DNA from: a plasmid | DNA: 64,000 nt | Reading direction: 5' to 3' (one strand) | Sequence record: NZ_CP093377.1 | Part shown: positions 1-64,000 of the stretch, piece by piece | Position numbering within the stretch: position 1 is the first letter of the stretch | How the letters are laid out: each line of letters opens with the position of its first letter | Notes under the pieces: generated by a model | What the model was told of the DNA's origin: nothing | The model's database searches: none | Seen by the model: the letters and a program-made list of their open reading frames with translations, nothing else | Translations under genes and position numbers: made by a program

Positions 1-1
1 A

Positions 2-181
2 GACGAACGCACGCTGGTCGTTGTGGCACTGCAGGCGCTGCACCGTGAGAGACTGACCGCATCAAATGCCGTCTTTACGGTCTGTAGTCTGGCCGGAAAA
101 AAGCAGCCGCCGGAAGATATTTTTGGGCTGCGTGAAGTTCAGGATGCGCTGAGACGTATCGGTGCTGCACCTGCGCGTTAA
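2..181 (+). CDS. 3' end of unknown leading-region protein (59 aa, truncated by window start)
   Basis: Open frame 2 runs from position 2 to TAA at 179-181. No recognisable motif. Confidence 0.3.
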   Translation, partial: DERTLVVVALQALHRERLTASNAVFTVCSLAGKKQPPEDIFGLREVQDALRRIGAAPAR

Positions 182-374
182 ATCCGGCCCCGTACACTTC
201 AGAACTAAAAAACGGCAGGCTGATATCGTGTCCCTGCCGCCATACATTACCTCGTCCTTATCCTCTGCCTCCTCCTCCTGAATAAAAAGGAAGTCGTTTC
301 TCTCCGCTTTATTGCCGCCAGCCGGCGGCGTGTTCAACGCCGTGCCTTCACGCTAACCCGGCCGCTGCGGTCGC

Positions 375-520
375 AAGGGTTCACGTTGTCTCCGTCCTCA
401 CCCGTTCGCACCTTTCACGGTGCATTCAGCCCGTGAAAGGCTTGCGCTGCGGCTTGCGGCGTCGCCCCTGCGCCCTCCGCTCAGAGCCGGGTTTTTGTGG
501 CGGCACGGCGCAAGAGGGTG
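375..520 (+). promoter_or_regulatory. Structured repeat copy A1 (putative ssDNA promoter/ssi-like element) upstream of the methyltransferase
   Basis: About 130 bp nearly identical to 2105-2235. Contains a perfect 10-bp hairpin (cctttcacgg N10 ccgtgaaagg). Sits directly 5' of a leading-region gene. Confidence 0.4.
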
Positions 521-545
521 CCGCATATCAGAGAGGAGTGTGTCT

Positions 546-1238
546 ATGTCCCGTTTTATTCTGGGTGACTGCGTGCAGGTGATGTCCCGTTTTCCGGCGC
601 GTGCCGTCGATTTTATTCTTACCGATCCGCCGTATCTGGTTGGCTATAAGGACCGTACCGGGCGCACCCTGGCCGGGGACAACTCTGCCGAATGGCTCCA
701 GCCCGCCTGTCATGAAATGTACCGCGTGCTGAAAAATGACAGCCTCATGGTGAGTTTCTATGCCTGGAACCGCGCGGATCTGTTTCTGAATGCGTGGAAA
801 ACGGCCGGTTTCCGGGTGGTTGGCCATATCGTCTTTACCAAGAGCTACGCCTCAAAATCGACGTTCGTGGGTTACACGCACGAGAGCGCCTACCTGCTGG
901 CTAAGGGGAGGCCGCAAACCCCGGACCGTCCCATCCCGGACGTGATCCCCTGGAAATACACGGGCAACCGACACCACCCGACGGAGAAGCCGGTGCAGAG
1001 CCTGCGACCGCTGATTGAATCGCTCACGCGTCCCGGGGCCATTGTCCTTGACCCGTTCGCCGGCAGCGGCTCCACCTGCGTGGCCGCCGCCGAAGCCAGC
1101 CGCCGCTATATCGGGATCGAGATGCTTGAGGAGTACCACGCCGCCGGCGTCCGCCGTCTGGCACAGGTTGAACGGGCGAGAAGGATGCCGGCGGCCAATG
1201 ACGGCGCGTTTTACCCTGACTGGCCGGAGGCAGCATGA
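546..1238 (+). CDS. Orphan N6-adenine DNA methyltransferase (DPPY motif) of the leading region
   Basis: ORF 420..1238 with internal ATG at 546 preceded by GAGAGGAG. Motifs FILTDPPY, PTEKP and DPFAGSGST match ParB-associated/Dam-like N6 methyltransferases. Confidence 0.85.
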   Translation: MSRFILGDCVQVMSRFPARAVDFILTDPPYLVGYKDRTGRTLAGDNSAEWLQPACHEMYRVLKNDSLMVSFYAWNRADLFLNAWKTAGFRVVGHIVFTKSYASKSTFVGYTHESAYLLAKGRPQTPDRPIPDVIPWKYTGNRHHPTEKPVQSLRPLIESLTRPGAIVLDPFAGSGSTCVAAAEASRRYIGIEMLEEYHAAGVRRLAQVERARRMPAANDGAFYPDWPEAA

Positions 1239-1456
1239 ATTACCCGGGACTTGAACACCTGCGCGCGGACGTGGCCGCGCTCAGCAATGCCATGTGTGAC
1301 GTGCGGATGATGCTGAACCGCCTCGAATCACAGCACCGGCACGATGCGGCAACGCTTACCGAACGTATGGCTGCGCAGACTCTGCGCCGGATCAACACCC
1401 TGCTTCTGGAAGCCTACCGCGAAGCCCTGGTGCTGGACGAAACCTTTCAGGACTGA
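1235..1456 (+). CDS. Hypothetical protein, 73 aa, start overlaps the methyltransferase stop (ATGA)
   Basis: ORF track; translational-coupling overlap. Confidence 0.5.
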   Translation: MNYPGLEHLRADVAALSNAMCDVRMMLNRLESQHRHDAATLTERMAAQTLRRINTLLLEAYREALVLDETFQD

Positions 1457-1511
1457 CTGACCCTGCCGGGCTGATGCCCGGCCTGTAACCCCTTACAAGA
1501 GAGAAAAAACG

Positions 1512-1934
1512 ATGTACGGAACCCGCGAAGAACTTTGTGTACAGCTTGAAAACATGTTCACGTCTGACGAGCCCCTGGTCCTGCTGGTCTGGACGGAAGA
1601 GGGGATAAGCGTGGCCTGCCGTGAAGCCCAGCCAGAACCGGACGGGGCTGAAATCCGGGAGGTGATGAAGGCGCTCGGCGAAATGAAAATGACGCAATAC
1701 CGTCAGCAGGGGGTAAATAATCTGACCATTAGCGACCTTCTGACCCGTCAGCGCGAAGCGGCAAACCGTCAGGTGAGTGTTCCGGCGGTACTCCTGTCAC
1801 GTGTCCTGCGTAACTATGAATGCGAGCTGGAAAACCGGATCGGTATGGCCTGGGAAGCCGGGCGGCAGGAGCCGGAATCCGTCAGGGATGAGCTGAATAA
1901 CGTTCGCGCCCTACAGGAGACGCTGGCCGCCTGA
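1512..1934 (+). CDS. Hypothetical leading-region protein, 140 aa
   Basis: ORF track; the RBS-like string gagagaaaaaacg lies before the ATG. Confidence 0.5.
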   Translation: MYGTREELCVQLENMFTSDEPLVLLVWTEEGISVACREAQPEPDGAEIREVMKALGEMKMTQYRQQGVNNLTISDLLTRQREAANRQVSVPAVLLSRVLRNYECELENRIGMAWEAGRQEPESVRDELNNVRALQETLAA

Positions 1935-2104
1935 GAGAACGCCGGGGTAACGCCCCGGCAACCGGTGGCCATCCACTGCGAATAAGGATGTCAGTGCCTT
2001 CCGCTTTTATCCGCCGCCGCCCTCCGGGCTACGTCGGGACAATGAAACTCCCCTGAAGCTCCGTGCGGTGACGGCATGCGCCGTGACTTCACTGTAGCCC
2101 GGCC

Positions 2105-2235
2105 GCATCGGCCACAAGGGTTCGCTGACGCCTCCGTCCTCACCCGTTCGCACCCTTCACGGTGCATTCAGCCCGTGAAGGCTTTGCGCTGCGGCTTGCG
2201 GCGTCGCCCCTGTGTCCTCCGCTTTTCGCCGGTCT
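2105..2235 (+). promoter_or_regulatory. Structured repeat copy A2 (putative ssDNA promoter/ssi-like element) upstream of the antirestriction-like gene
   Basis: Same hairpin-containing sequence as 375-520. Confidence 0.4.
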
Positions 2236-2289
2236 GTCGTGTCGTCACGGCGATGCCGGAACCGAGAATATGTTAACCGTGGAGGATCT

Positions 2290-2718
2290 ATGAACCAGAC
2301 CGTGACCTGTGATGCTGTTCGTCTTGAGGGTGCGCAGCGCCTGACTTTCCTGCCTGATTTGTTTGGCGGCGATTTTATGACGTCCGAGGCATCCGTGTAC
2401 GCCTACGCCGGGCGTTACTGCCCTGAGTATCAGGGGGGATTCTGGCAGTTTTACCGGCTGCCGGAAGGCGGCGGATATATGGCACCTGACGTGGAGAGCC
2501 TGACCCTGTGCAATCGGGACAACTGGTTTGAGCAGACTGTCAGCGGGGAAGTGGCGGGGATCATCCTCACGGCACTGGTACTGAATCACCGGAGCTGGCA
2601 CCACAGTAACCATGACCATGAGGAGCTGTGCCGCCACTTCTGCCGCCGTTATGAGCAGCTTATGGCATTTGCTGATACCCATCCGGAAAGCGCCACCATC
2701 TGGCGTGCCCTTGACTGA
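2290..2718 (+). CDS. Antirestriction-family protein (ArdB/KlcA/YubI-like), 142 aa
   Basis: ATG at 2290 after GGAGGA. Aromatic-rich motifs (GGFWQFYRLPEGGGY, SGEVAGIILTALVL) resemble the Antirestrict family found in IncF leading regions. Confidence 0.55.
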   Translation: MNQTVTCDAVRLEGAQRLTFLPDLFGGDFMTSEASVYAYAGRYCPEYQGGFWQFYRLPEGGGYMAPDVESLTLCNRDNWFEQTVSGEVAGIILTALVLNHRSWHHSNHDHEELCRHFCRRYEQLMAFADTHPESATIWRALD

Positions 2719-2760
2719 CTGACCACGGGCGGCGATGCCGCCCGATTAAAGGATAAAAAC

Positions 2761-2958
2761 ATGCAACTGTCACCGGAAACCCGCAGCATCCTGCGCCAGT
2801 ATAAAACGCTCATCAACGAGCGACGTCGCGAATCAGGACTCAGCCCCGTAACAACAGCGAAAGTGCTGGATGAGATCTGCGAATCGGCTACCCGACAGTG
2901 TGCCGCCTATCTTTGCGGCCACTTCATTCTCCAGGGCGGCCAGGGGGATGGACAATAA
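2761..2958 (+). CDS. Hypothetical protein, 65 aa
   Basis: ORF track only. Confidence 0.35.
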   Translation: MQLSPETRSILRQYKTLINERRRESGLSPVTTAKVLDEICESATRQCAAYLCGHFILQGGQGDGQ

Positions 2959-3135
2959 ATAATCCGGGCGGGGCATAGGCGCCGCCTGTTCGCGCGCGAA
3001 AACCCTGTCATCCCTTCGGGCTGACGGGCGGCAAGGCCAGCGCCTGCGGCGCTGCCCCCTCCCGCCCTGATGTTAGCCCGGGGCAATGCAGATGAAAACC
3101 CTTGTGAGGGCAAATTGTCACGGATACGGTCCTGC

Positions 3136-3175
3136 GTGGCGTGGCGTGGCGTGGCGTGGCGTGGCGTGGCGTGGC
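3136..3175. repeat. Pentanucleotide microsatellite (GTGGC)x8
   Basis: Eight perfect tandem GTGGC units, counted directly. Confidence 0.9.
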
Positions 3176-3189
3176 GTTGTCGCCAGCTC

Positions 3190-3735
3190 TGAAACCCGAT
3201 CAGCAAATCCTCTGAAAACACCTGAATCCTTCTTCTGGCCCCCTTCGGCTCCCGGCCCGCGTGGCGGTCCGGTCGTCGAGCCCCACTCCGCCAGGTCGGC
3301 TGCTGACGCACCCGCCGGGCTCCGCCGAACCCGCAGGCGGTTTCGGGCTGACGCTAGGGTCTGATGGCTGAGGTCAACCCCCTGGCTTGCACCGGCCGGA
3401 GGCCGGGCCGCCCTGACCGCGCCGGCGGAGCCGTCGCTTTAAGGCCGCCACGCCGTTCCGACGTGTCGGGTGCGTGCATCCTGTTCTCCCGGTGAGGCCA
3501 TCCCCCGTGCGTCCTCACGCGGAGGGCTGCTTGTAGCACCGTCGTGTCGTCATCCGAAGGGTGAAATGCACGCCGCCAAAACTTTTTGCGTGCCGCAAAA
3601 ACTTTTGTCTGCGCCCTTCTTCTGCCGCCCCGCCGTTGCTCCTTTTGCCCTTTGCCGCGAGAGAACTCACCAGGGAGATGGCCAACCATCACCACAGGAG
3701 AAAACCAGGATGCACACACAAAACGTCAACGTCAA
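3190..3735 (+). repeat. Large direct repeat copy R1, ending in the RBS and first ~15 codons of the downstream gene
   Basis: About 500 bp near-identical to 8470-8976 and 11720-12214. GC-rich with internal partial palindromes (ccggccggaggccgg; ttttgcgtgccgcaaaa). Confidence 0.85.
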
Positions 3736-3982
3736 AACCGCCGCTCAGGAATCTTCCAGGAAGATGGGGGAAGAGCAAAACCCTGTTTCTGTCGCGCGTG
3801 AGTGGGTGGCTCAGGCCACTTCGCTGAAGGCGGGGGTCACCGTCACCCTGTCCGACGTTTCCCGATATGGCGACGTGCAGGTGGAGATCCGCACCAACGG
3901 AACGCTTAACTGGCGCGCCTGGTCGTTTGAACCGGATTTTCTTTTTGAACTGAAACGCAACCTGCAATACGTGCAGCTTTAA
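3710..3982 (+). CDS. Hypothetical protein, member 1 of the MHTQNVNVKTAA 5'-module family (90 aa)
   Basis: ATG at 3710 after GGAGAAAACCAGG. N-terminus MHTQNVNVKTAAQESS is shared with the ORFs at 8951 and 12188; the C-terminus is unique. Confidence 0.6.
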   Translation: MHTQNVNVKTAAQESSRKMGEEQNPVSVAREWVAQATSLKAGVTVTLSDVSRYGDVQVEIRTNGTLNWRAWSFEPDFLFELKRNLQYVQL

Positions 3983-4025
3983 CCGGAGGCCGGATGTCCG
4001 GCCTTAACCCAGAGAAGGAGGAAAC

Positions 4026-4391
4026 ATGCAGAACCTTAACACCCGTCCGGCGACCCGTAAGGTCGGGCAGAGCACCGAAATCGTGAAGCTGCTGCGCATT
4101 CAGGCCAGCGACACCCACGTGGTCGAGTTTGACAACGTGGACACCCGTTTTAACGACTGCAACAACTGGCAGGTGATGGCAGGGGACAAACGTGTCCTGT
4201 TCAGCAACCGCATGTATGAACGTTTTTCAGATGTGAAATCGGGGATTCTGGCAACGATCAACGTATGTGAAAACTGCGCCAGCGAAACGGATAAAGCGAT
4301 GCTGGAAGGGGCAAAAGTCATGATGCAGGTACTCGACGGCTATCCGTCCTTTGCAGCACTGGCTGCACACCCGAAACGTATTACCGGTTAA
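4026..4391 (+). CDS. Hypothetical leading-region protein, 121 aa
   Basis: ORF track; RBS GAGAAGGAGGAAAC before the ATG. Confidence 0.6.
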   Translation: MQNLNTRPATRKVGQSTEIVKLLRIQASDTHVVEFDNVDTRFNDCNNWQVMAGDKRVLFSNRMYERFSDVKSGILATINVCENCASETDKAMLEGAKVMMQVLDGYPSFAALAAHPKRITG

Positions 4392-4458
4392 CCGGGTGCC
4401 GTGACCGGATCGCACTCCGGCCACGGCGGACCATCACTTAAACACAGGAGTAAAAATC

Positions 4459-6471
4459 ATGGCCACCACCAATACTACGGCAAAAAAACCTGCGAAATCC
4501 ACCTCTGCGAAAAAGACAGCGGAGAAAATCGCGCAGACTACCGAGCAGAAGCTCGTTCAGCTGCTCGCTGATACGCCCGTGCAAATCTTCCCGTACTCCC
4601 GCCTGTCACGCACTGACTTAAACACGCGCATTATTCCGCATACCGATCAGGAAGTGGAAGAGATGGCAGACAGCATTCAGGCAATGGGCATCCTGCAAAA
4701 CCTGATCGGTGCAGAACTGCCGGACGGTACGATCGGCATTGTCGGCGGGGAAGGTCGCCGCAGGGGCACAGGCATTCTGGTGATGCGCGGTGTGCTCGAT
4801 GCAGACACGCCGTTTGTTCCGGTGAAAGTCCTGCCCGTGGAGATGGCGGTGGCGGCCTCGATGATCGAGAACGGTCGACGTAAACACATGCATCCCGCCG
4901 AGCAGATTATCGGTTTTCGTACCCTTCAGCAGGAAGGTAAAACGGCTTCTCAGATCGGCGCACTGATGGGCTATCACCCGCGCCACGTTCAGCGCTGCCT
5001 GAAACTGGCGAATCTTGCCCCCTCCCTGCTGGATGCGCTGGCGCGGGATGAAATCTCCCTTGAACAGTGTGAAGTCCTGACCCTTGCTGATACCCATGAG
5101 CGTCAGGAGCAGGTCTGGAAAGAGGCTGTTGTACAGTGGCGCGATCCTGCCGTACAGACCCTGCGCAAAATGGTGACCGACGACAAGATGGCCATCAGTC
5201 ACCCGATGTTTGAATTTGTGGGCGAGGAAGCCTATACCGCCGCTGGCGGTACGCTGACCGCCGACCTGTTCAGCGACAGGGACAGCACCTTTGCCGATGC
5301 GGCGCTGGTGAAATCCCTGCTGGCTGGCAAGCTCACCGTGCTTGCCGCCCGCCTTCAGCAGGAGCAGGGCTGGGGCTGGTCAGAATTCCGTATGACGGAA
5401 CTCAGCCACAGCGGCGAGGACAGGGAACAGTACCGCTTTGCCATGCCGGAACCTGTTCTGACCGAAGATGAGCTGCAACGTATTAACGAGCTGGAAGATG
5501 CAATTGAAGGATGTATGGCGTATGACGACGAATACGAGCTTCAGCAGCAGATTGACGATATTCACTGCGAGGCGACTTATCGCGAAGCCACGCCGGAATT
5601 TCGCGCCGCGCACGGAATCTGGGTGTCATGGGATGGTGACAGTTTTCAGGTTCAGCCTGGTATCCGCAGGCTGACCGACGAAGACCGGGCAGCAGAAGAA
5701 CAGGCGCGTCAGGAGCGTGAAAAGAACGTAATCAGACACACCACGCCTGACATTCCCGCTGACGCCTATCCGGCAACGCTGGTTAAGGCCATGTCTGCGG
5801 AGCGCACTCTTGCCGTTCAGGCGGAACTGGCGGGTCGCCCCGATGTATCGGTGGCGCTCCTGACGTGGACGCTGTGTCTTGCGCTCTTTGATCGCACCTA
5901 CGGTAAACGCAGCGAACCGCTGAAAGCCTATGTGACCTCGAATCAGTATCACCTTGCATCACTGGCGCCTTCCGGTGAAACAGGGAAGGCGCTGACGGCG
6001 CTCAGGGCACAGAAAAAAGCGCTTCAGGCAACGCTGCCCGAAAACTGGCATCTCGATTTCACCTGGCTGCTGTCATGGTCAGCAGAGCAGGTGAACACCC
6101 TGCTGGGATTCTGTGCCGCGCACGGTATCAACGGTATTCAGGAACGTATGTATAACCATACGCAGAAAAGCGAACTGGACGGGCTGGAAGCGGCGCTGGA
6201 CTTTGACCTGCGCAAGTGGTGGCAACCGGGGGCTGAGAGCTACTTCGGCAAGCTCACGATTTCCCAGATTGGCAAAGCCTATGAAGAAGCCGGACTGAGT
6301 GCCCGTGCAGGTGAAGTTGTGAAGCTCAGGCGCCGCGATGCGGCAAAGGCCGCCGAACAGGATCTGAATGCTCAGGGCTGGCTGCCTGACTGGATGGTGC
6401 GCACAGCGCCAGCCGCTGAGGCTGAAGAAGCCACTGAATCCGACGCTGATATCACTGACCACGCTGCTTAA
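4459..6471 (+). CDS. ParB-like nuclease-domain protein (YubM-like), 670 aa
   Basis: Large leading-region ORF with a lysine-rich N-terminus and ParB/Srx-like region. It lies immediately upstream of psiB, as in F-like plasmids. Confidence 0.7.
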   Translation: MATTNTTAKKPAKSTSAKKTAEKIAQTTEQKLVQLLADTPVQIFPYSRLSRTDLNTRIIPHTDQEVEEMADSIQAMGILQNLIGAELPDGTIGIVGGEGRRRGTGILVMRGVLDADTPFVPVKVLPVEMAVAASMIENGRRKHMHPAEQIIGFRTLQQEGKTASQIGALMGYHPRHVQRCLKLANLAPSLLDALARDEISLEQCEVLTLADTHERQEQVWKEAVVQWRDPAVQTLRKMVTDDKMAISHPMFEFVGEEAYTAAGGTLTADLFSDRDSTFADAALVKSLLAGKLTVLAARLQQEQGWGWSEFRMTELSHSGEDREQYRFAMPEPVLTEDELQRINELEDAIEGCMAYDDEYELQQQIDDIHCEATYREATPEFRAAHGIWVSWDGDSFQVQPGIRRLTDEDRAAEEQARQEREKNVIRHTTPDIPADAYPATLVKAMSAERTLAVQAELAGRPDVSVALLTWTLCLALFDRTYGKRSEPLKAYVTSNQYHLASLAPSGETGKALTALRAQKKALQATLPENWHLDFTWLLSWSAEQVNTLLGFCAAHGINGIQERMYNHTQKSELDGLEAALDFDLRKWWQPGAESYFGKLTISQIGKAYEEAGLSARAGEVVKLRRRDAAKAAEQDLNAQGWLPDWMVRTAPAAEAEEATESDADITDHAA

Positions 6472-6508
6472 TACCAGAGGCCGCCGCCTTCGGGCGGCGG
6501 GAACAGAC

Positions 6509-6943
6509 ATGACCATGCAATATGACCTGAACCGAATCAACACCCTGACCGCCACAGACCTGGAGTTTATCCGTCAGCAGGGCGAGGACGCGCGCCGCGC
6601 CCTCAGCGATGCCGTGACCGGCCTCCTGTCGGCACCTGAAGGATGGCGCGTCTGCGCCGAGTTCCGCAGCGAGTTCGGCGATTTCTTCCCCGTCCAGTGC
6701 CGCTTCAGCGCGGACGGCAGTGATGACTGGCATCTGTGCGTGTGCAGCCCCGGCGAAGTCTCGCCTTACTGGCTTCTGGTGCTGCTCTCCTCCGGCGGTG
6801 AAGTGGTGCGTACCCTTTACCAGAGCGACACGCTACAGCCTGACCGGATAAACCAGCTGATCGCGCAGCTGGCAGGTATGCGCCGCTTTAACTGCACTGC
6901 CAGCACCGTGGCGAACCTGATGAGCGGGGAGGTGACAGCATGA
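6509..6943 (+). CDS. psiB: Plasmid SOS-inhibition protein PsiB
   Basis: Motifs FGDFFPVQCRF, HLCVCSPGEVS and WLLVLLSSGGE match F PsiB (FGGFFPVQVRF, LALCSPGDVS, VLVLVNAGGE). Confidence 0.9.
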   Translation: MTMQYDLNRINTLTATDLEFIRQQGEDARRALSDAVTGLLSAPEGWRVCAEFRSEFGDFFPVQCRFSADGSDDWHLCVCSPGEVSPYWLLVLLSSGGEVVRTLYQSDTLQPDRINQLIAQLAGMRRFNCTASTVANLMSGEVTA

Positions 6944-7686
6944 TCCCGTCCTCACACGCGCTCGTTTCCCTGAAACCCGCCCGTCAGGCTGCAATACAGG
7001 CTATCAGCCATGTTGAGTCTGCCCGCGAACGCGGCGCACGACTGCCCGCCATGCCGTATGTGCGTACCTTTCTGCGCTTGCTCACGGGCAGCGGTCGCCT
7101 CAACGCCACGGTGGCCAGTAAAATACCTGGCCTGCACTGGGTGCCAGATAACCGTCATTCGAACCTGAAACAGGTCGAGGAGGCGCTTAACACGATGATC
7201 GCCACCAGTGGCGAAGCCTGCCCGCTGCCGCTCACGACTGACGTACAGGCCGAACTGTTCCCGGAAGTCATGCACACCCGCACGGGGCGACGGCTGCACA
7301 GATCCAGCATTAAGACCACGCGTCAGCTTCGCCGCCAGTCCCGTCAGTACGAACAGCGCTGGAAACTGCGCCAGAACCTGCTGGAGCAGGCGAAAATCGA
7401 CCTGAATTTTCAGTCACCGGAAACCGTCTGCACCTGGTACACCCGGTGGAGCGACGAGTTTGACGCGGCAGAGCTTGCCGGACCGTTCTGGCGCTGGCAG
7501 TCGCGGTTCGCGTCGCTGAAGGAACTTGACTGGCTTCGCATCAGCGGTGAGCCGCTGTATGCAGTGATGTACGAAATCCCGTTTATTGTCCGGGAAACAC
7601 CTGAGCATGTTCGTGTCGCTGAACGCTGGCAGGTGCCGAATAAGTTGCAAAATCAGCAGGGGGAAGGGGCGCATCAGAAGTCATGA
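6940..7686 (+). CDS. psiA: Plasmid SOS-inhibition protein PsiA
   Basis: Start overlaps the psiB stop. Length 248 aa; motifs LPLTTDVQAELFPEV and GPFWRW resemble F PsiA. Confidence 0.8.
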   Translation: MIPSSHALVSLKPARQAAIQAISHVESARERGARLPAMPYVRTFLRLLTGSGRLNATVASKIPGLHWVPDNRHSNLKQVEEALNTMIATSGEACPLPLTTDVQAELFPEVMHTRTGRRLHRSSIKTTRQLRRQSRQYEQRWKLRQNLLEQAKIDLNFQSPETVCTWYTRWSDEFDAAELAGPFWRWQSRFASLKELDWLRISGEPLYAVMYEIPFIVRETPEHVRVAERWQVPNKLQNQQGEGAHQKS

Positions 7687-7834
7687 GGATATATACAGTT
7701 TTTGGACTGTTATTCCTGGGCAGATGATCGACAACGGGATATAATGGCGATGGCGCTTGAGGCTTTTTGCCTCATGATGTGAAGGTGGTTTGTTGTCGTG
7801 TTGTGTGGCAGAAAGCAGAAAGCCCCGTAGTTAA

Positions 7835-7900
7835 TTTTCATTAACCCACGAGGCCCCCTGTATGTCTCAACAACAACAGTATGGCCTCTTACCGTGCTTA
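7835..7900 (-). ncRNA. sok: Putative Sok-type antisense RNA of the hok/sok post-segregational killing locus
   Basis: Expected position antisense to the mok start, upstream of hok. Boundaries were not determined. Confidence 0.3.
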
Positions 7901-8077
7901 ATGCAAGGAGGAGTAAACCATGAAACTGCCGCGAAGTACCGTTATCTGGTGCGTACTGATAGTGTGTCTCACACTGCTGATATTCACTTACCTGACGCGA
8001 AAATCGCTTTGCGAAATTCGCCTGAGGGACGGACAACGGGAGGTCGCTGCAATTCTGGCTTACGAATCCAACGGTAA
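7862..8077 (+). CDS. mok: Mok (modulation of killing) reading frame overlapping hok
   Basis: A 71-aa ORF overlapping hok in another frame, the typical hok/mok arrangement. Confidence 0.55.
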
Positions 8078-8081
8078 GTAG
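7920..8081 (+). CDS. hok: Hok-family membrane toxin (53 aa)
   Basis: Translation [53 protein letters not shown] is near-identical to Hok/FlmA. RBS AAGGAGGAG precedes the ATG. Confidence 0.9.
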
Positions 8082-8085
8082 CAAC

Positions 8086-8112
8086 CTGGAGGCGGGGGAA
8101 ACCCCGCCTTTT
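8086..8112 (+). terminator. Rho-independent terminator after hok
   Basis: GGAGGCGGGGG aaa CCCCGCCTTTT stem followed by a T-run. Confidence 0.7.
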
Positions 8113-8189
8113 CAGGGCTGAGTTGCTCTGACATACCTGAAGCGCCTTTATGAAGGGGTTGCCGGTTCGCCGTCAGCCCCTTTTTCCTT

Positions 8190-8976
8190 CCCGACGCGAC
8201 CGCACGCCTGAACCTCCGGGAAGGGCTGTTCCCCTGCGGGGAACGGGGGAAGGGGGACGCGCCTCCGGCGCTGCCCCTCTGCTCCCTCTGCCTGAGCCTC
8301 CCTCCTGCCTGTCCTGCCTGATTTTGTTGAATTCGAAACTCCGTGAGCTACCTGCTCATACCTGGCTTCGGCCTGGTGTGCCCGATGTTCTTTAGCCTGT
8401 GCGTCATATCCGGCGTCCTGCCGGTTAACTTTCGCATCTGCAGCTGTATGGCCATAACCCGAAAACAGGGCAGGGCGATGGCCCCCTTCGGCTCCCGGCC
8501 AGCGCTGCTGTCCGGTCGTCAAGCCCCACTCCGCCAGGGCGGCTGCTGCGCACCCGCCAGGCTCCGCCGAACCCCTCCGGGTTTCGGGCTGACGCTAGGG
8601 TCTGATGGCTGAGGTCAACCCCCTGGCTTGCACCGGCCGGAGGCCGGGCCGCCCTGACCGCGCCGGCGGAGCCGTCGCTTTAAGGCCGCCACGCCGTTCC
8701 GACGTGTCGGGTGTGTGCATCCTGTTCTCCCGGTGAGGCCATCCCCCGTGCGTCCTCACGCGGAGGGCTGCTTGTAGCACCGTCGTGTCGTCATCCGAAG
8801 GGTGAAATGCACTCCGCCAAAACTTTTTGCGTGCCGCAAAAACTTTTGTCTGCGCCCTTCTCCTGCCGCCCCGCCGTTGCTCCTTTTGCCCTTTGCCGCG
8901 AGAGAACTCACCAGGGAGATGGACAACCATCACCACAGGAGAAAACCAGGATGCACACACAAAACGTCAACGTCAA
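8190..8976 (+). repeat. Large direct repeat copy R2
   Basis: 8470-8976 is near-identical to R1 and R3. The extra 5' part (8190-8470) is shared with R3 only. Confidence 0.85.
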
Positions 8977-9265
8977 AACCGCCGCTCCCGAATCTTCCAG
9001 GAAGATAGAGGGAAAAACCGTGTCGTACACGATCCTCGTCGCTGAGCAGAAAAAAAACTCAGCGGAGGAACCTGATGTTCTGGAGTTCAGCAGCCTGGCT
9101 GAGCTGAAGAAACTGCGCAGACGCTGCCCCGAAACGATGCGCTGCACCTATTTCTACGCCCTCAGCAGCGGCGTCGATAAACAGTTCCGCCATATCCATG
9201 TGGCTGAAGCTGACCACTTCAAACAGTTTGTGCGCCTGATCGCGCGCGCAGGTATCGACATTTAA
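8951..9265 (+). CDS. Hypothetical protein, member 2 of the MHTQNVNVKTAA family (104 aa)
   Basis: ATG at 8951 inside repeat R2. The N-terminal 13 aa are shared; the C-terminus is different. Confidence 0.6.
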   Translation: MHTQNVNVKTAAPESSRKIEGKTVSYTILVAEQKKNSAEEPDVLEFSSLAELKKLRRRCPETMRCTYFYALSSGVDKQFRHIHVAEADHFKQFVRLIARAGIDI

Positions 9266-9326
9266 ATCCGGTTTCACCCCGTGCGGCAGCCGCCGCCCGG
9301 AACTTAATCAGACAGGAGCCAGAAGC

Positions 9327-9533
9327 TTGAGCGTTAACACCCCGACCGCAAAGGCCCGTTACGAAAATGGGCATATGTCAGACCCTGAGCCTAAAACAGC
9401 CTCTCTCATTGCGATTTATGGCAATGAGGTGAGCTATGCATGGAACGTTCTGGAGGATTTGAAAGCTGCAGGTGCTTCTTATACCCGCAGAAACATTATC
9501 GCCGATATGTTCCGCCGTCTGGGTGTTCAGTAA
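9327..9533 (+). CDS. Hypothetical protein (68 aa, TTG start), M(S/N)VNTPTA family
   Basis: ORF track. The upstream ~50 bp and first 8 codons duplicate those of the ORF at 9611. Confidence 0.35.
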   Translation: MSVNTPTAKARYENGHMSDPEPKTASLIAIYGNEVSYAWNVLEDLKAAGASYTRRNIIADMFRRLGVQ

Positions 9534-9610
9534 CCCGGACTTACCTCTGACCCGATGCGGTGCTGTATAGCAGGTACCGCTCGGAACTGAATCAAACAGG
9601 AGCCTGAAAG

Positions 9611-10072
9611 ATGAACGTTAACACCCCGACCGCTGCACCAATGGCCTTTTTCGTTCCGTCTCATAACGCCGTTTATGACCGCGCAACCCGGCTGGAAGGG
9701 CAGTGGGTGACTCAGCGTGAAGCGATAACGCTGGAAGCCCTGCGCCGTTTCTATCCGGATGCGGAGCTGATCCCCGCGACTCTGGTTCAGGAAAAGCAGA
9801 ATGAAGGCTATCGCCGTCCCTGGGTGGAAATCACCGAGGCCCGGTACATCGACCAGCTGGAAACGCTGCCGCCAGTGGACTGGTGCAGAGGGTATGGCGG
9901 GGAGTCGTTCAAATCGATGGAGTTTACGGGCGGGGATGTGACCGCAATTTTCGTCCGGTACGGCGCGCGTTTCTTTGAGTGCCATGACCTGCACACCCGC
10001 CATCACCGGGAGCTGATTGGCGACGTGATCACCCGTTTCTGTCTCGATGCGCCGCTGAATTCCGCGCATTAA
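9611..10072 (+). CDS. Hypothetical leading-region protein, 153 aa
   Basis: ORF track; ATG after CAGGAGCC. Confidence 0.55.
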   Translation: MNVNTPTAAPMAFFVPSHNAVYDRATRLEGQWVTQREAITLEALRRFYPDAELIPATLVQEKQNEGYRRPWVEITEARYIDQLETLPPVDWCRGYGGESFKSMEFTGGDVTAIFVRYGARFFECHDLHTRHHRELIGDVITRFCLDAPLNSAH

Positions 10073-10159
10073 AAAAGCAGGGTTGCCCCTGCTTTCTCAA
10101 CGCCGGGTAGCCGCTGTAACGGTGAACCGGCAATCACAACCAAAGTAAGGAGATTGATC

Positions 10160-10306
10160 GTGAAATTTGACCCGCAAACTGTAAAACAGGCTGAGGCATT
10201 TGTAAATGCCCTCCGCGCCGGAAAACGTGCACACATGCCCGCGCTGCGTTTCGGCCAGTGGCAGCAATTTATGACCACCGTTTACGCTGGTCTGGGGCTG
10301 GCATAA
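10160..10306 (+). CDS. Small hypothetical protein (48 aa, GTG start)
   Basis: AAGGAGA lies 7 nt before GTG at 10160; own translation. Confidence 0.3.
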   Translation: MKFDPQTVKQAEAFVNALRAGKRAHMPALRFGQWQQFMTTVYAGLGLA

Positions 10307-10346
10307 CAGGAGGCGGCCGCCTGCGGGCGGCCGGTAAGGAGAAACC

Positions 10347-11124
10347 ATGTCACAACTGAGTTTTGAATCCCTGTTCCTGGCAGACCAGACCGAACCGCAG
10401 CCGCGGGTTTCCGCTCCTGTCCGGGTATTGTCGCCAGCTGAGGCGCGTAAGCAGTTCGCCAGTGTATTCCGCCAGACTGCGAGATATATGCACCGTTCCG
10501 AAGTGTTCCTTGCTGCCAGTGGGCTGGATATGGCGCGCATACACACGCCAGAAAACATCGAAAACAGCCGACGCATCTGCGAACGGTATCAGCCAGACGA
10601 TTTAGACGCCATGAGGCATCTGTTCTGCCTGTTGGTGGAGGGGCTGGCGGGTGAAATGCATGATTTCCTCGGCGCTCTGTATATGGAGCATGAGCTGGGC
10701 GCGGACGAAATGGGGCAGTATTTCTCGCCGTCCTCCATCTCCCGCCTGCTGGCCGGGCTACTCATGCCCGGCGCTCAGGAGACGATAAAGCGTGAGGGGG
10801 GGGATGACGCTCGATGAACCCGCCTGTGGCAGCGCCGGTATGGTCATTGCCTTTGCTTACTGGATGGCTGAAGCGGGACTGAATCCATCTGAACAGCTGT
10901 ATGCGACCTGCACTGATATCGATCCGATGGTGGCAGATATGGCCTTTATCCAGCTGTCACTGCTGGGTATCCCCGCGAAAGTCGTGACCGGTAATACGCT
11001 GACTCTGAAAGCAAATCGCGTGCGTTATACCCCCGTGTATTACTTCAATGACTGGCAGGGACGTCTGGAGTTCCGCAGCCGTTTCGAAGCGATGAAAAAC
11101 TTTCTGGCCACCGTGGCCGCCTGA
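10347..11124 (+). pseudogene. HsdM-like (N6_Mtase N-terminal motifs) gene lacking NPPF, split into two frames at a G8 homopolymer
   Basis: ORF 10347..10817 contains GQYFSPSSISRLL. The +1-frame ORF 10792..11124 contains DEPACGSAGMV and the MADMAFIQLSLLG motif. The frames meet at the G8 tract 10796-10803; removing one G fuses them into a ~258-aa protein. Confidence 0.55.
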
Positions 11125-11165
11125 CTGACAGAGCGGCAGGGCAGACCTGCCGCAGGGAGATAAAA

Positions 11166-11501
11166 ATGACAAGCAACACACTGAACGCTGTTCCGGCGAC
11201 CGTGCTGGAGACCATGGCAGAACGCCTCAACGGCCAGCCTGAACCGCTAAAAATCCGCAACAACGACGATCACGCTGCACTGGCTGCAGATGTGCTCTGG
11301 CAGTTTGCCCGAAAAACCGGGCTGAACAGGGAAAGCGAGAGCGTGCAAACTGTCATCACTGATTTTCTGGCCAATCTTCTGCACCTGTGCGAACAGTGCG
11401 ATCCTGACGGGGCAGGTATCGACGGATTTAATGCCCTGCTGAATATGGCCATGATGCATTATGAGCAGGAAAACGGAGGCGACAGCGAAGAACCAGTTTG
11501 A
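11166..11501 (+). CDS. Hypothetical protein, 111 aa
   Basis: ORF track. Confidence 0.5.
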   Translation: MTSNTLNAVPATVLETMAERLNGQPEPLKIRNNDDHAALAADVLWQFARKTGLNRESESVQTVITDFLANLLHLCEQCDPDGAGIDGFNALLNMAMMHYEQENGGDSEEPV

Positions 11502-11544
11502 TCGGGAGTCTGTGCCCTGGTGGATGCCATCAGGGCAACCGCAA

Positions 11545-12214
11545 AAAAACGCTTCCCCTTAGGGGAAACGGGGAGGGCGAAAGCGCCTCCGGCGCTCCTG
11601 CCATTCCCCGCTACCGTACTTCTCTCCTTACCTGCCTTCAGAACCGGCGTCCTGCTGGTTAACTTTCTCAGCTGCAGCTTTGTTATGGCCATAACCCGAA
11701 AGCAGGGCAGGGCGATGGCCCCCTTCGGCTCCCGGCCCGCGTGGCGGTCCGGTCGTCAAGCCCCACTCCGCCAGGGCGGTTGCTGACGCACCCGCCGGGC
11801 TCCGCCGAACCCCTTCGGGTTTCGGGCTGACGCTAGGGTCTGATGGCTGAGGTCAACCCCCGGGCTTGCACCGGCCGGAGGCCGGGCCGCCCTGACCGCG
11901 CCGGCGGAGCCGTCGCTTTAAGGCCGCCACGCCGTTCCGACGTGTCGGGTGCGTGCATCCTGTTCACCCGGTGAGGCCATCCCCCGTGCGTCCTCACGCG
12001 GAGGGCTGGTCGTAGCACCGTCGTGTCGTCATCCGAAGGGTGAAATGCACGCCGCCAAAACTTTTTGCGTGCCGCAAAAACTTTTGGCGGCGCCCTTCTC
12101 CTGCCGCCCCGCCGTCGCTCCTTTGCCCTTTGCCGCGAGAGAACTCACCAGGGAGATGGCCAACCATCACCACAGGAGAAAACCAGGATGCACACACGAA
12201 ACGTCAACGTCAAA
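11545..12214 (+). repeat. Large direct repeat copy R3
   Basis: Near-identical to R1 and R2, including the embedded start of the downstream gene. Confidence 0.85.
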
Positions 12215-12481
12215 ACCGCCGCTCAAGAATCTACCGGAAGATGTGATTCAAACCTCACCACGTCCCAGTTCACGGATCTGTTTTGCTGGGTCCTGGCAGC
12301 ATCGGAAGGGGAGCCACAACCGGCAATTTTTACGCCGCCAGAGAATGCCACTGAGCTGACGTTAATTAATGACGAATGCCCGGATTATATCTCTGTCTGG
12401 GTTGTGGATGGTCGCCCGGTGGCAGCTGCAATGCCGCTGGATAATTTTCACCGCGTTATTCCTTCATCATTTGCTAAATAA
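12188..12481 (+). CDS. Hypothetical protein, member 3 of the MHTQNVNVKTAA family (97 aa)
   Basis: ATG at 12188; N-terminus MHTRNVNVKTAAQEST. Confidence 0.6.
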   Translation: MHTRNVNVKTAAQESTGRCDSNLTTSQFTDLFCWVLAASEGEPQPAIFTPPENATELTLINDECPDYISVWVVDGRPVAAAMPLDNFHRVIPSSFAK

Positions 12482-12497
12482 TCAGGAGTAAATAAAA

Positions 12498-13319
12498 ATG
12501 GTCAGTTTCGCAAGCCGCTATCGTATGCCTTCCTCGATCCGTAAAGACCGTCCGCTGACGAATGAGGAATTACAGCTCATCGTTCCGAGCGCGTTCTCAT
12601 CGGATAAACACGATTCACGCTCTGAACGTTATACATATATCCCGACCATAAACATTCTTGACCGTTTACGTGATGAAGGGTTTCAGCCGTATTATGCAAC
12701 GCAGTCACGCACACGTGACCAGGATAAACGCGAATTTACAAAACATATGCTTCGCCTGCGTCGTCATGACCAGATTAACGGGAAAGAAGTACCGGAAATT
12801 ATTCTGCTGAATAGCCATGATGGTTCAAGCAGCTATAAAATGATCCCCGGTATGTTCCGTCAGGTTTGCAGTAATGGTCTGGTTGCATGGAAGGATTTTG
12901 GTGAAATCCGCGTACCCCACAAAGGGGATATTGTCGGGCAGGTTATTGAAGGCGCTTACACGGTGCTGAAAACATTTGACGCGGTTGATGAAAATATTGA
13001 CCTCATGAAAAGCATTCAGCTCACTTTGCCTGAGCAGCGCCTTTTTGGTGCGACCGCACTGGAACTTAAGTACGATGGAAAACCAGCGCCGATTACGCCG
13101 GAGCAAATTATTAACCCCCGCCGGGTACTCGACAGAGGCCAGGATTTATGGACCACGTTTAACGTGGTACAGGAAAATGTGATCCGTGGGGGGATTCGTG
13201 GCAGAACGCAAAAAGGGAAGGTGACCAGAACGCGGGAAGTCACCGGAATTGATGGTGACATCAAATTAAATCAGGTGCTCTGGAAAATGGCGGAGGAGTT
13301 TGCAAAACTTAAGGCCTGA
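12498..13319 (+). CDS. DUF932-like plasmid/phage-related protein, 273 aa
   Basis: Size and position (leading region next to oriT) are typical of DUF932 proteins. RBS CAGGAGTAAATAAAA precedes the ATG. Confidence 0.6.
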   Translation: MVSFASRYRMPSSIRKDRPLTNEELQLIVPSAFSSDKHDSRSERYTYIPTINILDRLRDEGFQPYYATQSRTRDQDKREFTKHMLRLRRHDQINGKEVPEIILLNSHDGSSSYKMIPGMFRQVCSNGLVAWKDFGEIRVPHKGDIVGQVIEGAYTVLKTFDAVDENIDLMKSIQLTLPEQRLFGATALELKYDGKPAPITPEQIINPRRVLDRGQDLWTTFNVVQENVIRGGIRGRTQKGKVTRTREVTGIDGDIKLNQVLWKMAEEFAKLKA

Positions 13320-13347
13320 AAATTAAGCCGCTCAACAGAGCGGCTTT

Positions 13348-13887
13348 TTACTGTCCGCTATGTAACGAGGCCGTTTCCGCAATTTGAATCGCCTTCTCCT
13401 TTCCCGCAGCTGGCGCCAGACGTTCAGAAAGCAACTTTTTTCTGGCGAGCAATACACGATATATATTTTTGATATCCTGAGCATACGCCTTGCGCTGCGC
13501 AATGAGCTTTTTGCTCGGCCCCGTATTATACATCCCTACGCTGTCCCAGTTTTTTCCGTATGACCTGAAGTTGTGCGCCAGTACCCATGCACCCGTATAA
13601 ACGCAGATGCATGGATCATTCAACAGGCGCTCTCGGGTAATATTGAAGTTTTTAAGTTTACCGTAATGAGAACTGTTCACCTGCATCCCGCAGACATCTT
13701 CTGTTCCATTTCTGTTAGATCCATTTATCGCACCCGGCTTAAGTCTGCTCTCTTTAATTGAAATTGACATAAGCAGCAGCGGATCAATTTGATAATCTTT
13801 CCCGGCCTGATCAAAGCACATCTGGGGAGCTGCGCCAGCAGACATGGATAGGGTCAGCAATGCCGCAGGGAGTATCGATATTTTCAT
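13348..13887 (-). CDS. Lytic transglycosylase (gene X / orf169-like, SLT domain) with signal peptide
   Basis: Signal peptide, then an ES catalytic-Glu motif (SISIKESRL) and NGTEDVCGMQVNS. Adjacent to oriT as in F. Confidence 0.8.
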   Translation of the reverse strand: MKISILPAALLTLSMSAGAAPQMCFDQAGKDYQIDPLLLMSISIKESRLKPGAINGSNRNGTEDVCGMQVNSSHYGKLKNFNITRERLLNDPCICVYTGAWVLAHNFRSYGKNWDSVGMYNTGPSKKLIAQRKAYAQDIKNIYRVLLARKKLLSERLAPAAGKEKAIQIAETASLHSGQ

Positions 13888-14039
13888 TGTTTGGCCTTTT
13901 AACGAAATACACGGGCTCTGGAGAGTCGCCTTAAAAAATACCCCGGCGGATCGTCGTAATCAAGTTAATTCACTACAAACGCGCGTGAGCGCTCTCCTGA
14001 AGGGATTTAACACCCGTCCGAAATAAACATGTCAGAGCA

Positions 14040-14130
14040 GTAGACGGTATTAACACGCCGCTCTTTACTAACCCTTTAAAACATCACACCCCACGCAAGA
14101 CTTCGTCTTGCAGATTTTTTCTTTAAATTC
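14040..14130 (-). other. oriT nic region (F-like), nick on the minus strand
   Basis: The minus strand reads TTGCGTGGGGTGT|GATG, which matches the F nic consensus TTTGCGTGGGGTGT|GGTG. An adjacent inverted repeat gcaagac/gtcttgc lies at 14095-14112. Confidence 0.6.
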
Positions 14131-14189
14131 AGTGGCATGATGTGTGTTTTATTTCGTAATTTTTGAGTATGCGCGCTTAAGGTGTGTGG

Positions 14190-14465
14190 ATTGACACACA
14201 TTGCAGTGCTTAATCAGGCACTGCAATGTGTGCTAATACAGCACTCTGAAGTGTGGGGATTGTGTGTATTCAATTAATAGAGTAACTTAAAAGTAGATGG
14301 TGCCTGAACCACACACATCATAGTGCCTAATGCACACACATCATAGTGCCTGATTAGCACACATCTTTAGGGATGGATTAGATATAAAATCAGTTGGTTA
14401 CCATAACACAGCACCACTGACAGTTGTTAAAGCTCGCCATTGCAGTGCCGCATCAGGCACTGCAT
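14190..14465. promoter_or_regulatory. TraM operator (sbm-like) palindromes and traM promoter region
   Basis: Repeated perfect palindromes cattgcagtgc..gcactgcaatg and gcactatgatgtgtg units lie upstream of traM. Confidence 0.55.
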
Positions 14466-14485
14466 TAGAATATCGAGAAATTATT

Positions 14486-14872
14486 ATGCCAAGAAAGAAC
14501 ATTTACTTTAAAGACAAAATTGACCGCGAAATACATGATATTCTTGAAATAGAACTACAGAAAGGGGCCACCACCTCTGAGATGAACTACTCATCAATAG
14601 TCAACGAATTAGTACGCCTTGGGCTAATGGTTTACAAATCGAAAGAAGAAGGAAGCTCATTTGACCTGGATGGCTTCAGGCGCGACCTTATAAAGAAAGT
14701 CTCCGGGTCGCGAGAAGGTATTATGATTCTGACTGCCCTTGTTTCTGACATCTTCGTTACACTCAAAGGTCCCGACTCTGGCGTGAAACTGGAAGAGCTC
14801 ATAAACACCAATATCAGTGCAATTAACGATGCGGAAGATAAAGCCGAAAAAGACCACTTCCTGGCAGGGTAA
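14486..14872 (+). CDS. traM: Relaxosome accessory protein TraM
   Basis: 128 aa, immediately after oriT. The helical C-terminus and overall pattern resemble F TraM. Confidence 0.85.
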   Translation: MPRKNIYFKDKIDREIHDILEIELQKGATTSEMNYSSIVNELVRLGLMVYKSKEEGSSFDLDGFRRDLIKKVSGSREGIMILTALVSDIFVTLKGPDSGVKLEELINTNISAINDAEDKAEKDHFLAG

Positions 14873-14910
14873 ACTAGCTTCTTTGGCCGGAACACTCCGG
14901 CCAGAATCGA

Positions 14911-15597
14911 TCACTGGGACGGCTTTTCATCCCACGGAAGGTCACTTTTCTCCACCTCTCTTATTTTTTCCTTCAGAAACACCTCGAACTCCATACAAAG
15001 AACTTTAAGCGCCTGCGCATCCTCGTTCTGGTCAAGTAACCTTTCCGTAAAATAACCCAGCGTATTCATCAGACGGGTAAGCATTTCGTCATTAAGACTA
15101 CGGTTATGAACCTTCGCCATCGCCCTGATTTCATCCGCGAGATTCTCAGGAATACGCATGCTGTAGCCAGTTGTTTTCCCTGGAAGTAAAATTCTTTCAC
15201 CCTCACGCCACACCCACAACTGCTCCTGTTTGGGCGGGACTTTAACATCTTCCGCAACATCAACGGATTCACCATCAAGTAATTTCCCCAGCCACTCCTC
15301 AAATTTCACCGCCAGTGCAATGAGACGCTCACCCTCCGCAGTTTTAATGACAGGCCTGCCTGGCTGGTAATTCAGCGACAACAAAAGCCTGGCAATAATT
15401 TCCTCATTCACGCTCCTGTTGCCAGCTCTGGCACATATTCTCAGCTCCATAAGCAGATTATCCGGAGCGCGCAATCGCCATTCCACAGCTTCACCCGGCT
15501 GGAACTTACGCGGACGGCCGCGACCATCCCACATTTTCTCTTTAACTTTCATAGCTATAGATCTCGGAGGCCATTTCCGTACTTTCTCGTCAACCAA
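14911..15597 (-). CDS. Tandem Arc/Mnt-type ribbon-helix-helix DNA-binding protein, encoded antisense to the tra operon in the traJ/traY slot
   Basis: Two internal repeats each carry an Arc-like motif (AGNRSVNEEIIARLLLSL and VHNRSLNDEMLTRLMNTL; compare Arc ENGRSVNSEIYQRV). No +strand ORF of 60 aa or more lies between traM and traA. TTG/ATG start. Confidence 0.55.
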   Translation of the reverse strand: MVDEKVRKWPPRSIAMKVKEKMWDGRGRPRKFQPGEAVEWRLRAPDNLLMELRICARAGNRSVNEEIIARLLLSLNYQPGRPVIKTAEGERLIALAVKFEEWLGKLLDGESVDVAEDVKVPPKQEQLWVWREGERILLPGKTTGYSMRIPENLADEIRAMAKVHNRSLNDEMLTRLMNTLGYFTERLLDQNEDAQALKVLCMEFEVFLKEKIREVEKSDLPWDEKPSQ

Positions 15598-15748
15598 GCC
15601 TACTCACTTACCCATTCAGATAAATCTGAATAATTCTAAAAAATGTGACATGGGTCACAGTTTTTTTTTTTTGAGGTTATGGGACAATTGCGCCCGCGTA
15701 AACAAGCACTTACGCGAATCACTTTTGTTTACCTCGGAGAAAACAAAC

Positions 15749-16102
15749 ATGTTAACCAAAGGCAGTGCCCTTAACGTCGGAAAGGGAGGGGCGGTAGCGT
15801 ATTTATTCCGTAAAGCACGCGAAAATCGCCAGACTAAATTTTACTTAAAGTCAGCAGGCGCTTTTTTAATTTCACTTATGGTCACTCACCCGGCATTCGC
15901 ATCTGGTGCTGACCTTCTTTCCTCACAGAACACCACGGTTAATTCCACCTTCGGTTCCGGCTCTTCATTGATTAAATGGTTTTACATCGCCGAAATCATC
16001 ATGGGCCTGTTTATTTACATCAAGGCCCGTTCACCGCTGGTATTCGTCGGTATCGTAATGGCAATCATCTTTACCCGTGTAGGCTTCGGCATAGCGAGTT
16101 AA
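15749..16102 (+). CDS. traA: Propilin TraA
   Basis: C-terminal TTVNSTFGSGSSLIKWFYIAEIIMGLFIYI matches F pilin TTVKATFGKDSSVVKWVVLAEVLVGAVMYM. Confidence 0.85.
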   Translation: MLTKGSALNVGKGGAVAYLFRKARENRQTKFYLKSAGAFLISLMVTHPAFASGADLLSSQNTTVNSTFGSGSSLIKWFYIAEIIMGLFIYIKARSPLVFVGIVMAIIFTRVGFGIAS

Positions 16103-16105
16103 ACG

Positions 16106-16408
16106 ATGAGCGGGGATGAGGATAAATATAACTTCCCGGAAACAATGAACCAGCAGGACCGCTATTTAGGCTTGCCAATTGATGAATTAATTGTTACCGC
16201 ACCCCTTTTAGTTTTGGGGGTGCTTAACAATCTGTCACTCGAACTGGGTGTAATCGCGGGAATCCTCTGGTTTATCGTCAGATATCTGAAAAAAGGGCAG
16301 GGATCATACTGGTTACTTAATTTCTGTTACTGGCACCTGCCATCACTTTTGTTCAAAGTAACCTTTCGCCAGATACCTGATTCAAGTTTCCGGCACTGGA
16401 GGGCATAG
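16106..16408 (+). CDS. traL: TraL
   Basis: Starts MSGDEDKYNFPETMNQQDRYLGLPIDE, matching F TraL [29 protein letters not shown]. Confidence 0.85.
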   Translation: MSGDEDKYNFPETMNQQDRYLGLPIDELIVTAPLLVLGVLNNLSLELGVIAGILWFIVRYLKKGQGSYWLLNFCYWHLPSLLFKVTFRQIPDSSFRHWRA

Positions 16409-16414
16409 TTTTTC

Positions 16415-16996
16415 ATGAAACTGAATATTAAGGGAGAGCGCGATAAACAACTACGCTATGCGTTTATTGGTCTTTCAGCTTTAACTTTACTCATGGGCGC
16501 AGGGAATGTACTGACAGGGTCACTGGCATGGTATTTCGCCACTACCCAGAAAACCATCACCACGCCATTAACGTTTAACCGCCCATTTGCATCAGATTCT
16601 AAAAGTGTCGATGCCACCGGTCTGACACAGTTCGCCGCTTCCTTTATTTACTGGCGACTCAACGTTACTCCTGAAAACATCGAACATAACCAGAAAATGA
16701 TTCTTGGATTTGTCCCTTCCGCCGAACGGGACGAACTCAGGAAAGCTCTGGATATTGAAGCTGAACGCATCAGGAAAGCGGGCATTTCCACCCAGTTCGA
16801 CACGAAAGAAATTCGAGTCATGGATGATGGCTCCGTGCAGTACAGCGGGGTTCTGAAGTCCTCCACCACTAACGGCGTAATCATCACGCCGATGAAAGAC
16901 CAGGAAAAAACCTACCGCCTGAAACTGAGTTATGAGAACGGTGTGATTAACCTCCACAGCTTCGAAGAACTCCAGCCGGTATCCACCACCAACTGA
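16415..16996 (+). CDS. traE: TraE
   Basis: 193 aa with an N-terminal TM segment; synteny and similarity to F TraE. Confidence 0.8.
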   Translation: MKLNIKGERDKQLRYAFIGLSALTLLMGAGNVLTGSLAWYFATTQKTITTPLTFNRPFASDSKSVDATGLTQFAASFIYWRLNVTPENIEHNQKMILGFVPSAERDELRKALDIEAERIRKAGISTQFDTKEIRVMDDGSVQYSGVLKSSTTNGVIITPMKDQEKTYRLKLSYENGVINLHSFEELQPVSTTN

Positions 16997-17007
16997 CAGG
17001 ACTGCCC

Positions 17008-17748
17008 ATGAAATTTCGTATTTCACCGGCAGCTGCTGCTGTGTTTCTGGCAGCGGGATTATTTAACAGCGGCCTCCGGGCCGCTTCCGCACCCGCAGCC
17101 ATTCCGTTTGAGAACGACGCCGCCTTTAACGTCACTCTCAGCAACACTAACCCGAGCAAGGTTGTTGTCGACGGAGAACTCATTACCAGCATCAGCGGAC
17201 CCACCGGTGCCTATGACCAGAGCCAGACTGACGACGGAGCACTCATTCTGTCTCCACTTGTCAGTCAGAACTTTACGCTGTTTATCCAGACAGACCGCGG
17301 CTCATCCCTGAGTCTTAACATCAGGCCGCAGCCGGGTAACGGCAAAACACTGCGCTTCACCCCGATGTCACCACCACTTCGCAGAAACGACGATGCGAAG
17401 GCATGGGAAGAAGGGCAGACCTACGAAAAAACACTGGTCGCACTGTCCCGCGCCGTCGTCAACGGTCAGGTGCCGGACGACTACCAGGAGTATCCGGTCA
17501 GCCGCATGCCGGCGTACACACCCGCCAGTGATGTACGCCTGACACCGGAACGCCAGTTTGTTGGCAATAACCTGCGCGTTGTGCGCTTCCGGATGAGCAA
17601 CCCGGGCAGCATCACCCGCAGCCTGCGCGAGCGCGATTTCTGGCGCAAGGGCGTCCGGGCCGTAATGCTGTCGCAGAACCAGCTTTATGCCGGTGGCGAA
17701 GGCTACGCCTGGATTGTGTTTTCAGGTGACGGAGACACCCGCCCATGA
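17008..17748 (+). CDS. traK: TraK
   Basis: 246 aa secreted protein; synteny with F TraK. Confidence 0.8.
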   Translation: MKFRISPAAAAVFLAAGLFNSGLRAASAPAAIPFENDAAFNVTLSNTNPSKVVVDGELITSISGPTGAYDQSQTDDGALILSPLVSQNFTLFIQTDRGSSLSLNIRPQPGNGKTLRFTPMSPPLRRNDDAKAWEEGQTYEKTLVALSRAVVNGQVPDDYQEYPVSRMPAYTPASDVRLTPERQFVGNNLRVVRFRMSNPGSITRSLRERDFWRKGVRAVMLSQNQLYAGGEGYAWIVFSGDGDTRP

Positions 17749-19148
17749 GCCTGAATAAAAACCTGAAAACCCGGCGCAAGCAGCTGGCCATTCTTGCCGC
17801 CGTTATCGTGGGAGGTGCCGCCGCCACGAGCGGCGTTATCTGGTACGGGCAACATCAACAGGAACAGAAACAGCCCGCGCCGGTTGCCACCCCAAACATG
17901 ACCGGTGTGGTCACGGCAGCGTTTAACCAGCAGGTTAATGATGCCGCACTGGCACAGCAGCAGGCCAAGACCTCCGCACTTGAGGACAAGCTCACCACGC
18001 TCACCCAGCAGTTTGTACAGAACAAGCTCACTACCGAGCAACAGCTGGCTAAAAAGGATGAAGAGATTCAGCGCCTGAATGACCAGCTTACGAAAGCCCC
18101 CGGCAGCAACGTGACCACTGGCCAGCAGACACCACCTGGCGGTCAGAACGGAACACCACTCCCCGGTCCCGTTGCTGCCGGTCAGGCCCGGCCACCCGAA
18201 TACACCGTGACCCCCGCAGGCACACCGGCCGCCACTGGTGTGAATATGGGGCAAGGCGCAGCGTTCTACCCGGGCGGCTCTGGCCAGAGAGTGACAGGTG
18301 GGCTGAGCACCACAAAGTTCAGCTATGAAAGCCTGAAGAAAAAGCCAACGAAACTGCCCTGGATTCCGTCAGGCTCCTTCTCAGACGCCATCATGATTGA
18401 AGGGGCCGACGCCAACGCCAGTGTTACCGGCCAGCAGAACACCCAGCCCGTCACCATCCGCCTGCTGGGCAATATCCAGATGCCAAACAACAAAGAATAC
18501 AGCGCTGACGGCTGCTTTGTGGTGGGGGAAATCTGGGGCGACATCTCCAGCGAGCGCGGGATTGTCCGGACGAAATCAATCAGCTGCGTACTGAAAAACG
18601 GCAAGCACGTCGATATGGAATTCGATGGCCACGTCAGCTACCAGGGTAAAGGCGGTGTTCGCGGCAAGCCTGTTATGCGAAACGGCATGATTGTCGGCTA
18701 CGCGGGGGCTGCAGGCCTCCTGTCAGGTTTTGGTGAAGGTATCAAATCTGCGGCAACACCATCCGTCGGCCTCGGTGCCACAGCGGATGTCGGTGCCGGC
18801 GACGTGTTTAAGCAGGGTATAGGCGGCGGAGCCAGTAAGGCGGCCGACACGCTGAGCCAGTACTGGATTAAGCGCGCCGAACAGTATCACCCGGTCATTG
18901 ATATCGGCGCTGGCAACCTGGTAACTGTGGTCTTCCAGAAGGGCTTCCGCCTTGAAACCATCGAGGATGCCGATGACGCGAAAGCGAAAGAGGAACTGCA
19001 GAAAGCCGACAACGCCGCGCAGAGCTCCGTCACTCCGCAGCCTGCGAGCCAGACCACTGCATCCAGTACCACCTCAGCCGGCAACATCAACCCTGATGAC
19101 GTTCTCCGCCAGGCCAGTCAGCTGCGCCTCGGTGACACAATCAACTGA
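17745..19148 (+). CDS. traB: TraB
   Basis: 467 aa with an N-terminal TM segment, coiled coil and Pro/Gln-rich linker; overlaps the traK stop. Confidence 0.85.
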   Translation: MSLNKNLKTRRKQLAILAAVIVGGAAATSGVIWYGQHQQEQKQPAPVATPNMTGVVTAAFNQQVNDAALAQQQAKTSALEDKLTTLTQQFVQNKLTTEQQLAKKDEEIQRLNDQLTKAPGSNVTTGQQTPPGGQNGTPLPGPVAAGQARPPEYTVTPAGTPAATGVNMGQGAAFYPGGSGQRVTGGLSTTKFSYESLKKKPTKLPWIPSGSFSDAIMIEGADANASVTGQQNTQPVTIRLLGNIQMPNNKEYSADGCFVVGEIWGDISSERGIVRTKSISCVLKNGKHVDMEFDGHVSYQGKGGVRGKPVMRNGMIVGYAGAAGLLSGFGEGIKSAATPSVGLGATADVGAGDVFKQGIGGGASKAADTLSQYWIKRAEQYHPVIDIGAGNLVTVVFQKGFRLETIEDADDAKAKEELQKADNAAQSSVTPQPASQTTASSTTSAGNINPDDVLRQASQLRLGDTIN

Positions 19149-19154
19149 GGACTT

Positions 19155-19307
19155 ATGAAAAATAAAGAGGAACAAAACCAAAAAAGAGTACCTGTCAGCT
19201 CTCCTTTTCGTGAGTTCATTGCCGTAGCCCTGTTCCTTGTCGCAATTGCAGGTGTCTTTTTAATGGCCAAATGCATGGTTTTCGGAATTAGTTTATCAAT
19301 GAAATAA
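19155..19307 (+). CDS. Small membrane protein (50 aa) in the traP/trbD position
   Basis: Own translation: MKNKEEQNQKRVPVSSPFREFIAVALFLVAIAGVFLMAKCMVFGISLSMK. Confidence 0.3.
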   Translation: MKNKEEQNQKRVPVSSPFREFIAVALFLVAIAGVFLMAKCMVFGISLSMK

Positions 19308-19358
19308 CCCCTCTGTTTGAGGCCATATATCCCCTTCCGAATTCACCCGGAGATACCC

Positions 19359-19898
19359 ATGAATAAAAGCATTATCGGCATGCTGCTGTGCAGCGCACTG
19401 ACCGGCTGCGCCGGTCTCAATTCTGATTTCGACTGTAACAAGACCGCGACCGACCAGTGCCTGACCACCGGTGAGGCCAACAAGCTGGCCGCTCAGGGTA
19501 AAAGTCTGGATGACCTGACGGCCGAAAAAAACGCAAAAAAGCCTGCGGGTGAAACCCTGCCGGCACTGCGCAATTCGGCACCGGTCGTGAATCCGTTCCG
19601 TCCTGTCTCCGTCGTAGCAACCGGAACCACCGCCGCCAGGCCTCTGACCACTGCGCCGGCGAAAACATCCGGCACACTGGTCACGCCGCTGGCCACGACG
19701 AGTCATGCGACCCCCGTGCCGGTTAACACGGCAGGCCGTGTTCCGGTTCAGCGTATTCCTGACGCCACGCAGCGCCTGTGGATTGCCCCCTGGGTGGACA
19801 CGGACGACAACTTCCATCAACCGGCAGTGGTCGAGTTCGTGAAGAACAAATCTCACTGGGATGAGAGCTACCGCGTTATCGGGGAGGGTGGGGAATGA
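19359..19898 (+). CDS. traV: Lipoprotein TraV
   Basis: Lipobox LTGCAG, then a Pro/Thr-rich region. C-terminus LWIAPWVDTDDNFHQP matches F TraV LWIAPYIDNQDVYHQP. Confidence 0.8.
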   Translation: MNKSIIGMLLCSALTGCAGLNSDFDCNKTATDQCLTTGEANKLAAQGKSLDDLTAEKNAKKPAGETLPALRNSAPVVNPFRPVSVVATGTTAARPLTTAPAKTSGTLVTPLATTSHATPVPVNTAGRVPVQRIPDATQRLWIAPWVDTDDNFHQPAVVEFVKNKSHWDESYRVIGEGGE

Positions 19899-20149
19899 GC
19901 AGCCACTACGTTTCCGCCAGGAACGGCGTCGATCATCTGGTGAAATCATTCCCCCATACACGGAAAGGAACGGCGCAAATCACTGCCGCACAGTCAGTCG
20001 ATACCGACGATGAAACGCTGGCTGTTCTGAGCGTGAGCTGTGGCTGGCAGATTAAAACTGCCGGTGATGCACCGCACACCGGTCAGATGAACGAAGAGAA
20101 ACTACGTCGCCTTGAGTTAATCCGGGCCGCTGCGGAGGGTCGAAAATGA
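19895..20149 (+). CDS. Hypothetical protein in the traR position (no C4 zinc finger)
   Basis: ORF track. It lacks the DksA/TraR Cys4 motif. Confidence 0.35.
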   Translation: MSSHYVSARNGVDHLVKSFPHTRKGTAQITAAQSVDTDDETLAVLSVSCGWQIKTAGDAPHTGQMNEEKLRRLELIRAAAEGRK

Positions 20150-22755
20150 GTTTTGTCGACAACCTGTTGGATATGCTGAAAAACGGGAAAGAGGAAGACG
20201 GTGCCGCCACGGCCCGCGAGAATCTTTCCCAGACATGGGGCTACCCGTCCCTGGTTGCGGCGCTGCCTTACCGGTATTACGACGACACCAATGAGATTTT
20301 CGTCAACGCCGGCTCTGCAGGCTTCATCATGGAAGCCGCCCCGCTGCCCGGCGCGAACGAACAGGTGATGGCCGCGCTCGATGACATGCTGCGCAAAAAA
20401 CTGCCCCGCCAGACTCCCGTCACCGTCATCATGCTTGCCAGCAAGTGTGTCGGGGAACGTATCGATCGCGGTGTGAGTAACGACATGTGGAAAGGAGGGA
20501 TGGCCGATCACCTCAATAAAATCACCCGCGCGTTCTGGCAGCGCTCTGCGCTGCACGGTCTGGCCAACGAACGCGAATACCCGCTTTACCTGCGTAACTA
20601 CCGCATCTTTCTTGTCTATGGTCAGCCGCTGAAGCGCGCCTCCCAGACACAACGGGTGATTGATGACCTGGTTCAGATCCGCAACACCATCCGCGTCTCC
20701 CTGGGCGCTGCGCGCATCGACAGCGTGAACGTTGATGTGTACGGTTTCCTGTCTGCGGTACGCGAGCAGATGAACTACCGCCAGGAACAGGTACTGACGT
20801 CCTCCGGGGACTACAACGAGGATGAAAAGCTGAACCGCCAGGTGGTTGATCAGGGGATAGGGCTTGATGTCTATCCGTCGCATCTCCGGATGACGTTACC
20901 CGAAACCATCGACGCGCGCGGGACACGGTTGCCGGCATCGGCATGTCGCATCATTAACATGCAGCTTGCCAAAACGCCTAAACGCTTCGCCCTGTGGCAG
21001 GGGGCGGACAACCTGCAGAACATTCGCTTTCCTGACCTCGGAATACCCTGTCCCTTTATGCTGACCTGGACAACGGAGCTGGAAGAGCAGACCAAAAGCC
21101 AGAGTGAGGCATTTCGCAAAGATACCGATTTGTCAAAAAAGGCCAGCTCAGCCTACGCCGCACTTTTCCCCGGTACCAAAAGGGCCGCAGAGGAATGGCG
21201 ACGTACCCGTGAGCAACTGAACAATAACGAAATTGCACTCTGCAACACGTACTTTAACCTGACCCTGTTCGCGCCGGACAACAATACTGACGCACAGGCC
21301 TGTGAGCTGGCCGCCGTGAACGTGTTCCGTAAGAACGAGCTGGAGATGGTAACGATACAGTACCAGCAGATGCGTAACTGGCTGGCCGGCTTCCCGTTCG
21401 TCATGCAGGAAGGGATGTGGGAAGACCTGAAAACAACAGGCGCAACGCTGCGCGCCAAGTCATGGAACGCGGTGAGTCTGATGCCGATCGTGGCAGAACG
21501 CCAGCTGTCGAATGTAGGTATGCCGCTGCCCACCTACCGCAACCAGGTTGCATTCTACGACATGTTTGGTGAGGAGAACGGCAGCACCAACTTTAACATC
21601 GCTGTGACCGGCACGTCTGGCGCGGGTAAATCCTTCCTGACACAGGGTATCCTGCGCGACGTGCTGAATGCCGGGGGATACGCCTGGGTTATCGACATGG
21701 GTGACAGTTATAAAAACTACTGTCATCAGGCCGGCGGGGTTTATCTCGATGGCGCTAAACTGCGCTTTAACCCGTTCGCCAACGTCAAAGATATCAAGCA
21801 CTCTGCTGAAGGGATTGTGCGTCTGCTGACGGTACTCGCCAGCCCGACGCAGCCGCTTGATGGTGTCTGCGAGGCGATCCTGCAGAAAGCGGTAATGGAT
21901 GCGTGGGAGAAGAGGGCAAATAAAGCCCGTATCGACGACGTTCATAATTACCTGACCAGTGAGGATGTGAATCAGGCGTTTGCAGACAAGCCAACCATCA
22001 TCGCGCGTCTCGCTGAGCTGGCCATGCTGCTCGATACCTACTGCACCTGGGGACCTGACGGTGAATACTTTAACGCCGACACCCCGACGCTCGATGGTGA
22101 AACCCGCTTCGCGGTGCTGGAGCTGCTGAGCCTGGAAGACAAGCCGAAGCTGCTCTCGTCCATCCTGTTCTCGCTCATTCTGGCGATACAGGAAAAGATG
22201 TACCACAGCCCGCGCGACCTCAAAAAAGTCTGCATCATCGACGAGGCCTGGCGTCTGCTGGGTGGCTCTAACCCACACGCGGCAAGGTTTATCGAAACCG
22301 GCTACCGCACCGTGCGTCGTCACCGTGGGGCGTTTATTACCATCACCCAGGGCATCAAGGACTTCAGCGCCAGTAAGGAAGCAGAAGCCGCCTGGAACAA
22401 CAGCTCCACCAAAATCACCCTGCTGCAGGATGCTAAGGCGTTTAAACAGTACCTTGCCGATAACCCGGATCAGTTCTCGGACATGGAAAAAGAAGTTATC
22501 CGTGGCTTCCAGCCAGCCCTGCAGACCGGCTACAGCTCCCTGCTGATAAACGCCGGTGAATACAGCTCCTTCCACCGTCTGTTCGTCGACCCCGTCACCC
22601 GCGCCATGTTCAGCTCGCGTGGTGAGGACTTTGCCTTCATGCAGAAATTGCAGAAAGAAGCCGGGGCCACTGCGGAAGAAGCGGCATATCTGCTGGCGGA
22701 GAAGAAATTCGGCAATGAACTTCGTGAACTTGAAGAATGGGTGAAAGCAGCATGA
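20146..22755 (+). CDS. traC: TraC (VirB4-family ATPase)
   Basis: 869 aa with Walker A GTSGAGKS and extended similarity to F TraC. Confidence 0.9.
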   Translation: MSFVDNLLDMLKNGKEEDGAATARENLSQTWGYPSLVAALPYRYYDDTNEIFVNAGSAGFIMEAAPLPGANEQVMAALDDMLRKKLPRQTPVTVIMLASKCVGERIDRGVSNDMWKGGMADHLNKITRAFWQRSALHGLANEREYPLYLRNYRIFLVYGQPLKRASQTQRVIDDLVQIRNTIRVSLGAARIDSVNVDVYGFLSAVREQMNYRQEQVLTSSGDYNEDEKLNRQVVDQGIGLDVYPSHLRMTLPETIDARGTRLPASACRIINMQLAKTPKRFALWQGADNLQNIRFPDLGIPCPFMLTWTTELEEQTKSQSEAFRKDTDLSKKASSAYAALFPGTKRAAEEWRRTREQLNNNEIALCNTYFNLTLFAPDNNTDAQACELAAVNVFRKNELEMVTIQYQQMRNWLAGFPFVMQEGMWEDLKTTGATLRAKSWNAVSLMPIVAERQLSNVGMPLPTYRNQVAFYDMFGEENGSTNFNIAVTGTSGAGKSFLTQGILRDVLNAGGYAWVIDMGDSYKNYCHQAGGVYLDGAKLRFNPFANVKDIKHSAEGIVRLLTVLASPTQPLDGVCEAILQKAVMDAWEKRANKARIDDVHNYLTSEDVNQAFADKPTIIARLAELAMLLDTYCTWGPDGEYFNADTPTLDGETRFAVLELLSLEDKPKLLSSILFSLILAIQEKMYHSPRDLKKVCIIDEAWRLLGGSNPHAARFIETGYRTVRRHRGAFITITQGIKDFSASKEAEAAWNNSSTKITLLQDAKAFKQYLADNPDQFSDMEKEVIRGFQPALQTGYSSLLINAGEYSSFHRLFVDPVTRAMFSSRGEDFAFMQKLQKEAGATAEEAAYLLAEKKFGNELRELEEWVKAA

Positions 22756-23165
22756 GTGAACAACAGGACAAGCCGTATGAAGGCGATACCGTCAACGATG
22801 GTGCAACGATCGCCGGCAAAACATCCCGCTGGGTTAAGGCCTGCATGCTGGGGCTGGCAGGATTGCCGGGCATGACAGGTGTGGCATATGTTACGGCAAA
22901 AGCCGTCACACCGGAGGTGGTGGTCTTCGATATGAAGGGAACCGTTGACCTGTTTATGCAGCAGTCCGCGCAGCTGCAGCTCGATGAGGACAAAGCCCGG
23001 GTGCTGACAACGCGTTTCAATAGCGCGCTGTCAGACAGTCTCGGTGAATGGCAGGCCTCACATAACGCCATCATTCTGGTTAAACCGGCGGTGATGAGTC
23101 CGCAGCGGGATATCACGAATGAGATCCGTGCCGACATTGCGCGCCGCACTCAGGGGGGGCAGTGA
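22752..23165 (+). CDS. trbI: TrbI
   Basis: About 137 aa with one TM segment, between traC and traW. Confidence 0.6.
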   Translation: MSEQQDKPYEGDTVNDGATIAGKTSRWVKACMLGLAGLPGMTGVAYVTAKAVTPEVVVFDMKGTVDLFMQQSAQLQLDEDKARVLTTRFNSALSDSLGEWQASHNAIILVKPAVMSPQRDITNEIRADIARRTQGGQ

Positions 23166-23797
23166 AAAGACCACTGAAGCTGATGGGTATGATGCTGCTG
23201 ATGCTCTCCGCCGGCAGCGGGGCGAAAGATCTCGGAACCTGGGGCAACGTCTTCGAGCCTGCAGAGCAGGACATGCTGGCGTTTATCCAGAATCGCCTGA
23301 AGGGAATGGAGCAGACGGGTGAACTTGACCGCCTGCGCAAAGAAGCAACGGAAAGAGTGAAGGAGCATGCGGTACGCCCGACGCCGGTGGAAGGGCTCAC
23401 AAAAGCGAAGGAATACCGAAGCTTTGCCTGGGACCCGACATTTACCGTGAAGGAAACGATCACTGACATGCAGGGCAATGTGATCGCCCGGAAGGGTGAT
23501 ACGGTCAATCCTCTGGATAAGGTGCCCTTCAGCCAGGTGCTCTTTTTTATCGACGGCGATGATAAGGAGCAGGTGAGCTGGGCACGACAACAGCTCGCCG
23601 GTCAGATCAGCGTGAAGGTCATCCTGGTAAACGGCAACATCAAAGAAACCAGTGATGCACTGAATGAACGTATCTACTTCGACCAGTCTGGCGTACTGAC
23701 CCGTAAATTCGGTTTTGAACACATCCCCGCGCGGATATCGCGCGACGGCCGCGTGATGAAGGTGGAAGAAATACCTGTTAAGGGAGACGGTAAATGA
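23162..23797 (+). CDS. traW: TraW
   Basis: Motifs DLGTWGNVFEP, YFDQSGVL and PARISRDGR match F TraW. Confidence 0.85.
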   Translation: MKRPLKLMGMMLLMLSAGSGAKDLGTWGNVFEPAEQDMLAFIQNRLKGMEQTGELDRLRKEATERVKEHAVRPTPVEGLTKAKEYRSFAWDPTFTVKETITDMQGNVIARKGDTVNPLDKVPFSQVLFFIDGDDKEQVSWARQQLAGQISVKVILVNGNIKETSDALNERIYFDQSGVLTRKFGFEHIPARISRDGRVMKVEEIPVKGDGK

Positions 23798-24144
23798 TCT
23801 TTCTGCTTGTACTGTCCGGTATAACAGGGATCGCAGGTTGTGCGATTACAACAGCATGGTTACCGGTGAATCTGCGCTGGCAGGGAGTCCAGTGCGCGGT
23901 ATTTACCCTGATTATTCAGGGATGCATTCTTAAGGTCATACCACTCGACACGGACGGTAGCGGACTTTTGATTGCTGCCGGACTGATGCTTTCCCAGTGG
24001 TTCGCCCCCCTTATCGCCAGAGAGACAAGGAAATTGAGCGTGCATTTCAGGATACCTTCAGTGCCCGGTTATCTGCTGATGTACATCCTGTGCCTGGTGC
24101 TGATCGGTGCCAGCTGGTTTCCCATCTGGATGGTTTTGAGATGA
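23794..24144 (+). CDS. Hypothetical polytopic membrane protein, 116 aa (start overlaps the traW stop)
   Basis: ORF track; hydrophobic. Confidence 0.45.
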   Translation: MIFLLVLSGITGIAGCAITTAWLPVNLRWQGVQCAVFTLIIQGCILKVIPLDTDGSGLLIAAGLMLSQWFAPLIARETRKLSVHFRIPSVPGYLLMYILCLVLIGASWFPIWMVLR

Positions 24145-24159
24145 GATAATACCGGTTGC

Positions 24160-24513
24160 TTACCAGAAGCTTTTGAGAAGCAAAATAGTCAGCCCAAAAA
24201 ATACAACGGTGAAACAGATAGCAAGAATGAAATACGGAAAGCTGTGATGTGTGGAATCACTACCTGCTATCTGCCGCAGGTTTAAATCAGTAATTAAAGA
24301 TGCCCATGCGAGCACAAATCCGAAGCAAATAATCAACAATGCCAGGAAAACAAAACCAGCGACAGACGTCACCGGAATGCATGTTCTCGCGCCCGTGCTG
24401 AGAAGTGCAAACAAGGAGCTGGAGGCAATTAAATCCCTCACCAGATTTCGGGTTGCTTCAAGTTGATTATCAGTTGGCTGTATACGCCTGAGCCTGTCCA
24501 TCATTTTCCCCAT
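24160..24513 (-). CDS. Hypothetical membrane protein, 117 aa, convergent
   Basis: ORF track; low-GC segment. Confidence 0.45.
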   Translation of the reverse strand: MGKMMDRLRRIQPTDNQLEATRNLVRDLIASSSLFALLSTGARTCIPVTSVAGFVFLALLIICFGFVLAWASLITDLNLRQIAGSDSTHHSFPYFILAICFTVVFFGLTILLLKSFW

Positions 24514-24589
24514 TCTTTCCGTTCCCGTGTTTTAGCCAGTCCGCAAGAATTCTGATGATGCACGGTAAAATACATTAAAGGTACTCAAA

Positions 24590-24982
24590 ATGACTGCAAC
24601 AACGTTAGGTGACCTGTTTCCTGAAATGCGCCAGGCGGTCACTTCTCATCGCCGCTACGCCAGAAGACCTTGTAAACCAGCTGAAATATCTCCGCGTATG
24701 GGGACAGCAGAACGCCTGAAGACACTGTATCCGGAATTTGACTCCTGGCATCCGGTCCTTGTGACCAAAGCCTGGCTCCACTGGTGTGAGCAGAACCAGC
24801 AGGACAGCCGGGAGCCGTCGAAACGAGATGAACGTTTCCCGGACTACATCATTCACCTCTTACTGGAGAACATGCGGGCCGAGGACAGCGCGAAACGTAA
24901 AAAGGGCCCGACGCTGTCACTTTCCGGGCGTCTCGACAGGCTGTTTGCAGGCGAAGGGCAGGAGAACGCCGAATGTCACTGA
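24590..24982 (+). CDS. Hypothetical protein, 130 aa (paralog of the next ORF)
   Basis: Shares the motif LYPEFDSWHPVLVTKAWLHWCEQN with the ORF at 24973. Confidence 0.45.
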   Translation: MTATTLGDLFPEMRQAVTSHRRYARRPCKPAEISPRMGTAERLKTLYPEFDSWHPVLVTKAWLHWCEQNQQDSREPSKRDERFPDYIIHLLLENMRAEDSAKRKKGPTLSLSGRLDRLFAGEGQENAECH

Positions 24983-25209
24983 GACACAATACTGGAACCA
25001 AAGGCAGTGAAGAGGAAGTGAATCGCCTCTGTCAGCTGTACCCTGAAATTGCATCATGGCAACCGGCACTGATCGCCGGTGCCTGGCATCAGTGGTGCGC
25101 TGAGAACCCGCATCTGCCGGCGATGCCGGAAGTACGTGACGAGGCGTTTCCCCTGTACCTCGTCAGGCTTATCCGCAACAGAATGGAGGAGATGAACGCA
25201 TGGCGTTAA
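24973..25209 (+). CDS. Hypothetical protein, 78 aa (paralog of the previous ORF)
   Basis: Motif LYPEIASWQPALIAGAWHQWCAEN. Confidence 0.4.
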   Translation: MSLRHNTGTKGSEEEVNRLCQLYPEIASWQPALIAGAWHQWCAENPHLPAMPEVRDEAFPLYLVRLIRNRMEEMNAWR

Positions 25210-26231
25210 TCAGCTGTTTCACCGGCCCTCAGGGGCTGCAGGGTGTGCTCGCCTGTTTGCGCGATACTGAGGGCATGACCGGTATTCTGGTCGTGGTTGC
25301 GCTACTCGCTGGCTGGATTGTTGTTCAGTACGTGGCATGTGCACGGCGTGAACGTCTGGCGCGGGAGAGCAGACCGGGAATACCCGTCCCTCTGGCGCAA
25401 TTTGGTAATGCCCGTCATGCAACTGCTGTGCATGACTTTGCTAACCGGAATTATTACCAGGTGATGCTGGCCGAGATGGAAAAAGCGCTGTTTTCGGCAG
25501 GCTATGAATTGACGCGGGATGCATCTCGCTGCACACGGCTGGCAAATACAGACAGTCGTGACATCAGCCGGAAAGTGACCCGAGTGCGCCACCGCTATAT
25601 GACCCCGCTCATTTCAGAACAGATGCTGAATGACAGCATTGATGATGCCATGAAAAATGGTTCCGCAGCTGAATGGCTGAACCTGCTTATCCAGGGCAGT
25701 GAGCGGGAAGGGTGGTATATCACCCGGACCGCAGGGGCGGCAGGAGCTGTTCTGAGCGACAGGCAAAAATGTCGCTGGCCGCTCAGGCAGGTGATGATCA
25801 CCCTGAAGTCAGACAGCCTCGTCATTACCCGTGATTTCGTTCAGGGGCTGAACGCAGCGGCCGACGCTGTAAGCAACATGGCGTTCCCCGACATGGCTGA
25901 TGAACCCGACCTCAGCGCTGTGCCTGTGAACATCTGTGGACTTCAGGTGACACTGATGCGCCAGCTCTGCAGCACCCCGCCGGGATTTTTCCCGGATGAA
26001 AGCGGCAGCAGTGTACCGGACGAATTGTTCAGTCAGATGCCTGAGCTGAAGTATGGTGAGAAGCGTATTGTCGTCTTTGCGCAGATAACGTCAGCACCTG
26101 CGACAGACGTTCTGGCCCGATTCATCATAACCGTCGGTGACCGTATTGCGGCAGGAGAGGAATATGCGGCTGATTACGATGATGACAACGGTTATGCCTT
26201 TATCTTCCAGCGGACCAGCAGACCCCGCTGA
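25200..26231 (+). CDS. Hypothetical membrane-anchored protein, 343 aa
   Basis: One N-terminal TM helix, then a soluble domain; ORF track. Confidence 0.5.
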   Translation: MALISCFTGPQGLQGVLACLRDTEGMTGILVVVALLAGWIVVQYVACARRERLARESRPGIPVPLAQFGNARHATAVHDFANRNYYQVMLAEMEKALFSAGYELTRDASRCTRLANTDSRDISRKVTRVRHRYMTPLISEQMLNDSIDDAMKNGSAAEWLNLLIQGSEREGWYITRTAGAAGAVLSDRQKCRWPLRQVMITLKSDSLVITRDFVQGLNAAADAVSNMAFPDMADEPDLSAVPVNICGLQVTLMRQLCSTPPGFFPDESGSSVPDELFSQMPELKYGEKRIVVFAQITSAPATDVLARFIITVGDRIAAGEEYAADYDDDNGYAFIFQRTSRPR

Positions 26232-26335
26232 TTCAACCGCGCTGCCCTTCAGGATGTTCGGTGCTCACTGCGTTGCGCTCCGCCTCAGCCTGAATGTCAT
26301 CCCGGTTTCCGATTAACCCCCGACCAGGTAACGCC

Positions 26336-26551
26336 ATGAAAAAAGACCCTGATACTGAAAAGGGCCGGCATGTTACAGCCGTTCGTCATGATGAAAAATC
26401 GGCATTACGGCTCAATGCCATTCTTGCAGAGAATCCCCTTTATTATCCCTCGCTCGTCTTACGGGCTGGCCTGCTGGCCCTTGAGAACATGAGCAAAGAA
26501 CAACGGCTGACGATCGTCATGAAAGCCGCGACTAAGCCCGAAACACACTGA
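26336..26551 (+). CDS. Hypothetical small protein, 71 aa
   Basis: Internal ATG of ORF 26294..26551. Confidence 0.3.
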   Translation: MKKDPDTEKGRHVTAVRHDEKSALRLNAILAENPLYYPSLVLRAGLLALENMSKEQRLTIVMKAATKPETH

Positions 26552-26612
26552 CCTTTCTGTTTTAACTGGCCCTCCCGCCGTCCGGTGGCTGCGGCACACC
26601 CGGAGATACCCC

Positions 26613-26936
26613 ATGACACACCCTGAATATATCGGGCCGGTGACGGTTACCCGTGACCGCAACGGTTTCTGGACGCACCCACGCTATTTTACCCCCGCCA
26701 GTGATGAGGCCGGGCAGTCAGAATTCGGCGACTGGATGCGACTGCACAACCTGACCTGCGCCATCCGCTGGATGGAAAATGATGCGCCTCCGCAGGTGAT
26801 CGCCGCCTGGGAAAATGGCGTAGCCGACATCAACGACTGGCAGCCCTCGGCGCCTGCGGGTGATGGCTGGTTCATTGGCTCCATTCATGACACTGAGGAC
26901 GGCCCGGTCTGTGTGTGGCTCCGGGAGGTGAAATGA
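26613..26936 (+). CDS. Hypothetical protein, 107 aa
   Basis: ORF track; stop overlaps the traU start. Confidence 0.45.
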   Translation: MTHPEYIGPVTVTRDRNGFWTHPRYFTPASDEAGQSEFGDWMRLHNLTCAIRWMENDAPPQVIAAWENGVADINDWQPSAPAGDGWFIGSIHDTEDGPVCVWLREVK

Positions 26937-27931
26937 AGCGCTATTCATGGCTGGCCGGTGTGTTGCTGGTTATGTTGTCCTGGATGCCCGCGCAGGAAAC
27001 GGCAGCAGCCAGTAACGCCGGTGACGGACGCTGGGTGAATCCCATCACTGACGTCTGCTGGAAATGCCTGTTTCCGATGACGCTCGGTAATATCCAGCTG
27101 GCTTCCGGGCCTCAGAAAGACACAACCAACCCGTCTTCACCCATCCAGATTTGCCCGGTGGGGATTCTGTACCGCATCGGTCTGGCCATCGGATTCTGGG
27201 AGCCGATGGCGATGGTGGACGTGACCCGTGAGCCGGGCGTCATGGTTAACATGGGCGGCTTTAAAATCGATCTCGGACGAACGGGAACGGGAACCGCAGG
27301 GCAGAGTGACCGGCCCGCTGCCGGCGCGTTCTACCACGTCCACTGGTATAAGTACCCTCTCATTTTCTGGCTGAACATCATCACCAGTCTGGGCTGTCTG
27401 CAGACCGGCGACATGGATATCGCCTATCTTTCCGAAGTCGATCCTCTCTGGAATGACAGCACGCTCTCAATGCTGATTAACCCCGAGGCAGCACTGTTCG
27501 GCAACCTGATAGCTCAGGGCGCGTGCGCAGCTGATGCCGCCGCCGCGTCAGCGGGCCTGCCGCTCTCGCCGTTGTTCTGGTGTGCAGGGAGTCAGGGGGC
27601 GATGTACCCGCTGACGGGCTATACCAGTGGTGAGTTTTCTCCGCTGGAGGCCTCATTGCTCGTCGGCGAGCGAATGGCGTTCAAGATGCACCGGGAAGGA
27701 CTGGTCTGGAATTCTATTGGTGCAGATAACGCCGTCTGCAACCAGTATCCTTCACCCATCCTTCCCAAGGAACGATGGCGATATCAGATGGTGAACATGT
27801 ATCCCGAGACGAACAACTGTCATCCCTTCGGGGCCAGTACGCAGCTGTGGGGTACAAAGCACAATTCCCCGTCCTCCAAAAAGAACTTCGGCTATCTCTT
27901 CTGGCGCAAACGTAACTGCGTCTTCCTCTAA
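26933..27931 (+). CDS. traU: TraU
   Basis: Extended identity with F TraU (RFVNPITDVCW, YHVHWYKYPL, KNFGYLFWRKRNCVFL). Confidence 0.9.
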   Translation: MKRYSWLAGVLLVMLSWMPAQETAAASNAGDGRWVNPITDVCWKCLFPMTLGNIQLASGPQKDTTNPSSPIQICPVGILYRIGLAIGFWEPMAMVDVTREPGVMVNMGGFKIDLGRTGTGTAGQSDRPAAGAFYHVHWYKYPLIFWLNIITSLGCLQTGDMDIAYLSEVDPLWNDSTLSMLINPEAALFGNLIAQGACAADAAAASAGLPLSPLFWCAGSQGAMYPLTGYTSGEFSPLEASLLVGERMAFKMHREGLVWNSIGADNAVCNQYPSPILPKERWRYQMVNMYPETNNCHPFGASTQLWGTKHNSPSSKKNFGYLFWRKRNCVFL

Positions 27932-27935
27932 GGAC

Positions 27936-28565
27936 ATGACAATGAAAAACGCTTATCTCCGGGCGCTGACGATCGGCGTCCTGATTGCTTTCGCACCAAT
28001 GGTCGTGGCGAGCGCCCAGACTGATATTTCCGTCACTGACCACAGCTGGATCAAAGGTCAGCAGGACGCACTGGCGGCTATGAAGGACGATCTGCAAAGC
28101 CAGTCTGCCGGTTCATACGTGATACCGCAGGCGCAGCAGGATCTTATTACCCGACTACAGGGAAATATAGCGGCTCAGACCACCACGATGGGGGAAAAAG
28201 ACACCTTCCCGGCGATTTACTTTGTAAGCCTCGGCATACCTCGCGAAGGCCTGCTGCCGATGCTGAAGGACGCCCGCCGTTACAACATACCGCCAACGCT
28301 GCGTGGCCTCGTCAATAACGACATGCGCCAGACTGCGGCAGCTATGTTTGAGCTGAGTAAGGAGGACAGGGACGCCGGCGTGCAAATCGATCCGACGCTG
28401 TTCACTCAGTACAACATCACCACGGTACCTGCCCTGGTGGTGACCTGTCCTGGCCACCATGACGTTATCCGGGGAAGCCTGCCCCTGAAACAGGCCCTTG
28501 AGAAAGTGGCTGAAAGCGGCGAGTGCGCGGCAACGGCACGCCATCTCCTGGAGGCCGCCCAATGA
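27936..28565 (+). CDS. trbC: TrbC
   Basis: 209 aa with a signal peptide, downstream of traU as in F. Confidence 0.75.
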   Translation: MTMKNAYLRALTIGVLIAFAPMVVASAQTDISVTDHSWIKGQQDALAAMKDDLQSQSAGSYVIPQAQQDLITRLQGNIAAQTTTMGEKDTFPAIYFVSLGIPREGLLPMLKDARRYNIPPTLRGLVNNDMRQTAAAMFELSKEDRDAGVQIDPTLFTQYNITTVPALVVTCPGHHDVIRGSLPLKQALEKVAESGECAATARHLLEAAQ

Positions 28566-30367
28566 TAAAAATGCTTTCAACTGCGCTGTTGCTGTTCCCG
28601 CTTTTCGCTGTCGCCGCTGATCCTGCCTTTGAGGCGGGTGCGAGTTTTGGTAAGGGTAACGCTGCCGCAGGAACCGGTGCTCTGAAAAATCCCGGCGCGG
28701 TCACCGGAGCGATACCGGGCTATACCGCGAACCCACCGGAAAAGGGGTATTACGGTGGTGTAAACGGGGGCGATGGCGGTCTGGCGGGAAAAGGACAGGC
28801 TGCCCTGCAGGGCAATGACGCGGCACAGTCGGTGATCAGTTCCGGCACCAAAAACCCGACCCCAGCGATTGATCCGAATGCGCCCTTTATCACTATTGGT
28901 AAAAATGCGGAGGGTACGGCAGACGGGATCATGGATGGCAGCAGCCAGCAGTGTAAGGAAACGACTGTATCCAAATCCACCTTTGAGAAGTTCACCTGTG
29001 AGCGTGATGCCTGGATTGAACAGAGCTGTACGCGTAGCGGCGTTCCTGGCGGTGCCATGAGTAAGCCTGTCGTAACAAGCGAAGAGGTCAGAATAAAAGT
29101 GCAGACCGGTGGCCGAAAGTTAACGGTCACTATTCCTGAAACTATGGAAATAAACAAAGCCACGCTGTATTTCGGTAGCAATGAAAAAGGCGTTGATCAG
29201 TGGGGGATGGAAGGTACTTTCATCAATACGAGACTCAAAATACAGAGGAACGTAAATATGCCTCTGAATTTGACCGGAGCAGTTGAGGCAGGGCAGGTCT
29301 TTACATCCACAACTTTCTGTCCGGACATCTGTACTGGTTATACAAAGGATGCGACAGCAGATCTGATGAATGAAGCTGACGTCGTACTCATCCTTAACGT
29401 GACGACCACCAAAATGGATTTTGAACCCTCTGTTGGCTGGTCCGAAGCATGCTCTGTCAATAAAGACAAAGCAGTGAAAACCGGCTCCGTCTGCACTTCG
29501 CCCGGAGGTAGCCGACCAGTCACGGTCGATGGCAACATCTACCAGGTAACCAGTGACTGCTGGCAATACACCGATCAGTATCTGGTCCCGTCAGGCTCAA
29601 ACGGGACGTGCGGCAGTTTGATGCAAAACCCCGCCTGTACCGTGAACGGTACAGCCTGTCAGAAAAAAAATGGTAGCTACTGCGAGCATGAGACTGTCAG
29701 CTATGAGTGCCAGAAAGTGTGGTCTTCATCGGGGCTTGTCTGTGGGGGCACCTATTTCTGCAAATCAGGTGACTGTACTGAAACCGACGGCGCGGGGGAT
29801 AACGGTTTCGATACTGCCGTTGCAAAACTGGCAGGTCTTGCCTCTGCCGCAGAAGATGTGAAGGAAGATCAGATTAACGTACGTGCCTTTACCGGCGAAG
29901 TGATGAGCTGCCGAAAAGCTGTAGCTGGCTTTTCTAACTGCTGTAAAGACAGCGGCTGGGGTGCAGATGCGGGGCTTCAGCAGTGTAACAGCAAAGAAAT
30001 GGCGCTGGGCAAAGCGAAAGCCAAAAAAGTGACGGTTAGCATTGGCGAAAAATGTGACCACAAAGCGCTTGGCGTTTGCATTCAGAAAAGTCAGGTTTAC
30101 TGCGTTTTCCAGGGCAAGCTGGCGCGCATTATTCAGGAGCAGGGGCGGCGCGATCAGCTTCATGTGGGCTTTGGCAGCGGTGACAACCCGGACTGCAGGG
30201 GGATAACGGTTCCGGAGTTACAGAGTATCGACTTCGACAAAATCAACTTCTCTGACTTCTACGAGGATTTGATGAAGAACCAGAAAATCCCCGATACCAG
30301 CGCGCAGGTCAGGCAGATTAAGGATCGCATCGCCGCGCAGGTGAACCAGCAGGGAGGCGGCAAATGA
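28562..30367 (+). CDS. traN: TraN (Cys-rich outer-membrane mating-pair stabilisation protein)
   Basis: About 601 aa from MIKMLSTALLLFPLFAVAADP. Many Cys residues in the C-terminal half. Confidence 0.85.
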   Translation: MIKMLSTALLLFPLFAVAADPAFEAGASFGKGNAAAGTGALKNPGAVTGAIPGYTANPPEKGYYGGVNGGDGGLAGKGQAALQGNDAAQSVISSGTKNPTPAIDPNAPFITIGKNAEGTADGIMDGSSQQCKETTVSKSTFEKFTCERDAWIEQSCTRSGVPGGAMSKPVVTSEEVRIKVQTGGRKLTVTIPETMEINKATLYFGSNEKGVDQWGMEGTFINTRLKIQRNVNMPLNLTGAVEAGQVFTSTTFCPDICTGYTKDATADLMNEADVVLILNVTTTKMDFEPSVGWSEACSVNKDKAVKTGSVCTSPGGSRPVTVDGNIYQVTSDCWQYTDQYLVPSGSNGTCGSLMQNPACTVNGTACQKKNGSYCEHETVSYECQKVWSSSGLVCGGTYFCKSGDCTETDGAGDNGFDTAVAKLAGLASAAEDVKEDQINVRAFTGEVMSCRKAVAGFSNCCKDSGWGADAGLQQCNSKEMALGKAKAKKVTVSIGEKCDHKALGVCIQKSQVYCVFQGKLARIIQEQGRRDQLHVGFGSGDNPDCRGITVPELQSIDFDKINFSDFYEDLMKNQKIPDTSAQVRQIKDRIAAQVNQQGGGK

Positions 30368-31146
30368 AGCGCGTCCTCTGTGGCCTGCTTATGGCGCTGG
30401 CGAGCCATACGGCACTGGCCGAGGAGATTGTGACGCCGGCTGAGCCGTTCACCGGCTGGTCCTGGTACAACGAACCGAAGAAGCCCCCTGAGCAGCCCCG
30501 AAAACCGCAGCAGCCTGCACCACAGGCCATCCCGGATCTCAGCAAAATGTCCCCGATGGAGCAGGCCAGAGTACTGAAAGGGTATACACAGGAGGCGCTT
30601 AACCGCGCCATTCTGTACCCTTCGCGGGAAAATACGGCGACGTTCCTGCGCTGGCAGAAGTTCTGGACGGACCGGGCATCGATGTTCAGCCAGTCCTTTG
30701 CGGCGGCGCAACTGAGCCATCCTGATCTCGATTACAACCTGGAGTATCCGCACTACAACAGCATGGCGCCGTTTATGCAGACCCGCGACCAGCAGACGCG
30801 GCAGAGCGCCGTGGAGCAGCTGGCGCAGCAGTATGGCCTGTTCTACTTCTACCGGGGCAGTGACCCGATTGATGTGCAGATGGCGGGCGTGGTGGCTGAC
30901 TTTGCGAAAACCAACGGGATTTCACTCATTCCGGTCTCGGTTGACGGACAGGTGGCGGCCACCCTGCCACAAAGTCGTCCGGACACCGGACAGTCCCGGT
31001 CGATGAATATCACGCACTTTCCGGCGCTCTTCCTGGTTGACCCGCGCAACCAGAACTACCGTGCCCTGTCCTATGGCTTCATGACCCTGGATGACCTGTC
31101 GAAGCGATTCCTGAATGTGGCCACTGGCTTTAAACCCAATTCCTGA
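30364..31146 (+). CDS. traF: TraF (thioredoxin-fold pilus assembly protein)
   Basis: Motifs SYGFMTLDDLSKRFLNV and HPDLDYNLEYPHYN match F TraF. Confidence 0.85.
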   Translation: MKRVLCGLLMALASHTALAEEIVTPAEPFTGWSWYNEPKKPPEQPRKPQQPAPQAIPDLSKMSPMEQARVLKGYTQEALNRAILYPSRENTATFLRWQKFWTDRASMFSQSFAAAQLSHPDLDYNLEYPHYNSMAPFMQTRDQQTRQSAVEQLAQQYGLFYFYRGSDPIDVQMAGVVADFAKTNGISLIPVSVDGQVAATLPQSRPDTGQSRSMNITHFPALFLVDPRNQNYRALSYGFMTLDDLSKRFLNVATGFKPNS

Positions 31147-31155
31147 GAGTCTCTT

Positions 31156-31623
31156 ATGACAAAGATGCTTTTACCCCTCATCCGTGATGCAGGGCGTTTC
31201 GCCCTGTACACACTTGTCTTCGGCCCGGCGCTGTTGCTGTACGGTATTGTGATAGCCATTTCGCTTGAAGGCTCGCTGGCGGGGCAGTTTGTGAAAGAGG
31301 CGCAGACGCTAACCGAAGGCGCGCCCGCCGGTAAGGTAATGCAGTGCATTACGCATTATGAACCGGCACCACAATCCCGGCTACCTGAGCCCGGCGAGGA
31401 CGCAAGCCCCCCTCCTTATGAGTTCCCGCCGGTACAGTTTTGCCATCGTGAACCGGTTGACAGCGATCTCTGGATAAAGCCGATGAATGCAACGCTGCTC
31501 AACCTCTGGCTGACGGGCGCGCTGTTCGGCGCGGCTGTGGCTTTTCTGGCTCATCTTTATATTCATCGTTCAGCCACCTCACGGCAGATGTCGGGGGGAT
31601 GGCAAAAGGAGAAACACGAATGA
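31156..31623 (+). CDS. Membrane protein in the trbA position
   Basis: Synteny only. Confidence 0.35.
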   Translation: MTKMLLPLIRDAGRFALYTLVFGPALLLYGIVIAISLEGSLAGQFVKEAQTLTEGAPAGKVMQCITHYEPAPQSRLPEPGEDASPPPYEFPPVQFCHREPVDSDLWIKPMNATLLNLWLTGALFGAAVAFLAHLYIHRSATSRQMSGGWQKEKHE

Positions 31624-31838
31624 AACCCACTATTCTCGCAGGACTGATTTTCTGGGGCACGATGGCGCGCGTACTGAGCGAGCTGATGACCTGGTCGGTT
31701 GAGCATACGCAGCAGGGGCTCTTATGGCTGTGCAATGGGATGTGGGCCGGTGCGGCTGGCATGGTGGTGTATGCCGTGTATCGCTGGTTCCGTGACGAAA
31801 GAGGGCAAACGCATAAGGAAGGCGACCATGAACATTAA
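31620..31838 (+). CDS. traQ: TraQ-like pilin chaperone
   Basis: Small membrane protein positioned like F traQ. Confidence 0.4.
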   Translation: MKPTILAGLIFWGTMARVLSELMTWSVEHTQQGLLWLCNGMWAGAAGMVVYAVYRWFRDERGQTHKEGDHEH

Positions 31839-32436
31839 AACCGGACTCACGGCTCTGCTGATGTGCCTGCCCCTGCTGGCGAACGCCGGCGCGCGCGAGG
31901 AGTTAATGGCGCTTGAAGCGACAAAAATGGCCTCTGCTGACGCTGCAGCCGTCGCCGCCTCCACCATTCCGGTACCTGCGCCAGCCAGCCTGATGGCGCT
32001 GCCGGACGGACGTCGGGCTAACATGAAAGATTATGCCGTGGTGCTCTTTATGCAGGCACACTGTCAGTACAGCGCGAAGTTTGACCCGCTGCTGAAGGGC
32101 TGGGCTGATGAGCATGCTGTCAGGGTTTACCCGTACACCCTGGACGGCGGCGGTGATGTGTCTTATCCGACGCCGATGATCCCGCGCAGGACCGATCCGA
32201 ATTCTCCCATTGCAGACGAGATTGTGACCTTCTTCGGAAACGGGCTGCCGATTGCGACACCGACGGCCTTTATGGTCAACGTCAACACCCTGAAAGCCTA
32301 CCCGCTGACTCAGGGTGTGATGGACATCCCTGCACTTGAGAGCCGGATGGCCAGCCTGATTCAGGCTGACATGGACAACGTCGATCCGAAAACGCTGCCG
32401 CCCATGCCGGCAAGCGCGCAGGTCACCCCTCAGTAA
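31828..32436 (+). CDS. trbB: TrbB-like periplasmic thioredoxin-fold protein
   Basis: ATG at 31828 with a signal peptide, positioned like F trbB. Confidence 0.55.
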   Translation: MNIKTGLTALLMCLPLLANAGAREELMALEATKMASADAAAVAASTIPVPAPASLMALPDGRRANMKDYAVVLFMQAHCQYSAKFDPLLKGWADEHAVRVYPYTLDGGGDVSYPTPMIPRRTDPNSPIADEIVTFFGNGLPIATPTAFMVNVNTLKAYPLTQGVMDIPALESRMASLIQADMDNVDPKTLPPMPASAQVTPQ

Positions 32437-32453
32437 TACAAACGGACTACAAA

Positions 32454-32717
32454 ATGACGACAAATACGTATGCGTTATCGCGTACCGAGCGCGTGTGGCT
32501 GTTATTCAGCGTGACGCTGCTTGTGTCCGCAGCGTTCTATGGGGTGCTGGCCCACCGGGTGGTCAGCGTCATGGATCGCCCTGAACTGACAACCTGTCTG
32601 CAGGACTTTCCGGTGCTCCTGCTGATATCACTGAGCATCGGCTTCTTTTTCACCGTCACCGGGCTGTACGTCTGTCGTCAGACCCTGGCCAGGAAACCCC
32701 GGGAGGAGATTGCATGA
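32454..32717 (+). CDS. TrbJ-like small membrane protein
   Basis: Synteny and size. Confidence 0.4.
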   Translation: MTTNTYALSRTERVWLLFSVTLLVSAAFYGVLAHRVVSVMDRPELTTCLQDFPVLLLISLSIGFFFTVTGLYVCRQTLARKPREEIA

Positions 32718-33118
32718 GGTACATCAGACTGAAGACGTTTATCCGAAACCAGGCTATCGGGATACTGAAAGACAGTAGTGAGGTTACGGAAACCCAAAAA
32801 TGGACTGACCTGTTAACGCTGAAACTGTTTTATGCCTTCATTTTTACCGCCGTAGTCGAAAGGGTATACGTGACGTGCGCCATCACAACGCTCAGTGCGA
32901 TGTCCGTTGACCGCGCCGAACAGTTCACGCTCTCGCTTCTCATCCACTATCCGCAGTACCTGTTGTGGGGCGTTATGGCCGCGATTATCGCGCTCATTGC
33001 GGTGAATTTACTCGTCTGCAGCTGGCTCTGTCTGGCCAGATATCTTTGCCGCAAAATTAACCGCGCTGACAGCCCGGCAGGCAAGAATACGCAAGCTGTG
33101 GAGGTGCCTAATGATTAA
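32714..33118 (+). CDS. TrbF-like membrane protein
   Basis: Synteny and size. Confidence 0.4.
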   Translation: MRYIRLKTFIRNQAIGILKDSSEVTETQKWTDLLTLKLFYAFIFTAVVERVYVTCAITTLSAMSVDRAEQFTLSLLIHYPQYLLWGVMAAIIALIAVNLLVCSWLCLARYLCRKINRADSPAGKNTQAVEVPND

Positions 33119-34475
33119 GGCGCTTATTACGGCAGGGATTGTGTTCTTCTCAGGCCTGGCTGCTCTGCCTGCTCAGGCGGACGTCAATGGTGACCTCAAC
33201 GGCTTCTTTGGCAAGCTGGGCTACAGCGGCAACGTCTCTCAGGCGCAGGCATGGCAGGGGCAGGCGGCCGGGTACTTCTCGGGCGGCTCTGTCTACCTCC
33301 GGAATCCCGTCAAAAGCGTCCAGCTGATCTCGATGCAGCTGCCTTCCCTGAATGCCGGCTGCGGCGGCATCGACGCCTATCTCGGGTCGTTCAGTATGAT
33401 CAGCGGTGAGGAAATTCAGCGATTCGTTAAGCAAATCATGAGCAATGCCGCCGGCTATGCATTCGACCTGGCTCTGCAAACAATGGTGCCGGAGCTGAAG
33501 CAGGCGAAAGACTTCCTGCAGAAGCTGGCGAACGACGTGAACTCAATGAACATGAGTTCGTGCCAGGCCGCGCAGGGCATCATCGGCGGGTTGTGGCCCG
33601 TAACGCAGGTTTCCCAGCAGAAAATCTGCCAGGACATTGCCGGCGAAACCAACATGTTTGCTGACTGGGCGGCCTCCCGCCAGGGCTGCACCGTCGGAGG
33701 ACAGGGCGACAAAGTCACGGCCAAAGCCGGCGATGCAGAAAAAGACCAGGTACTGAAAAACAAAAACCTTATCTGGGACACGCTCAGTAAGAACGGGCTG
33801 CTTGGTAACGACCGCGCCCTGAAGGAGCTGGTCATGAGTACCGTCGGCTCCATCATTTTCAACAAGAACGGCGATGTGACAATCCTGACGCCGCTGGTCG
33901 ATAACCGCGACCTGATTAAAGTTCTGATGCGCGGGGGAACAGCGAAGGTCTACGGGTGCGATGAAGCAACACTCTGTCTGGGGCCTGTCGTCACTAACCT
34001 GACGATTACTGAGTCCAGCGCTCTGGTCACACTGGTCAAAAACCTGATGCTCTCGATGCAGAACAAACTTGTCGATGACAAACCGCTGACCGATCAGGAA
34101 AAAGGCTTCGTGAACACCACCTCTGTGCCGGTACTGAAATACCTGACCAATGCCCAGAGTATGGGGATGAGCGCCACGTACCTCCTGCAGGTTTCCGACT
34201 TCATTGCCCAGGACCTGATGATTCAGTACCTCCAGGAACTGGTGAAACAGGCAAGCCTGTCTCTGGCTGGTAAGAACTTCCCTGAAGAAGCTGCCGCAAA
34301 ACTACGCGACAACATCATTCATGCGCAGGGACTGCTGGCCGACATGAAGCTGCAGTCTGCAGCCGATCAGAACGCGCTGGACGGTATCGACCGCAACATG
34401 CAGTACCTGCAGCAGCAGGTGTCCACCATTGTTTCAGGCTCCTATCAAAGCAACTATCACTGGGGTGATCGCTGA
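33111..34475 (+). CDS. traH: TraH
   Basis: 454 aa with signal peptide; similar to F TraH. Confidence 0.85.
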   Translation: MIKALITAGIVFFSGLAALPAQADVNGDLNGFFGKLGYSGNVSQAQAWQGQAAGYFSGGSVYLRNPVKSVQLISMQLPSLNAGCGGIDAYLGSFSMISGEEIQRFVKQIMSNAAGYAFDLALQTMVPELKQAKDFLQKLANDVNSMNMSSCQAAQGIIGGLWPVTQVSQQKICQDIAGETNMFADWAASRQGCTVGGQGDKVTAKAGDAEKDQVLKNKNLIWDTLSKNGLLGNDRALKELVMSTVGSIIFNKNGDVTILTPLVDNRDLIKVLMRGGTAKVYGCDEATLCLGPVVTNLTITESSALVTLVKNLMLSMQNKLVDDKPLTDQEKGFVNTTSVPVLKYLTNAQSMGMSATYLLQVSDFIAQDLMIQYLQELVKQASLSLAGKNFPEEAAAKLRDNIIHAQGLLADMKLQSAADQNALDGIDRNMQYLQQQVSTIVSGSYQSNYHWGDR

Positions 34476-37400
34476 TGCTTGAGATATACACCATTTATGG
34501 CGGAGGAATGTGGAAAACGGCGCTGGACGCCGTTGTCACCCTTGTCGGTCAGAATACCTTCCACACCTTAATGCGTATTGCCGGCACCTTCGGGGTGCTG
34601 GCAGTATTGCTCACTTTCATCAAACAACGTAACCCGATGGTCTTCGTCCAGTGGCTGGCGATCTTCATGATCCTGACGTCCATCCTGCTGGTACCGAAAC
34701 GTTCAGTACAGATAATTGACCTCTCAGACCCGGCTGCGGTGTGGAAAACCGATAATGTACCGGTCGGTCTGGCGGCCATCGCGTCACTGACGACCAGCAT
34801 CGGTTACAAAATGGCATCGGTGTACGACATGCTGATGGCCAGACCTGACTCGGTAACCTACAGCAAGACCGGTATGCTGTTTGGCTCGCAGATTGTGGCG
34901 GAAACCAGCGACTTCACCACGCAAAACCCGGAGCTGGCTCAGATGCTGCCGGACTACGTGGAAAACTGTGTTATCGGCGATATTCTGCTGAACGGTAAAT
35001 ACACCATCAATCAGCTGCTCAATTCCACTGACCCGCTGACGCTGATAACCAGTAACCCCAGCCCGCTGCGGGGCATCTTTAAGATGACCTCCACCTCGCG
35101 TCAGTTCCTGACCTGTCAGCAGGCGGCAACGGAGATACAGAAGCTGGCGAATACCGACGTCAATCCGGGCAGTGCGACATTCACCTGGCTGACGCGGAAG
35201 GTCTTCGGCAACAAGCTGAATGGCGCGACGCTTCTGGCCAACGCTATGGGGGAAAGCTACGGATTCTTCTATTCCGGGGGAATGACGGCTGCGCAGATCA
35301 TGAAGAACAACATCACGAACAGTGCAGTTCGGCAGGGAATTAAGGGTTTTGCCGCTCGCTCATCCGATACGGCTAACCTGCTTAATCTGGCCACCGAGAA
35401 CGCTGCCACGAAACAGCGTCTCAGCTGGGCGGCGGGTAATGAGCTTGCCACCCGCACTCTGCCGTTTGCACAGTCCCTGCTGATGCTTATCCTGGTGTGC
35501 CTGTTCCCGCTGATGATTGCGCTGGCCGCGTCAAACCACACGCTTTTTGGCCTGAACACCCTGAAAATATACGTTTCCGGGTTTATCTATTTCCAGATGT
35601 GGCCGGTGATGTTCGCCATTCTTAACTATGCCGCCAACTACTGGCTGCAGAGTCAGTCCGGGGGTACGCCCCTGGTGCTGGCCAACAAGGATGTGGTGGC
35701 ACTGCAGCATTCGGACGTGGCGAATCTGGCAGGCTACCTGGCACTGTCCATTCCGGTGCTCTCGTTCTATCTGACCAGAGGGGCGGCGGCAATTGGCTCT
35801 CAGGTTACCGGCAGCATACTCAGTTCAGGGGCATTCACCTCTGCCGGTGTGGCAGCGACCACTGCGGACGGAAACTGGTCGTTTAACAACATGTCGATGG
35901 ACAATGTCAGCCAGAACAAGATGGACACGAACCTGGTGCAGCGCCAGGGGCAGCAGACGTGGCAGGCGGATAACGGCTCCACGCAGACGCAGACGGCCGG
36001 TGGCCACACGGTTATCGACGGCTCAGGCGCAATGTCGAATCTGCCGGTGAACATGAAGCTCAGCCAGCTGGCAAGCAGTGGTTTCCAGGAGTCAGCCCGT
36101 CAGTCGCAGGTTCAGGCGCAGACGGCGCTCGATGGCTACAACCATAGCGTCACCAGTGGCTGGTCGCAGCTCTCACAGCTTTCTAATCAGACAGGTACCA
36201 GCGACAGCCTGACCCGCGGCAGTGAAAACAGCCAGGTCACTAACGCAACGCGCGGCGCCAGCATGATGATGTCGGCCGCTGAAAGCTATGCGAAAGCGAA
36301 CAACATCTCGACGCAGGAAGCCTATAACCAACTGATGTCAAAATCACAGGAAGGCAGTTTCAATGCTGGCGGCAAAATTTATGCCAAAGCTGATTCAGGC
36401 GATTCAGCAATAGGGAAAATTGGCAAATGGACTGTGGGTGCTAGCGGTGGGATTGAGGGGCACATGGGAGTTGAATATAAAGGCTCCGATGGCAGCTCTC
36501 ATGGAACACAAGACACAAACTCTCTTGCTCAAGATATGCGACACGACAAAAACAGTCAGGCAGTTAATGACTTCCGCCAGGGTATGGATATGGTTAAAAG
36601 TAGCCGTATCACCGATGGCGCGAATCATTCCGAGAATGCTGCAAGCAGCAATGTTCAGCAGCTGGCCGCAACGCTTAATGATGCTGAGAGCCAGTATCAT
36701 CAGTACACCACCAGTTCGACGCAGAGTAGCGAGTTCAGCAGGATGGCCACCATTGCGCAGAACCAGAGCGCGAGCCTCGATACGAACTATACGCAGGAGT
36801 TTGTGGACTGGGCGGCCAATAAATACGGCGATAAGGCACAGTCCATGCTGACAAGTGCGCCGTCGGCGCGTGAAGCGGCGATGGAGTTCGTAAATGAACG
36901 GCTCAAACCAGAAATCATGGGGGATTATCAGCAGGGGCGTTCAGATCTTACCAGCGGTCAGGAGCATGCAGCATTCAGTGGGGAGCATATCGTTCAGCCA
37001 GCACGTGGCAGTCAACAGGTATCAGGTTCATCTGGTCATGATGCTGGAGTCAGCTACAGCTCTCAGGATGGTGGTGCTCACAGATCGGGAGGTGTTGGCA
37101 GCGCCCAGACTTACGGAACGACTCAGGGCGCTGAATATGTAGGCCAGCAGGGTGGGAATTATTCTGCCAGAACAGACGATTCTGTTTCGCCGGGTATGGA
37201 GCAGTCAACTATTCATCAAGGACAAGCAGCCGGACAGAGAAGCAGCTCGGGTAATATCACCTCGTCGGCAGGCATGGTTGTTGCCGGTGGACGCACCACG
37301 GCAGATGAAAGAACCGGCCATATTGCAGAATCGCACTCGGAGTTCCATCATTCAGGAGCCGTCAGGGAGCAAGGAAGCATGCATGGCCAGGAGAGTGAAG

Positions 37401-37783
37401 TTACTCATAGCCGTTCAGGCATTAATGTTGGCGGTGAAAAAGTACGTGGCGATGCTATGCAGGAGTCATATAGAGAAAATCAGGCTAAGCTGCAGGAACA
37501 TTCCTCACAGGGTTTTGGGCCCCAGAATGAGCTACAGCGCAGAGTGGCGGAACAAAGATCTGAAAATGAGCATAAAATCAACGAATCTGCTGAGGGAATT
37601 GGCAAAAAACAATCCACTGTTCAGGTATCCAGTGATATATTAAGCGGAGAACATGCGAATGCTCAGTCAAAATTCGCAAAAGGATATGAAAGTGAAAAAG
37701 GACGTCAAAATTTCATTCCTGAGGAGGCCAGCGATGCTGATGTTAAAGCTAGGCTTGCCGAAATACGCAGGAAAGCAGGCTAA
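34475..37783 (+). CDS. traG: TraG (mating-pair stabilisation / entry-exclusion determinant) with an extended low-complexity C-terminus
   Basis: 1102 aa. The N-terminal polytopic membrane domain is F TraG-like. Roughly the last 500 aa are Gln/Ser/Gly/His-rich. Confidence 0.85.
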   Translation: MLEIYTIYGGGMWKTALDAVVTLVGQNTFHTLMRIAGTFGVLAVLLTFIKQRNPMVFVQWLAIFMILTSILLVPKRSVQIIDLSDPAAVWKTDNVPVGLAAIASLTTSIGYKMASVYDMLMARPDSVTYSKTGMLFGSQIVAETSDFTTQNPELAQMLPDYVENCVIGDILLNGKYTINQLLNSTDPLTLITSNPSPLRGIFKMTSTSRQFLTCQQAATEIQKLANTDVNPGSATFTWLTRKVFGNKLNGATLLANAMGESYGFFYSGGMTAAQIMKNNITNSAVRQGIKGFAARSSDTANLLNLATENAATKQRLSWAAGNELATRTLPFAQSLLMLILVCLFPLMIALAASNHTLFGLNTLKIYVSGFIYFQMWPVMFAILNYAANYWLQSQSGGTPLVLANKDVVALQHSDVANLAGYLALSIPVLSFYLTRGAAAIGSQVTGSILSSGAFTSAGVAATTADGNWSFNNMSMDNVSQNKMDTNLVQRQGQQTWQADNGSTQTQTAGGHTVIDGSGAMSNLPVNMKLSQLASSGFQESARQSQVQAQTALDGYNHSVTSGWSQLSQLSNQTGTSDSLTRGSENSQVTNATRGASMMMSAAESYAKANNISTQEAYNQLMSKSQEGSFNAGGKIYAKADSGDSAIGKIGKWTVGASGGIEGHMGVEYKGSDGSSHGTQDTNSLAQDMRHDKNSQAVNDFRQGMDMVKSSRITDGANHSENAASSNVQQLAATLNDAESQYHQYTTSSTQSSEFSRMATIAQNQSASLDTNYTQEFVDWAANKYGDKAQSMLTSAPSAREAAMEFVNERLKPEIMGDYQQGRSDLTSGQEHAAFSGEHIVQPARGSQQVSGSSGHDAGVSYSSQDGGAHRSGGVGSAQTYGTTQGAEYVGQQGGNYSARTDDSVSPGMEQSTIHQGQAAGQRSSSGNITSSAGMVVAGGRTTADERTGHIAESHSEFHHSGAVREQGSMHGQESEVTHSRSGINVGGEKVRGDAMQESYRENQAKLQEHSSQGFGPQNELQRRVAEQRSENEHKINESAEGIGKKQSTVQVSSDILSGEHANAQSKFAKGYESEKGRQNFIPEEASDADVKARLAEIRRKAG

Positions 37784-37788
37784 TAGGA

Positions 37789-38367
37789 GTGTATATGGCA
37801 ATTACACAGGCAGATGTTAATAAAGATATTCGTATGTTGGCAGATAGCATAGAAGATGAAAATCGGCCATTGGTTAATCCTGTACAAGCTTTGAAGATAA
37901 GTATGCTGTGGCCATTGAGTTGCGCTGCTGTTTATGCAATTGCTGTCTCCTGGGCTATATATAACTTTACGCCACATATTGATCATTTCGATAATATGAC
38001 AACCCTAACAGGCGAGTATGGGTTTGTACTTGCAGCCTGTTCCTTAGCTATTGTATTTTGTCTATTCATAGGTGCGTCACTATATGGTCCTGCGCTTGCA
38101 TACCTATCGCTAAGCGAAGAAGCTAGAGATAAATCTCTAATCATAAGGCGATTAAAAAAAGTTACGTTGAAGGTAGGGGGATTCTTCCTCCTCTGTAACT
38201 TAGGGATAGCGGTTCTTTCAATTAAATTCCCTTCCGTTTTAGTTATCTCACCATTCTCAATCATTGTATCATTTTTGATCACGCAAGGTGTTGTAGGTGC
38301 CGAGGCTGCTAGATATGGAATTAGTTCAATTTTTGGCAAAGTGAATAAATTAGCTAATAAAATCTAG
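37789..38367 (+). CDS. traS: TraS-like entry-exclusion inner-membrane protein
   Basis: Hydrophobic, AT-rich variable gene between traG and traT. Confidence 0.55.
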   Translation: MYMAITQADVNKDIRMLADSIEDENRPLVNPVQALKISMLWPLSCAAVYAIAVSWAIYNFTPHIDHFDNMTTLTGEYGFVLAACSLAIVFCLFIGASLYGPALAYLSLSEEARDKSLIIRRLKKVTLKVGGFFLLCNLGIAVLSIKFPSVLVISPFSIIVSFLITQGVVGAEAARYGISSIFGKVNKLANKI

Positions 38368-38652
38368 GCATATAGATAGCAGTGCGGGTTCTATCTTTAT
38401 TGATATTGCTCGCACTTTTTATAACCATTTTAAAATTTAATAGTCATTCTTAAGAGAAAACCTATCGGAAATGATCTCATTTCCTACTACTACCATTGCT
38501 CGAAGATATAATGGACATGACTCCCCTAAATTTTAGTAGTAATTGACGACAAACAAACTTTTTAACCTAAATTCCCTTTCAAATCTGCCGATAACATCTC
38601 TGTTAGCTCTGTCTCGCTAACGGGGATGTTTTACTATGCACAGGACGAATAC

Positions 38653-39384
38653 ATGAAATTAAAACAATTAGCCGTTGTTGGTCTGGTCGCTTCTGCTCTG
38701 GCGCTTTCAGGATGTGGTGCCATGTCCACAGCGGTGAAGAAACGTAATCTCGATGTCAAAACCCAGATGAGTGAAACTATCTGGCTGGAGCCATCATCAG
38801 AGAAGACTGTCTATCTGCAGATCCGCAATACTTCCGACAAGGATATGTCTGGCCTGCAGGCACAAATTACAAATGAACTGGCCGCCAAAGGCTACCGCGT
38901 CACCAGTTCTCCGGACACCGCCTACTACTGGATTCAGGCAAACGTACTGAAAGCCGAAAAAATGGATCTGCGTGATGCTCAGGGCTTCCTCAAGACCGGG
39001 TACGAAGGTGCGGCAATGGGAGCGGCACTGGGCGCGGGTATTACGGCGTATAACTCGTCTTCAGCTGGCGCAACGCTGGGTGTAGGGCTTGCCAGTGGCC
39101 TGATTGGTATGGCTGCTGATGCAATGGTTGAAGACGTGAACTACACGATGGTGACCGATCTGCAAATTTCCGAGCGCAGCAAGGCTACCGTTACCACTGA
39201 TAACATTGCAGCTCTGAAGCAGGGAACATCAGGCGTGAAAGTGCAGACCAGCACCGAGCAGGGCAACCGCGCCAAATACCAGACCCGCGTGGTATCCAGC
39301 GCCAACAAGGTGAACCTCAAGTTTGAAGAGGCGAAACCTGTTCTCGAAGCGCAGCTGGCCAAGTCCATCGCCGGCATCATGTAA
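38653..39384 (+). CDS. traT: TraT surface-exclusion lipoprotein
   Basis: Near-identity to F TraT ([30 protein letters not shown] ... [15 protein letters not shown]). Confidence 0.9.
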
Positions 39385-39432
39385 CTGCATAGGCGGTCAA
39401 AGACCGCCCGTTTACCAAAATAAGGAATCAGC

Positions 39433-39765
39433 ATGAAAAAAGCAGGAATTGTGTGTTTATCACTGGTCGTGGCTGTACTCACAGGATGTTCCTCCCCAAA
39501 ATCTACCCCGGAAGAACCAGAAATGACAGCTGCACGCCAGTGCTCTGATCAGGTGCTCACCGCTTCAAAAAATAAAGCGGGTACAACGAAGTTAACGTCA
39601 ATCATGAAAGATGAAGCCACCATTGTTCGGGTTGGTGATTCTTCTCAGGAAACCCATCTCATCAAGGGATTCCCTTACGTTGAGTCCACGTCTGTTGATA
39701 ACGGTAAGCCGGGTTCAACATGGCGCAACTGCATGCAGGCGAAAGGGTTTACTGTTGGTGGTTAA
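39433..39765 (+). CDS. Hypothetical lipoprotein, 110 aa
   Basis: Lipobox LTGCSS. Confidence 0.45.
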   Translation: MKKAGIVCLSLVVAVLTGCSSPKSTPEEPEMTAARQCSDQVLTASKNKAGTTKLTSIMKDEATIVRVGDSSQETHLIKGFPYVESTSVDNGKPGSTWRNCMQAKGFTVGG

Positions 39766-39786
39766 CCAGCTTGGGACAATCGTGAG

Positions 39787-40098
39787 TTAACTGCCCGTCA
39801 CAAGAAAATCTACCGCACTGACGATGATATCCCTCATCTCAGGGCAGTAAATGTGAAAATCGTTTTCATCCAGTTCATGCAGATATACGGTCTGGATAAG
39901 TTGAGTCATCAGAATATACCGTTCACCGTCGATCACGATACTGGGGTTGATTTTGCTCATACCTGGCAGAGAAGGTCGCCAGCGAACAAACGGGATAATC
40001 ACCCGCGTATTGAGATCTTCAAGCTGACCAGATTGTGCAATGACAAAGTACGGATATTCTTCGTTATCTGGCCGCCGGAATATTGAGCCCTGCTTCAT
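39787..40098 (-). CDS. ccdB: CcdB-family toxin
   Basis: 103 aa with a CcdB-like pattern (RVIIPFVRW..., IDGERYILMTQ) immediately downstream of a CcdA-like gene; 4-nt overlap. Confidence 0.65.
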   Translation of the reverse strand: MKQGSIFRRPDNEEYPYFVIAQSGQLEDLNTRVIIPFVRWRPSLPGMSKINPSIVIDGERYILMTQLIQTVYLHELDENDFHIYCPEMRDIIVSAVDFLVTGS

Positions 40099-40343
40099 TT
40101 AAACACTCGCAAACCCGCACTACTGACAGGGATCGCATGTTCTTCAGTGAACCGGTTAGTGGCGGCTATAGCCTCTCTGTTTTCTTCCTTCCATCTTATC
40201 TGTCGCTTTTTGCGAACAACATCCTCCAGGGCTGTGTTCAGCGTGGCTGACAGGTTGATGTTTAACATTTTCGCTTCTTCAACCAGAGCGGCATCAAGCG
40301 AAATGTTCGTGTTTTTCTTTCTGGCTCGCATAGCAGTATTCAT
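40095..40343 (-). CDS. ccdA: CcdA-family antitoxin
   Basis: RWKEENREAIAATNRF matches CcdA RWKAENQEGMAEVARF. Start chosen at the ATG with a GAGGTG RBS. Confidence 0.65.
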   Translation of the reverse strand: MNTAMRARKKNTNISLDAALVEEAKMLNINLSATLNTALEDVVRKKRQIRWKEENREAIAATNRFTEEHAIPVSSAGLRVFK

Positions 40344-40568
40344 GCGCATCACCTCATGTACGTCCAATATGCGCATTACTATAGCGCAGGATTAGCAAAT
40401 GCCCAACTGATGGGCAGCTGTAGCAGAGCGCTTCTGTAGACGATACACAGGCACCGGTGCGTAATTGCCTGATGCCTCTCCACAAACGTTTCGCTTCCTC
40501 GCAGGACTGCGCCAGGCGCAGCCCTGCCTGCGGCGAGCGTTGCATACACAAACGTAAAGGCATTCACC

Positions 40569-40868
40569 ATGAATACAACATTCCTCTCCCGCACCGTAAA
40601 CGTGCTTTTCTTTTCCTTTCTGACTCTGGTCAGCACCATTTATCTGCTGGAAAGATTCGGCGTTGATCTTTTGAAATGGCGGGCCGGGAGTTCATTACTC
40701 CTGACCTATACCTCTGCGCTGTCCGGTGCGGGTTTTGAGTGGGCCAGTGAGCTGAACACCATTGTTATTCTTCTTATTTTCCTGTGCGGCGGCGTGCTGG
40801 TTTCCCTGCTCACGGCTTATCTGTTTCGTGTTATTGGGCTGTTATCGAATCAACTTAAACGTTCGTGA
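40569..40868 (+). CDS. Hypothetical membrane protein, 99 aa
   Basis: ORF track. Confidence 0.4.
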   Translation: MNTTFLSRTVNVLFFSFLTLVSTIYLLERFGVDLLKWRAGSSLLLTYTSALSGAGFEWASELNTIVILLIFLCGGVLVSLLTAYLFRVIGLLSNQLKRS

Positions 40869-40929
40869 TTCAAAGAAATAGTGAACTGAAGCATGCCCTG
40901 TTGCCGGGGCATTTTCACGGGAGGACATC

Positions 40930-41238
40930 ATGCGTTTTGATAGAACAGAAGGCGATCTTGCCGGTTTATTGCACCTTATCCATCTGGAAAGCGAGCTGAT
41001 GGCAGCAAGGGCCTGGATGAATGTATTTGGTTCACTTCCTGAGGGGCAAGGTATGACCATTGTTGCTTTCTGGGCTGGCTATGAATTTACCCTTTATGAT
41101 CTGGAGCCCCGGGAGTGGCATTCACCGGTTTATAAGGATGTGGCTTGGTCAGTCCGTTCTGTGGCTGCATACATTAATAAACAGGACTGGGAGGACGGAT
41201 GTCAGCAGGCCAGGTATGAACTGAGTCAGATGAAATAA
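40930..41238 (+). CDS. Hypothetical protein, 102 aa
   Basis: ORF track. Confidence 0.4.
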   Translation: MRFDRTEGDLAGLLHLIHLESELMAARAWMNVFGSLPEGQGMTIVAFWAGYEFTLYDLEPREWHSPVYKDVAWSVRSVAAYINKQDWEDGCQQARYELSQMK

Positions 41239-41352
41239 CCAGACGATTGCCCCCCACGCGGTACCACTTTTTTTCATCACCCTTTTCAACGTTTCTTTTC
41301 TGATAACACACATCACCGCGCAGGTGATGCGATAACTGCCGGACAACACTCT

Positions 41353-43944
41353 ATGAGCTTCGCAGGAAAAAACCTTACCCAGGGCGGGCAGATGACCGCC
41401 TACCGCTGGCGCATGTTCATTCAGGTGAACAACTGGATAGGATTCTGGATCTTCATCCTGTTCGCCGTACTGACTACCGCCATCTTTCTCTGGCGAATCC
41501 CTCAGGAAGCCCTGGATAACGGTTCCCTGTGGTGGTTCGCCAGTATCAACAGCAGCTTTATTGACCTTATGCCGGCATCGGGAACGCCAAAAATCTACGA
41601 CGTTCACTACTGGTATGCGCCGACCGCGACGGCAATGGTGCTGAAAATGACTTTGCCACAGATTTATACCGACCCGTACATGCAGGCGATGGGCGACCAG
41701 TGTCTGCGCGAGCTGCAATGGGCGGCCGGCGCCAGCGGGCTGTTCAGTATGGTGGTGTTTATCGCCGTGACCTGGTTTATCGCGAATATCGGCCGAAAGG
41801 AGAGCGAGGACGAATATCTCTCCGGCATGCAGCTGACCGACAAGCCAGCGGAAGTGAATAAATTACTGCGCAAAAACGGTGAGATCTCTGATCTGCGCGT
41901 AGGCGACCTGCATATGGTCAGGATGGCGGAGGTACTCAATTTCCTGATGCATGGCACTATCGGGGTGGGGAAGTCGACGCTGATACGCTGGTTACTCGAC
42001 TACATCCGCAGGCGTGGTGACCGGGCCATCATCTACGACTCAGGCTGTACCTTTACCGAAACCCATTATAACCCCTCCACCGATATCATCCTTAACGCCC
42101 ACGATGAGCGATGTGCCAACTGGCAGATGTGGGGTGAGTGCGTTGACGCGGTCGATTACGACAACCTGGCCGCCAGCCTCATTCCGGTAGAAGGGGAATC
42201 CGATCCGTTCTGGGTATCCAGCTCGCGAACCATTTATGCCGATCTTGCAATTCGTATGTCAACGGACCCGGAACGGAGCATTGAGAAGTTCCTCAAAACC
42301 CTTCTGTCCCTCAGCATGAAAAATCTGCGTGACTATCTGGCCAACACGCCCTCAGCCAACCTGGTTGAGGAGAAGATCGAGAAAACGGCCATTTCCATTC
42401 GCTCGGTGGTAACCAACTACGCCAAAGCCCTTCGCTATCTGCAGGGGCTGGATGACGGAACGAAGCCGCCGTTCACCATCCGCGAGTGGATGACGCAGGA
42501 GCGCTATGACAGCAGCTGGCTGTTTATTTCAACCCAGGCACGTCACCGCAAGAGTGTACGCCCGCTTATCTCGCTGTGGGTGTCGCTGGCCACACTGATG
42601 CTGCAGAGCATGGGGGAGAACAGCGACCGCCGCGTATGGTTCATTATCGATGAAGCACCCAGCCTGCAGCGCATACCCGAGCTGGCCGAGACGCTTGCCG
42701 AGGCGCGTAAATTTGGCGGCTGTTTCGTGCTGGGCATGCAGAACATGGCGCAGCTGGTTCACGTCTACGGCCGCGAGCTGGCCAAAAGCATCTTTGACCT
42801 GATGAACACCCGTATGTACGGACGTTCGCCGAGCGCCGAGATGGCCAAAGTGGTGGAAGAGGAACTGGGCAACCAGCGTAAGCGCAAAATCCGTGAGCAG
42901 AACAGCTACGGTCTGGACCAGGTGCGTGACGGTGTGTCCCTCGGTAAGGACGAGGTGAATAACCCGATTGTCGACTACGAGCAGATCATGCGTCTGCCAA
43001 ACCTCAACTTTTATGTTCGCCTCCCGGGTGAGTATCCGGTCGTCCGTCTGAAGCTGAAATACCGCGCGCTGAAGAAACGGCAGGCAGGCCTCATTGAGCG
43101 CAATATCCGCGATGCGCTCAGTCCGGAGCTTGAGAGGGTTATTCAGGAGAACGAGCGCGCAGCGGCTGCTGCAGGTCTGACGTTCCCGACCGGTGAAGAA
43201 GTGCTGGAGAAGGGAAGCGAAATGTCAGCCGCAGCTGACGGTACGGCTCATGTTGCTTCTGCAGGTACGCCGGCATCATCGCCCGTCGAAAAAAAGACAG
43301 CAACACCAGAGACAGCGCCGAAGCCTCCTCAGGGCACAGTGCCTGAACGGAAACAGGTTGCTGTCATGGAGCCTGTTATCTCCGGTTCTGCGACAGTCGT
43401 ACCGGAAGAGGGGGGCGGAAAACACAACATGGTGACACCTCCTGTCACTGCAGAGAAAAAAGATAACGTTGTTTCTCTCCGTTCTGTTGGCGCAATGAAA
43501 AAACCGACTGAAGTACCGGGCAAATTACCGGTCTCCCCCGGAGTGACCGGTCACCCGGGTACCGCTGACTCTGTACAAACAATGCCCGATGCCCTCAAGG
43601 CCCTGCGAAACCGACATCATGTACCGGAACCACCTGTCGCCTCACCTCTGAGCATGCTGCACAGGGCACGCCAGCGGCCGGCCTCTTCGGAAAGCGATCC
43701 GCAGACAGAGGAAAACGGCGGTGAGTCCATGAACCTCGACATGAAAGTGACGGCACTGCCTGACGGCGGCCTGAGTCTGACGACGGCAGGGAAGTCAGTG
43801 ACACCGAAAACCCCGGATGAAGCCCACGGTACTCACCGGCAGCTGGCGCAGGAAGAAGAGAACATTTTACTTCACCGTCACGCGGACGACCCGGGTTACG
43901 ACGAAAACGACCATTACTATTACGACAGAGAGCCTGAATTATGA
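41353..43944 (+). CDS. traD: TraD type IV coupling protein
   Basis: Walker A GTIGVGKST and the motif LVEEKIEKTAISIR shared with F TraD; extended acidic/Pro-rich C-terminus. Confidence 0.9.
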   Translation: MSFAGKNLTQGGQMTAYRWRMFIQVNNWIGFWIFILFAVLTTAIFLWRIPQEALDNGSLWWFASINSSFIDLMPASGTPKIYDVHYWYAPTATAMVLKMTLPQIYTDPYMQAMGDQCLRELQWAAGASGLFSMVVFIAVTWFIANIGRKESEDEYLSGMQLTDKPAEVNKLLRKNGEISDLRVGDLHMVRMAEVLNFLMHGTIGVGKSTLIRWLLDYIRRRGDRAIIYDSGCTFTETHYNPSTDIILNAHDERCANWQMWGECVDAVDYDNLAASLIPVEGESDPFWVSSSRTIYADLAIRMSTDPERSIEKFLKTLLSLSMKNLRDYLANTPSANLVEEKIEKTAISIRSVVTNYAKALRYLQGLDDGTKPPFTIREWMTQERYDSSWLFISTQARHRKSVRPLISLWVSLATLMLQSMGENSDRRVWFIIDEAPSLQRIPELAETLAEARKFGGCFVLGMQNMAQLVHVYGRELAKSIFDLMNTRMYGRSPSAEMAKVVEEELGNQRKRKIREQNSYGLDQVRDGVSLGKDEVNNPIVDYEQIMRLPNLNFYVRLPGEYPVVRLKLKYRALKKRQAGLIERNIRDALSPELERVIQENERAAAAAGLTFPTGEEVLEKGSEMSAAADGTAHVASAGTPASSPVEKKTATPETAPKPPQGTVPERKQVAVMEPVISGSATVVPEEGGGKHNMVTPPVTAEKKDNVVSLRSVGAMKKPTEVPGKLPVSPGVTGHPGTADSVQTMPDALKALRNRHHVPEPPVASPLSMLHRARQRPASSESDPQTEENGGESMNLDMKVTALPDGGLSLTTAGKSVTPKTPDEAHGTHRQLAQEEENILLHRHADDPGYDENDHYYYDREPEL

Positions 43945-46900
43945 TGTCAGTCGCCCCAGTAGCGTCAGCCGGCGAGGCTGCAGGCTACTACAGCAATTCC
44001 GATAACTACTATTTTTTGGGCAGCCTGCAGAGCCTATGGATGGGAGAGGGTGCAAAAGCGCTGGGTCTGGAGGGCAACGTCCGTGGCGATGATCTGACGG
44101 CCGTGCTCGAGGGACGTCTGCCGGACGGTTCACGGCTGGGTAAAGAGGTTAACGGACAGCATGTCCACCGCCCGGGTCATGACCTGACCTTTTCCGCTCC
44201 CAAGAGCGTGTCCATTCTGGCACTCATTGGCAACGATAAAGAAATGGTGGAGGCACATAACCACGCGGTCCGCGTGGCGGCCGGCTATGTGGAGAAGCTT
44301 ATCTCGGCCCGCGACACGAAAGACGGCGTCACGTCCATCGTACATACCGGCAAGATGGTGGCAGCTGCTTACACGCATGACACTTCACGTAACCTCGATC
44401 CGCAGCTGCACACCCACCTCCTGATTGCCAACATGACGGAGTATGCGGGCAAATGGAAAGCCCTGGCCACGGACTATATCCATAACGCCGGCTTTATCGA
44501 AACCGTCATGAAGCATCAGGTCACGCTCGGGAAAATTTATCGCAGCGCGCTGCGTGAACGGGTTGAAGCGCTCGGCCATGAAGTGGAAGAAGTAGGCAAG
44601 CATGGCATGTGGGAGATCAAGGGTGTTCCGGAAGACGTCAGGGACGAATATTCCTCACGGGGCAGGGAAATACAGGGGGCCGTGGGGGCTGAAGCCACGC
44701 TGCGCAGCCGGGATGTGGCCGCCAAAGACACCCGCAGGGCGAAAGTTGACCCTTCGCGTATGCGCCTGATGGAGCGCTGGCTGGGCCAGATGAAGGAGAA
44801 GGGATTTGACCTGAAGGCGTATCAGGAGAGCGTGGTGCCGCGTGATGCAGGTCTTCGCGAGGCACCACCTCTGCCGGCGCGAGAGCATCAGCCGACCCCG
44901 GTTCCTGCCGGGCCTGAGCAGGCATCTCCGCAGACCTCCTCCAGGGCAGAGAAGAGTCCCGACACCCCTGCTCAGTCAGCAGAACGGGAGAGCCTGTCCC
45001 GTCAGCCTGTACCACAGCAGACTGACACGATGAGTCAGCCGGCACTGACCGGTCCCGAAAAGACGCCGACGGCCAGGAGTTTTCCTGCAGCGCAGCGGGA
45101 CACTGAAATACCCCGCCCGGAACTGACTGAGGCTGTCCGGCTGGCCATCTCGCAGCTCAGTGACAGTAAAACACGTTTCACTTTTGGTGAACTTATGCTG
45201 ACCACGGCGGAGCTGAGCGAACAGCTGCCGGAAATTCAGGATATTCGTGTGGCCATCGATGCGGCGCTGAAGGACGGCATGATTGTGCCGCTGGACAGTG
45301 AGAAAGGGGTCTTCACCTCCCGTATTCACCTGCTGGATGAACTCTCGATCCAGGCGCTGAGTCAGGAACATCTCAAATCCACAAAAGTCGTCAGTTTCAC
45401 CCGTCCGGCGCAGTACGCGCCGGCGGCGCTGGAAGTGGTGGAGAAAGACGCCCTGGTTCTGATGAATGCCCCGTCAGGCGTGGCGGGTATCCGTGACCTG
45501 ACCGCGCAGCTGGCCGGTATTGCCGGCGCGAACGGTCGTGACGTGCAGGTGCTGGCCAGCTCTGCCGAGCGCGCCATTTCGCTGGCGAAATCCGACGATT
45601 TACGGGAACGGATCATCAGCCGTCAGCATGTTCTGAGCGGTGATTTCCACCTGAAACCCCAGAGCACGCTGATTATCGAAGGGGCAGAGCGTCTGGGATT
45701 AAAGGAGACGCTGGTACTGCTGGGCGAAGCGCGTGCGCAGGACGCACAGCTGGTCTTTCTCGACAGTGCCGGGCGTCAGGCGAACGGTAATGCCATGTCC
45801 GTGCTGGAGTCCGCGGGGGTTGCCCGCTCCCGCCGCACTGAGCCGGCGCCCGGGCTGGAGGCCGAAGTGGTCAGTATTCCGAACAAACGCGACCGTTACG
45901 AGGCGCTGGCCAACCGGTTTGCAGAGCTGAGCGGAGGCAGTGAAAACGTCACCGCCGTTGTGGTCGGCAGGCGTGAACAGGCACAGCTGACGGGCCTGGT
46001 ACGTGAGGCGCTGCAGAACGCAGGACAGCTGGGGCGTGACGGCGTGGAGATAGAGGCCCGGCAGCCGGTCTGGCTCGACAGCAAAACGCGCCGCATGCCC
46101 GGTTCATACCGTCCCGGCATGGTACTTGAAGATCGCACGGACGCAAAAGCGCGTAAGTCGTATGTGATTGACCGGGTGCATGAGGACACGCGAGTCCTCT
46201 CGCTCATCGACGGGGACGGCGTGCTGACCCGGATGAAAATCGGGGATATCAGCGCTGACTGGCGTCTCTTCAGCCGCGAAACCCTCAGCGTGGCCACCGG
46301 CGAAAAACTGCTGGCCGTGGCGGGGGATCGTGAGCACAGCCTGAAGGCAAAAGACCGTCTTGAGGTGACCGGGATAAGTGAAAAGGGGATTGAGGTGAAA
46401 CGGGGGGAAGAGACCCTGACGCTGCCAAAAGACCAGCCGCTCTACCTGTCACATGCCTACGTGACCGCGCCGGGCGGCCGGGATAACGACACCGGCGTGG
46501 TGCTGGCCGCGCTGAACAGTCGCGACATCTCATCCCAGACCATGAACTCGCTGGCACAGAGTGGTCACCGGGCGGAAGTGTTCACCGCCGAAGTGCAGGA
46601 TCGGGCGGAAGCCCGGCTGCAGCGCATGAAGACCAGTGCCTCTCCCGTGCAGCTGGTCAGAAGTCTGAGTGGCCACGATGACGTCAGCCAGGCGGTTGAC
46701 TCGCTGCATGACAGCGTCCGGACGGACGCCGGGCTGGCCGTCTGGCGTGCCATCAATGACCAGCGCACTGTGGTGTTCAGCGAACTTAAGCTTGCGACGG
46801 AGGCGCATAAATATCATCCCGACCTTGAAGCCATCGGGAATGAAATCGGGGCGATGGTCAAAAACGGCGAGTTACTCTCCGTGTCAGCAGGCGGAGAGCC

Positions 46901-49355
46901 GGTGCTGGTTTCCCGGTCCACATGGGAGATGGAGAAAGCCATTCTGCGTGTGGTGGAGGAAGGGAAAGGTACGCAGCAGCCGTTGCTGGAACAGGTACCG
47001 GAGGCCGTGCTGAACGGACTCACCGATGGCCAGAAAAAGGCGACCACCCTGGTGCTGGGCACCACGGATCAGTTTATCGGGATTCAGGGCTATGCCGGCG
47101 TGGGGAAAACCACTCAGCTGAAGGCGGTGATATCTGCACTGGAGACCATACCGGCGGACGTTCGTCCGGTGATGACGGGTCTTGCCCCGACGCACCAGGC
47201 GGTGAAAGAAATGAGCGACGTCGGTGTCCGGGCGCAGACCATCAAATCCTTTATCGTTGAACATGACCAGGCGACGGCCGCAGGCGGTAAGCCCGACTAT
47301 AAAGGACAGGTGTTTCTTATCGATGAGTCCTCAATGGCAGGCAACCAGGATACGGCGGCCCTGTTCCAGGCCATTGCCAGCGGCGGCGGTCGCGCGGTCT
47401 CGATGGGGGATATCGACCAGTTTGAATCGGTCGACGTGGGCGCGCCGTTTAAGCTGATGCAGGAGCGCAGTCCGATGGATGTGGCCATCATGAAGCAAAT
47501 CGTCCGCCAGAAAGACCTGCAGCTGCGCGGTGCCGTTCACGACATCATTGATAACCGGATCGATGCGGCCCTGCAGCGCATTGAAACCCAGCCGGCTGAC
47601 CGTGTGGCGCGTAGCGCTTCAGCCGCGCTCCCTGAGAGTGCCATTCAGGAAACGGAGACGCCCGTTAACGACATCGTGGCTGACTGGACGGACCGGACGC
47701 CGGAGGCGCGGTCCCGTACCCTCATTATCACCCAGCTGAACGCTGACCGTCGTGCGGTAAATGCCGGCATTCATGCTGTGCTGGCTGCCCGGGGAGAGCT
47801 GGGGGAGAAGGCCATAACGGTGCCGGTGCTCGATAAAATCACCCACACCCGTCATGAGTTTAACAAAACCGATGCCTGGGAAGCCGGGATGGTGGTTAAA
47901 CGCGGCGATCGCTACCAGGACGTGCTGGCCGTTGACCGCAACGGCAGTACGGTCACGGTACGCGATGAGGAGGGGAAGATTGGACTGTATTCCCCGAAGC
48001 AACTCATCACCGGCGACGTGCAGCTGTTTCGCCGCAGCGAGAGGGAAGTCCGCGCCGGCGATCTGCTGAAGTTCACGGCGACAGACAAGGAGCAGGGACA
48101 GATGGCCAGCCAGCGCTATACGGTCGAGTCGGTCAGCGAAACGGGCAATATTCGTCTGAAGGGGGAAAACGGCCGCATCACCATCAATCCTCAGGCGGTC
48201 AGGGCGCAGCAGCATATTGACTACGGCTGGGCCGTCACCGGGTACGGTGCTCAGGGAGCCAGCAGCGATTATGTCATTGCGCTTGAGGGCACGGAAGGCG
48301 GGCGTAAGGCACTTGCCTCCCGTCGCGCCTTCTACATCTCGGCCTCGCGCGTGAAAGAGCACGTCCAGATTTATACCGACGGGAAGGCGGACTGGGTTAA
48401 GGCGGTAAAAACGCCGGAGCGGGATATCAAAACGGCGCACGATGCGCTGGCGCCAGAAACGCAGCGTAAACAGGCGAAAGCCATCTGGGCAATGGGACAG
48501 CCGGTGAATAAAACGGCCATTGGCCGCGCCTGGGTGCGCCATCAGGGTATGCAGAACGCGTCACTGACGGCAAAAATCATCCCGGCCACCCGGCGCTTTC
48601 CCGAACCGGCGCTGGCGCTGCCGGTGTATGACAACAACGGCCGGAGTGCGGGCCTGGCCCTGGTTTCCCTGGTTGCCAGCCCGGAAGGGCGGATGACGCA
48701 GGGGGAGACCCGGATGGTCATGACAGATCGTGCCCGTGGTGCAGTACTGCAGCGGAGTCAGTCCGGAAACACGATTGTGGTCAGTGACCTGGCGGCCGCG
48801 CTCGATGCCGTACGACATCACCCGAAGGACGGCGTGGTCTGGCAGACCGGCGATGAGCCACCATCAGCACATCTGCTGAAAGTCAGCGGAGGTATCGTTA
48901 CGGAGGCCGCATCAGAACACAAACTGATCCGTGACCAGGAGGAAACCACACGACAGACGGAAAAAGACATGCTTAACAAAGCCGCTAAAGCGGAAAAAGA
49001 AAAGAGTGAGACTCAGGAGCGTATTGTTGTGCCGGTGGAGGACGCGGTGCGTATTACGCCCGGGATGCTCGAGGTTGACGACCGAAATGAGCCAACGATT
49101 CCTGACGGAAAAGTGCTCATTCAGGTTGCCAGCTCGGACAGCGTTAGCCACGATGAGATTGGCCGTCATATCAGGGCAGAAAAGGAACCATTGGCCAGCA
49201 AAGTCGCTTCGGAACGTGCGGGAGTCAGCCGCATTGTGAATGAGCTGGCCAATACCGAGCGGGATATTATCCGGCAACCCGAAAATAGCGAGCGCGGCCG
49301 CATGCCGGAGCGTGAAGAACAGACCCTCACCCGAACCATTCAGAAAGAACGTTAA
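43941..49355 (+). CDS. traI: TraI relaxase-helicase
   Basis: MMSVAPVASAG..YYSNSDNYY, HRPGHDLTFSAPKSVS and helicase motifs GYAGVGKTT match F TraI. Confidence 0.9.
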   Translation: MMSVAPVASAGEAAGYYSNSDNYYFLGSLQSLWMGEGAKALGLEGNVRGDDLTAVLEGRLPDGSRLGKEVNGQHVHRPGHDLTFSAPKSVSILALIGNDKEMVEAHNHAVRVAAGYVEKLISARDTKDGVTSIVHTGKMVAAAYTHDTSRNLDPQLHTHLLIANMTEYAGKWKALATDYIHNAGFIETVMKHQVTLGKIYRSALRERVEALGHEVEEVGKHGMWEIKGVPEDVRDEYSSRGREIQGAVGAEATLRSRDVAAKDTRRAKVDPSRMRLMERWLGQMKEKGFDLKAYQESVVPRDAGLREAPPLPAREHQPTPVPAGPEQASPQTSSRAEKSPDTPAQSAERESLSRQPVPQQTDTMSQPALTGPEKTPTARSFPAAQRDTEIPRPELTEAVRLAISQLSDSKTRFTFGELMLTTAELSEQLPEIQDIRVAIDAALKDGMIVPLDSEKGVFTSRIHLLDELSIQALSQEHLKSTKVVSFTRPAQYAPAALEVVEKDALVLMNAPSGVAGIRDLTAQLAGIAGANGRDVQVLASSAERAISLAKSDDLRERIISRQHVLSGDFHLKPQSTLIIEGAERLGLKETLVLLGEARAQDAQLVFLDSAGRQANGNAMSVLESAGVARSRRTEPAPGLEAEVVSIPNKRDRYEALANRFAELSGGSENVTAVVVGRREQAQLTGLVREALQNAGQLGRDGVEIEARQPVWLDSKTRRMPGSYRPGMVLEDRTDAKARKSYVIDRVHEDTRVLSLIDGDGVLTRMKIGDISADWRLFSRETLSVATGEKLLAVAGDREHSLKAKDRLEVTGISEKGIEVKRGEETLTLPKDQPLYLSHAYVTAPGGRDNDTGVVLAALNSRDISSQTMNSLAQSGHRAEVFTAEVQDRAEARLQRMKTSASPVQLVRSLSGHDDVSQAVDSLHDSVRTDAGLAVWRAINDQRTVVFSELKLATEAHKYHPDLEAIGNEIGAMVKNGELLSVSAGGEPVLVSRSTWEMEKAILRVVEEGKGTQQPLLEQVPEAVLNGLTDGQKKATTLVLGTTDQFIGIQGYAGVGKTTQLKAVISALETIPADVRPVMTGLAPTHQAVKEMSDVGVRAQTIKSFIVEHDQATAAGGKPDYKGQVFLIDESSMAGNQDTAALFQAIASGGGRAVSMGDIDQFESVDVGAPFKLMQERSPMDVAIMKQIVRQKDLQLRGAVHDIIDNRIDAALQRIETQPADRVARSASAALPESAIQETETPVNDIVADWTDRTPEARSRTLIITQLNADRRAVNAGIHAVLAARGELGEKAITVPVLDKITHTRHEFNKTDAWEAGMVVKRGDRYQDVLAVDRNGSTVTVRDEEGKIGLYSPKQLITGDVQLFRRSEREVRAGDLLKFTATDKEQGQMASQRYTVESVSETGNIRLKGENGRITINPQAVRAQQHIDYGWAVTGYGAQGASSDYVIALEGTEGGRKALASRRAFYISASRVKEHVQIYTDGKADWVKAVKTPERDIKTAHDALAPETQRKQAKAIWAMGQPVNKTAIGRAWVRHQGMQNASLTAKIIPATRRFPEPALALPVYDNNGRSAGLALVSLVASPEGRMTQGETRMVMTDRARGAVLQRSQSGNTIVVSDLAAALDAVRHHPKDGVVWQTGDEPPSAHLLKVSGGIVTEAASEHKLIRDQEETTRQTEKDMLNKAAKAEKEKSETQERIVVPVEDAVRITPGMLEVDDRNEPTIPDGKVLIQVASSDSVSHDEIGRHIRAEKEPLASKVASERAGVSRIVNELANTERDIIRQPENSERGRMPEREEQTLTRTIQKER

Positions 49356-49383
49356 TCTCCCTTTTAACCATGAGACTCAGACG

Positions 49384-50172
49384 ATGAAAGTACACAAATT
49401 AGCGGCATTAATAGTTACAACATACGTTAACTTTATTTCAACAGCACACGCTTCGACCACACAACCGCTGTTCAGCCACGAGCAGGAGGCGCGTATAGGC
49501 AAAATTGCGGCCGATTATCTGGTATCTCACCCGGAGATTCTGGTGATCGTCAGTCATAAGCTGCAGGAACAGCAGGAGGCACGTAAGCAGAAGATGTTTG
49601 CACTCAGCGTGATGGAGAATCAGGCGAACCTTCTGCATGACCCGGACACCCCGGCTTACGGGCCTGATAATGCAAAGGTCGCGGTGATTGAATTCTTTGA
49701 TTACCAGTGCGTGTTCTGCAGCCGCTTCGCGCCGGAGCTGGAGAAGGTCATGAAAGCGCAGCCGGACGTCCGCTACCTCTTTAAGGAGTGGCCAATATTT
49801 GGTGGTCGCTGGGAAGCCTCACTTCAGGCTGCGCAGCAGGGGCTGACGGTCTGGCAAAAGAAAGGGCCGCAGGCCTATGTCGCCTATCACAATGCCATCT
49901 ACGCGACCGGCCATAATGAAGGCAAACTGACGGCAGATGATATTCACGGGGCTGCGTTAAAAGCAGGACTGGCAACGCCGGCTCCGGGCGAGCATACCGC
50001 GTCCCTGGAGAAAAACAGCAATCTGGCGGAGGTGCTGGGGCTCACCGGAACGCCGGGAATCATCGTGATGCCCGTCACCGGCGCCACACCGGAAACCATC
50101 ACGGTTTTCCCGGAAGCCGTTACCGCTGACAGACTGCAGGCCGCTATAAGGAAGGCCTCGCGGGGACAATAG
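49384..50172 (+). CDS. DsbA-like periplasmic thiol:disulfide oxidoreductase
   Basis: Signal peptide plus CxxC thioredoxin motif (YQCVFCSRF). Confidence 0.65.
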   Translation: MKVHKLAALIVTTYVNFISTAHASTTQPLFSHEQEARIGKIAADYLVSHPEILVIVSHKLQEQQEARKQKMFALSVMENQANLLHDPDTPAYGPDNAKVAVIEFFDYQCVFCSRFAPELEKVMKAQPDVRYLFKEWPIFGGRWEASLQAAQQGLTVWQKKGPQAYVAYHNAIYATGHNEGKLTADDIHGAALKAGLATPAPGEHTASLEKNSNLAEVLGLTGTPGIIVMPVTGATPETITVFPEAVTADRLQAAIRKASRGQ

Positions 50173-50616
50173 TCCTCCGTCCGGCGAACGTCTCCCGCCA
50201 GAGACTGTTCTTCATGTTCCGCGCGTAAATGCCATTTTCCCTTTTCGTTCCCCTGCGCTTCCTCGATCAGGCCTTCCGGCCTGATGCTGCGGCGAGCGCT
50301 GCCGGTTAAAAGTCCCTTCAGGACAATTAGAACGCAAACAATGAACGCTAATCTGGCCTGACATCTGGAAATATTGCCAGCGAGAAGGTAGTATTCGGAT
50401 CGTCTGCGATCGTCTTGTGGTGGGACAGATTGTTGATTCAGATTACTTTTGTGACCTGGCTCAAACTGACGGTTTGACTGCTTTGTGGTGAGGCGGGCGG
50501 GTGGCAGAAGATGGTTTTACGGAAGAAATGCGGACTTCCGGAAACAGACAGGGCAGGACGTGTCCGGTAATAACGTTCAGGAGCAGGTGACGGGATTTCC
50601 CGGAGCCTGAATGCAC

Positions 50617-50666
50617 AAACCCCCTGAAATCTGTATCCACTTTGGCGGGCGGTTCAGATTCAGGGG
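50617..50666 (-). ncRNA. copA: CopA/CopT-type stem-loop of the IncFII copy-number control region
   Basis: Imperfect inverted repeat CCCCCTGAAATCTG ... CAGATTCAGGGGG in the repA leader. Confidence 0.4.
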
Positions 50667-50706
50667 GTCCAAAAGCAGGCGCGTTGCCTGTGAAGGATTA
50701 TAACGC

Positions 50707-50760
50707 ATGCACCATAGAAAACAACACCCGGCCGCCATAAGAACAGGCCGCCGTGAATGA
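50707..50760 (+). CDS. tap: RepA leader peptide Tap (17 aa), translationally coupled to repA1
   Basis: Translation MHHRKQHPAAIRTGRRE. Its stop TGA overlaps the GTG start of repA1. Confidence 0.55.
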   Translation: MHHRKQHPAAIRTGRRE

Positions 50761-51766
50761 CAATCAGATTTCTGTTCACTGGTCTGAGCTTCCGGCCGAA
50801 GAGTTAATCCGTTTCTGGCAGGACGTCGATGCCGGCACACAGGATAATTTTCTTACTGAGCCGGTCAAAAAGCGGACCCGCCGTAAGCGCGGTGAACACT
50901 CCACAAAAGCCAAATGTGAAAACCCGTCCTGGTTCCGTCCTGAGCATTATAAAAAGCTCTCCGGGGAACTGGGGCATGCCTACAACCGTCTCGTGATGTT
51001 CGACAAGCGGACCGGCCGCCCCAGACTGCGTGTTCACGTTTCCCGTCATCCCCTTTTTGTCACGGGTCGCCGTAAGGCAGGACGCAAATATGGTTTCCGG
51101 CCGGAACGTCAGCGCCTGAACGACGCCCTCTGGCCGCTCCTCGTGAGTTTCTGCGACGGGGGTAAGCACACCGTGGGTATGTGTATCTCTCGCCTGGCGA
51201 AGGAGCTGAGTCCGAAAGATGAAAACGGGAATGTCATTCCGGAAACGGAGGTGACAGTGTCACGTCTTTCTCGGCTTATTGATGAACTGGTACGCTTTGG
51301 TGTGCTTGGGCTGGCGGAAGAGCGCACCTGGGATCGGGGATCCCGCTCCTGGCTGCCGACTTATGTTTATATCACCCCTGTGGGATTCCAGATGCTGGGC
51401 GTCAATATGGACAAGCTGTTTAAGGAGCAGGATAAGAAGCTCCGTCAGAGCGCCGAGCGCGAGCAGCTGATCCGGGACGGGGTGATTAACGAACATGATG
51501 ATGTTCAGCCCCACTCTGCGCGTAAATGCTGGTCTGCCCGTAAGCGCCGTGAAGCACTGATTTACCGTCGTAAAAAAGGCGCTGAGCGTAAACGAGCCAA
51601 TAACCTGATAAAGCTGCCGGTGGACGAACGTCTTCATGCCATGGAAAAATGGGTTTTCAAAACCCTTCCTCATGATGAGGCGTACTGGTGTACGCCGGAA
51701 CGACTGACACAGCTGGCGATTCAGCATCTTTACCAGCTGGACCTGGCGCTGTCACCGCCGGACTAG
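50753..51766 (+). CDS. repA: IncFII-type replication initiator RepA1
   Basis: 337 aa. Its pattern parallels R100 RepA1 (HVSRHPLFVTGRRKAGRKYGF.. versus IHVAHARSRGLRRRMPPV..). Confidence 0.7.
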   Translation: MNDNQISVHWSELPAEELIRFWQDVDAGTQDNFLTEPVKKRTRRKRGEHSTKAKCENPSWFRPEHYKKLSGELGHAYNRLVMFDKRTGRPRLRVHVSRHPLFVTGRRKAGRKYGFRPERQRLNDALWPLLVSFCDGGKHTVGMCISRLAKELSPKDENGNVIPETEVTVSRLSRLIDELVRFGVLGLAEERTWDRGSRSWLPTYVYITPVGFQMLGVNMDKLFKEQDKKLRQSAEREQLIRDGVINEHDDVQPHSARKCWSARKRREALIYRRKKGAERKRANNLIKLPVDERLHAMEKWVFKTLPHDEAYWCTPERLTQLAIQHLYQLDLALSPPD

Positions 51767-52070
51767 CCGCGACATACGGCACATCATCTCCCTCTGTTCA
51801 CATGCCCCTCGCCGGGGCTTCTTGTGCTGGTTTTTCCCGGAAAAATTGAGCATTTTTTGTTCCCGCCATCCGGTCGGGCGGCATTTTCTGCCGCAAACGC
51901 ATTACCCTGATGGCCTGGAATACCGATGAATTCTTTTTTCCACAGAAATCCGCAAACGAATAATCACCTTTTCCGGAAATGAAAAAAACAGAACCCGCAA
52001 TTTAATCTAACCCCCTCTTTTTTATCGCTCTGTTCATTTCATTCCAGAGTGGATCTTTGTCTTCCGCCAC

Positions 52071-52079
52071 TCTGTGGAT
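52071..52079 (-). promoter_or_regulatory. DnaA box (TTATCCACA) in the IncFII oriR region downstream of repA1
   Basis: TGTGGATAA on the + strand, within an AT-rich stretch 51.8-52.1 kb. Confidence 0.5.
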
Positions 52080-52614
52080 AATTAAAAAGGCCTTCGCATG
52101 CAGCGGCCTCACGGCCGCGCGCTCAGATGAAAATCAAAAGTACCTCCCGTCGCAGGCGACGGGCCCCGTTCTGGCCAGAACCTGACACCGTCTCCTGGCC
52201 TGCCCCCTGTTAAACCGACGCCGCCCCGGCCCGAAGGGCCGGAACACCCTCGCTTTAAGAGGGATGTTGTAACTAGTCAACGTAATAGCTGCAGGTTGAG
52301 TCGCGGTAAGTTCGCTGTACACGCTCGTAAGCGCCTCACGGCGCTAACGCGGAGATACAGCCCATCAGCGGCCTCTGGCCTCGACGGGCTCACTCCGACC
52401 GCGCACGTCACCATCAGGCGTGGCGGTTACCGGATATGGCTTTGCAGGGTAAGGGATGGGACAGGCAGAACCTTTCAAACCGCAGCGGCTTACGCCGGTC
52501 ACGACGCCCCTCACCAGAATCACCCGGTTCAGCTCCGGCTGGCGTCTCCATGCCGCTTCGCGGCATCATGACCATGAGCCTTTATGTTGAATATCACTCT
52601 GCGGGGGTGACCGG

Positions 52615-52845
52615 ATGGACTATTCAGATACCTTCATGCGACAGCATGATGAAATGTGCCAGGTGGTGGGCAGTATTGTGTTTTCACTTATCGAAGCCGG
52701 GCATGACTCAACAAGCGAAAACATCGTGCTCGTGCTGCGCAACGGGCTTGCCGAAACCGGGAGATGGGAACCGGACCAGCTTCTGTACCTCCAGCTGGCC
52801 ATTGATTTACTGCAGCGTGGCCGCAACATACCCGGACCGGGCTGA
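52615..52845 (+). CDS. YmgB/AriR-like small protein
   Basis: 76 aa; weak family resemblance only. Confidence 0.3.
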   Translation: MDYSDTFMRQHDEMCQVVGSIVFSLIEAGHDSTSENIVLVLRNGLAETGRWEPDQLLYLQLAIDLLQRGRNIPGPG

Positions 52846-52865
52846 CTCCGGAAACGGTGTCAGGT

Positions 52866-53633
52866 TTACCAGAGCTTTTCCAGTATGAGCAGGACCAGCA
52901 GATGACCGGTATAGGCCATATAAAAGAAATGACGCGGCATAAAACGCTGACGGCCTGCCGGGCAGAGGTCCGTGCACAGGGACATTGCTATCAGGGGGAA
53001 TACCAGTGTTGGCAGTGTGGCCAGTAATAATGTCTCTGCAGGCATGCTGAGCAGATGCGTGATACCGTTTAAGCAGAGCAGTGACAGCACGGCAACAAAG
53101 GCGGCCCTGCGCTTCATTTCGGGGGCAGAGCTTCCCGTAACGGTTGCCAGGCTGACGGCCAGTATGACGCCCGACAGGCCATAACTTGCGGGCTGAAGCG
53201 GAAATATCATGAGCGCCAGAAGCAGCCCACCGACAAGGTTTCCCTTCTGGCCATACCGGTACCGCAGGGCAAGCAGCTGCGTGACGCCGGCGAACACGAA
53301 CAGGATGTTCATCGCCCACCACGGCTGGTGATCCAGGAAGGCCAGGCTGAATACCGGCTGCGTGATGACTGCCCAGATCCACAGCCGGTTTGCCCTTACC
53401 TGCAGACGTTCTGGCGAACGCTGCACGTTCATCGCCCATATAAGCGTGAACAGGGGGAAGGCCATCCGGCCAAGCGCATACATCACCGGCCAGGCTGGCG
53501 TCAGAAACAGCGTATTGATGTGATCGATGAACATGGCCAGAAGCGCCACGAGCTTGATCATATCCAGTGCTGCCGGGCTGGGTTGGCCGGTTTTCTGCAG
53601 GTTGTGAAATGCATCGGGTACGAACAGATTCAT
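52866..53633 (-). CDS. traX: TraX-like pilin acetyltransferase (inverted and displaced from the tra operon)
   Basis: Polytopic membrane protein with motifs IKLVALLAMFIDHIN and GRMAFPLF, like F TraX. SD GGGGAG precedes the ATG. Confidence 0.7.
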   Translation of the reverse strand: MNLFVPDAFHNLQKTGQPSPAALDMIKLVALLAMFIDHINTLFLTPAWPVMYALGRMAFPLFTLIWAMNVQRSPERLQVRANRLWIWAVITQPVFSLAFLDHQPWWAMNILFVFAGVTQLLALRYRYGQKGNLVGGLLLALMIFPLQPASYGLSGVILAVSLATVTGSSAPEMKRRAAFVAVLSLLCLNGITHLLSMPAETLLLATLPTLVFPLIAMSLCTDLCPAGRQRFMPRHFFYMAYTGHLLVLLILEKLW

Positions 53634-54082
53634 GCTGAATACTCCCCAGACGACATGCGGTCAGCAGCCAGCCCTGAACAGAATGCCAGAATACTCTGCC
53701 GGTTTGCGATGTCACCCTGACTTTTAATTTTTCCAGAATTTTGCGCACCGCAAATTCTGATTTATCCCGCAGCACACGCATGGCGCCGGCCACATCTTTA
53801 TTCTGAATACAAATAGTTAAAATATGAAAGTCGTTCATGTATCACCCCGTCCGTACTATATTGTTATCGGCAACAACCACAACATATTTAGATTAGGGGA
53901 CGCACTGACCTGTAAATAATTATTTCAGTTTCGAGGGCCCATTCTTTATTTACGAAATAACCGGCCATTAAATGACAGCAGCCAGAATTAACTTACACCA
54001 GTATAATACACTTCCTTTTTATAATTTTCAGCGAATATCTCTTTGCCGGACATTCATCCTGACATGTTCTTTCTGTAAAGTT

Positions 54083-54469
54083 TCAACTGAATACAGACCA
54101 GGAATCAGCTTTATCCAGCTGATTCCTTATGAGAAACGCATCAACTTCTCCTCTCATTGCCGGTAACAGTTCCAGCGTATCAAGCTGCCCGGCAGGATCG
54201 TATTTTTCTGGTTCGTCATTTAACTCACAGCCTGCCCGGTGCATAACAATGACACTGATAGTCATTATATAGGGCTGCTCATCGTAGTGGTAGCCGGGTG
54301 AGTCAGGGTACTGTTCTTCGAACAGTTCGATCAACCGGAGAGTTTCCGCTTTTATTTCCTTTTCCCTGGAGATAATCAGAGCCATTCGCCGTGCTTCTTC
54401 TGATTTAATGGCCTGTTCTGCATCTTTGAGAGCCTGTCGTTTACGGGGGTCTCCCGATCTCTTTTTCAT
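54083..54469 (-). CDS. Hypothetical protein, 128 aa
   Basis: ORF track. Confidence 0.4.
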   Translation of the reverse strand: MKKRSGDPRKRQALKDAEQAIKSEEARRMALIISREKEIKAETLRLIELFEEQYPDSPGYHYDEQPYIMTISVIVMHRAGCELNDEPEKYDPAGQLDTLELLPAMRGEVDAFLIRNQLDKADSWSVFS

Positions 54470-54812
54470 AATTATTGAATCTCAATATATTGAATGTACT
54501 AATTATCAGTATTTATAACATTAGCCGTTTTATAAGACCATTATCAACCCCTGCGGTGCAGCATTCAGTGAAAATTACCCGGCCTGCAATTTCTTTGCGT
54601 CTGGCAGCCGTACATCATGTTGAACAGATACAGTGAGATTACAGTCTGATAAAAGTCTGTCCCTGAATATGGTACAGGATGTACTTCTCGCATGACTTTT
54701 CTGCGTCAGAATCAGTCAATTCCCCTCCTTTAGAGGGAGATCGTATGCTAAAGTTTGTCAGCTTAACAGGGGGTAGTCTGGTGACAGGAAATTAAAAAAG
54801 GACAAATACTCA

Positions 54813-55340
54813 ATGGCTTTACAAGGAAAATTTGTTGTTAATGACGCTACCTTTAGCCCTTTGACGTTCTATGGCATAGGCACATTTCTGGCTTATTCCG
54901 GTAATGACTAATACCGGAATCGTGCGGGGTGTATTGGTGTCCATGATAATGGTCCAATTCCTGACGGCCGTTATCACATAGTCAATCGCCCTTCCGGAGG
55001 ATGGAAAGGGGTTATTCGTACTGATCTCCATGATTTTTATTCATGGCCGACTTCAAGGCCGGTGATCAAGTATGAGTGGTTTGCCCTGTATCGCGATGAC
55101 GGGAAAATTGACGATCACACATGGGTTAATGGTGTTGAACGGGGGAATTTCCGTTTGCATCCCCCAGGTCCTCTTGGGATAGCCCTAGGATGCATTACGT
55201 TGCAACATCGCACTGACTTCATTGCGATTCGACAGGCGTTAATGTCAACGCCGCAGATCAGGCTCCCTAATGGTCTGATGTCTTATGGAACGATTGAGGT
55301 GATCTTGAATGGCCGCGAGACGTGTCCCGACGGGATTTAG
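54813..55340 (+). pseudogene. DUF2778 (Tlde1/L,D-transpeptidase-like) gene interrupted by an in-frame TAA at 54909
   Basis: Own translation from ATG 54813: MALQGKFVVNDATFSPLTFYGIGTFLAYSGND*YRNRAGCIGVHDNGPIPDGRYHIV...FRLHPPGPLGIALGCITL. These are DUF2778 hallmarks. Confidence 0.5.
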
Positions 55341-55639
55341 AGTTTGCATGTATCATCCTTTGTGCATTTGCCACGATGGGAAGTAGTTGCTTACAGCGCA
55401 GCCTTGAGGATACAAGATTAAGACAGTTGCTTATAGCTGCGCTGGACAGAATTCCTGAACAACGGACTAAGCACTTGGTTTTTGTTCACCTGCTAACTTT
55501 CCATATATCACAAGCCATTCAAGCCGCTTTTCCAGCCAGGCGAATCACCAGCAACACATTACTATCAGCTGCTGATGGAAACCATCCGCTGGACGCTGCT
55601 TCCGCCGGCAGAGTGAAGTCCGCTGACAATTCTCACTGA
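55322..55639 (+). CDS. Small protein overlapping the end of the DUF2778 gene (possible cognate immunity protein)
   Basis: ORF track; GTG start inside the previous gene's 3' end. Confidence 0.3.
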   Translation: MSRRDLEFACIILCAFATMGSSCLQRSLEDTRLRQLLIAALDRIPEQRTKHLVFVHLLTFHISQAIQAAFPARRITSNTLLSAADGNHPLDAASAGRVKSADNSH

Positions 55640-55659
55640 TATCACTATCGGGTCAGCTG

Positions 55660-55977
55660 TCAGGCATGGCCCGGTTTAAAAAGATAAGCTGACAGTTCTG
55701 CTGCGGTGATATCAAACTCGAGTTGCTGTATGACTTCTGCCAGTTTTTTCGCTGCCGTATCGCGGTCAATCTGATTCAGTAAAATCTGGAGAGCGGCCTG
55801 TTTAAGCTCCGGAGGCAGATGTTCCAGATCAATAATAATATCGCCGTCAGTTTCTTCAGCCGGTTCCCTGAAAAGCCAGCCGTAGTCCGTGTGTTCAGCA
55901 TGCATGTCAGTAGTCTCCGTTATCATCCTGCTCCAAAACTCAATAACCCGGAAGGTATTCGGGTCAAAAAGGGCCAA
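55660..55977 (-). CDS. Hypothetical acidic protein, 105 aa, third gene of the Abi_2 module
   Basis: ORF track; 15-nt gap from the upstream gene. Confidence 0.4.
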   Translation of the reverse strand: MALFDPNTFRVIEFWSRMITETTDMHAEHTDYGWLFREPAEETDGDIIIDLEHLPPELKQAALQILLNQIDRDTAAKKLAEVIQQLEFDITAAELSAYLFKPGHA

Positions 55978-55992
55978 TAAAGATATGGGAAC

Positions 55993-57042
55993 CTAGAGAA
56001 TGGCGATGGAATTATCAGCACCGATTGTGAGGACTGTCTGACCCTCCTTTACAATCCGGATAAACTCGTTCTTCTCAAGAACCCGGATTAATCTGCTGAT
56101 TCCTTTACCACCACGTGACACTTTTATCTGTGCTTTAATCTTTTCGGGGGCTATATAGCTGTTCAGCCCGTCCACCGAGCACAGAGCATAGAATCTCAGG
56201 TTTGCCGAGTGGCTCAGGAAATTCACTTTCCGGTCAGGATTCATCCATCCGATCATATCCAGAATATCGTCATAATGTTTCCTCAGTAGGCTACAGCTGG
56301 CCTGGGCTCCGTATACCGGATTTCCGTAATCCGGTTTACCGGTCTTCGGATCGTCATGGTGGAACTTCCAGATGGCCTCGTGGTGGGACAATCTGTTACG
56401 CAGTTCCTTGATGCGATAAAACTGATCGCATATTTCCTTTCGTTCATAATGGGCCGGAGCATTTGGAAACACTGTACGCGTCAGATGAGGCCAGAGCAGG
56501 GTTTTATGTGCCCCCTGAGGGTTCTCGTAATATCGGGTTAGTAACATTGTCCAGAAGCCAAAGGACAAACCGGAAATCACACGGTTCGGAGTAATTAACT
56601 TGCTGGTCTTGGCAATTTCATCGATTGCCATTTTTACCTGATTTTCAACCGGTATTGTTTTCTTCAATACACGATTACCGTATTGATCCAGCAAAAAACC
56701 CTGAGCATCCCTTGGCTGGGTTGTTTTTTTCGGATCCGGGCGTTTGTACCTGTCATTATTTTTGGGATACGCTTTGTCCCCCATATAACGGGGAAGATCA
56801 AATATCCAGTTGTGATCTGTCTTCCACAAAGAGGAGGCTACTGCGGCCGGAGGCGGGTTCGTCCGTATAGCATGATCAAGCGCATTGCGCAGTGTGACTT
56901 CCAGACACTGCAGGGCTGGCAGCATGGCGCCGCAAAGCGCCTTGTTCCAGTGATATGCTGACATTACCTGTGCTGGCGTTATTTTAAGATGTTGAACATA
57001 GATATCGAGGCGTTCTTTGTTAATGAACAGATCAAGGCTCAT
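55993..57042 (-). CDS. Abi_2-family (AbiD/AbiF-like, HEPN superfamily) abortive-infection protein
   Basis: 349 aa with the Rx4H HEPN motif in ELRNRLSHHEAIWK and an upstream LSFGFWTMLL segment typical of the Abi_2 family. Confidence 0.6.
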   Translation of the reverse strand: MSLDLFINKERLDIYVQHLKITPAQVMSAYHWNKALCGAMLPALQCLEVTLRNALDHAIRTNPPPAAVASSLWKTDHNWIFDLPRYMGDKAYPKNNDRYKRPDPKKTTQPRDAQGFLLDQYGNRVLKKTIPVENQVKMAIDEIAKTSKLITPNRVISGLSFGFWTMLLTRYYENPQGAHKTLLWPHLTRTVFPNAPAHYERKEICDQFYRIKELRNRLSHHEAIWKFHHDDPKTGKPDYGNPVYGAQASCSLLRKHYDDILDMIGWMNPDRKVNFLSHSANLRFYALCSVDGLNSYIAPEKIKAQIKVSRGGKGISRLIRVLEKNEFIRIVKEGQTVLTIGADNSIAIL

Positions 57043-57181
57043 ACGGCATCCCGGGAAAAATGTTTGACATACGTGGCGTGTGTCTGCTTTAATTCACACA
57101 TCAAAGCGGTGTGCCGTAGTACAGGCCTCACGCGACAATAGTTGTTCGGAAAAGCCATCCTTCGGGGTGGCTTTTCTCGTT

Positions 57182-57763
57182 TCAGAGCCCGTCCACGGGT
57201 TCTAGTTTCTTCTCCGCACGAATAGTATTGATGTCTGCGTAAAACTTCTCAGCTCCGACCGGATAAAAAACCTCATGAAATACCCGGTCGATCAACTTCG
57301 CATCACGGCCGGCAATTTCATTAAACAGCGAAAACGTCAGGGACAGGCCACGGGGGATATAGGCAAACTGGCTGTGCAGAACCTGGCTGGCCCGCAGATG
57401 AAGATAAGGCATATTCCTCATCATGAGCTGCTGTAAATCGTCATGGGTGGTCAGTTTCAGCAGCGCCTTATACTTAAGGTTATTACCGGTAATCATATCG
57501 TTTTCAAACCAGTGTTCGGCGACCTTTATGCCGAACTGCTTACCGAGTTCTTCATCCATCAGGCTGACAAGCGGGCTTGTCCGGCTGAAGTTCTTTATCA
57601 AATCCTGAAATTCCTGAGTCAGGAGTTCTTTCAGAAAATCGCTTTTGGACTTACCAGCTATGCTGGCCTGCACCGTAATCATCGCATCAACATCAAGCGG
57701 GATATTTCGCACCGTAAGGGTTGCTGTTTTGTTTACGTCTGGTTCCTGTTCCTGAAATGTCAT
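57182..57763 (-). CDS. RHH (CopG/Arc-like) N-terminal domain protein with an unknown C-terminal domain, first gene of the Abi_2 module
   Basis: N-terminus TLTVRNIPLDVDAMITVQASIAGKSKSDFLKELL has a ribbon-helix-helix pattern. Confidence 0.45.
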   Translation of the reverse strand: MTFQEQEPDVNKTATLTVRNIPLDVDAMITVQASIAGKSKSDFLKELLTQEFQDLIKNFSRTSPLVSLMDEELGKQFGIKVAEHWFENDMITGNNLKYKALLKLTTHDDLQQLMMRNMPYLHLRASQVLHSQFAYIPRGLSLTFSLFNEIAGRDAKLIDRVFHEVFYPVGAEKFYADINTIRAEKKLEPVDGL

Positions 57764-58292
57764 AATGATCCCCATTAACACTGAAGCAATAACATTGCTC
57801 TACTCATGTTGCACATAGTCACACATGATTCATTTCATGTCAAATGCATCAAATTATGTCTTATGCATCAATCCGAGTGTTAAGACTTATAGTGACAACC
57901 TGGTATTATTGCGCAGATCCGAAAAAAGCTAGTCCCGGATCTTATGGAACCGCACCGGCGCGCAGCACCCCTCGCAGGCCACATCTTGTGGTCAATGTCG
58001 CTTTCTCCTCGATGTTATATCCCATATATTGTGTTACGTCCTCTTACGGAAACCCGGTCGCTGCACACCGGTAAACGCCGCTTTGCTTATTCCGCATGCG
58101 TGGTACACTTCCGGAAAGTTATGATATGCCAGAAAGTCGGATCCTGCCGGAACGGCCATCCGGTAATTTATTGGAGTGGTTATATGACTGCTTATTATAA
58201 ACCTGTAAATGATGACGGAAGGGGAAAATCATCCGGGTGACAGACACAGGTTTGTGCGCAGGAGGTTGTGCTGCGAATCATAATTACTCTGA

Positions 58293-58640
58293 GTGACTAT
58301 TTTTACGGGAATGATTTGGGAGGGGATGATGTCTATTACGCTGCAGAAAATATGTGAGAGTCTGAGAGTCGAGTACGGTCATCACGAATTATGGCTGGAC
58401 TGGCGGGAGTGGCCTTTCCGGCAGCATAATCCGGCGCTGGAGCGTCAGCCGGTGGTCATATCATGTTCCGGTCGCCAGCTTGCAGCCTGGGACGGCGCCG
58501 GTGACAGCTGGTCTTTTGTTCAGGGACGGGAGCAACTTAGCTTTGATGACCAGTCGGATTACTTCAATCCTGGAAGAAATAAGGACAACTTTCTCGACGC
58601 CAGACGTATTGCCGAGTTAAAGGAAAAATACCGATTCTGA
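58293..58640 (+). CDS. Hypothetical protein, 115 aa
   Basis: ORF track. Confidence 0.4.
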   Translation: MTIFTGMIWEGMMSITLQKICESLRVEYGHHELWLDWREWPFRQHNPALERQPVVISCSGRQLAAWDGAGDSWSFVQGREQLSFDDQSDYFNPGRNKDNFLDARRIAELKEKYRF

Positions 58641-58706
58641 TGCTCTCTCCGGGTCGAAATGCGCAGAGCCGGGATTTCTCAACAGATCATCTGGACAGAA
58701 AAAGCC

Positions 58707-58922
58707 ATGAAAAAGAAAAAAACGTCAGAGCCGGGGTTACTGAGGCGTATAGTCGCTGACCCTGAGCGACCGGATAACACGCTGAAAGCCGGAATTTACT
58801 ATACCTGGCCCTATGGCTGGGAGCCTGCGGATTTCACGCCAATGATGCGCCGAATTCTTGGCGGAAAACGTACACGCCATGTGATGATGTTCGATGAATT
58901 CCATCAGGTGTTCAGAAAATGA
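58707..58922 (+). CDS. Hypothetical small basic protein
   Basis: Internal ATG (MKKKK) of ORF 58659..58922. Confidence 0.3.
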   Translation: MKKKKTSEPGLLRRIVADPERPDNTLKAGIYYTWPYGWEPADFTPMMRRILGGKRTRHVMMFDEFHQVFRK

Positions 58923-59698
58923 TGATGCCTGCCCTTCCCGGCCAGGGGATTGCCCTGCCTGCCGCATCGCTGCCGGTGGCCATCGACTACCCGGCCGCCC
59001 TCGCCTTACGCCAGATGGCGCTGGTTCAGGACGAACTGCCGAAATATCTGCTGGCGCCGGAAGTGAGTGCCCTGCTCCACTATGTACCCGATCTCCACCG
59101 CAAGATGTTGCTGACCACCCTCTGGAACACCGGCGCGCGCATTAACGAAGCGCTGGCGCTGACCCGGAGTGATTTTTCTCTGGCGCCGCCCTACCCGTTC
59201 GTGCAGCTGGCCACACTCAAGCAGCGGGCGGAGAAAGCGGCCCGAACGGCCGGCCGCTCGCCTGCCGGCAGTCAGGCGCATCGCCTGGTTCCGCTTTCCG
59301 ATGCGAACTATGTCGGTCAGCTGGAGATGATGGTGGCCACGCTGAAAATACCTCTTGAACGACGCAACAAGCGAAGCGGCAGAACCGAGAAGGCGCGTAT
59401 CTGGGAGGTTACCGATCGGACGGTCCGCACCTGGCTCAGCGAAGCGGTTGAAGCGGCAGCGGCTGACGGGGTGACATTCTCCGTGCCGGTGACCCCGCAC
59501 ACGTTCCGTCATTCCTACGCCATGCACATGCTTTATGCCGGTATACCACTGAAGGTGCTGCAGAGTTTAATGGGACACAAGAGCATCAGCTCGACGGAGG
59601 TGTACACGAAGGTGTTTGCGCTCGATGTGGCGGCACGGCACAGGGTACAGTTCCAGATGCCTGGCGATGAGGCGGTGGCGCTGATAAAAAAAATCTAA
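58919..59698 (+). CDS. Tyrosine site-specific recombinase (probable plasmid multimer resolvase)
   Basis: C-terminal HTFRHSYAMHML...LMGHKSISSTEVYT carries the R-H-R-Y catalytic signature. Confidence 0.75.
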   Translation: MMMPALPGQGIALPAASLPVAIDYPAALALRQMALVQDELPKYLLAPEVSALLHYVPDLHRKMLLTTLWNTGARINEALALTRSDFSLAPPYPFVQLATLKQRAEKAARTAGRSPAGSQAHRLVPLSDANYVGQLEMMVATLKIPLERRNKRSGRTEKARIWEVTDRTVRTWLSEAVEAAAADGVTFSVPVTPHTFRHSYAMHMLYAGIPLKVLQSLMGHKSISSTEVYTKVFALDVAARHRVQFQMPGDEAVALIKKI

Positions 59699-59725
59699 AA
59701 AAGTTGAAAGTATTTAACATCTCAA

Positions 59726-59759
59726 TTTGATGTTGTTTTAATATTAAAACAACATCAAA
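59726..59759. repeat. Perfect 34-bp palindrome aTTGATGTTGTTTTAATATTAAAACAACATCAAt
   Basis: Self-complementarity checked by eye. Related TTAATATTAA half-sites lie at 60792-60815 and 60885-60900. Confidence 0.9.
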
Positions 59760-59791
59760 CGGAGATTGCTTTGATTGTTTTTTGATATTAT

Positions 59792-60076
59792 CTACTCGCT
59801 TATTTTCTTCTTGCCCGCAATTTGCAAACCATAGTCCAGTATGTTGATGCAAGACATATTTATGAATGCAGCTCGCGATTGCCCGTTCTCTGCAGCAGCT
59901 TCGTCAATACGCTGAATCAGTTCAGGGTCCATTGTGATTGTGATCTGCTGTTTTTTTCCTTTTACCACTCCCTTCGAAGCGGGAACTTTTGCATCAGGGG
60001 CTGAGTTTATAAAGTTCTCTACTGCATCATTCTTTGAAACGGGTGGTTGGGTTTTGGGTTTTTTTTGGATTGGCAT
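59792..60076 (-). CDS. parG: ParG-like RHH centromere-binding partition protein
   Basis: RHH motif QITITMDPELIQRIDEAAAENGQSRAAFI, immediately downstream of parA. Confidence 0.6.
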   Translation of the reverse strand: MPIQKKPKTQPPVSKNDAVENFINSAPDAKVPASKGVVKGKKQQITITMDPELIQRIDEAAAENGQSRAAFINMSCINILDYGLQIAGKKKISE

Positions 60077-60123
60077 TTCATATCACCTAAACATTATTTT
60101 GATATTATTTTGATTGCATTTGA

Positions 60124-60783
60124 CTATTTAAATAGTATTGATATGAGAGCATCTAACTCTTGCACTGCAATCTTTTCATGCGAACGTAATTTCAGCTCAC
60201 TTACGGTTCTCCCGCTGCCTGCAGCATTGGCGTAAACTTTTCTTTGATAGATGATTTTGTCTAGGATTGGGATGTCCTCTTTGTACTCTTCCATCATTTC
60301 CAGCATATCTTTGTTGTCAGAGGATCTGGCTTGAGTATCTGCTTTGTTCAAAAGCGAATAACAGACCAATCCATCTCTGATACTTCGCGCTTCTTTGATT
60401 AGATCGGCGTTGGCATCCATGGCCCAGGCTTCGAAACTTCCAGGTGCTGAAGGAACTAAAAGGACGTCTGTGATTGTCAGAGCAGCCCTCATGGCTGTGG
60501 AATCACGGCCTCCACATTCGATGATGATATCGTCAAAGTTATCTTTCTGTTGGAGAACCTGGCTCCTTAACACCGGGCCTTCTGGGTAATGCGAGCAAGC
60601 AATACCTGGTTCAACCCCGTCTTCTGAACGAACCAGGATAGCTGTTTGAGAAGACCCTTGTTTATCACCATCAACTAACCATACTTTTCTGCCTTGCCGA
60701 GCTCTTGCCACTGCGATGTTAACCGCGAGAGTAGATTTACCTACTCCTCCTTTCGTATTAGCAATCGTTAGTATCATTTTCAT
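60124..60783 (-). CDS. parA: ParA/ParF-family partition ATPase
   Basis: Deviant Walker A KGGVGKST in the N-terminus MKMILTIANTKGGVGKSTLAVNIA. Confidence 0.85.
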   Translation of the reverse strand: MKMILTIANTKGGVGKSTLAVNIAVARARQGRKVWLVDGDKQGSSQTAILVRSEDGVEPGIACSHYPEGPVLRSQVLQQKDNFDDIIIECGGRDSTAMRAALTITDVLLVPSAPGSFEAWAMDANADLIKEARSIRDGLVCYSLLNKADTQARSSDNKDMLEMMEEYKEDIPILDKIIYQRKVYANAAGSGRTVSELKLRSHEKIAVQELDALISILFK

Positions 60784-60989
60784 CTCTTTTTAATATTAAA
60801 AAACCATCAACATAGTAGTGAGTGAATCTCATTTAAGTCAAGTTTTAGCTGAGTTAACTTAACAGTATGATGATGTCTTTATAATGTTATCTTAATATTA
60901 AAGCAATATTACCATGATTGCTTTGTGATGGTAAGCATGGCTTTATACATTACGCGTCAGCATGTATTGATGTATGGGCTATAACTCAG

Positions 60990-61320
60990 CCACACTTAAC
61001 GAAAGAAATGGCCCCGGGAAGCAAAAAGTGGATTGTAGTGGGAAGTCTTCGCAGATTCGGTGTGTCGAAGTGGGGCAGGGTGAGGCAATTTGGGATAAAG
61101 GTGTGTTGAAGCGGGATAGCTTCTCACTTGTATCCAAAAGGTGTGTTGAAGTGGGAATGTACGGCAGTGAAAAAAGCACTTAACGGGTAATCCTCCCGTT
61201 ACAACACACCTAATAAGACGTTTAAGACGAGGGTTCCCGCTACAACACACCTAACAGGACGTTGATATAAGACCTCCCGTTTCAACACACCTTAATCGCG
61301 TCGCCTTCCCGCATTGACAC
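60990..61320. repeat. RepFIB-type iteron array (downstream set)
   Basis: At least six copies of the 17-19-bp unit AGGTGTGTTGAAGCGGGA / CCCGYWWCRACACACCT, in both orientations. Confidence 0.75.
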
Positions 61321-61323
61321 ACC

Positions 61324-62199
61324 TTATCCAGCTGCTCCTGGTTTCAAATTTGCTGTACGACTGTGAATCAGAACGAAAGTCTCTTTACCTTTTTTTGTAA
61401 TGCTGTGGTCAAGGTACCCAATATCCTGTAACTGCTTGAGGGCCAGTTTAATGATACGGTTCTGTTCCTTTACTGGGGAGAGCAATGAGAGCCTGTCACG
61501 TATGCGTTTGAAAGATATGGGGACAGGGTTCGTAGGCAGGCTTTCGATGAATGTATATAGGGCCTGAGCTGCTTCCTTGCGGGTTAGAGCGTTTATAGGC
61601 TTATGTCGGAGCAGTACAGTGTAATCAGTTTGGTAGAGTTCCCATAGTCGCTGATCCGCTTCAAGTTCCACCTGGTCGTTTGCAAAATCCAATTCACCTG
61701 TCTTAAGCAAACCTGTTACGGTAACTTTTTGAAGACCCTCTGACCCGCTGCGGTTAAAGGTAATGGTCTTGCCACGTATCCTTGTTAAAGCTTCTGAAAT
61801 GCTTTTCCTAAGGCGGGAATCGAATCGCTTAGACTCAAAGCGACACATTCCAGCAAATTCATGAAAAGTCAGCTTAATGCTGTTCGTTTTTAAACCGTAC
61901 TTACTAAAAGCTTCAATGATACCTACCCATACCTTGAAGTCGATGGCCATACTCAACCGTTCGCCGGTAATACGAATATCGTCGTAGCCCTCCCGCCTCG
62001 AGAATTCCAAATCCTTGAGAACAGAGGTCGCATCGATTGATGTTCTGGCACCCTTTGCTGGCCTGCTTGAGGGAACAAAAACATTTAATCTCATCAGGGC
62101 AACAGGCTGAACTGTGGCCTTACTCGTTACTGTGAGTTTATTGTTAACACTTTCACAATCTGGACCTATAACCTCGCCAATAAAAACTTTGTCATTCAT
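61324..62199 (-). CDS. repB: Rep_3-family iteron-binding replication initiator (RepFIB / P1 RepA-like)
   Basis: Strong similarity to P1 RepA along the whole length (TVQPVALMRL.VFVP, EGYDDI.ITG, EQNRIIK, IGYLD.SI.KKG.E.FV..HSR). Confidence 0.85.
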   Translation of the reverse strand: MNDKVFIGEVIGPDCESVNNKLTVTSKATVQPVALMRLNVFVPSSRPAKGARTSIDATSVLKDLEFSRREGYDDIRITGERLSMAIDFKVWVGIIEAFSKYGLKTNSIKLTFHEFAGMCRFESKRFDSRLRKSISEALTRIRGKTITFNRSGSEGLQKVTVTGLLKTGELDFANDQVELEADQRLWELYQTDYTVLLRHKPINALTRKEAAQALYTFIESLPTNPVPISFKRIRDRLSLLSPVKEQNRIIKLALKQLQDIGYLDHSITKKGKETFVLIHSRTANLKPGAAG

Positions 62200-62214
62200 A
62201 TAGTTATATCCATT

Positions 62215-62360
62215 CCAGCATATGATCGATATGTGCCTGAATTATTAACTTTTTCCCGTTTCGACACACCATTTTTCCCGATTCTACCCACCCTTTTCCC
62301 GTTTTGACACACCTTTTTCCCGCTTCGGAACACCTTTCTCCCACTACGACACACCAGAAA
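62215..62360. repeat. RepFIB-type iteron array (upstream set)
   Basis: Four copies of CCCGTTTYGACACACC-like units spaced about 32 bp apart. Confidence 0.75.
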
Positions 62361-62379
62361 ACGCTAAGAAGCCCGTAGT

Positions 62380-62480
62380 CAAAGGATTTGCAGCAAAAGG
62401 GATCAGTTTGGATCTATTCGGGTAATCTAGGATAAGTTATTGGATCTACTCAGTGGATAACTGGATAAGTTGTCTATGAA
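62380..62480. promoter_or_regulatory. Putative RepFIB origin segment with DnaA boxes and GATC sites
   Basis: AGTGGATAACTGGATAAG (TTATCCAC on the complement) plus several GGATC motifs. Confidence 0.45.
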
Positions 62481-62599
62481 TCTTCGAGCGTAAGCAGAAT
62501 ATGTCCGTGCAGTTCCCTGGTGCTTCCTCGCTCACTCGCGGGCTTCGCCCTGTCGTTCGGCTGCGGCGAGCACTACTGGCTCTCTCTGAAAGGCGAAAT

Positions 62600-63871
62600 T
62601 TAACTGATCCTTGCAATGGGGATATCTTTCCAGCGGGTGGTGTACGCAGGGGAGAGCATGCCGCGTTTCATCTGCCATGATGGCGCAATCCCTCGTCCGG
62701 CAAACCAGACCTGTCCCAGGCCTGAATGATTAATGCCATCGAGAACCTTCATCAGTTCCGCGCTGTGAGGGCGTGGCGGACGTTCGTCGAACAGCTGCAG
62801 CTGCGACACACCGGAGCCGGTGAAGTCATTAAGCATAACGCCCGCTTTGGCATACCGGTGGCCATCCTTCCAGATACGCTCCAGAGCCGTTGTGGCGGCC
62901 GCAATAATGTCCCGGGTATCCTGAGTGGGGGTAAGTAGTTTCTCCGTGGCCACGTTGCCGTAATAAGGCTCTTTAACAGCGAACGGAGACGTTTTGATGA
63001 ATACGGAAATATGCCGGCAGTACTGGTGCTCCTGACGCAGCTTTTCAGAGGCCCGCTCTGCGTACTGACAGATCGCCTGGCGGAGCGGATCGTACTCGGT
63101 GACCTTCTCACCAAAACTGCGGCTGCAGACAATCTGCTGTTTCGTCGGTGGGGCTTCCTCAAGCGACATGCAGCTTTCCCCGTTCAGTTCCCGCACAGTT
63201 CGCTCGAGAACCACGGAGAAATTTTTGCGGATGAAGGCCGGATTCGTCAGGGCCAGATCGAGCGCGGTCCTGATGCCCAGCACATTGAGCTTGCGTGCAA
63301 TACGGTTTCCCACGCCCCAGATCTCTTCGACCGGCTGCAGCGAAAGCAGTTTCCGCGTTCGCTGAGGATTCCCCTTGGTCAGGGCCAGCACGCCACGAAA
63401 CTGTTTCCACTCTTTTGAAGCCCACTGTGCTGATTTTGCCAGCGTTTTCGTTGGTCCGGCACCCACGCCGATGGTCAGGCGGGTACAGTCATATACGTGC
63501 TGGCGCAGCTGCCGGCCGAAGTCCTCCAGGTCCATGCAGTGCTCAACGCCGGTCAGGTCGAGGAACATCTCGTCAATCGAATACTGCTCCACCCTGGGGG
63601 CCAGCTCCTCCAGGCAGTTCATCACACGCGCCGACATCGAGGCGTAAAGCTCATAATTACTTGAGAAACAATATATTTGTTCCGGGTACAGTTCGTTTTT
63701 TATCTGGAACCACGGGGTGCCCATTTTTATAAATGGCTTAGCCTCGGCACTGCGGGCGATCACATTTCCGTCGTTGTTGCTCAGGACGACAACCGGCTTT
63801 CCTTTTAAATCCGGACGGAAAACACGTTCACAGCTGGCATAAAAGCTGTTCACATCGGCCAGGGCAAACAT
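62600..63871 (-). CDS. umuC: Y-family translesion polymerase subunit UmuC/MucB
   Basis: N-terminal [15 protein letters not shown] and 423-aa length are typical of UmuC. Confidence 0.9.
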
Positions 63872-64000
63872 CAGTACATCTCCCTGGGACGGTGAATGAT
63901 GTGCGTGACGACGCCAAAGATATCCAGATCATCCGGGTCAGGATAAACAGGCGACCAGGAGGGGTTCATGGGCTGCAGCGTCAGCCTTGGCGTCAGCAGG
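63868..64000 (-). CDS. umuD: UmuD/MucA 3' end (truncated by window end)
   Basis: C-terminal ...[16 protein letters not shown]. Its stop overlaps the umuC start (ATGA). Confidence 0.65.

Follow-up and report, generated by a model that had tools for sequence, protein, structure and literature searches.

Two hairpin repeats upstream of methylase and anti-restriction genes in an F-like plasmid leading region are probable single-strand DNA promoters

Two copies of a hairpin-forming repeat, A (positions 338–510) and B (2079–2252), lie directly upstream of anti-restriction-type genes in the window, the whole 64-kb stretch of plasmid DNA analyzed here (64,000 nucleotides of NZ_CP093377.1). They are members of a recently described family of single-strand DNA (ssDNA) promoters, so that the finding is real and of a kind already known. 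Promoters of class 2 and class 3 (ssp2 and ssp3) of this family are active only while the incoming plasmid is single-stranded (Wen et al., 2025, PMC12672017), and A and B probably work as promoters of the same type. This role, which an earlier note on this DNA had proposed, is supported by compensatory changes in the stems together with a folding bias toward the transferred strand, by −35 and −10 bases carried on one arm of the hairpin, and by homology to elements tested in pESBL and F.

Hairpin Elements and Their Genomic Context

Copies A and B, at 173 nt and 67% G+C, are arranged as direct repeats 1.74 kb apart and share 83.3% identity over 174 nt (E = 9e-48 in a BLAST search of the window with copy A). 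Identity rises to 87% between 390–510 and 2132–2252, and only the central ∼80 nt fits the term "near-identical," which the earlier note had applied to the whole of 375–520 and 2105–2235. Inverted arms of 25 nt bound each copy (338–362 and 486–510 in A, 2079–2103 and 2228–2252 in B); the repeat unit is therefore an imperfect hairpin of ∼173 nt. A hairpin-containing repeat had been described correctly, but its outer arms had been overlooked and its size put at ∼130 bp. Likewise, the perfect 10-bp apical stem ascribed to both copies holds for A (cctttcacgg at 411–420, ccgtgaaagg at 431–440), whereas the stem in B is only 9 bp long (2154–2162/2173–2181). The apical hairpins (411–440 and 2154–2181, minus strand) have the same loop, GGCTGAATGC on the minus strand, and the motif gcgctgcggcttgcggcgtcgcccctg follows the stem in both copies, from 444 in A and from 2186 in B, as the note had it.

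The window holds two copies in total: BLAST of copy A returned one other match, and a family profile (described below) found exactly A and B. Additional candidates from a loose pattern search, at 19736, 43442, 50935, and 54657, were unconfirmed by the profile search and are regarded as chance matches. The window also carries three class-1-like copies, which constitute a separate "first family."

Both downstream genes lie on the plus strand. Copy A directly precedes a gene for an M.EcoGIX-like DNA methylase (546–1238; N6_N4 DNA methylase, PF01555, E = 3e-38) whose product is 69% identical to the methylase of the pESBL leading region, M.EcoGIX (BLASTP, E = 9e-125). Copy B precedes an ArdB/KlcA-type anti-restriction gene (2290–2718; Antirestriction family, PF03230, E = 5e-26), the product of which shares 49% identity with YfgB of F (BLASTP, E = 5e-45). 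The base of the hairpin is 35 nt from the ATG in A and 37 nt in B, within the ∼30–60 bp originally estimated, and a ribosome-binding site for the methylase gene, GAGAGGAG, can be read from the sequence at 531–538 (plus strand). The window represents an F-like leading region. Based on the positions of an SLT-domain gene (13351–13887, minus strand), TraM (14486), and the TraI relaxase (43941–49352), the origin of transfer was placed at about 13.9–14.5 kb, and genes upstream of it point toward it, as in the layout of F. With the origin in that position, the minus strand is both the transferred strand and the template for the two genes, and A and B are thus carried on the transferred strand, 35–37 nt upstream of plus-strand genes.

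Fold, Covariation, and Strand Bias

The stable single-strand structure that the earlier note had expected of the transferred strand is borne out, and it contains promoter-like boxes. Folded as ssDNA, the minus strand scored z = −4.1 for A and −3.9 for B, and none of 200 shuffles folded as well; the fold energies of the two elements are −55.8 and −52.1 kcal/mol, respectively. In copy A, for which the minus strand is the functional strand, the base of the template arm (486–510) pairs with that of the non-template arm (338–362), the two being 80% complementary over 25 nt.

The same structure is maintained across a large family. A profile built from 34 relatives, A and B included, found 52 elements representing 41 distinct copies; its matches to A (336–512, E = 8e-33) and B (2077–2252, E = 6e-35) come from a profile that itself contains both. 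In the 34-sequence alignment, the 33 consensus pairs were paired in 97.3% of cases, vs. 35–43% when partners were slid, and 18 of the 33 showed compensatory changes, vs. 2–6 after sliding. Covariation scored 0.352 (vs. about 0.05), a value that none of 500 shuffles reached. Two blocks of invariant columns in this alignment correspond in copy A to AAGCCGCAGCGC (444–455, minus strand) and GAACGGGTGAG (397–407, minus strand). Restricting the alignment to the 16 sequences of the A/B subtype revealed compensatory changes in 26 of 52 pairs, those of the apical stem among them; the apical stem of the subtype covaries while its loop is invariant in 15 of the 16 members.

The alignments further indicate which strand folds. 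Read on the transferred strand, they contain ∼47 G·T wobble cells vs. ∼5 A·C cells, and the transferred strand was more stable than its complement in all 41 distinct elements, by a mean of 6.9 kcal/mol. All 52 profile matches are oriented alike, each occupying the strand that serves as template for its downstream gene, and the distance from hairpin base to start codon is 32–41 nt in nearly all of them, with looser spacing in three elements of one Serratia locus and in one partial copy. The genes downstream of the elements code for KlcA/ArdB, ArdA, methylase, DUF1281, and ParB-like proteins. When a 219-nt query spanning copy A was searched, 3,878 plasmid records matched, Klebsiella and Enterobacter being their main sources. 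In 17 of the 41 elements the transferred strand contains the hexamer AAGCGG, which may be linked to PriA sites but does not count as evidence of a primosome site.

Promoter Boxes in the Outer Stem

The promoter boxes are located in the outer stem, outside the 10-bp apical hairpin. On the minus strand of copy A, a −35-like hexamer, TTGCGA (371–376), matches the consensus at 4/6 positions, and a −10-like hexamer, TAGCGT (350–355, within the base of the non-template arm), matches at 3/6; in copy B the corresponding hexamers are TTGTGG (2112–2117; 3/6) and TACAGT (2091–2096; 4/6), the latter partly unpaired in the fold. Both boxes are rebuilt in the stem as weak hexamers with a short spacer. Across the family, the TTG of the −35 box is present on the non-template arm in 40 of 41 distinct copies, and a −10 box of the form TAnnnT has T1, A2, and T6 in 41 of 41 while positions 3–5 vary. 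Because the search pattern itself required TA...T, independent support for the invariance of the −10 box comes from the alignment columns. The spacer between TTG and TAnnnT is 15 nt in 33 of the 41 copies, shorter than the usual 16–18. In the commonest pairing state, positions 2–4 of the −10 box are open in an internal loop, as in copy A (structure ")...))"), and the key adenine is therefore already unpaired. That only TTG and T1, A2, and T6 appear to be fixed across the 41 copies, and that the −10 adenine is usually predicted to be unpaired in advance, goes a little beyond the published work considered here.

The TTG–TAnnnT motif was present on the duplex sense strand of none of the 41 elements. 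A conventional double-stranded promoter, which the earlier note had itself set against its proposal, was also not found: a scan of 150–2400 returned no sigma-70-like site on either strand.

Proposed Mechanism

On entry, each ∼173-nt element would form a long, imperfectly paired hairpin whose lower stem mimics a duplex promoter, with the 3′ arm of the folded strand serving as non-template and presenting TTG–15 nt–TAnnnT. Host sigma-70 RNA polymerase could then bind and initiate in this lower stem, near 505 and near 2247. These positions are estimates from geometry (503–507 in A and 2245–2249 in B, plus strand), obtained in A by counting ∼7 nt beyond the −10 box and projecting that point onto the opposite side of the stem. 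Transcription would leave the hairpin along its 5′ arm and enter the methylase operon (from 546) and the ArdB/KlcA operon (from 2290), giving leaders of ∼40 nt that include the ribosome-binding sites. Once the complementary strand is made, the hairpin would be lost, and since the sense strand of the duplex lacks promoter boxes, we propose that expression stops after conversion. For A and B we infer polymerase binding, start positions, and shut-off; early induction and mapped starts are known for homologues only.

If A/B-type elements act in this way, they would tie the expression of genes for anti-restriction and self-methylation to the first minutes that a resistance plasmid spends in a new cell, and therefore bear on how plasmids pass host defenses. 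The family is very widespread, and standard annotation leaves its elements unmarked. Compensatory changes combined with strand bias form a purely computational signature that could be used to annotate such promoters.

Alternative Explanations

The best-surviving alternative, which we nevertheless consider improbable, is that the hairpins act mainly on DNA synthesis, either priming the complementary strand (ssi) or stalling its synthesis as a roadblock, with promoter activity secondary. At ssp2, the F homologue, synthesis of the complementary strand stalls until UvrD removes the hairpin (bioRxiv 10.64898/2026.01.09.698686), Frpo transcripts are able to prime DNA synthesis, and neither the invariant blocks nor the invariant apical loop are explained by promoter function. 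A roadblock or primosome site, however, has no need for TTG and TAnnnT on one arm or for a fixed 32–41 nt to the start codon. In addition, the folds of the A and B elements alone are close to that of ssp3 (−50.7 kcal/mol), which is reported to be without roadblock activity, and well short of that of ssp2 (−71.6 kcal/mol), a comparison suggestive only that A and B resemble ssp3 rather than ssp2 as regards stalling.

It is far less probable that the structure works as RNA, as a leader or terminator hairpin in the sense transcript or as an antisense regulatory RNA from the minus strand. Compensatory changes alone do not distinguish RNA from DNA, and an antisense RNA would show the same G·U pattern as the minus strand, but in all 41 elements the sense strand gives the less stable fold, and the conserved key bases of the −35 and −10 boxes are unexplained by antisense RNA. 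The starts of homologues, moreover, are reported to match the predicted single-strand promoters (PMC12672017). An intrinsic terminator was rejected: the stem is not followed by a T-run, a T5 in copy A falls inside the stem, and the three terminator-like sites detected in 150–2400 all lie away from A and B. A search of Rfam over 1–16000 gave nothing at either copy, the sole match being sok at 7751–7922. In view of the bias toward one strand and the conservation of promoter bases, we set the terminator, leader-RNA, and antisense-RNA readings aside.

Least credible of all is passive intergenic DNA (a remnant left by duplication or recombination, a mobile repeat of small size, or an operator beside an unrecognised duplex promoter), for which the direct-repeat arrangement of A and B, a 62-nt element fragment at one locus, and a klcA without an upstream element at another might speak, but which is at odds with structure-preserving substitutions across many plasmids, with strict orientation and spacing relative to genes, and with the lack of any detected duplex promoter in 150–2400.

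Relation to Known Single-Strand Promoters

A and B belong to a family that takes in class 2 (ssp2) and class 3 (ssp3) of pESBL and F as well as the candidates "Frpo* 1" and "Frpo* 3." The class 3 prototype is F (L001) 4662–4822, equivalent to pESBL (L004) 3278–3438, and the class 2 prototype is F (L001) 8487–8714, equivalent to the klcA and ardA elements of pESBL. Direct BLAST matches of A and B to these prototypes are weak (E = 1e-4 to 1e-5), and identity to them is only 60–65%; intermediates from Klebsiella and Raoultella join them strongly, and in one alignment of A, B, and the prototypes, common invariant blocks appear in the same order. For the pESBL and F prototypes, Wen et al. (2025, PMC12672017) reported start sites mapped by 5′ RACE as well as early induction in recipient cells.

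The earlier note had likened A and B to Frpo, and the likeness holds for the logic rather than the family. Like A and B, the class 1 (ssp1) elements Frpo/ssiD of F and ssi1–3 of ColIb-P9 form a transferred-strand hairpin in which −35 and −10 boxes are re-created ahead of early leading-region genes. Yet BLAST and profile searches gave no significant sequence match between A/B and F Frpo/ssiD or ColIb ssi1–3. We rejected class 1 membership on the lack of homology and on size and composition (173 nt and 67% G+C vs. ∼330 nt with A+T-rich stretches). The comparison with ssiE, a further relative proposed in the note, likewise failed (best E = 9.6 against F ssiE); ssiE and primosome assembly sites share with A and B that they are structured single-stranded plasmid DNA.

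The ssp2 elements (the pESBL klcA and ardA and F yfgB promoters) precede an ArdB/KlcA gene in the same position and orientation, and share with A and B the outer stem GCCGTGCC / GGCACGGC, a non-template arm bearing TTG–15 nt–TAnnnT, and the invariant blocks. They are longer (∼220 vs. ∼170 nt), with a longer and different central part, a longer and nearly unbroken lower stem (21 bp), and a more stable fold (−71.6 vs. −52 to −56 kcal/mol), and share only ∼60–62% identity with A and B. Roadblock activity has been demonstrated for ssp2, and F transfer into restricting hosts drops when ssp2 is deleted (bioRxiv 10.64898/2026.01.09.698686).

Closer to A and B in length (157–165 nt) and stability is ssp3, which agrees with them in outer stem, promoter boxes, and invariant blocks and also drives a methylase homologue, being located before the DUF1281–hypothetical–M.EcoGIX operon of pESBL and F. 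It lacks the apical hairpin bearing the CTGAATG loop, is 61–65% identical to A and B, and precedes the DUF1281 gene, whereas copy A directly precedes the methylase gene. Further relatives are "Frpo* 1" and "Frpo* 3," computational, low-certainty candidates from an insect-gut metagenome island (OFEI01000013.1; Samuel et al., 2024, PMC11541004, Supplementary file 4). They belong to the A/B subtype, having the same length, apical loop, and boxes and 72–76% identity over about 150–210 nt (E = 1e-10 to 1e-35), but sit on a different element.

Class 2 and class 3 are described in the literature as unrelated. At the level of sequence they align as one family with common invariant blocks, which goes slightly beyond the published work considered here, and A/B stands roughly as far from one as from the other. 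It is possible, though on balance unlikely, that A and B are a distinct structural subtype of one superfamily with classes 2 and 3, in which the lower stem would be the promoter and an exchangeable upper part (the invariant CTGAATG loop on its covarying stem, AAGCCGCAGCGC, and GAACGGGTGAG) might have a second, sequence-specific function in host-factor docking, primer or primosome loading, or the tuning of resistance to duplex conversion.

Paired Hairpins and Their Genomic Context

The hairpin-containing repeat described in the earlier note is real and occurs as two copies, although the unit is larger than the ~130 bp given there. Copy A (338-510), upstream of a methylase gene, and copy B (2079-2252), upstream of an ArdB/KlcA-type anti-restriction gene, share 83.3% identity over 174 nt (BLAST, E = 9e-48), and a family profile search of the whole 64 kb revealed no third copy. 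Both copies are bounded by previously overlooked 25-nt inverted arms (338-362/486-510 in A and 2079-2103/2228-2252 in B), and with these terminal arms each is a single ~173-nt imperfect hairpin. The perfect 10-bp stem noted earlier holds for copy A (411-420/431-440), whereas copy B has only 9 bp (2154-2162/2173-2181); the motif beginning gcgctgcggctt was found 3′ of the apical stem in both, as described. Folding the minus strand as ssDNA, the check proposed at the time, gave z-scores of −4.1 (A) and −3.9 (B), equaled by none of 200 shuffles. The hairpin bases lie 35 and 37 nt upstream of the ATG codons at 546 and 2290, respectively.

The gene following copy A encodes a PF01555 DNA methylase with 69% identity to M.EcoGIX, the pESBL leading-region methylase, and that following copy B a PF03230 anti-restriction protein with 49% identity to F YfgB. 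Overall, the window matches the leading region of Enterobacter and Klebsiella F-type plasmids (top match E. hormaechei p6234F, 95% identity), and its first 4.2 kb has matches in 2,890 plasmid records. Given that an SLT-domain gene (13351-13887, minus strand), TraM (14486) and the TraI relaxase (43941-49352) are laid out as in F, we place oriT at ~13.9-14.5 kb. By the established pattern of F, the minus strand is the one transferred and serves as template for the methylase and anti-restriction genes. Also as in F, the leading region contains a hok/sok module, identified by a sok antitoxin RNA at 7751-7922 (Rfam RF01794, 98 bits). A 64-nt direct repeat (9286-9349 and 9570-9633, 83% identity) spans the RBS and start of two small adjacent reading frames, which may be paralogous small leading-region genes.

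Putative Promoter Signals and Selection on the Transferred Strand

Promoter boxes were examined across 41 distinct elements and in the alignments, with the folded strand's 3′ arm in the non-template role. A −35 TTG was present in 40 of the 41, mostly within CCCTTGCA, and was followed by a −10 hexamer TAnnnT in which T1, A2 and T6 were constant and positions 3-5 free to vary; TTG and these three constant positions are the bases most critical for sigma-70 recognition. Of the 41 elements, 33 had a 15-nt spacer. On the minus strand, the boxes are TTGCGA (376..371) and TAGCGT (355..350) in copy A, and TTGTGG (2117..2112) and TACAGT (2096..2091) in copy B. In the commonest predicted pairing state, −10 positions 2-4 fall inside an internal loop, such that the −10 adenine would already be unpaired. 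The opposite stem arm does not mirror the boxes, the TTG/TAnnnT motif was absent from the duplex sense strand (0/41 elements), and a promoter scan of 150-2400 found no duplex promoter. Based on hairpin geometry, transcription would start near 505 (A) and 2247 (B), giving leaders of ~40 nt that include the RBS. The conserved boxes on the 3′ arm, the transferred-strand fold and published homologues support the earlier ssDNA-promoter reading, and we consider it likely that A and B act by this mechanism.

The hairpin structure is under selection, and on the transferred strand. Across the 33 consensus pairs of a 34-sequence alignment, 97.3% of cells were paired, vs. 35-43% with partners slid by 1-3 columns; compensatory changes affected 18 pairs (2-6 in slid controls), and the covariation score of 0.352 (~0.05 in slid controls) was reached by none of 500 shuffles. 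Among 16 sequences of the A/B form (the ~173-nt version with a CTGAATG apical loop), compensatory changes occurred in 26 of 52 pairs, including apical-stem pairs, and the loop was unchanged in 15. The transferred strand had ~47 G.T wobble cells vs. ~5 A.C cells, and this strand was more stable than its complement in 41/41 distinct elements (mean gap 6.9 kcal/mol); it follows that the minus strand, rather than a sense RNA, is what folds.

As an extra function, the hairpins could possibly prime or stall DNA synthesis. A precedent exists in ssp2, the class 2 ssDNA promoter of pESBL and F, which stalls complementary-strand synthesis until UvrD acts and is important for transfer to restricting hosts; class 3 (ssp3) is of similar strength without the stall (bioRxiv 10.64898/2026.01.09.698686). 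However, such a role leaves the conserved boxes and fixed start-codon distance unexplained, and the fold energies of A and B (−55.8 and −52.1 kcal/mol) are nearer to that of ssp3 (−50.7) than ssp2 (−71.6). Action at the RNA level is disfavored by the transferred-strand fold bias, by the lack of a terminator at A or B in a scan of 150-2400, and by the lack of an Rfam match at either copy. The structure-preserving substitutions rule out a passive repeat.

Facing the −35/−10 spacer, the transferred strand carries AAGCGG, which we take to be the hexamer common to PriA (factor Y) effector sites, in 17 of 41 distinct elements; its presence may reflect mere inheritance. On the minus strand, blocks GAACGGGTGAG and AAGCCGCAGCGC (397-407 and 444-455 in A; 2138-2148 and 2186-2197 in B) are invariant in the A/B form and in classes 2 and 3, a conservation that exceeds pairing needs, and occupy the position expected of an UP element, yet are G-rich.

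Distribution of the Hairpin Family

F holds two distant relatives, one upstream of its methylase-containing operon (L001 4662-4822) and one upstream of its ArdB-like gene (L001 8487-8714). The former corresponds to pESBL-EA11 L004 3278-3438 (99% identity), and the latter to the pESBL-EA11 elements upstream of klcA (96%) and ardA (95%). Searching all the DNA collected, including 35 KlcA-relative loci and three more plasmid loci, with a profile of 34 aligned elements yielded 52 copies, all on the template strand of the next gene (KlcA/ArdB, ArdA, methylase, DUF1281 or ParB-like). The hairpin base lay 32-41 nt from the start codon in nearly all, apart from three elements at a single Serratia locus and a partial copy. 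A 219-nt query including copy A matched 3,878 plasmid records.

The Pantoea agglomerans plasmid NZ_CP143409 (L040), whose transfer system is IncI-type, has three elements (628-805, 2498-2673 and 3825-4052; two short, one long) preceding DUF1281, methylase and anti-restriction genes; from this example, the promoter seems to be re-used as a cassette. At a Citrobacter meridianamericanus locus (L036), a klcA-like gene has the stem base alone upstream (about 1440-1500) and a full element downstream, ahead of another gene (2057-2291), and thus appears to have lost its upstream hairpin. Two Klebsiella loci (L016/L017) contain an additional 62-nt element fragment at 985-1046.

Relation to Known ssDNA Promoters

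A separate family of three ~475-nt direct repeats (3236-3710, 8479-8951 and 11716-12188; 96% mutual identity over 475 nt) is probably a divergent type of class 1, the class of F Frpo/ssiD and ColIb-P9 ssi1-3. Its first copy has a very strong minus-strand ssDNA fold (z = −9.3) and is closely preceded by ~nine GCGTG pentanucleotide copies (gcgtggcgtggcgtgg...) at 3134-3176. The family shares 75% identity over 396 nt with the low-certainty Salmonella candidate "Frpo* 5" (Samuel et al., Nature 2024) and no more than a ~32-nt segment with F ssiD/Frpo.

For A and B, the likeness to Frpo or ssiE suggested earlier did not extend to sequence: BLAST and profile searches detected no similarity to Frpo/ssiD, ssiE or ColIb ssi1-3. 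The kind of element is nevertheless already known, and A and B are further members. Wen et al. (NAR 2025; PMC12672017) described six early operons in pESBL, with class 2 promoters for klcA and ardA and class 3 for the M.EcoGIX operon, used 5′ RACE to locate the transcription starts, and mentioned F homologues. The names ssp2 and ssp3 come from a 2026 preprint, in which ssp2 drives the F ArdB-like gene (bioRxiv 10.64898/2026.01.09.698686); ssp2 was also discovered independently (PMC13478746). Among the candidates of Samuel et al. (Supplementary file 4; PMC11541004), "Frpo' 4" is class 2, and "Frpo* 1" and "Frpo* 3" are of the A/B subtype (72-76% identity), flagged there as low-certainty; we found no published experiment on this subtype in the literature.

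A and B share 60-65% identity with both class 2 and class 3 prototypes, and 71-79% with bridging Klebsiella, Raoultella and Buttiauxella forms. Aligned, all have in identical order the outer stem, the blocks AAGCCGCAGC and GA(A/C)CGGGTGA, and the −35/−10 boxes. We interpret classes 2 and 3 and the A/B form as one family with a constant lower stem and an upper part of variable length, which yields elements of 157, ~170 and ~220 nt. According to Wen et al. (PMC12672017), class 3 is unlike every other class, which makes the one-family reading a minor extension of their description.

Follow-up and report, generated by a model that had tools for sequence, protein, structure and literature searches.

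The 64,000-nucleotide stretch of plasmid sequence NZ_CP093377.1 that we analysed (the window) carries three long direct repeats, R1–R3, which are quite probably diverged class-1 (Frpo/ssi) single-stranded-DNA (ssDNA) promoters with a built-in translation start. The kind of element is known, and the subfamily has been on record since 2024 as low-certainty 'Frpo*' candidates; what seems undescribed is that the Shine–Dalgarno sequence, the ATG and the first ~19 codons of the downstream gene lie inside or adjoining the basal stem of the hairpin.

The window represents an F-like leading region. The positions of the SLT gene and traM place oriT at ~14.0–14.4 kb, as in F, and the minus strand is the transferred strand (T-strand). 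The three modules, like every leading gene, are directed towards oriT on the plus strand, and the genes follow one another in synteny with those of F: methylase, KlcA-like, ParB-like, psiB/psiA, hok/sok, DUF932, SLT, traM. The landmarks are as follows.

7751–7922, plus strand: sok antitoxin RNA of the hok/sok module, between R1 and R2 (Rfam RF01794, 98 bits)
12498–13319: DUF932 gene, directly downstream of the 97-aa ORF listed below
13348–13887, minus strand: SLT gene
14486–14872, plus strand: traM

The sok RNA and PK-repBA (50618–50739) are the only Rfam 15 matches in the window at the gathering threshold. In F, flm/hok lies between Frpo2 and Frpo1, which is the layout of hok/sok between R1 and R2 here (F map; PMC9849209).

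A first-pass annotation had reported three near-identical direct repeats; the repeats exist, but their boundaries needed correction, as R1 had been drawn too generously on its left and the right ends had been set ~30 nt short. In the alignment, the part common to all three copies is ~528 bp each and comprises blocks of 300, 114 and 102 nt, each in three copies of 94–100% identity, except that the 102-nt block falls to 68% in R1; the long blocks are 97–99% identical. Another ~100 upstream bases are common to R2 and R3 and absent from R1. Repeat blocks and alignment together give these boundaries.

3237–3765, minus strand (the functional strand being the transferred one): R1 full module, composed of a distal conserved block (3237–3469) followed by the hairpin (3470–3744) and an end motif
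8480–9006, minus strand: R2 full module
11717–12242, minus strand: R3 full module

Aligned at the nucleotide level, the copies cease to be identical at ...GGAAGAT(G/A), 19 codons into each ORF, in agreement with the earlier reading that they end inside genes whose 90-, 104- and 97-aa products all begin MHT(Q/R)NVNVKTAA(Q/P)ES(S/T)... and then diverge. Spurious ORFs also run across the repeats on both strands. The module is present in 1586 PLSDB plasmids, so the repeat observation is far beyond chance, and in every plasmid inspected among these carriers its orientation is constant, upstream of an annotated gene. Relationships of the copies to those of the nearest plasmid, pECC59-2, depart from positional orthology; gene conversion takes place among the copies, which bears out the recombination between repeats proposed at first pass.

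On the minus strand, each repeat folds as a ~275-nt imperfect hairpin.

3470–3744, minus strand: R1 hairpin, with apex palindrome at 3583–3601 and a basal stem that holds the ATG at 3710 and the first codons
~8711–8985, minus strand: R2 hairpin, apex at 8824–8842
~11949–12222, minus strand: R3 hairpin, apex at 12062–12080

The T-strand of R1 gives a fold of −167.7 kcal/mol (z −8.8). When the two strands are compared, T-strand against plus strand, the energies are −102 and −69 kcal/mol for R1, −99 and −69 for R2, and −104.5 and −80.8 for R3; the T-strand is the stabler in 77 of 78 copies (−82.7 vs −66.1 kcal/mol), and the hairpin has 92 G:T pairs against 28 A:C pairs, a strand asymmetry that would suit an antisense RNA equally well. 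In a set of 36 relatives below 90% identity, which are phylogenetically related and whose alignment also supplied the consensus structure, 38 conserved pairs are paired in 93.8% of cases, as opposed to 37–57% with the partners slid, and compensatory changes occur at 18 of the 38, values that 0 of 500 shuffles reached. The pair at codon 2 (C/A, giving His/Asn) is compensated in 32 of the 36 sequences.

What ties these hairpins to known ssDNA promoters? Frpo1 (= ssiD) and Frpo2 (ssp1a/b) of F are class-1 ssDNA promoters (Masai & Arai 1997; Couturier et al. 2023, PMC9849209), and an nhmmer profile of the family matches Frpo1 at E 1.5e-20, ssiD at 2.7e-19 and Frpo2 at 4.9e-16, as well as Serratia Frpo' at 3.8e-9 and ColIb Frpo3 at 8e-6. 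The matches to the F elements are colinear over the hairpin (model positions 2–306), whereas pairwise BLAST against F finds only 27–43 nt; the deposited ssiD strand is the minus strand here. R1–R3 and the F elements sit at matching places in syntenic leading regions, and both sets are built of direct repeats of ~0.55 kb (the F pair Frpo2/Frpo1, with hok between, is 559 bp long and 89% identical). They share a T-strand hairpin, the fold of F Frpo2 having the same architecture as that of the R1 T-strand, with an A/T-rich apical palindrome, the arm-specific bulge GTGCATTTCA(CCC) and the basal TTTTGACGTT motif. Unlike the repeats described here, however, F has two copies rather than three, its −35/−10 elements differ from the candidates in R1–R3, and its basal stem has no ATG, ssb and ygeA starting 20–30 nt past the repeat with their own ribosome-binding sites. 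The first-pass idea of an Frpo/ssi-like promoter has thus gained a T-strand hairpin homologous to the Frpo/ssi single-strand promoters, with activity as a prediction.

The closest published relatives are 'Frpo* 5, 6, 7' from a Salmonella enterica conjugative element, listed as computational candidates and rated of low certainty because their −35 and −10 elements are unlike those of Frpo (Samuel et al. 2024, Nature; Supplementary file 4). The repeats match them with 72–80% identity over 277–402 nt (E 4e-30 to 3e-70) and the family profile at E 1e-53 to 6e-71; they have the apex, the bulge and the GGTGCTAC block of R1–R3 and therefore belong to the same subfamily. Their published sequences end at the annotated ATG, and the in-ORF basal stem and common N-terminus are not in their description. 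More distant are ssi1–3 of ColIb-P9/pESBL (Bates et al. 1999; Nasim et al. 2004; Wen et al. 2025, PMC12672017), likewise three dispersed Frpo-like hairpins in one leading region, each before an early operon, with pESBL transcription starts confirmed by 5' RACE; among them the profile finds just ColIb Frpo3, as a partial match (E 8e-6), and a leader–ORF fusion is not known for these elements. Class-2 and class-3 ssDNA promoters (ssp2/Frpo3 upstream of ardB/klcA; the M.EcoGIX promoter) follow the same principle of a T-strand hairpin before anti-restriction or methylase genes, and ssp2 doubles as a replication roadblock (bioRxiv 10.64898/2026.01.09.698686), but we found no sequence relationship between them and R1–R3. 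The window also has class-2/3-type hairpins, the D4 repeats at 390–510 and 2132–2252.

Candidate promoter elements can be proposed on the non-template arm of each hairpin.

3553–3558, minus strand: R1 putative −35-like hexamer TTCGGA, aligned with the corresponding F ssiD segment in the profile alignment
3530–3538, minus strand: R1 putative TG-extended −10-like element TGCTACAAG, 17 nt from the −35-like hexamer and beside a conserved internal loop
8794–8799 and 8771–8779, minus strand: R2 −35-like hexamer and −10-like element
12032–12037 and 12009–12017, minus strand: R3 −35-like hexamer and −10-like element

The layout, TTCGGA, 17 nt, TG-C-TACAAG, matches consensus at 3 of 6 positions in the −35-like and 4 of 6 in the −10-like hexamer, the latter having no T at position 6, and the mirrored plus strand of the −10-like element reads TCCTTT. 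GGTGCTAC is invariant, or almost so, in the 36 relatives. A strict sigma-70 consensus scan returned zero sites in or directly upstream of R1–R3 or their ORFs, and 3 sites in 14.5 kb where 5.6 were expected. Folding of the minus strand, as proposed at first pass, has in other words produced the long hairpin, with −35/−10 elements that are only candidates; we infer both the hexamers and the ssDNA-specific activity of R1–R3, and transcription is predicted to start at ~3647–3656 (R1), 8888–8897 (R2) and 12125–12134 (R3).

Translation signals and cargo are arranged as follows.

3696–3701, plus strand: R1 Shine–Dalgarno sequence AGGAGA, followed by the ATG at 3710 and the 19 shared leader codons (3710–3766)
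3710–3982, plus strand: 90-aa ORF, leader plus DUF905-like (YfjA/YkfF-like) cargo (PF06006, E 9e-5; PDB 2hjj, YkfF, E 0.011)
8951–9265, plus strand: 104-aa ORF, leader plus YgeA homologue (66.7% identity over 90 aa to F YgeA, E 4e-42)
12188–12481, plus strand: 97-aa ORF, leader plus cargo matching no family, with a leader-bearing homologue in L058 (59% identity)

PGAP annotates the same ORF starts in pECC59-2, and the leader ATG is presumably used for translation. Two further ORFs of the window begin with a leader-like M(S/N)VNTPTA and have no hairpin. The basal stem and its immediate flank hold the Shine–Dalgarno sequence, the ATG and ~19 codons, and therefore an M(N/H)TQNV... N-terminus is common to many cargo families: 84 leader ORFs fall into 18 such families, Enterobacterales-wide, among them ArdC, KlcA/ArdB, YgeA, DUF905, DUF4942 and DUF5983, and some of this cargo is also found elsewhere without the leader. 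Four module-plus-ORF units lie within 6.8 kb in L050. The suggestion of a swappable 5' module is accordingly upheld, the search of other plasmids having found the same module fused to many other ORFs. The leader's frame is open for at least 40 codons in 79 of 82 fusions, as compared with 18 of 84 and 13 of 86 for the other two frames, and the RNA from −30 to +40 around the start is almost unstructured (mean MFE −4.2 kcal/mol vs −12.5 at other starts). Leader variability shows no three-base periodicity, codon position 3 being as conserved as positions 1 and 2, several first positions varying freely and residues 15–22 being variable; the relatives were gathered by a pattern within the leader, so the conservation of those 20 nt is ascertained. 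Because this pattern of variation is that of nucleotide-level constraint, the peptide has probably come along as a passenger; most likely it results from stem pairing and an A/C-rich, unstructured mRNA start and has no function as a tag. The first-pass annotation had left open whether the peptide was a tag of its own or part of the repeat; the latter is favoured, and codon-position conservation and the covariation of codon 2 with the opposite arm speak against the former.

Could the shared ~19-residue N-terminus nonetheless be functional, as a degradation tag, a transfer or targeting signal or an interaction handle, and so be the reason that the module ends inside ORFs? The in-frame fusions (79 of 82) across 18 cargo families would fit, as would F YgeA, which outside the F repeat retains a diverged leader (MSTRNIHVNTAS) in which several codons differ synonymously or conservatively, and the two window ORFs that start M(S/N)VNTPTA without a hairpin. 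We consider this improbable, however, as third codon positions are conserved like first and second ones while several first positions are free to vary, residue 2 switches between His and Asn together with the opposite hairpin arm, residues 15–22 are variable, the homologous stretch of F is conserved though non-coding, and cargo of the same kind works elsewhere without the leader. A bolder proposal, that the leader is a functional tag on every early protein (e.g. for rapid turnover or a common partner) and that cargo is captured in frame by a dedicated process at the sharp 3' boundary, strikes us as distinctly improbable; if it were true, leading regions would be an integron-like system for anti-defence genes. 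To integron gene cassettes there is a functional analogy only: they too are single-ORF arrays with an element that folds in ssDNA and interchangeable cargo, but the modules have no integrase or attC-type site, their element sits on the 5' side of the ORF, which it provides with expression signals, and module exchange presumably proceeds by homologous recombination.

The repeats might instead be mainly ssi signals that prime the complementary strand, the hairpin RNA staying in place as primer and ORF expression being secondary. The family is homologous to ssiD, and it was as an ssi signal that F Frpo (ssiD) was originally isolated; its transcripts act as primers for DNA synthesis in vitro and apparently also in vivo (PMC7690428; bioRxiv 10.64898/2026.01.09.698686); additionally, the distal ~235 nt of each repeat, which is outside what the ssDNA-promoter reading accounts for, could serve such a function. 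This priority of priming is plausible though unlikely, since every module is followed by a conserved Shine–Dalgarno sequence, ATG and in-frame cargo, the cargo includes anti-restriction genes that need early expression, and the two roles coexist in F, which makes priming an added role rather than an alternative. If the conserved structure were RNA, either a minus-strand antisense RNA or a 5'-UTR translation regulator of the sense mRNA, covariation and G:U-type wobbles would also be expected of a structured RNA with the minus-strand sequence. That explanation is very improbable: the repeats match no Rfam 15 family at gathering thresholds, the consensus scan found no promoter-like site for minus-strand transcription into them, the sense strand folds much worse and its RNA is almost unstructured near the start, and homologous hairpins have been shown to act as DNA. 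Duplication typically leaves direct repeats of 0.5 kb behind, and spurious ORFs do occur on both strands, but inert IS or segmental-duplication remnants with chance ORF fusions are exceedingly improbable given the constant orientation before an annotated gene in every inspected plasmid, the covarying structure and in-frame fusions far above chance. We rejected an IS or transposon remnant: the repeats have no transposase, no transposase-like ORF was found, the element always runs in the direction of the leading genes, and the repeat-end cargo ORFs that were tested match no transposase family in Pfam, NCBIfam or PHROGs.

If R1–R3 are class-1 ssDNA promoters, their mode of action might be as follows. 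During conjugation, the minus strand would be led into the recipient by its 5' end, with R3 arriving first, then R2 and then R1, and before complementary-strand synthesis ~275 nt of each repeat would snap back into the long imperfect hairpin. The 3' arm would be the non-template strand, offering a −35-like TTC/TTG hexamer, a 16–18-nt spacer and a TG-extended TAC(A/G)A(G/C/A) by the conserved internal loop, and host sigma-70 RNA polymerase would transcribe along the 5' arm and onward into the downstream gene(s). In double-stranded DNA, the hairpin would be gone and the plus strand would have no −10 (TCCTTT), so expression would be transient. The transcribed arm would carry the Shine–Dalgarno sequence, the ATG and ~19 codons, making a portable promoter-plus-translation-start cassette behind which any ORF would be expressed as an in-frame fusion to M(N/H)TQNV(NV)(K)TA..., and homologous recombination and gene conversion among copies would homogenise the modules and could exchange their cargo.

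In the first minutes after it enters a cell by conjugation, a plasmid has to counter restriction, CRISPR and SOS responses, and single-stranded-DNA promoters decide which of its genes are expressed at that stage. If the GC-rich subfamily is a true Frpo relative, experimentally grounded knowledge reaches ~1600 sequenced plasmids of Klebsiella, Enterobacter, Citrobacter, Serratia, Pantoea and others. There are practical consequences as well. The gene starts within the repeats are probably real, and annotation should not trim them; promoter catalogues that cut at the ATG lose the basal stem. As 0.5-kb recombination substrates, the repeats could delete or swap segments of the leading region, and for translation-ready expression specific to ssDNA the module offers a compact, natural part, its activity being predicted. 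The leader sequence makes it cheap to search for genes that are expressed early and probably serve anti-defence: at least 18 families come up with it, mostly of unknown function, with ArdC and KlcA/ArdB among them.

The window holds the leading region of an F-like conjugative plasmid, with genes for a DNA methylase, a KlcA/ArdB-like protein and a 670-aa ParB-like protein, then psiB and psiA, as well as hok/sok, a DUF932 gene, a lytic transglycosylase gene (opposite strand) and traM. The gene order is syntenic with plasmid F, which places oriT at about 14.0-14.4 kb and makes the minus strand the transferred strand (T-strand); the leading genes, all encoded on the + strand, thus have the T-strand as template. 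Exact ORF products are present in Cronobacter sakazakii and Enterobacter records, and the nearest PLSDB plasmid, pECC59-2 of Enterobacter hormaechei, also has three copies of the repeats considered here. Elsewhere in the window, an Rfam match to the PK-repBA pseudoknot (93 bits; 50618-50739) marks an IncFII-type replicon.

The first-pass annotation described three direct repeats, R1, R2 and R3, that give three proteins a common N-terminus, and this description is correct except for boundary details. A repeat search returned three-copy families of 300, 114 and 102 nt, spaced by 5241 and about 3238 nt and 94-100% identical to the reference copy; the 102-nt block in R1 is the one exception, at 68%. 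A three-way alignment gave unbroken identity from GGCCCCCTTCGGCTCC through ...GGAAGAT, the core common to R1-R3, and ~100 further upstream bases are common to R2 and R3. Every core stops 19 codons inside an ORF; the three ORFs begin MHT(Q/R)NVNVKTAA(Q/P)ES(S/T), the leader, and have no relationship beyond that.

3237-3765: R1 core (three-way alignment)
8480-9006: R2 core (three-way alignment)
11717-12242: R3 core (three-way alignment)
3710-3982, + strand: ORF at the R1 end, 90 aa
8951-9265, + strand: ORF at the R2 end, 104 aa
12188-12481, + strand: ORF at the R3 end, 97 aa
7751-7922: sok RNA (Rfam match)
2501-2644 of comparison locus L085: distal block of the repeat, outside the window

Directly 5' of R1, a perfect pentanucleotide microsatellite, (GCGTG)x8.8 at 3134-3177, replaces the upstream bases common to R2 and R3. 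The sharp 3' boundary of the repeats coincides with the 5' end of ssiD, a single-stranded-DNA (ssDNA) promoter hairpin of F. Rfam at gathering thresholds gave no match inside the repeats.

Folded as ssDNA, the minus strand of R1 reaches -167.7 kcal/mol, compared with -120.7 +/- 5.3 kcal/mol for shuffles (z -8.8), mainly as one long imperfect hairpin at about 3470-3744; the Frpo-like structure that had been proposed for the transferred strand is thus obtained, and Frpo2 of F gives the same type of fold. Aligning one arm to the complement of the other reveals what R1/R3 and F ssiD have in common: an A/T-rich apical palindrome (CAAAAAGTTTTG...), a GC clamp, an 8-9-nt bulge on the 3' arm alone (GTGCATTTCA), a long stem with many mismatches and a basal segment with TTTTGACGTT. 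In the window, this basal segment, read as its reverse complement, supplies the ORF with its start codon and first codons, whereas the homologous segment in F has no ATG and is 5' UTR.

Searching one-genome-per-species contigs with the leader pattern yielded 74 loci, almost all from Enterobacterales, and BLAST with the hairpin retrieved 1586 plasmids; 36 copies less than 90% identical to one another were aligned for covariation, and RNAalifold predicted the long hairpin from this alignment. Over 38 pairs, 93.8% of cells are paired versus 37-57% with partners slid by 1-3 columns, both sides have changed in 18 pairs versus 6-11 in the slid controls, and 0 of 500 shuffles reach the observed pairing values, all with a structure derived from the same alignment, related sequences and 20 ascertained pattern bases. 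The helix with the ATG and codons 2-4 is 98% paired, and the first base of codon 2 (C/A; His/Asn) covaries with its pairing partner in 32 of the 36 sequences. Additionally, G:T pairs outnumber A:C pairs by 92 to 28, and of 78 copies, 77 fold more stably as T-strand than as + strand (means -82.7 and -66.1 kcal/mol), which together indicate that the T-strand sequence is the one that folds.

How do these hairpins relate to characterized elements? For comparison we used the sequences in Samuel et al. 2024 (Supplementary file 4), both known Frpo/ssi elements and that paper's own candidates. Pairwise BLAST of the repeats against genuine Frpo elements or the F leading region found only 27-43 nt alike, which taken alone suggested no kinship; a family profile was needed to show the relationship. 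A profile HMM of the 36-sequence alignment aligns colinearly, over model positions 2-306, with F Frpo1 (E 1.5e-20), ssiD (2.7e-19) and Frpo2 (4.9e-16); it also matches Serratia Frpo' (3.8e-9) and part of ColIb-P9 Frpo3 (8e-6). These matches identify the repeats as diverged homologues of the ssDNA promoters that Wen et al. 2025 call class 1. F itself has two 559-bp repeats that share 89% identity, Frpo2 and Frpo1, one before ssb and the other before ygeA with hok in between; these ssDNA promoters have been shown to switch on early gene expression in transconjugants (PMC9849209). Over 277-402 nt, R1-R3 share 72-80% identity with the candidates 'Frpo* 5-7', which come from a Salmonella element; Samuel et al. 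2024 characterize these candidates by an Frpo-like fold with considerably different -35/-10 elements and mark them low-certainty. Judged by sequence and predicted fold, the repeats are of the class-1 kind, in a subfamily earlier flagged only as a low-certainty computational candidate, which the present evidence lifts to well-supported homologues.

The promoter hexamers themselves we put forward as candidate elements only. In the non-template arm, conservation is highest in two blocks, GTGCATTTCACCC and GGTGCTAC; the order in R1, from loop to base, is a -35-like TTCGGA (+ coordinates 3553-3558), 17 nt and TG-C-TACAAG (3530-3538), and relatives have TTGnnn, 16-18 nt and TGCTACGA(A/C). The A at position 2 of the -10-like hexamer is kept in 35 of 36 sequences, and the bases after it face a conserved internal loop, paired in just 0-7 of 36. 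The mirrored + strand reads TCCTTT, which would explain inactivity of the candidate promoter in double-stranded DNA. The R1 hexamers match the consensus weakly (3/6 and 4/6, position 6 without T), and a strict sigma-70 scan gave no site in R1-R3. In window positions 1-14500, three consensus sigma-70-like sites occur versus 5.6 expected from shuffles, none inside or directly 5' of R1-R3 or their ORFs; one (7717-7745) adjoins the hok/sok locus. By geometry, transcription would start at about 3647-3656, giving a 55-63-nt 5' UTR.

The distal ~235 nt of R1 (3237-3469), like the R2/R3 equivalents, lie outside the hairpin. This block is conserved separately, at 88-89% identity, in more than 2000 Klebsiella plasmids; there it is followed by an Frpo hairpin of the F/Serratia type that lacks the leader ATG, upstream of the DUF932 gene. 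A second repeat family (390-510 and 2132-2252, 87% identical) immediately precedes the DNA methylase and the KlcA/ArdB-like ORFs, and on the T-strand its copies fold into hairpins of ~200 nt (-64.5 and -62.7 kcal/mol, folded over 300-560 and 2040-2300); pECC59-2 has three copies. By sequence similarity to the 'Frpo* 1 / Frpo' 4' candidates that Samuel et al. listed, members of this family are probably class-2-type ssDNA promoters.

Recombination between the repeats, one of the explanations offered in the first-pass annotation, gains support from the comparison with pECC59-2. Cargo, i.e. the diverging portion of each ORF after the leader, is 96-97% identical at orthologous positions, and the R3 core shares 89.1% identity with its positional orthologue but 93.9-95.4% with R1/R2 of its own plasmid. 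Repeat cores that do not follow position are a signature of gene conversion between copies. For F, Couturier et al. (PMC9849209) argued that hok/sok between the repeats penalises deletion of the interval; by analogy, hok/sok between R1 and R2 would penalise loss of that interval.

The same module, i.e. the hairpin-bearing repeat with Shine-Dalgarno sequence, ATG and first ~19 codons, precedes other ORFs on other plasmids. In the retrieved loci, 84 ORFs start M(N/H)TQNV(NV)(K)TA(A/T)xES(S/T)ERW(G/V) and then diverge into 18 cargo families (BLASTP, E<1e-4), among them ArdC (ArdcN plus zincin peptidase), KlcA/ArdB (PF03230), DUF4942, DUF5983 and DUF1419-like, DUF905-like and YgeA-like proteins. 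AGGAG(A) precedes the leader ATG at a 9-nt distance. Of 82 distinct cases, 79 keep the leader frame open for at least 40 codons past the leader (median 107 codons), compared with 18/84 and 13/86 for the other two frames (medians 17 and 12), which argues that cargo is genuinely fused to the leader ATG. Cargo families are also found without the leader, for example in the window as the KlcA-like gene, the 68-aa ORF and the DUF1419-like ORF, so the leader is a portable addition. In sequence searches of NCBIfam, Pfam, PHROGs and PDB, the R1 cargo gave weak DUF905 and YkfF matches and the R2 and R3 cargos no match; by BLASTP, the R2 cargo is a YgeA homologue. An origin of the repeats as IS or duplication remnants was rejected, given the lack of a transposase, the covarying structure and the in-frame fusions.

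Variant arrangements also occur. A 6.8-kb Rahnella inusitata contig (L050) holds four module-plus-ORF units in a cassette-like layout (cargo KlcA-like, DUF905-like, YgeA-like and one without assigned family). Leader-bearing modules of four Pantoea/Erwinia loci (L028, L041, L047, L067) have an apex like class-2 hairpins (CGCAAGCCGCAGCGCAAGCGAGC...) and not the A/T-rich palindrome, which suggests chimeric modules. In the window, a 64-nt repeat (9286-9349 and 9570-9633, 83% identical) with Shine-Dalgarno sequence, start codon and codons M(S/N)VNTPTA begins the adjacent ORFs 9327-9533 (68 aa) and 9611-10072 (DUF1419-like); in other species, both cargos have homologues with the full MxTQNV leader, and the 64-nt repeats look like leader remnants without the hairpin. 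Enterobacterial modules on contigs assigned to unrelated taxa (L077, Streptomyces morookaense; L019, L053 and L057, MAGs) are probably contamination or mis-binning; the leader-cargo ORF of L077 and L019 is identical to that of a Klebsiella plasmid in L003. The 90%-identity cluster with the 104-aa YgeA-like protein has, as an odd grouping, a 153-aa DUF1419 protein as representative.

Is the leader peptide a tag, or is it simply part of the repeat? Both had been proposed, and the evidence favors the second. Leader variability tested for amino-acid-level selection has no three-base periodicity, and for this reason we downgrade the idea of a functional tag: third positions of ACC, GCC and GAA, three codons that the search pattern does not include, are no less invariant than first and second positions, and several first positions are variable. 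The absent periodicity and the compensated His/Asn change point to nucleotide-level constraint, of which stem pairing is one source and the mRNA start probably a second. From -30 to +40, the mRNA has a mean MFE of -4.2 kcal/mol (z +1.2 versus shuffles), compared with -12.5 kcal/mol for other gene starts in the same region; leader codons are 39% A and 34% C. As a separate observation, GCGGCGGTTTTGACGTTGACGTT is near-invariant and is also conserved in F, where it is non-coding. F (L001 13962-14070) has a leader-like segment twice in tandem, copy 1 non-coding, without ATG and inside the Frpo1 repeat, and copy 2 diverged, just beyond the repeat, where it forms the actual N-terminus of YgeA (MSTRNIHVNTAS). 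Most likely, the peptide is a by-product of the module, and it may still have a function of its own.

A literature search for the leader peptide string gave one unrelated match only, and we found no earlier description of a hairpin-embedded translation start with a 19-codon leader common to many cargo families. From these sequence comparisons, we conclude that the module would constitute a complete promoter-plus-translation-start cassette. The identity of the element will not surprise specialists; its cassette architecture is directly testable.

Follow-up and report, generated by a model that had tools for sequence, protein, structure and literature searches.

The short HsdM-like gene of this plasmid is likely an inactivated, decaying gene of the leading region, in which a run of eight G residues (G8) arose as a by-product of mutation, and its intact relatives would form a family of counter-defence or establishment factors. 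The sequence analysed was a 64,000-nucleotide stretch of the plasmid record NZ_CP093377.1, referred to here as the window. The positions of the relevant features are collected in the table.

Table. Features of the leading region in the window, by position.
Feature	Position	Strand	Basis or remark
N6_N4_Mtase methylase, genuine	420-1238	+	Pfam
Frpo-like repeat, copy 1 of 3	3204-3757		~550-bp repeat
ArdA-type Antirestrict protein	2212-2718	+	Pfam
sok	7751-7922		Rfam; sole Rfam match in the leading region
Frpo-like repeat, copy 2 of 3	8447..8998	-	Repeat families D1-D3; upstream of the orf68-orf111 unit
Small conserved ORF (48-50 aa)	10154..10306	+	Immediately upstream of the HsdM-like gene
Whole frameshifted short HsdM-like gene (putative pseudogene)	10347..11124	+	Alignment to intact 792-bp orthologues of Enterobacter and Citrobacter IncF plasmids
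ORF1, 156 aa	10347..10817	+	N-terminal helical domain and motif X (GQYFSP), with out-of-frame tail DDAR
Junction of 15-bp in-frame deletion, RDFIT lost	10507..10508	+	DNA alignment; BLASTP against P0012
ORF2, 106 aa from ATG 10804 or 110 aa from GTG 10792	10804/10792..11124	+	ATG is the start chosen by gene callers
G8 homopolymer with +1 frameshift	10796..10803	+	Ancestral GGGGTGG by comparison with relatives
orf111, 111 aa, intact	11166..11501	+	Downstream, same unit as the HsdM-like gene; without Pfam match
Frpo-like repeat, copy 3 of 3	11684..12235	-	Repeat families D1-D3; closes the unit and precedes the DUF932 gene
SLT lytic transglycosylase	13348-13887	-	Pfam SLT
traM	14486-14872	+	Pfam Tra_M; followed by TraL/E/K/B/C

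The two consecutive open reading frames, ORF1 and ORF2, are halves of one HsdM-like gene: the +1 shift occurs inside G8, and the Pfam N6_Mtase profile matches the fused protein. Removal of one G from the run yields a single ORF of 258 aa, as the preliminary description had claimed, and the intact orthologue of the gene has 263 aa. Similarity to HsdM was evident on profile search of the fused translation (N6_Mtase, E=1.8e-8), with the match confined to profile positions 21–118 of 311, whereas ORF1 alone and ORF2 alone scored below the threshold. The SAM-binding motifs GQYFSP, EPACGSAG, TDID and TGNTL are all present. ORF2 contains motif I (EPACGSAG), motif II (DID), motif III (GNTL), a T-P-V-Y-Y segment and a C-terminal helix; the position of motif IV thus reads TPVYY. 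The absence of the NPPF motif from the fused protein, which had been reported before, was confirmed and turned out to be a family-wide property. Equally, the earlier statement that the protein belongs to none of the ArdA, ArdB and ArdC families agrees with our Pfam scan at E≤1, which returned N6_Mtase alone and no match to ArdA, ArdB/KlcA or ArdC. NCBIfam gave no specific model for the protein, just sub-threshold matches to hsdM and MAD2.

In simulations under a first-order Markov model, runs of at least eight G or C residues were expected in the window (mean 2.2, with at least one in 91% of simulations). Because a run of this length is unexceptional for the composition, the meaning of G8 comes only from relatives. 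A 1.3-kb region of the locus matched 120 PLSDB plasmids, mostly Enterobacter IncF plasmids, with a best identity of 93.8%. All PLSDB relatives examined carry a single intact ORF of 792 bp and 263 aa, annotated as “N-6 DNA methylase” by PGAP. Species-level homologues in GTDB representative genomes were likewise intact (36 of 36; 210–279 aa), and a homopolymer of seven or more residues was found at the G8 site in none of these 36 loci, which have other codons there. The dN/dS values among intact relatives (0.09–0.17) indicate purifying selection.

Aligned at the DNA level, intact relatives have GAG GGG TGG ATG or GAG GGT TGG ATG at the site, encoding E-G-W-M, and the window has GAGGGGGGGGATG. 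Comparison of the two points to a T->G substitution (W157G) that made a G7 run, to which one G was then added. Three changes would accordingly have accumulated in the Cronobacter plasmid lineage, namely the 15-bp deletion of conserved residues, the T->G substitution that would have turned GGGGTGG into G7, and the +1 slip to G8 that would split the ORF. The tract would then be a by-product of mutation with no role as an evolved contingency switch. A W-containing ancestor carrying the 15-bp deletion was not on record in an exact look-up.

The exact 156-aa and 106-aa products were identified on 32 contigs of the NCBI and Logan assemblies, named Cronobacter sakazakii or MULTISPECIES Cronobacter, and correspond to several GenBank protein accessions and a MULTISPECIES RefSeq entry. 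Three retrieved loci were identical to the window at the DNA level, including G8, apart from an IS element upstream in one and a SNP in another, and the allele was found on at least three distinguishable plasmid backgrounds. This identity across contigs and distinguishable plasmid variants indicates a real, stably inherited mutation. The preliminary description had offered a sequencing or assembly error, with the true gene intact, as one of two explanations. Homopolymers are error-prone, and the JGI metagenome contigs L009–L014 lose one G at the same place; however, the exact products recur in independent NCBI and Logan assemblies and the three retrieved loci have G8 in identical DNA, which makes such an error very improbable. 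The JGI contigs were dropped as evidence since neighbouring genes are fragmented there too, and they are probably noisy assemblies.

The other explanation offered was a slipped-strand, phase-variable (contingency) on/off switch of the HsdM-like gene. G8 runs are prone to slippage, this tract sets the frame within the ORF, and one Logan contig (L008, SRR18292862; 1756 bp), otherwise 100% identical to the window, carries G7 and an intact 258-aa ORF. This contig shows that the number of G residues can vary from sample to sample, and occasional switching may occur. Yet the tally at the assembly level is 32 contigs with G8 to one with G7, and an exact protein look-up found no products of G5, G6, G9, G10 or G11 alleles on record. 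The tract is also missing from relatives, where the 36 species-level loci have GGGGTGG, GGGTTGG or unrelated codons, and the sharing of G8 by structurally different plasmid variants argues for stable inheritance. Even the “ON” (G7) allele lacks the conserved D56 and F57 and carries W157G. True contingency mod and hsd loci, such as those of Haemophilus, Neisseria and Campylobacter, keep the tract across orthologues and have many coexisting tract lengths. The window shares with them a poly-G tract in a methyltransferase-like ORF, the length of which sets the frame, but its tract is confined to a single lineage and virtually invariant in length. We therefore consider a phase switch unlikely. With G8 in 32 contigs and the tract absent from the relatives examined, neither of the two original options fits well; judged by these comparisons, G8 is a genuine, fixed, lineage-specific frameshift in a decaying gene, neither an assembly error nor a conserved contingency tract.

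The 15-bp in-frame deletion is a second lesion of the gene, overlooked in the preliminary description. BLASTP against P0012, the nearest intact protein at 94% identity, showed that the G7 product lacks RDFIT and carries R50H and W157G. Both D56, kept in 104 of 108 family representatives, and F57, kept in 99, fall within the deleted RDFIT, a segment that maps to a confidently modelled helix in the AF2 model. Position 157, conserved as hydrophobic and mostly aromatic, is occupied by F, Y or W in 97 of the 108 representatives and by G in the window. The neighbouring DUF1419, orf50, orf111 and DUF932 genes are intact. With 9 nonsynonymous and 8 synonymous substitutions, the window branch offers too small a sample to demonstrate relaxed selection. 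On the sequence comparisons, pseudogenisation appears to be the most economical reading of the window gene.

The frameshift could in principle be bypassed by recoding at G8, with a full-length protein produced through transcriptional slippage or +1 ribosomal frameshifting, and the GGG GGG G context would allow tRNA-Gly to re-pair in the +1 frame. Against this, the next codon is GAU, leaving the slippery site without a slow or stop codon after it, G runs are worse RNA-polymerase slippage sites than long A/T runs, and the tract is unconserved in relatives. We regard recoding as highly implausible.

Alternatively, the split gene might work as two polypeptides, with ORF2 translated from ATG 10804 via the sequence GAGG, supplied by the conserved R-E-G codons, or by coupling to ORF1, and the halves reassembling. 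The GAGG at 10794–10797 precedes this ATG and could be a putative ribosome-binding site for ORF2, while the ATG itself overlaps the end of ORF1, the stop of which lies 12 nt downstream. An independent split in the same linker, which joins motif X to motif I, was identified in MOBF/MPF_F conjugative plasmids of A. baumannii. In some of these plasmids the gene is intact at 258 aa, and in others a 2-bp deletion interrupts it within this linker. This split allele accounted for 17 of 60 sampled records (229 in total), and its downstream piece also begins directly after GAGGAAGAGGGG. A GAGG-rich stretch encoding the conserved (R/E)-E-G directly precedes the downstream piece in the Cronobacter allele as well as in that of A. 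baumannii. In a plasmid of a K. aerogenes NCTC strain, the family gene is split at a different place. However, motif X and motif I, which belong to one SAM pocket, end up on different pieces, the Cronobacter allele has additional damaging changes, and every one of the 36 species-level homologues is a single ORF. Function as two pieces accordingly seems improbable to us, and we retain the reading of a decaying gene for the window locus.

The intact relatives belong to a large family. A search with the family profile (hmmsearch) against 1.84 billion representative proteins gave 4573 matches, 937 of them at E<1e-30; nearly all family members among the matches listed are 220–320 aa long, and more than 900 representatives were obtained at 50% identity. 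Conservation was counted in an alignment of 108 family representatives with pairwise identity below 50%. Near-invariant elements in this alignment are VF-DF, DFLG, GQ[FY]FTP (motif X), EPaCGaGG (motif I), D195 (motif II) and G-[ND]-[TS]-L (motif III), and these SAM-contacting motifs are the best-conserved part of the protein. In place of motif IV the family has T233 (108/108) and P234 (95/108), then [AVM], [HYF] and [YF], and later W241 and R/K244. The tail after T233 has a median length of 55 aa in the 108 representatives, and the Pfam N6_Mtase match in the family spans only profile positions 7–121 of 311.

The AF2 model of the family protein (pLDDT 77, pTM 0.72) begins with a helical domain at the N-terminus, continues with four strands that alternate with helices, and ends in a helix. 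Judging from the topology, the T-P-x-aromatic segment would occupy the motif IV position after beta4. In the model, and consistent with the short tail, strands beta5–beta7 and motifs V–VIII are missing. A profile built from 26 close homologues gave no match to PDB sequences, whereas the broader 108-sequence profile matched EcoR124 HsdM, BseCI, BsaXI and the StySJI M subunit over motifs X and I. Among the sequence and fold comparisons, HsdM chains and lmo1582 matched the family best. The intact protein of ~260 aa would hence combine an HsdM-like N-terminal helical domain with the SAM-binding first half of a gamma-class N6-adenine methyltransferase fold; it would retain beta1–beta4 with motifs X, I, II and III, have Thr-Pro-x-aromatic instead of NPPF, and lack the second half.

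Comparison with the HsdM proteins (PF02384; M subunits of EcoR124I, StySJI and EcoKI) showed that motifs X and I, the motif II acid, motif III and an alpha-helical domain before the Rossmann part are held in common. HsdM proteins have ~470–540 aa, whereas the family members have 240–280 aa and lack NPPF, beta5–beta7, motifs V–VIII, adjacent hsdS/hsdR genes and the C-terminal HsdS-binding helices, which are not evident in the family protein; the Pfam HsdM_N domain was not detected in it either. An HsdM-like protein without NPPF is thus a conserved property of a large half-methyltransferase family and not a truncation specific to the window.

Homologues were identified by tblastn in 2195 of 72,556 plasmids, 1505 of which are conjugative. 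By genus, they occur in plasmids of Klebsiella (710), Enterobacter (272), Acinetobacter (259) and Pseudomonas (157), and also in Bacteroides and Enterococcus. Phage counterparts are present in PHROGs (phrog_5696 and phrog_23459). One family member of 704 aa is encoded together with ERF and SSB genes in an early region that resembles that of phages. In three representatives of ~650 aa (P0142, P0144 and P0178), an ArdC-N domain and an MPTase-PolyVal zincin are fused to the HsdM-like domain, which is C-terminal. We also considered homology to KlcB and rejected it: one distant member (P0140) has a precomputed KlcB_3rd match, which we treat as a C-terminal add-on in a few members, and the tblastn hits never fell on a KlcB-annotated feature among the matches listed. 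Our literature search found no work on the function of the short HsdM-like family; family 558 in the supplement of Samuel et al. may be the same family.

The locus lies in the leading region, as had been proposed: the SLT/traM junction is ~3 kb away, and the gene points in the same direction as psiB, psiA and ardA. The genes of the window's leading region are arranged in the order N6_N4 methylase, DUF1380, ArdA-type, a 670-aa ParB-HTH protein, psiB, psiA and hok/sok, followed by DUF1419, HsdM-like, DUF932, SLT (on the minus strand), traM and traL/E/K/B/C. The same SLT-traM gene order is found in the annotated relative L001. The oriT would be located between SLT and traM, ~3 kb from the HsdM-like gene. 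Because the leading-region genes are all on the plus strand, the transferred strand should be the minus strand.

The window gene is part of a unit composed of orf68, DUF1419, orf50, HsdM-like and orf111. The small ORF upstream of it is 54–80% identical in relatives with an HsdM-like protein of ~50–57% identity (97% and 86% in L022 and L023). The minus strand of the ~550-bp repeat is predicted to fold into a single-stranded DNA hairpin of ~250 nt (dG -159 kcal/mol, z = -7.55), and in this predicted minus-strand hairpin the repeat resembles Frpo elements. A scan of positions 8400–12600 for consensus promoters was uninformative.

This setting recurs among relatives. In F-like plasmids oriT is 2–4 kb away from the family gene, which has psiB/psiA on one side and ArdA-like or DUF932 genes on the other. 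Most of the Enterobacterales loci retrieved have ParB-like, PsiB and PsiA genes 2–6 kb upstream of the family gene, and an ArdA-like or DUF932 gene, then SLT, 1–3 kb downstream. An ArdA-like gene of the same orientation follows directly 3' of the family gene in at least 13 species-level loci. No gene for an S or R subunit (hsdS/hsdR) was found as a neighbour at the window locus or at the relatives' loci examined.

The oriT-adjacent position, the Frpo-like element, the ArdA-like neighbours and the ArdC fusions together suggest an early role of the intact family in counter-defence or establishment. Intact members would act as early-expressed factors that most likely depend on the SAM pocket, and they would disturb HsdM-type, SAM-dependent restriction complexes through subunit mimicry. 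The latter corresponds to the decoy proposed in the preliminary description, and from the present analysis a decoy or anti-restriction function of the intact family is plausible. Such a role would match that of ArdA and Ocr, which inactivate type I enzymes stoichiometrically soon after DNA entry. In contrast to these two acidic DNA mimics, the folds of which are unrelated, the family would act by mimicry of a subunit or by binding of SAM. The early-entry context of the leading region is also common to the family and to ArdC and ArdC-type polyvalent proteins (PMC7213743, PMC5512222), and the ~650-aa proteins contain both domains. The window protein, in contrast, has neither ArdC-N nor the peptidase domain, and the ArdC fusion is evidence by association.

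The strongest conservation is found at the SAM pocket and not at the surface that would bind host HsdS/HsdR. This focus of conservation, along with a very wide host range, makes a SAM-directed activity a serious rival to subunit mimicry. In that case the intact protein would bind, sequester or cleave S-adenosylmethionine and starve SAM-dependent restriction in the manner of the T3 SAM lyase. The most conserved elements are motifs X, I, II and III and the invariant Thr-Pro at the place of motif IV, opposite the methyl group, and the hosts (Enterobacterales, Acinetobacter, Pseudomonas, Bacteroides and Enterococcus) have very different type I systems; a small-molecule target fits such a range better than a host-specific protein interface. 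On the other hand, we know of no precedent for a Rossmann-type SAM lyase, and stoichiometric sequestration of so abundant a metabolite is implausible. We rate action on SAM as unlikely, though a contender.

Orphan DNA methyltransferases are known from plasmid leading regions, including M.EcoGIX of pESBL (PMC7736820) and the “MTase” class (PMC11541004), and surveys of leading regions group genes such as these with orphan methylases (PMC11541004). The family shares with them the niche, the orientation and the automatic annotation; however, the orphan enzymes have a complete catalytic domain, and the family is without the catalytic half, so that protection by methylation is unlikely. The intact family could still be a genuine orphan DNA methyltransferase with T-P-x-aromatic as a variant motif IV, maybe acting as a homodimer or with a partner. 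This would agree with the PGAP label “N-6 DNA methylase”, with the intact state of all SAM-binding motifs, and with the proline and aromatic residue that T-P-x-Y/H/F has in common with (D/N/S)PP(Y/F). The T-P-x-aromatic segment resembles an SPPY-type motif IV, and some catalytic activity is possible on this similarity. Nevertheless, the Pfam match ends at profile position 118–121 of 311, and the ~55 residues after T233 provide one helix after beta4, with beta5–beta7, motifs V–VIII and a target-recognition domain missing. We also considered a split methyltransferase with the missing half encoded nearby and discarded it, given that neighbours are unconserved beyond close relatives, where none could supply that half, and that none is methyltransferase-like. 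Since half of the fold is missing, the intact family probably does not methylate DNA canonically, and a true orphan methyltransferase is in our estimation a poor prospect. The preferred view is still that of an early counter-defence or establishment factor.

Taken by itself, the window gene would be an ordinary pseudogene, and its G8 run a mutational scar and no regulatory device. For the family, the missing catalytic half means that the common plasmid annotation “orphan methylase” is probably wrong, a point that matters for surveys in which leading-region methyltransferases are tallied as protective methylases. Location beside oriT, an Frpo-like element upstream, ArdA-like neighbours and ArdC fusions together make the family a concrete candidate for a new mechanism of anti-restriction, carried by conjugative plasmids of clinical importance in Klebsiella, Enterobacter and Acinetobacter. 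We tentatively propose that the intact family may represent a new class of counter-defence, a half-methyltransferase incapable of methylating DNA. With its retained SAM pocket and HsdM-like scaffold, it would disable type I restriction-modification, or else SAM-dependent defences of HsdM type such as BREX and type IIG/ISP, within minutes of DNA entry, by subunit poisoning or by action on SAM. Were this so, the class would be present in ~3% of sequenced plasmids, have phage counterparts and be auto-annotated everywhere as “N-6 DNA methylase”, and its repeated disappearance from clonal plasmid lineages, as in Cronobacter and A. baumannii, would mean that it is not needed within a single host background.

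Outside the lineage of the window, we identified an independent split allele of the HsdM-like family by comparing loci L019 and L021 with L020 (A. baumannii plasmids CP087355, CP140421 and CP027243). A 2-bp deletion in the linker joining motif X to motif I, either alone or together with an A6 to A7 change, causes the split, and the pieces are annotated as "type I R-M subunit M" and "hypothetical protein". This allele was present in 17 of the 60 records sampled from 229 pACICU2-like conjugative plasmids. A second set of interrupted genes was found in loci L009–L014 from JGI metagenomes (3300045669, 3300045720 and 3300045721), which carry GGGTGG at the site of the window's G8, one G short of the GGGGTGG of intact relatives, so that the gene is broken into 157 + 106 aa. 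Because the genes adjoining it in these loci are also fragmented, we consider that GGGTGG probably reflects homopolymer errors in noisy assemblies.

The intact homologue in Serratia bockelmannii (locus L053) contains an in-frame G8 at gene position 318, a site different from that in the window; such tracts thus appear sporadically in the family with the frame undisturbed. The window's remaining long homopolymers are T12, which lies upstream of the tra operon genes, and G7, which falls inside the tra region.

The small ORF directly 5' of the HsdM-like gene encodes 48–50 aa and is 54–80% identical in most species-level loci, compared with ~50–57% for the HsdM-like gene itself. It is mis-named "succinate dehydrogenase flavoprotein subunit" in some RefSeq records.

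Coordinates of features in the window and in two loci with extended family members
Feature	Location	Remarks
121-nt direct repeat	window 390-510 and 2132-2252	87% identical
Frpo-like element, copy 1	window 3204-3757	~550 bp, GC-rich; repeat comparison
sok antitoxin RNA	window 7751-7922	Rfam match, 98 bits; between psiA and Frpo-like copy 2
Frpo-like element, copy 2	window 8447-8998	~550 bp, GC-rich; repeat comparison
64-nt direct repeat	window 9286-9349 and 9570-9633	83% identical
Small ORF	window 10154-10306	
Frpo-like element, copy 3	window 11684-12235	~550 bp, GC-rich; repeat comparison
T12 run	window 15661-15672	
G7 run	window 23153-23159	
ArdC-N/zincin/half-methyltransferase fusion	L015 8001-9956	one of P0142, P0144 and P0178
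P0140	L016 7702-8709	335 aa

The cores of the three Frpo-like copies are 94–99% identical and each copy is followed by a block of leading-region genes. Folded as single-stranded DNA, the minus strand of copy 2 forms a hairpin of ~250 nt (z = -7.55). These elements are probably single-strand promoters of the Frpo/ssi type. Small hok-like ORFs accompany the sok match.

In both orf68 (MSVNTPTA...) and the DUF1419 gene (MNVNTPTA...), the 64-nt repeat spans the ribosome-binding site together with the initial codons, indicating that these adjacent genes have a leader and N-terminus in common. One copy of the 121-nt repeat is located at the start of the N6_N4 methylase gene and the other at that of the ArdA-type gene, which suggests a common upstream or 5' element.

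The half-methyltransferase domain also occurs at the C-terminus of larger proteins. In P0142, P0144 and P0178 (~650 aa) it follows ArdC-N, an MPTase-PolyVal zincin and a CbtA-like segment; the fusion in L015 lies in a chromosomal island, adjoined by an integrase, ParM and a type III CRISPR locus. The C-terminus of family member P0140 has a precomputed Pfam match to KlcB_3rd (PF27190), a family absent from the listing of our local Pfam scan; the precomputed match ties P0140 to KlcB, an uncharacterised protein encoded in IncP kilC operons.

Follow-up and report, generated by a model that had tools for sequence, protein, structure and literature searches.

What occupies the space between traM and traA on the plasmid of sequence record NZ_CP093377.1, and how might it govern the adjoining tra operon? 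The 64,000-nucleotide stretch of this plasmid that was analyzed (hereafter the window) carries the gene order SLT(-), traM(+), entFR(-), traA(+), and traL onwards, with traL, traE, traK, and traB downstream of traA. An ORF of 1804 aa at 43941-49355 is presumed to encode TraI by its size and position, and a close relative of the plasmid plus four other relatives were typed as MOBF/MPF_F. The match of traM to the NCBIfam TraM model (E 8e-12, 45.5 bits) is under the 104-bit cut-off of that model. The original prediction, made from the letters of the window, held that only 877 bp separate traM from traA, that no ORF of at least 60 aa lies there on the plus strand, and that a minus-strand gene read divergently from traA and toward traM fills the slot of traJ and traY. 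The gap measures 876 bp, the ORF list holds no plus-strand ORF of at least 60 aa wholly within it, and the ORF positions bear out the placement and orientation of the minus-strand gene. Two mechanically called plus-strand ORFs extend into the gap, namely 14817-15008 (63 aa, with its start within traM) and 15419-16102, the latter being the traA frame, which is open upstream of the traA ATG. Neither these two ORFs nor any of the three plus-strand frames of the gap matched a Pfam family. The GC-rich hairpin in the traM/entFR spacer (Table 1) has folding energies of -17.5 kcal/mol on the plus strand and -15.6 kcal/mol on the minus strand (z -4.5 and -2.9), and no T tract follows it on either strand.

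Table 1. Features of the oriT to traA region, in window coordinates.
Feature	Position	Strand	Remarks
oriT core	14082-14111	-	nic sequence GCGTGGGGTGT/GATG; nic (/) between 14085 and 14086
Inverted repeat GCAAGACTTCGTCTTGC beside nic	14095-14111	-	compensatory changes in relatives
AGTGCC...CACAC unit repeats	14195-14464		probable TraM sites; repeat search
traM	14486-14872	+	relaxosome protein, convergent with entFR; Pfam Tra_M, E 3.7e-11
GC-rich hairpin GGCCGGA-ACAC-TCCGGCC	14885-14902		in the 38-bp spacer of convergent traM and entFR
entFR CDS	14911-15552	-	213 aa; two Pfam Arc matches, internal repeat, dN/dS, homology
RHH domain 2 (TTGYSMRIP...NRSLNDEMLTRL)	15061-15174	-	residues 127-164; AlphaFold
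RHH domain 1 (AVEWRLRAP...NRSVNEEIIARL)	15376-15489	-	residues 22-59; AlphaFold, Pfam Arc
RGRPRK, AT-hook-like basic motif of the N-terminal arm	15505-15522	-	residues 11-16
Predicted entFR -10, TAGGCT	15597-15602	-	predicted start near 15590; conserved spacing
Palindrome ATTCAGAT-AA-ATCTGAAT	15614-15631		core box GATAAATC at 15619-15626; candidate EntFR operator
CRP-type site AAATGTGAcatgggTCACAgTT	15641-15662		core 15644-15659, center 15651.5; middle of the 196-bp divergent region
T12 tract	15661-15672	+	spacer from the CRP-type site to the -10-like hexamer of traA
Predicted traA promoter	15680-15688	+	-10 GACAAT at 15683-15688, TG at 15680-15681
Inverted repeat CGCGTAA-N8-TTACGCG	15695-15716	+	predicted 5' end of the traA leader
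traA (propilin)	15749-16102	+	Pfam TraA, TIGR02758

The minus-strand ORF had been described as a protein of 228 aa made of two Arc-like RHH repeats. The ORF and its repeats are real, but the conserved start gives a protein of 213 aa. The mechanical ORF (14911-15597) starts from a TTG at 15597, whereas the start conserved among relatives, and annotated there by PGAP, is the ATG at 15552. In relatives, positions 15553-15597 show substitutions and indels, and the TTG start was dropped in favor of the ATG because this upstream part is unconserved and carries indels. The two halves of the protein align to each other with a score of 138, as compared to 27.8 ± 4.9 in shuffled sequences (z ∼22), and the Pfam Arc model (PF03869, cut-off 20.4 bits) hits the protein in two stretches, with E 9e-14 and 51.5 bits. 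With a dN/dS of 0.06-0.15 versus five relatives, entFR is a genuine gene. One could read the ORF instead as a chance or decaying frame within the scar of a traJ/traY deletion, for which the lack of traJ and traY is the sole support. Besides the dN/dS values, this reading conflicts with the 245 PLSDB plasmids that match at least 80% of the protein (among the PLSDB matches listed, all but one have an annotated gene underneath), with the retention of length and start among relatives, and with searches by tblastn and by Pfam on the plus-strand frames, in which traJ or traY remnants were not found. In our judgment the conservation data refute the deletion scar, and we give it virtually no probability.

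Sequence comparison identifies the minus-strand gene as entFR, which encodes a DNA-binding protein specific to the Group D lineage of MOBF12 F-like plasmids. The protein is 88% identical over 100% of its length to WP_014063866.1, the Group D regulator of pENTAS01 (Table S2, PMC5102898). EntFR was named by Fernandez-Lopez et al. in 2016 (PMC5102898) in Group D plasmids of Enterobacter and Pantoea (prototype pENT01; also pENTAS01, pECL_A, and pENTE01), where it is a conserved double RHH protein at the traJ locus of plasmids negative for TraJ and FinO. The window shares with these plasmids the protein family, the traM-traA locus, the double-RHH prediction, and the TraJ- and FinO-negative background, and nothing essential differs. 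The traM/entFR/traA arrangement has been known since 2016 and the present observation is a rediscovery (PMC5102898); the proposals of a differently wired circuit and of a TraY substitute, both in print in that paper, are likewise not new. In the literature searched, we found no paper on EntFR by name beyond Fernandez-Lopez 2016 and no later experimental work. The text of PMC5102898 makes no mention of a divergent promoter region, a CRP-type site, a T tract, a palindromic box, or an RGRPRK arm. What is new here is a conserved arrangement of elements, predicted from sequence, in the 196-bp divergent control region, together with the RGRPRK arm.

Comparison with related plasmids found the arrangement to be lineage-wide in Group D-type relatives. 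The order traM(+), entFR(-), traA(+) is present in every related plasmid whose context was examined, with EntFR proteins down to ∼40% identity, and these plasmids come from seven genera (Enterobacter, Citrobacter, Kosakonia, Escherichia, Pantoea, Erwinia, and Ewingella). In the Group D lineage traA is the first gene of the tra operon. A Klebsiella record has traM, entFR, and traL together with an IS630 transposase, and traA is unannotated in it.

The classical F regulators were sought directly. Using F TraJ, F TraY, and R100 FinO as tblastn queries, the best E value anywhere in the 64-kb window was 0.29 or worse (0.33 for F TraJ and 0.88 for R100 FinO), in keeping with the claim that no TraJ-like activator is present. 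No Rfam match to FinP or the traJ leader was found in 13300-16500. A frameshifted traJ or traY on the plus strand, which would have spoken against the original prediction, was ruled out by tblastn and by Pfam searches of the three plus-strand frames with stops masked; no recognizable remnant was found. Another TraY-like gene elsewhere in the window was considered and rejected, as the weak tblastn matches lie within one ORF for a lipoprotein and one resembling RepA. The sole other small RHH-like ORF looks, by eye, like a CcdA-type antitoxin and sits beside a CcdB-like ORF. The description of traJ and traY as missing is correct in that both are absent but misleading in its wording, because the layout is ancestral to the whole plasmid lineage and does not reflect a loss in this plasmid. 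As shown here, the tra system of Group D never had TraJ, TraY, FinO, or FinP.

The structure of EntFR was modeled with AlphaFold. It should be noted that the model is of moderate confidence (mean pLDDT of 64) and that the other four models were much worse. In the model, the first RHH domain comprises a strand (22-30) and helices 31-43 and 48-59 with pLDDT values of ∼80-85, and the second comprises a strand (127-135) and helices 136-148 and 153-164 with pLDDT values of ∼74-87. The prediction is that the two repeats fold together as one pseudo-dimer, like F TraY. The closest solved sequences to the second domain are AmrZ (3qoq) and Arc, and distant EntFR homologues also match Pfam Arc. The RGRPRK motif is invariant in 34 close homologues and is also kept across clades down to 40% identity; Pfam AT_hook matched weakly and in a Pantoea homologue only (E 0.045, 14 bits against a cut-off of 17.4). 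A Foldseek search with the model returned the F TraY chains of relaxosome structures 9f0x/9f0y as the best PDB matches (E 6e-3, probability 1.0, target-normalized TM-score 0.63-0.71), with single-chain Arc and the tandem-RHH protein AvtR as runners-up. The likeness to TraY that was originally proposed is borne out at the level of this modeled fold.

By sequence, no relationship to TraY was detectable. Pfam TraY gave no match to EntFR at E values up to 1, as compared to 3e-38 for the F TraY control, and hhalign of EntFR against F TraY returned a probability of 0.2%. EntFR is a TraY analogue built from Arc-type repeats that lies outside the TraY family by sequence. The monomer structure of F TraY is described in PMC12117103. 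Like EntFR, F TraY (Pfam PF05509; PDB 9f0x-9f12) is a single chain with two RHH repeats that form a pseudo-dimer (predicted in the case of EntFR), and it is encoded beside traA in an F-type tra region. F TraY has 131 aa, whereas EntFR has 213 aa, with an extra helix in each repeat and the basic RGRPRK arm. In addition, F traY is the first gene of the tra operon and co-directional with traA, while entFR lies on the opposite strand, outside the operon and convergent with traM.

These similarities raise the question of whether EntFR acts chiefly as a functional TraY, binding oriT between nic and the TraM sites, bending the DNA, and stimulating TraI nicking, with transcription as a secondary role. 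Both the original prediction and the 2016 paper favored such a role, which can coexist with the explanation that we consider best. It draws on the monomeric tandem RHH architecture with F TraY in the relaxosome as best structural match, on the window having no other TraY-like gene, and on the F precedent, in which the IHFa and TraY (sbyA) sites are needed for relaxosome formation and efficient transfer (PMC12117103).

The oriT core was identified by its match to the nic region of F, a sequence that could be placed on the minus strand at the F locus. Wherever this core could be found in Group D relatives, it is conserved. The adjacent repeats include three 23-bp direct copies at 14297-14365 and two GCAGTGC...GCACTGC palindromes (14199-14228 and 14438-14464); relatives differ in their copy number and sequence and retain the palindrome immediately upstream of traM. 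From their position, and by analogy with the sbm sites of F, the repeats are probably TraM sites. With respect to EntFR, no oriT sites were identified in a GAWWWWTC search near nic: no conserved copy of the box found at its own predicted promoter (see below) lies within 420 bp of nic, and the candidate of an operator copy in oriT was rejected. Outside coding sequence, no repeats of at least 10 nt were common to the promoter region and oriT. Relatives show little conservation in the segment equivalent to the F TraY sites (+61 to +90). Considering also the failure to match TraY by Pfam or by profile comparison and the location of entFR outside the tra operon transcript, a role chiefly as TraY seems somewhat improbable to us, and for the oriT function suggested by the original prediction we found no evidence. 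A second role of EntFR as a relaxosome accessory at oriT is possible, albeit without support from the sequence.

The 196-bp region between entFR and traA contains a conserved set of elements. An exact TGTGA-N6-TCACA motif occurs once in the 64 kb, against 0.08 expected by chance. The 22-bp CRP consensus is AAATGTGA-N6-TCACATTT. The site AAATGTGAcatgggTCACAgTT fits it at 15 of the 16 specified positions, as counted by hand. Among plasmids found independently via protein similarity, the CRP half-sites are kept and the spacer is variable. A scan of the genomes of 185,579 species for the motif plus T run gave 33 matches, 23 of which lie between entFR and traA homologues, which suggests that the combination is nearly diagnostic of entFR-traA loci. 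Conservation of TGTGA was counted only in loci found by protein similarity, since in the loci from the genome scan it would be circular, the search pattern having demanded TGTGA.

The T tract is long in every relative without exception, mostly with 12 residues and with a range of 10-14 that is seen only between more distant plasmids. Phase variation through the tract was considered and rejected: eight plasmids that differ by 0-13 substitutions over 2.5 kb are all T12. In one Siccibacter contig the two ends disagree (T12 versus T13), possibly through a sequencing error.

A TGTGAC-N4-GTCACA hairpin followed by 12 U would also describe an intrinsic terminator, in which case there would be no CRP site and the element would shield the traA promoter from traM readthrough antisense to entFR. 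The element was indeed flagged as terminator-like on both strands, with a hairpin of ∼-7 kcal/mol, and the invariably long T run fits such a function. The stem is short and weak, however, and the Kosakonia sequence folds no better than shuffled sequences (-5.1 kcal/mol, z -0.3). It is the sequence of the arms that is kept, with a constant 6 nt separating TGTGA from TCAC and without the free covariation of a hairpin, and the flanking positions agree with the 22-bp CRP consensus as counted above. We regard a terminator in place of a CRP site as very unlikely, retain it as a lesser alternative, and treat the element as a predicted CRP site in what follows.

On either side of this site lie putative promoters. 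A strict sigma-70 scan of the intergenic region returned no promoter, and the promoters proposed here therefore rest on conservation only. For entFR, 22 of 29 loci have the hexamer TA(G/C)GCT at a fixed distance of 20.5 bp from the box center; in locus L004 the distance is 21.5 bp. For traA, the -10 variants GACAAT, GACACT, TACACT, TACAAT, and TAAAAT mostly start 31.5 bp from the CRP-site center, with no recognizable -35 hexamer, and the predicted start is ∼15695 (+). The GCGT...ACGC arms of the inverted repeat at this start are conserved in all clades except L003 (GCAT...ACTC); the repeat might form a hairpin at the 5' end of the mRNA or be bound by a protein.

All 29 loci examined have the GAWWWWTC box, whose distance from the CRP-site center is 29-30 bp, or 40-41 bp in the Pantoea clade, where an 11-12 bp insertion shifts the CRP site by about one helical turn. 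The palindrome around the box covers the -35 region of the predicted entFR promoter and is a candidate operator for EntFR. CRP acts from -61.5 or -72.5 at class I promoters and from -41.5 at class II promoters. In the 23 loci with the hexamer correctly located, the CRP site is at -61.5 to -62.5 or at -72.5 to -73.5 relative to the predicted entFR start; relative to the predicted traA start it is at -43.5.

Our preferred explanation, which we hold to be reasonably probable, is a compact divergent switch of CRP and EntFR in the 196-bp region. Host cAMP-CRP would bind the central near-consensus site and would aid RNA polymerase at the entFR promoter from a class I position, which is about -61.5 in general and about -72.5 for the Pantoea clade. 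It would also act, centered at about -43.5, at the traA promoter, which consists only of a -10-like element and the T12 spacer. EntFR in turn would bind the GAWWWWTC palindrome over its own -35 region, and its own synthesis would therefore be limited. From about -72 of the traA start, EntFR may also modulate the tra promoter, most likely in a positive, architectural or anti-silencing manner, taking on part of the work that TraJ and TraY do at PY in F. That EntFR binds the box, and with what sign it acts on traA, are points that we purely infer. Several points speak against the switch: the strict sigma-70 scan returned no promoter, the AlphaFold model is of moderate confidence, the CRP site at traA is centered 2 bp farther from the start than at a canonical class II promoter, and TGTGAC...GTCACA plus T12 scores as a weak terminator-like hairpin (∼-7 kcal/mol).

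The opposite sign is also conceivable, with EntFR as a repressor that holds transfer low as a substitute for FinOP by shutting both divergent promoters while CRP activates. Most Arc/Mnt-type RHH proteins are repressors, the box overlaps the predicted -35 region of entFR, and the lineage is without FinO and FinP. Against this, the box lies ∼72 bp upstream of the predicted traA start, which is not where a single site would be expected to block it, and there is no second box near the traA -10. We consider EntFR unlikely to be a repressor of this kind. A bolder version of the divergent switch holds that the whole TraJ/FinOP/TraY circuit has been replaced, such that a single host CRP site activates entFR in class I geometry and the tra operon in class II-like geometry across the poly-T spacer, EntFR, a single-chain RHH pseudo-dimer with an AT-hook, is autoregulated and serves as a tra co-activator or anti-silencer and possibly as a relaxosome accessory, and the T-tract length, which differs in a fixed manner between plasmids (10-14), sets their basal transfer rates. 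We put this version forward tentatively and think it rather improbable as a whole.

Known systems offer partial parallels for the proposed switch. Arc, Mnt, and AmrZ (PF03869) are single-repeat chains that dimerize, whereas EntFR fuses two diverged repeats of ∼110 aa and is dedicated to a conjugation locus. The EntFR repeats pass the Arc model, with AmrZ (3qoq) and Arc as the nearest solved sequences, and the predicted operator over its own -35 suggests, by analogy, autoregulation as in Arc, Mnt, and AmrZ. TprA, an Arc-like RHH protein, is the main activator of the transfer genes of ICE PAPI-1 and counters MvaT (PMC8565334). Like EntFR, it is an Arc-type RHH protein of a conjugative element, and it controls pilus and transfer genes against silencing by a nucleoid protein. 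The element type and host differ from those of EntFR. The NCBIfam TprA model has 81 positions and one RHH domain is described (PMC8565334); TprA is therefore taken as a single-repeat protein that presumably dimerizes. The second EntFR repeat matched this model weakly (E 0.0037), and since its 17.7 bits are far under the 150-bit cut-off, EntFR is not a TprA member. With regard to CRP, Starcic 2003, as cited in PMC7762799, places its action on F-like transfer at the traJ promoter in pRK100. A host cAMP-CRP input to tra, predicted in the window, is common to both cases; in that classical control the input is at the promoter of the activator gene traJ, whereas in the window TraJ is absent and the predicted site lies directly between the pilin/tra operon and entFR.

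The plasmids of this lineage, typed IncFIB/IncFII, MOBF, and MPF_F, are common in clinical and wastewater Enterobacter, and one relative is named for VIM-4. The contribution of the present analysis is a testable model of the control region, comprising a predicted CRP site common to two divergent promoters, a candidate EntFR operator, a conserved T tract, and a conserved basic arm of the protein. If confirmed, the model would tie transfer of the Group D lineage directly to the carbon status of the host, and EntFR would represent a second, independently evolved single-chain RHH pseudo-dimer in F-type conjugation.

The gap between traM and traA spans 876 bp and, as originally predicted, holds neither traJ nor traY. 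Searches by tblastn with F TraJ, F TraY, and R100 FinO gave a best E value of 0.29 or worse across the 64-kb window, while an F TraM query, the positive control, found traM. No Pfam family matched the gap's three plus-strand frames with stops masked, and Rfam detected neither FinP nor a traJ leader. A frameshifted traJ or traY hidden on the plus strand is excluded by the tblastn and masked-frame searches. The claim that the gap lacks a plus-strand ORF of at least 60 aa is true of ORFs lying wholly within it; two mechanical ORFs reach into it, a 63-aa ORF begun within traM and an upstream extension of the traA frame, and neither has a Pfam match. The sole other small ribbon-helix-helix (RHH)-like ORF is CcdA-like by eye and adjoins a CcdB-like ORF between traT and traD; judged from the sequences alone, the pair resembles a ccdA/ccdB toxin-antitoxin module. 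Elsewhere in the window, a DsbA/ScsC-like thioredoxin-fold ORF, which is not traX, overlaps the 3' end of the 1804-aa presumed traI, and a traX homologue (E 1e-24 to R100 TraX) lies ∼3 kb beyond it on the opposite strand.

Coordinates of genes and candidate control elements in the window
Feature	Position	Strand	Remarks
nic sequence GCGTGGGGTGT/GATG	14082-14096	minus	followed by an inverted repeat; region 14082-14111
AGTGCC...CACAC repeats	14195-14464		downstream of nic
traM	14486-14872	plus	Pfam and NCBIfam matches
GC-rich hairpin	14885-14902		in the 38-bp spacer of convergent traM and entFR
entFR ORF	14911-15597	minus	mechanical ORF; TTG at 15597
RGRPRK segment	15505-15522		EntFR residues 11-16, N-terminal arm
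palindrome with GAWWWWTC box	15614-15631		towards entFR
CRP-type site AAATGTGAcatgggTCACAgTT	15641-15662		exact centre of the 196-bp divergent region; near-consensus
T tract	15661-15672		between CRP-type site and traA -10-like hexamer
inverted repeat CGCGTAA-N8-TTACGCG	15695-15716		predicted 5' end of traA leader
traA	15749-16102	plus	Pfam and NCBIfam matches
ccdA/ccdB-like ORF pair	39787-40376	minus	between traT and traD
presumed traI	43941-49355		1804-aa ORF
DsbA/ScsC-like ORF	49240-50172		
traX homologue	52902-53579		

The minus-strand gene in the gap is almost certainly entFR. Its product is 88% identical over its full length to WP_014063866.1, the regulator of pENTAS01 in the supplementary table of Fernandez-Lopez et al. 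(2016, PMC5102898). That paper reported that the Group D MOBF12 plasmids lack FinO and TraJ and encode a conserved protein at the traJ locus, named the protein EntFR, predicted a double RHH, and proposed it as a functional homologue of TraY while leaving a TraJ-like role possible. The original observation is right and its interpretation reasonable; both were already in the literature, and the feature is therefore a rediscovery. No later experimental work on EntFR was found in the literature searched.

The two predicted Arc-like repeats were confirmed, with a local alignment score between the halves of 138 (27.8 ± 4.9 for shuffles) and two matches to the Pfam Arc model above threshold. The predicted length of 228 aa did not hold, as the conserved start is the ATG at 15552, which gives 213 aa and is the codon from which the relatives are annotated; the stretch from there to the TTG is variable and contains indels. 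Strong purifying selection acts on entFR (dN/dS 0.06-0.15 against five relatives). The hairpin between the convergent genes is strong (-17.5 kcal/mol) and lacks a U tract on both strands.

The arrangement is lineage-wide. A 2.5-kb region is ∼94% identical in more than 80 PLSDB plasmids, mostly from Enterobacter, whose fetched members were typed as IncFIB/IncFII and MPF_F, with MOBF in five of nine. EntFR occurs in 249 plasmids at identities down to 39%, and the order lytic transglycosylase (minus), traM (plus), Arc-family gene (minus), traA (plus) is constant in those examined from seven genera (Enterobacter, Citrobacter, Kosakonia, Escherichia, Pantoea, Erwinia, and Ewingella). In records with short flanks, entFR is divergent from traA (Phytobacter), or traM, entFR, and traA are all present (a Pectobacteriaceae bacterium). 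A Klebsiella record has no annotated traA; it carries traM, entFR, traL, and an IS630 transposase. EntFR belongs to a very narrow family: when 1.84 billion cluster representatives were scanned in full with HMMER, only 29 relatives emerged, about five of them near full length (∼200 aa or more) with a single match across most of the profile.

The window and the five closer aligned relatives share an intergenic length of 196 bp between traA and entFR, and a CRP-type site lies at the center of this region. The pattern TGTGA-N6-TCACA occurs once in the window, where chance would give 0.08 occurrences. Plasmids identified independently, through protein similarity, retain the half-sites and differ in the 6-nt spacer, and this conservation extends to plasmids whose EntFR is only ∼40% identical. 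The exceptions are Phytobacter, with a symmetric CGTGA...TCACG, Kosakonia, with TCACG, and four near-identical plasmids (pENT-22e and three RHBSTW plasmids) with identical segments, in which TGTGT replaces TGTGA in the left half-site, at position ∼1845 of those segments. All four were typed as non-mobilizable by MOB-suite. When one genome from each of 185,579 species was scanned for the motif followed by at least ten T, 33 matches resulted, 23 of which sit between homologues of entFR and traA. The site with its T tract also resembles a weak terminator. The CRP-type site is absent from the 2016 account (PMC5102898) and is described here first; the control-region layout, as predicted from sequence, is likewise new.

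Towards traA, the T tract is T12 in most loci (range 10 to 14). It is not rapidly phase-variable, because all eight near-identical plasmids carry T12. Its length varies with identical flanks among plasmids of different species, and one Siccibacter contig has T12 at one end and T13 at the other, which could be heterogeneity or sequencing error. Beyond the tract, a hexamer resembling a -10 element is conserved; in the window it reads GACAAT and has TG before it. It starts 31.5 bp from the center of the CRP-type site, which would put that site at -43.5 from the predicted traA start, 2 bp beyond the canonical class II position. The inverted repeat at the predicted 5' end of the traA leader, whose GCGT...ACGC arms are kept in all clades except at one locus (GCAT...ACTC, L003), may form a hairpin at the mRNA 5' end or bind a protein.

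Towards entFR, the center of the GAWWWWTC box lies a fixed 20.5 bp from a TA(G/C)GCT hexamer in 22 of 29 loci, and 21.5 bp in L004, the sole Erwinia-type locus with the hexamer correctly located. If this hexamer is the -10 element, the box would overlap the -35 region, and in the Enterobacter-type clade and L004 the CRP site would be centered at -61.5 to -62.5. In the Pantoea clade it would lie at -72.5 or -73.5 from the predicted entFR start because 11-12 bp are inserted. Both positions (∼-61.5 and ∼-72.5) are class I. A strict promoter scan returned no promoter in the intergenic region; the proposed starts are predicted from conservation.

At oriT, the nic region is conserved and almost identical to its F counterpart. 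Beside it lies the inverted repeat GCAAGAC...GTCTTGC, in which relatives show compensatory changes from GAC/GTC to GAT/ATC. The AGTGCC...CACAC repeats differ in number and sequence among relatives, and a palindrome directly before traM co-varies with these units in Kosakonia; by position, both are probably plasmid-specific TraM sites. Among the relatives compared, no EntFR-type box is conserved within 420 bp of nic, and the stretch matching F TraY sites is poorly conserved, leaving a TraY-like relaxosome role for EntFR possible but unsupported.

The predicted likeness to TraY stood at the level of fold and failed at the level of sequence. In the AlphaFold model (only the best of five was usable; mean pLDDT 64, block means of ∼74-87 in the RHH cores), two strand-helix-helix units, residues 22-59 and 127-164, are each followed by a long helix. 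A Foldseek search of the PDB ranked F TraY chains from 2025 relaxosome structures first (E 6e-3, probability 1.0, target-normalized TM-score 0.63-0.71); the next matches were permuted single-chain Arc and AvtR, a tandem-RHH protein. In F TraY, a single monomeric chain holds the whole RHH dimer fold (PMC12117103). EntFR does not match Pfam TraY, whereas F TraY scores E 3e-38; a profile comparison of the two was null, and among sequences with solved structures AmrZ and Arc are nearest to EntFR. These data suggest that EntFR is TraY-like in architecture and arose by independent duplication of an Arc-type unit. At its N terminus, the segment MKVKEK...RGRPRK is unchanged all the way from Enterobacter homologues to those of Erwinia, at 40% identity, and the AT-hook-like RGRPRK is conserved in all clades. 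The AT-hook, a minor-groove motif, has RGRP as its core; Pfam support for an AT-hook in this arm is weak. Candidate targets of the arm are the box, at its AT-rich core, or the T/A tract. The RGRPRK segment is unmentioned in the 2016 paper (PMC5102898).

We propose that CRP at the central site would act on both divergent promoters, that EntFR would repress its own gene via the palindromic box, and that it would modulate the tra promoter from about -72. As a whole, we give this model slightly better than even chances. Its weakest step is the sign of the effect on traA, which we infer. Positive or anti-silencing action is plausible by analogy, because TprA, an Arc-like RHH activator in ICE PAPI-1, counters MvaT (PMC8565334), and CRP acts on the traJ promoter of classical F-like plasmids (Starcic et al. 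2003, as cited in PMC7762799). What remains of interest at the locus is the function of EntFR and this particular model of the control region, which can be tested directly.
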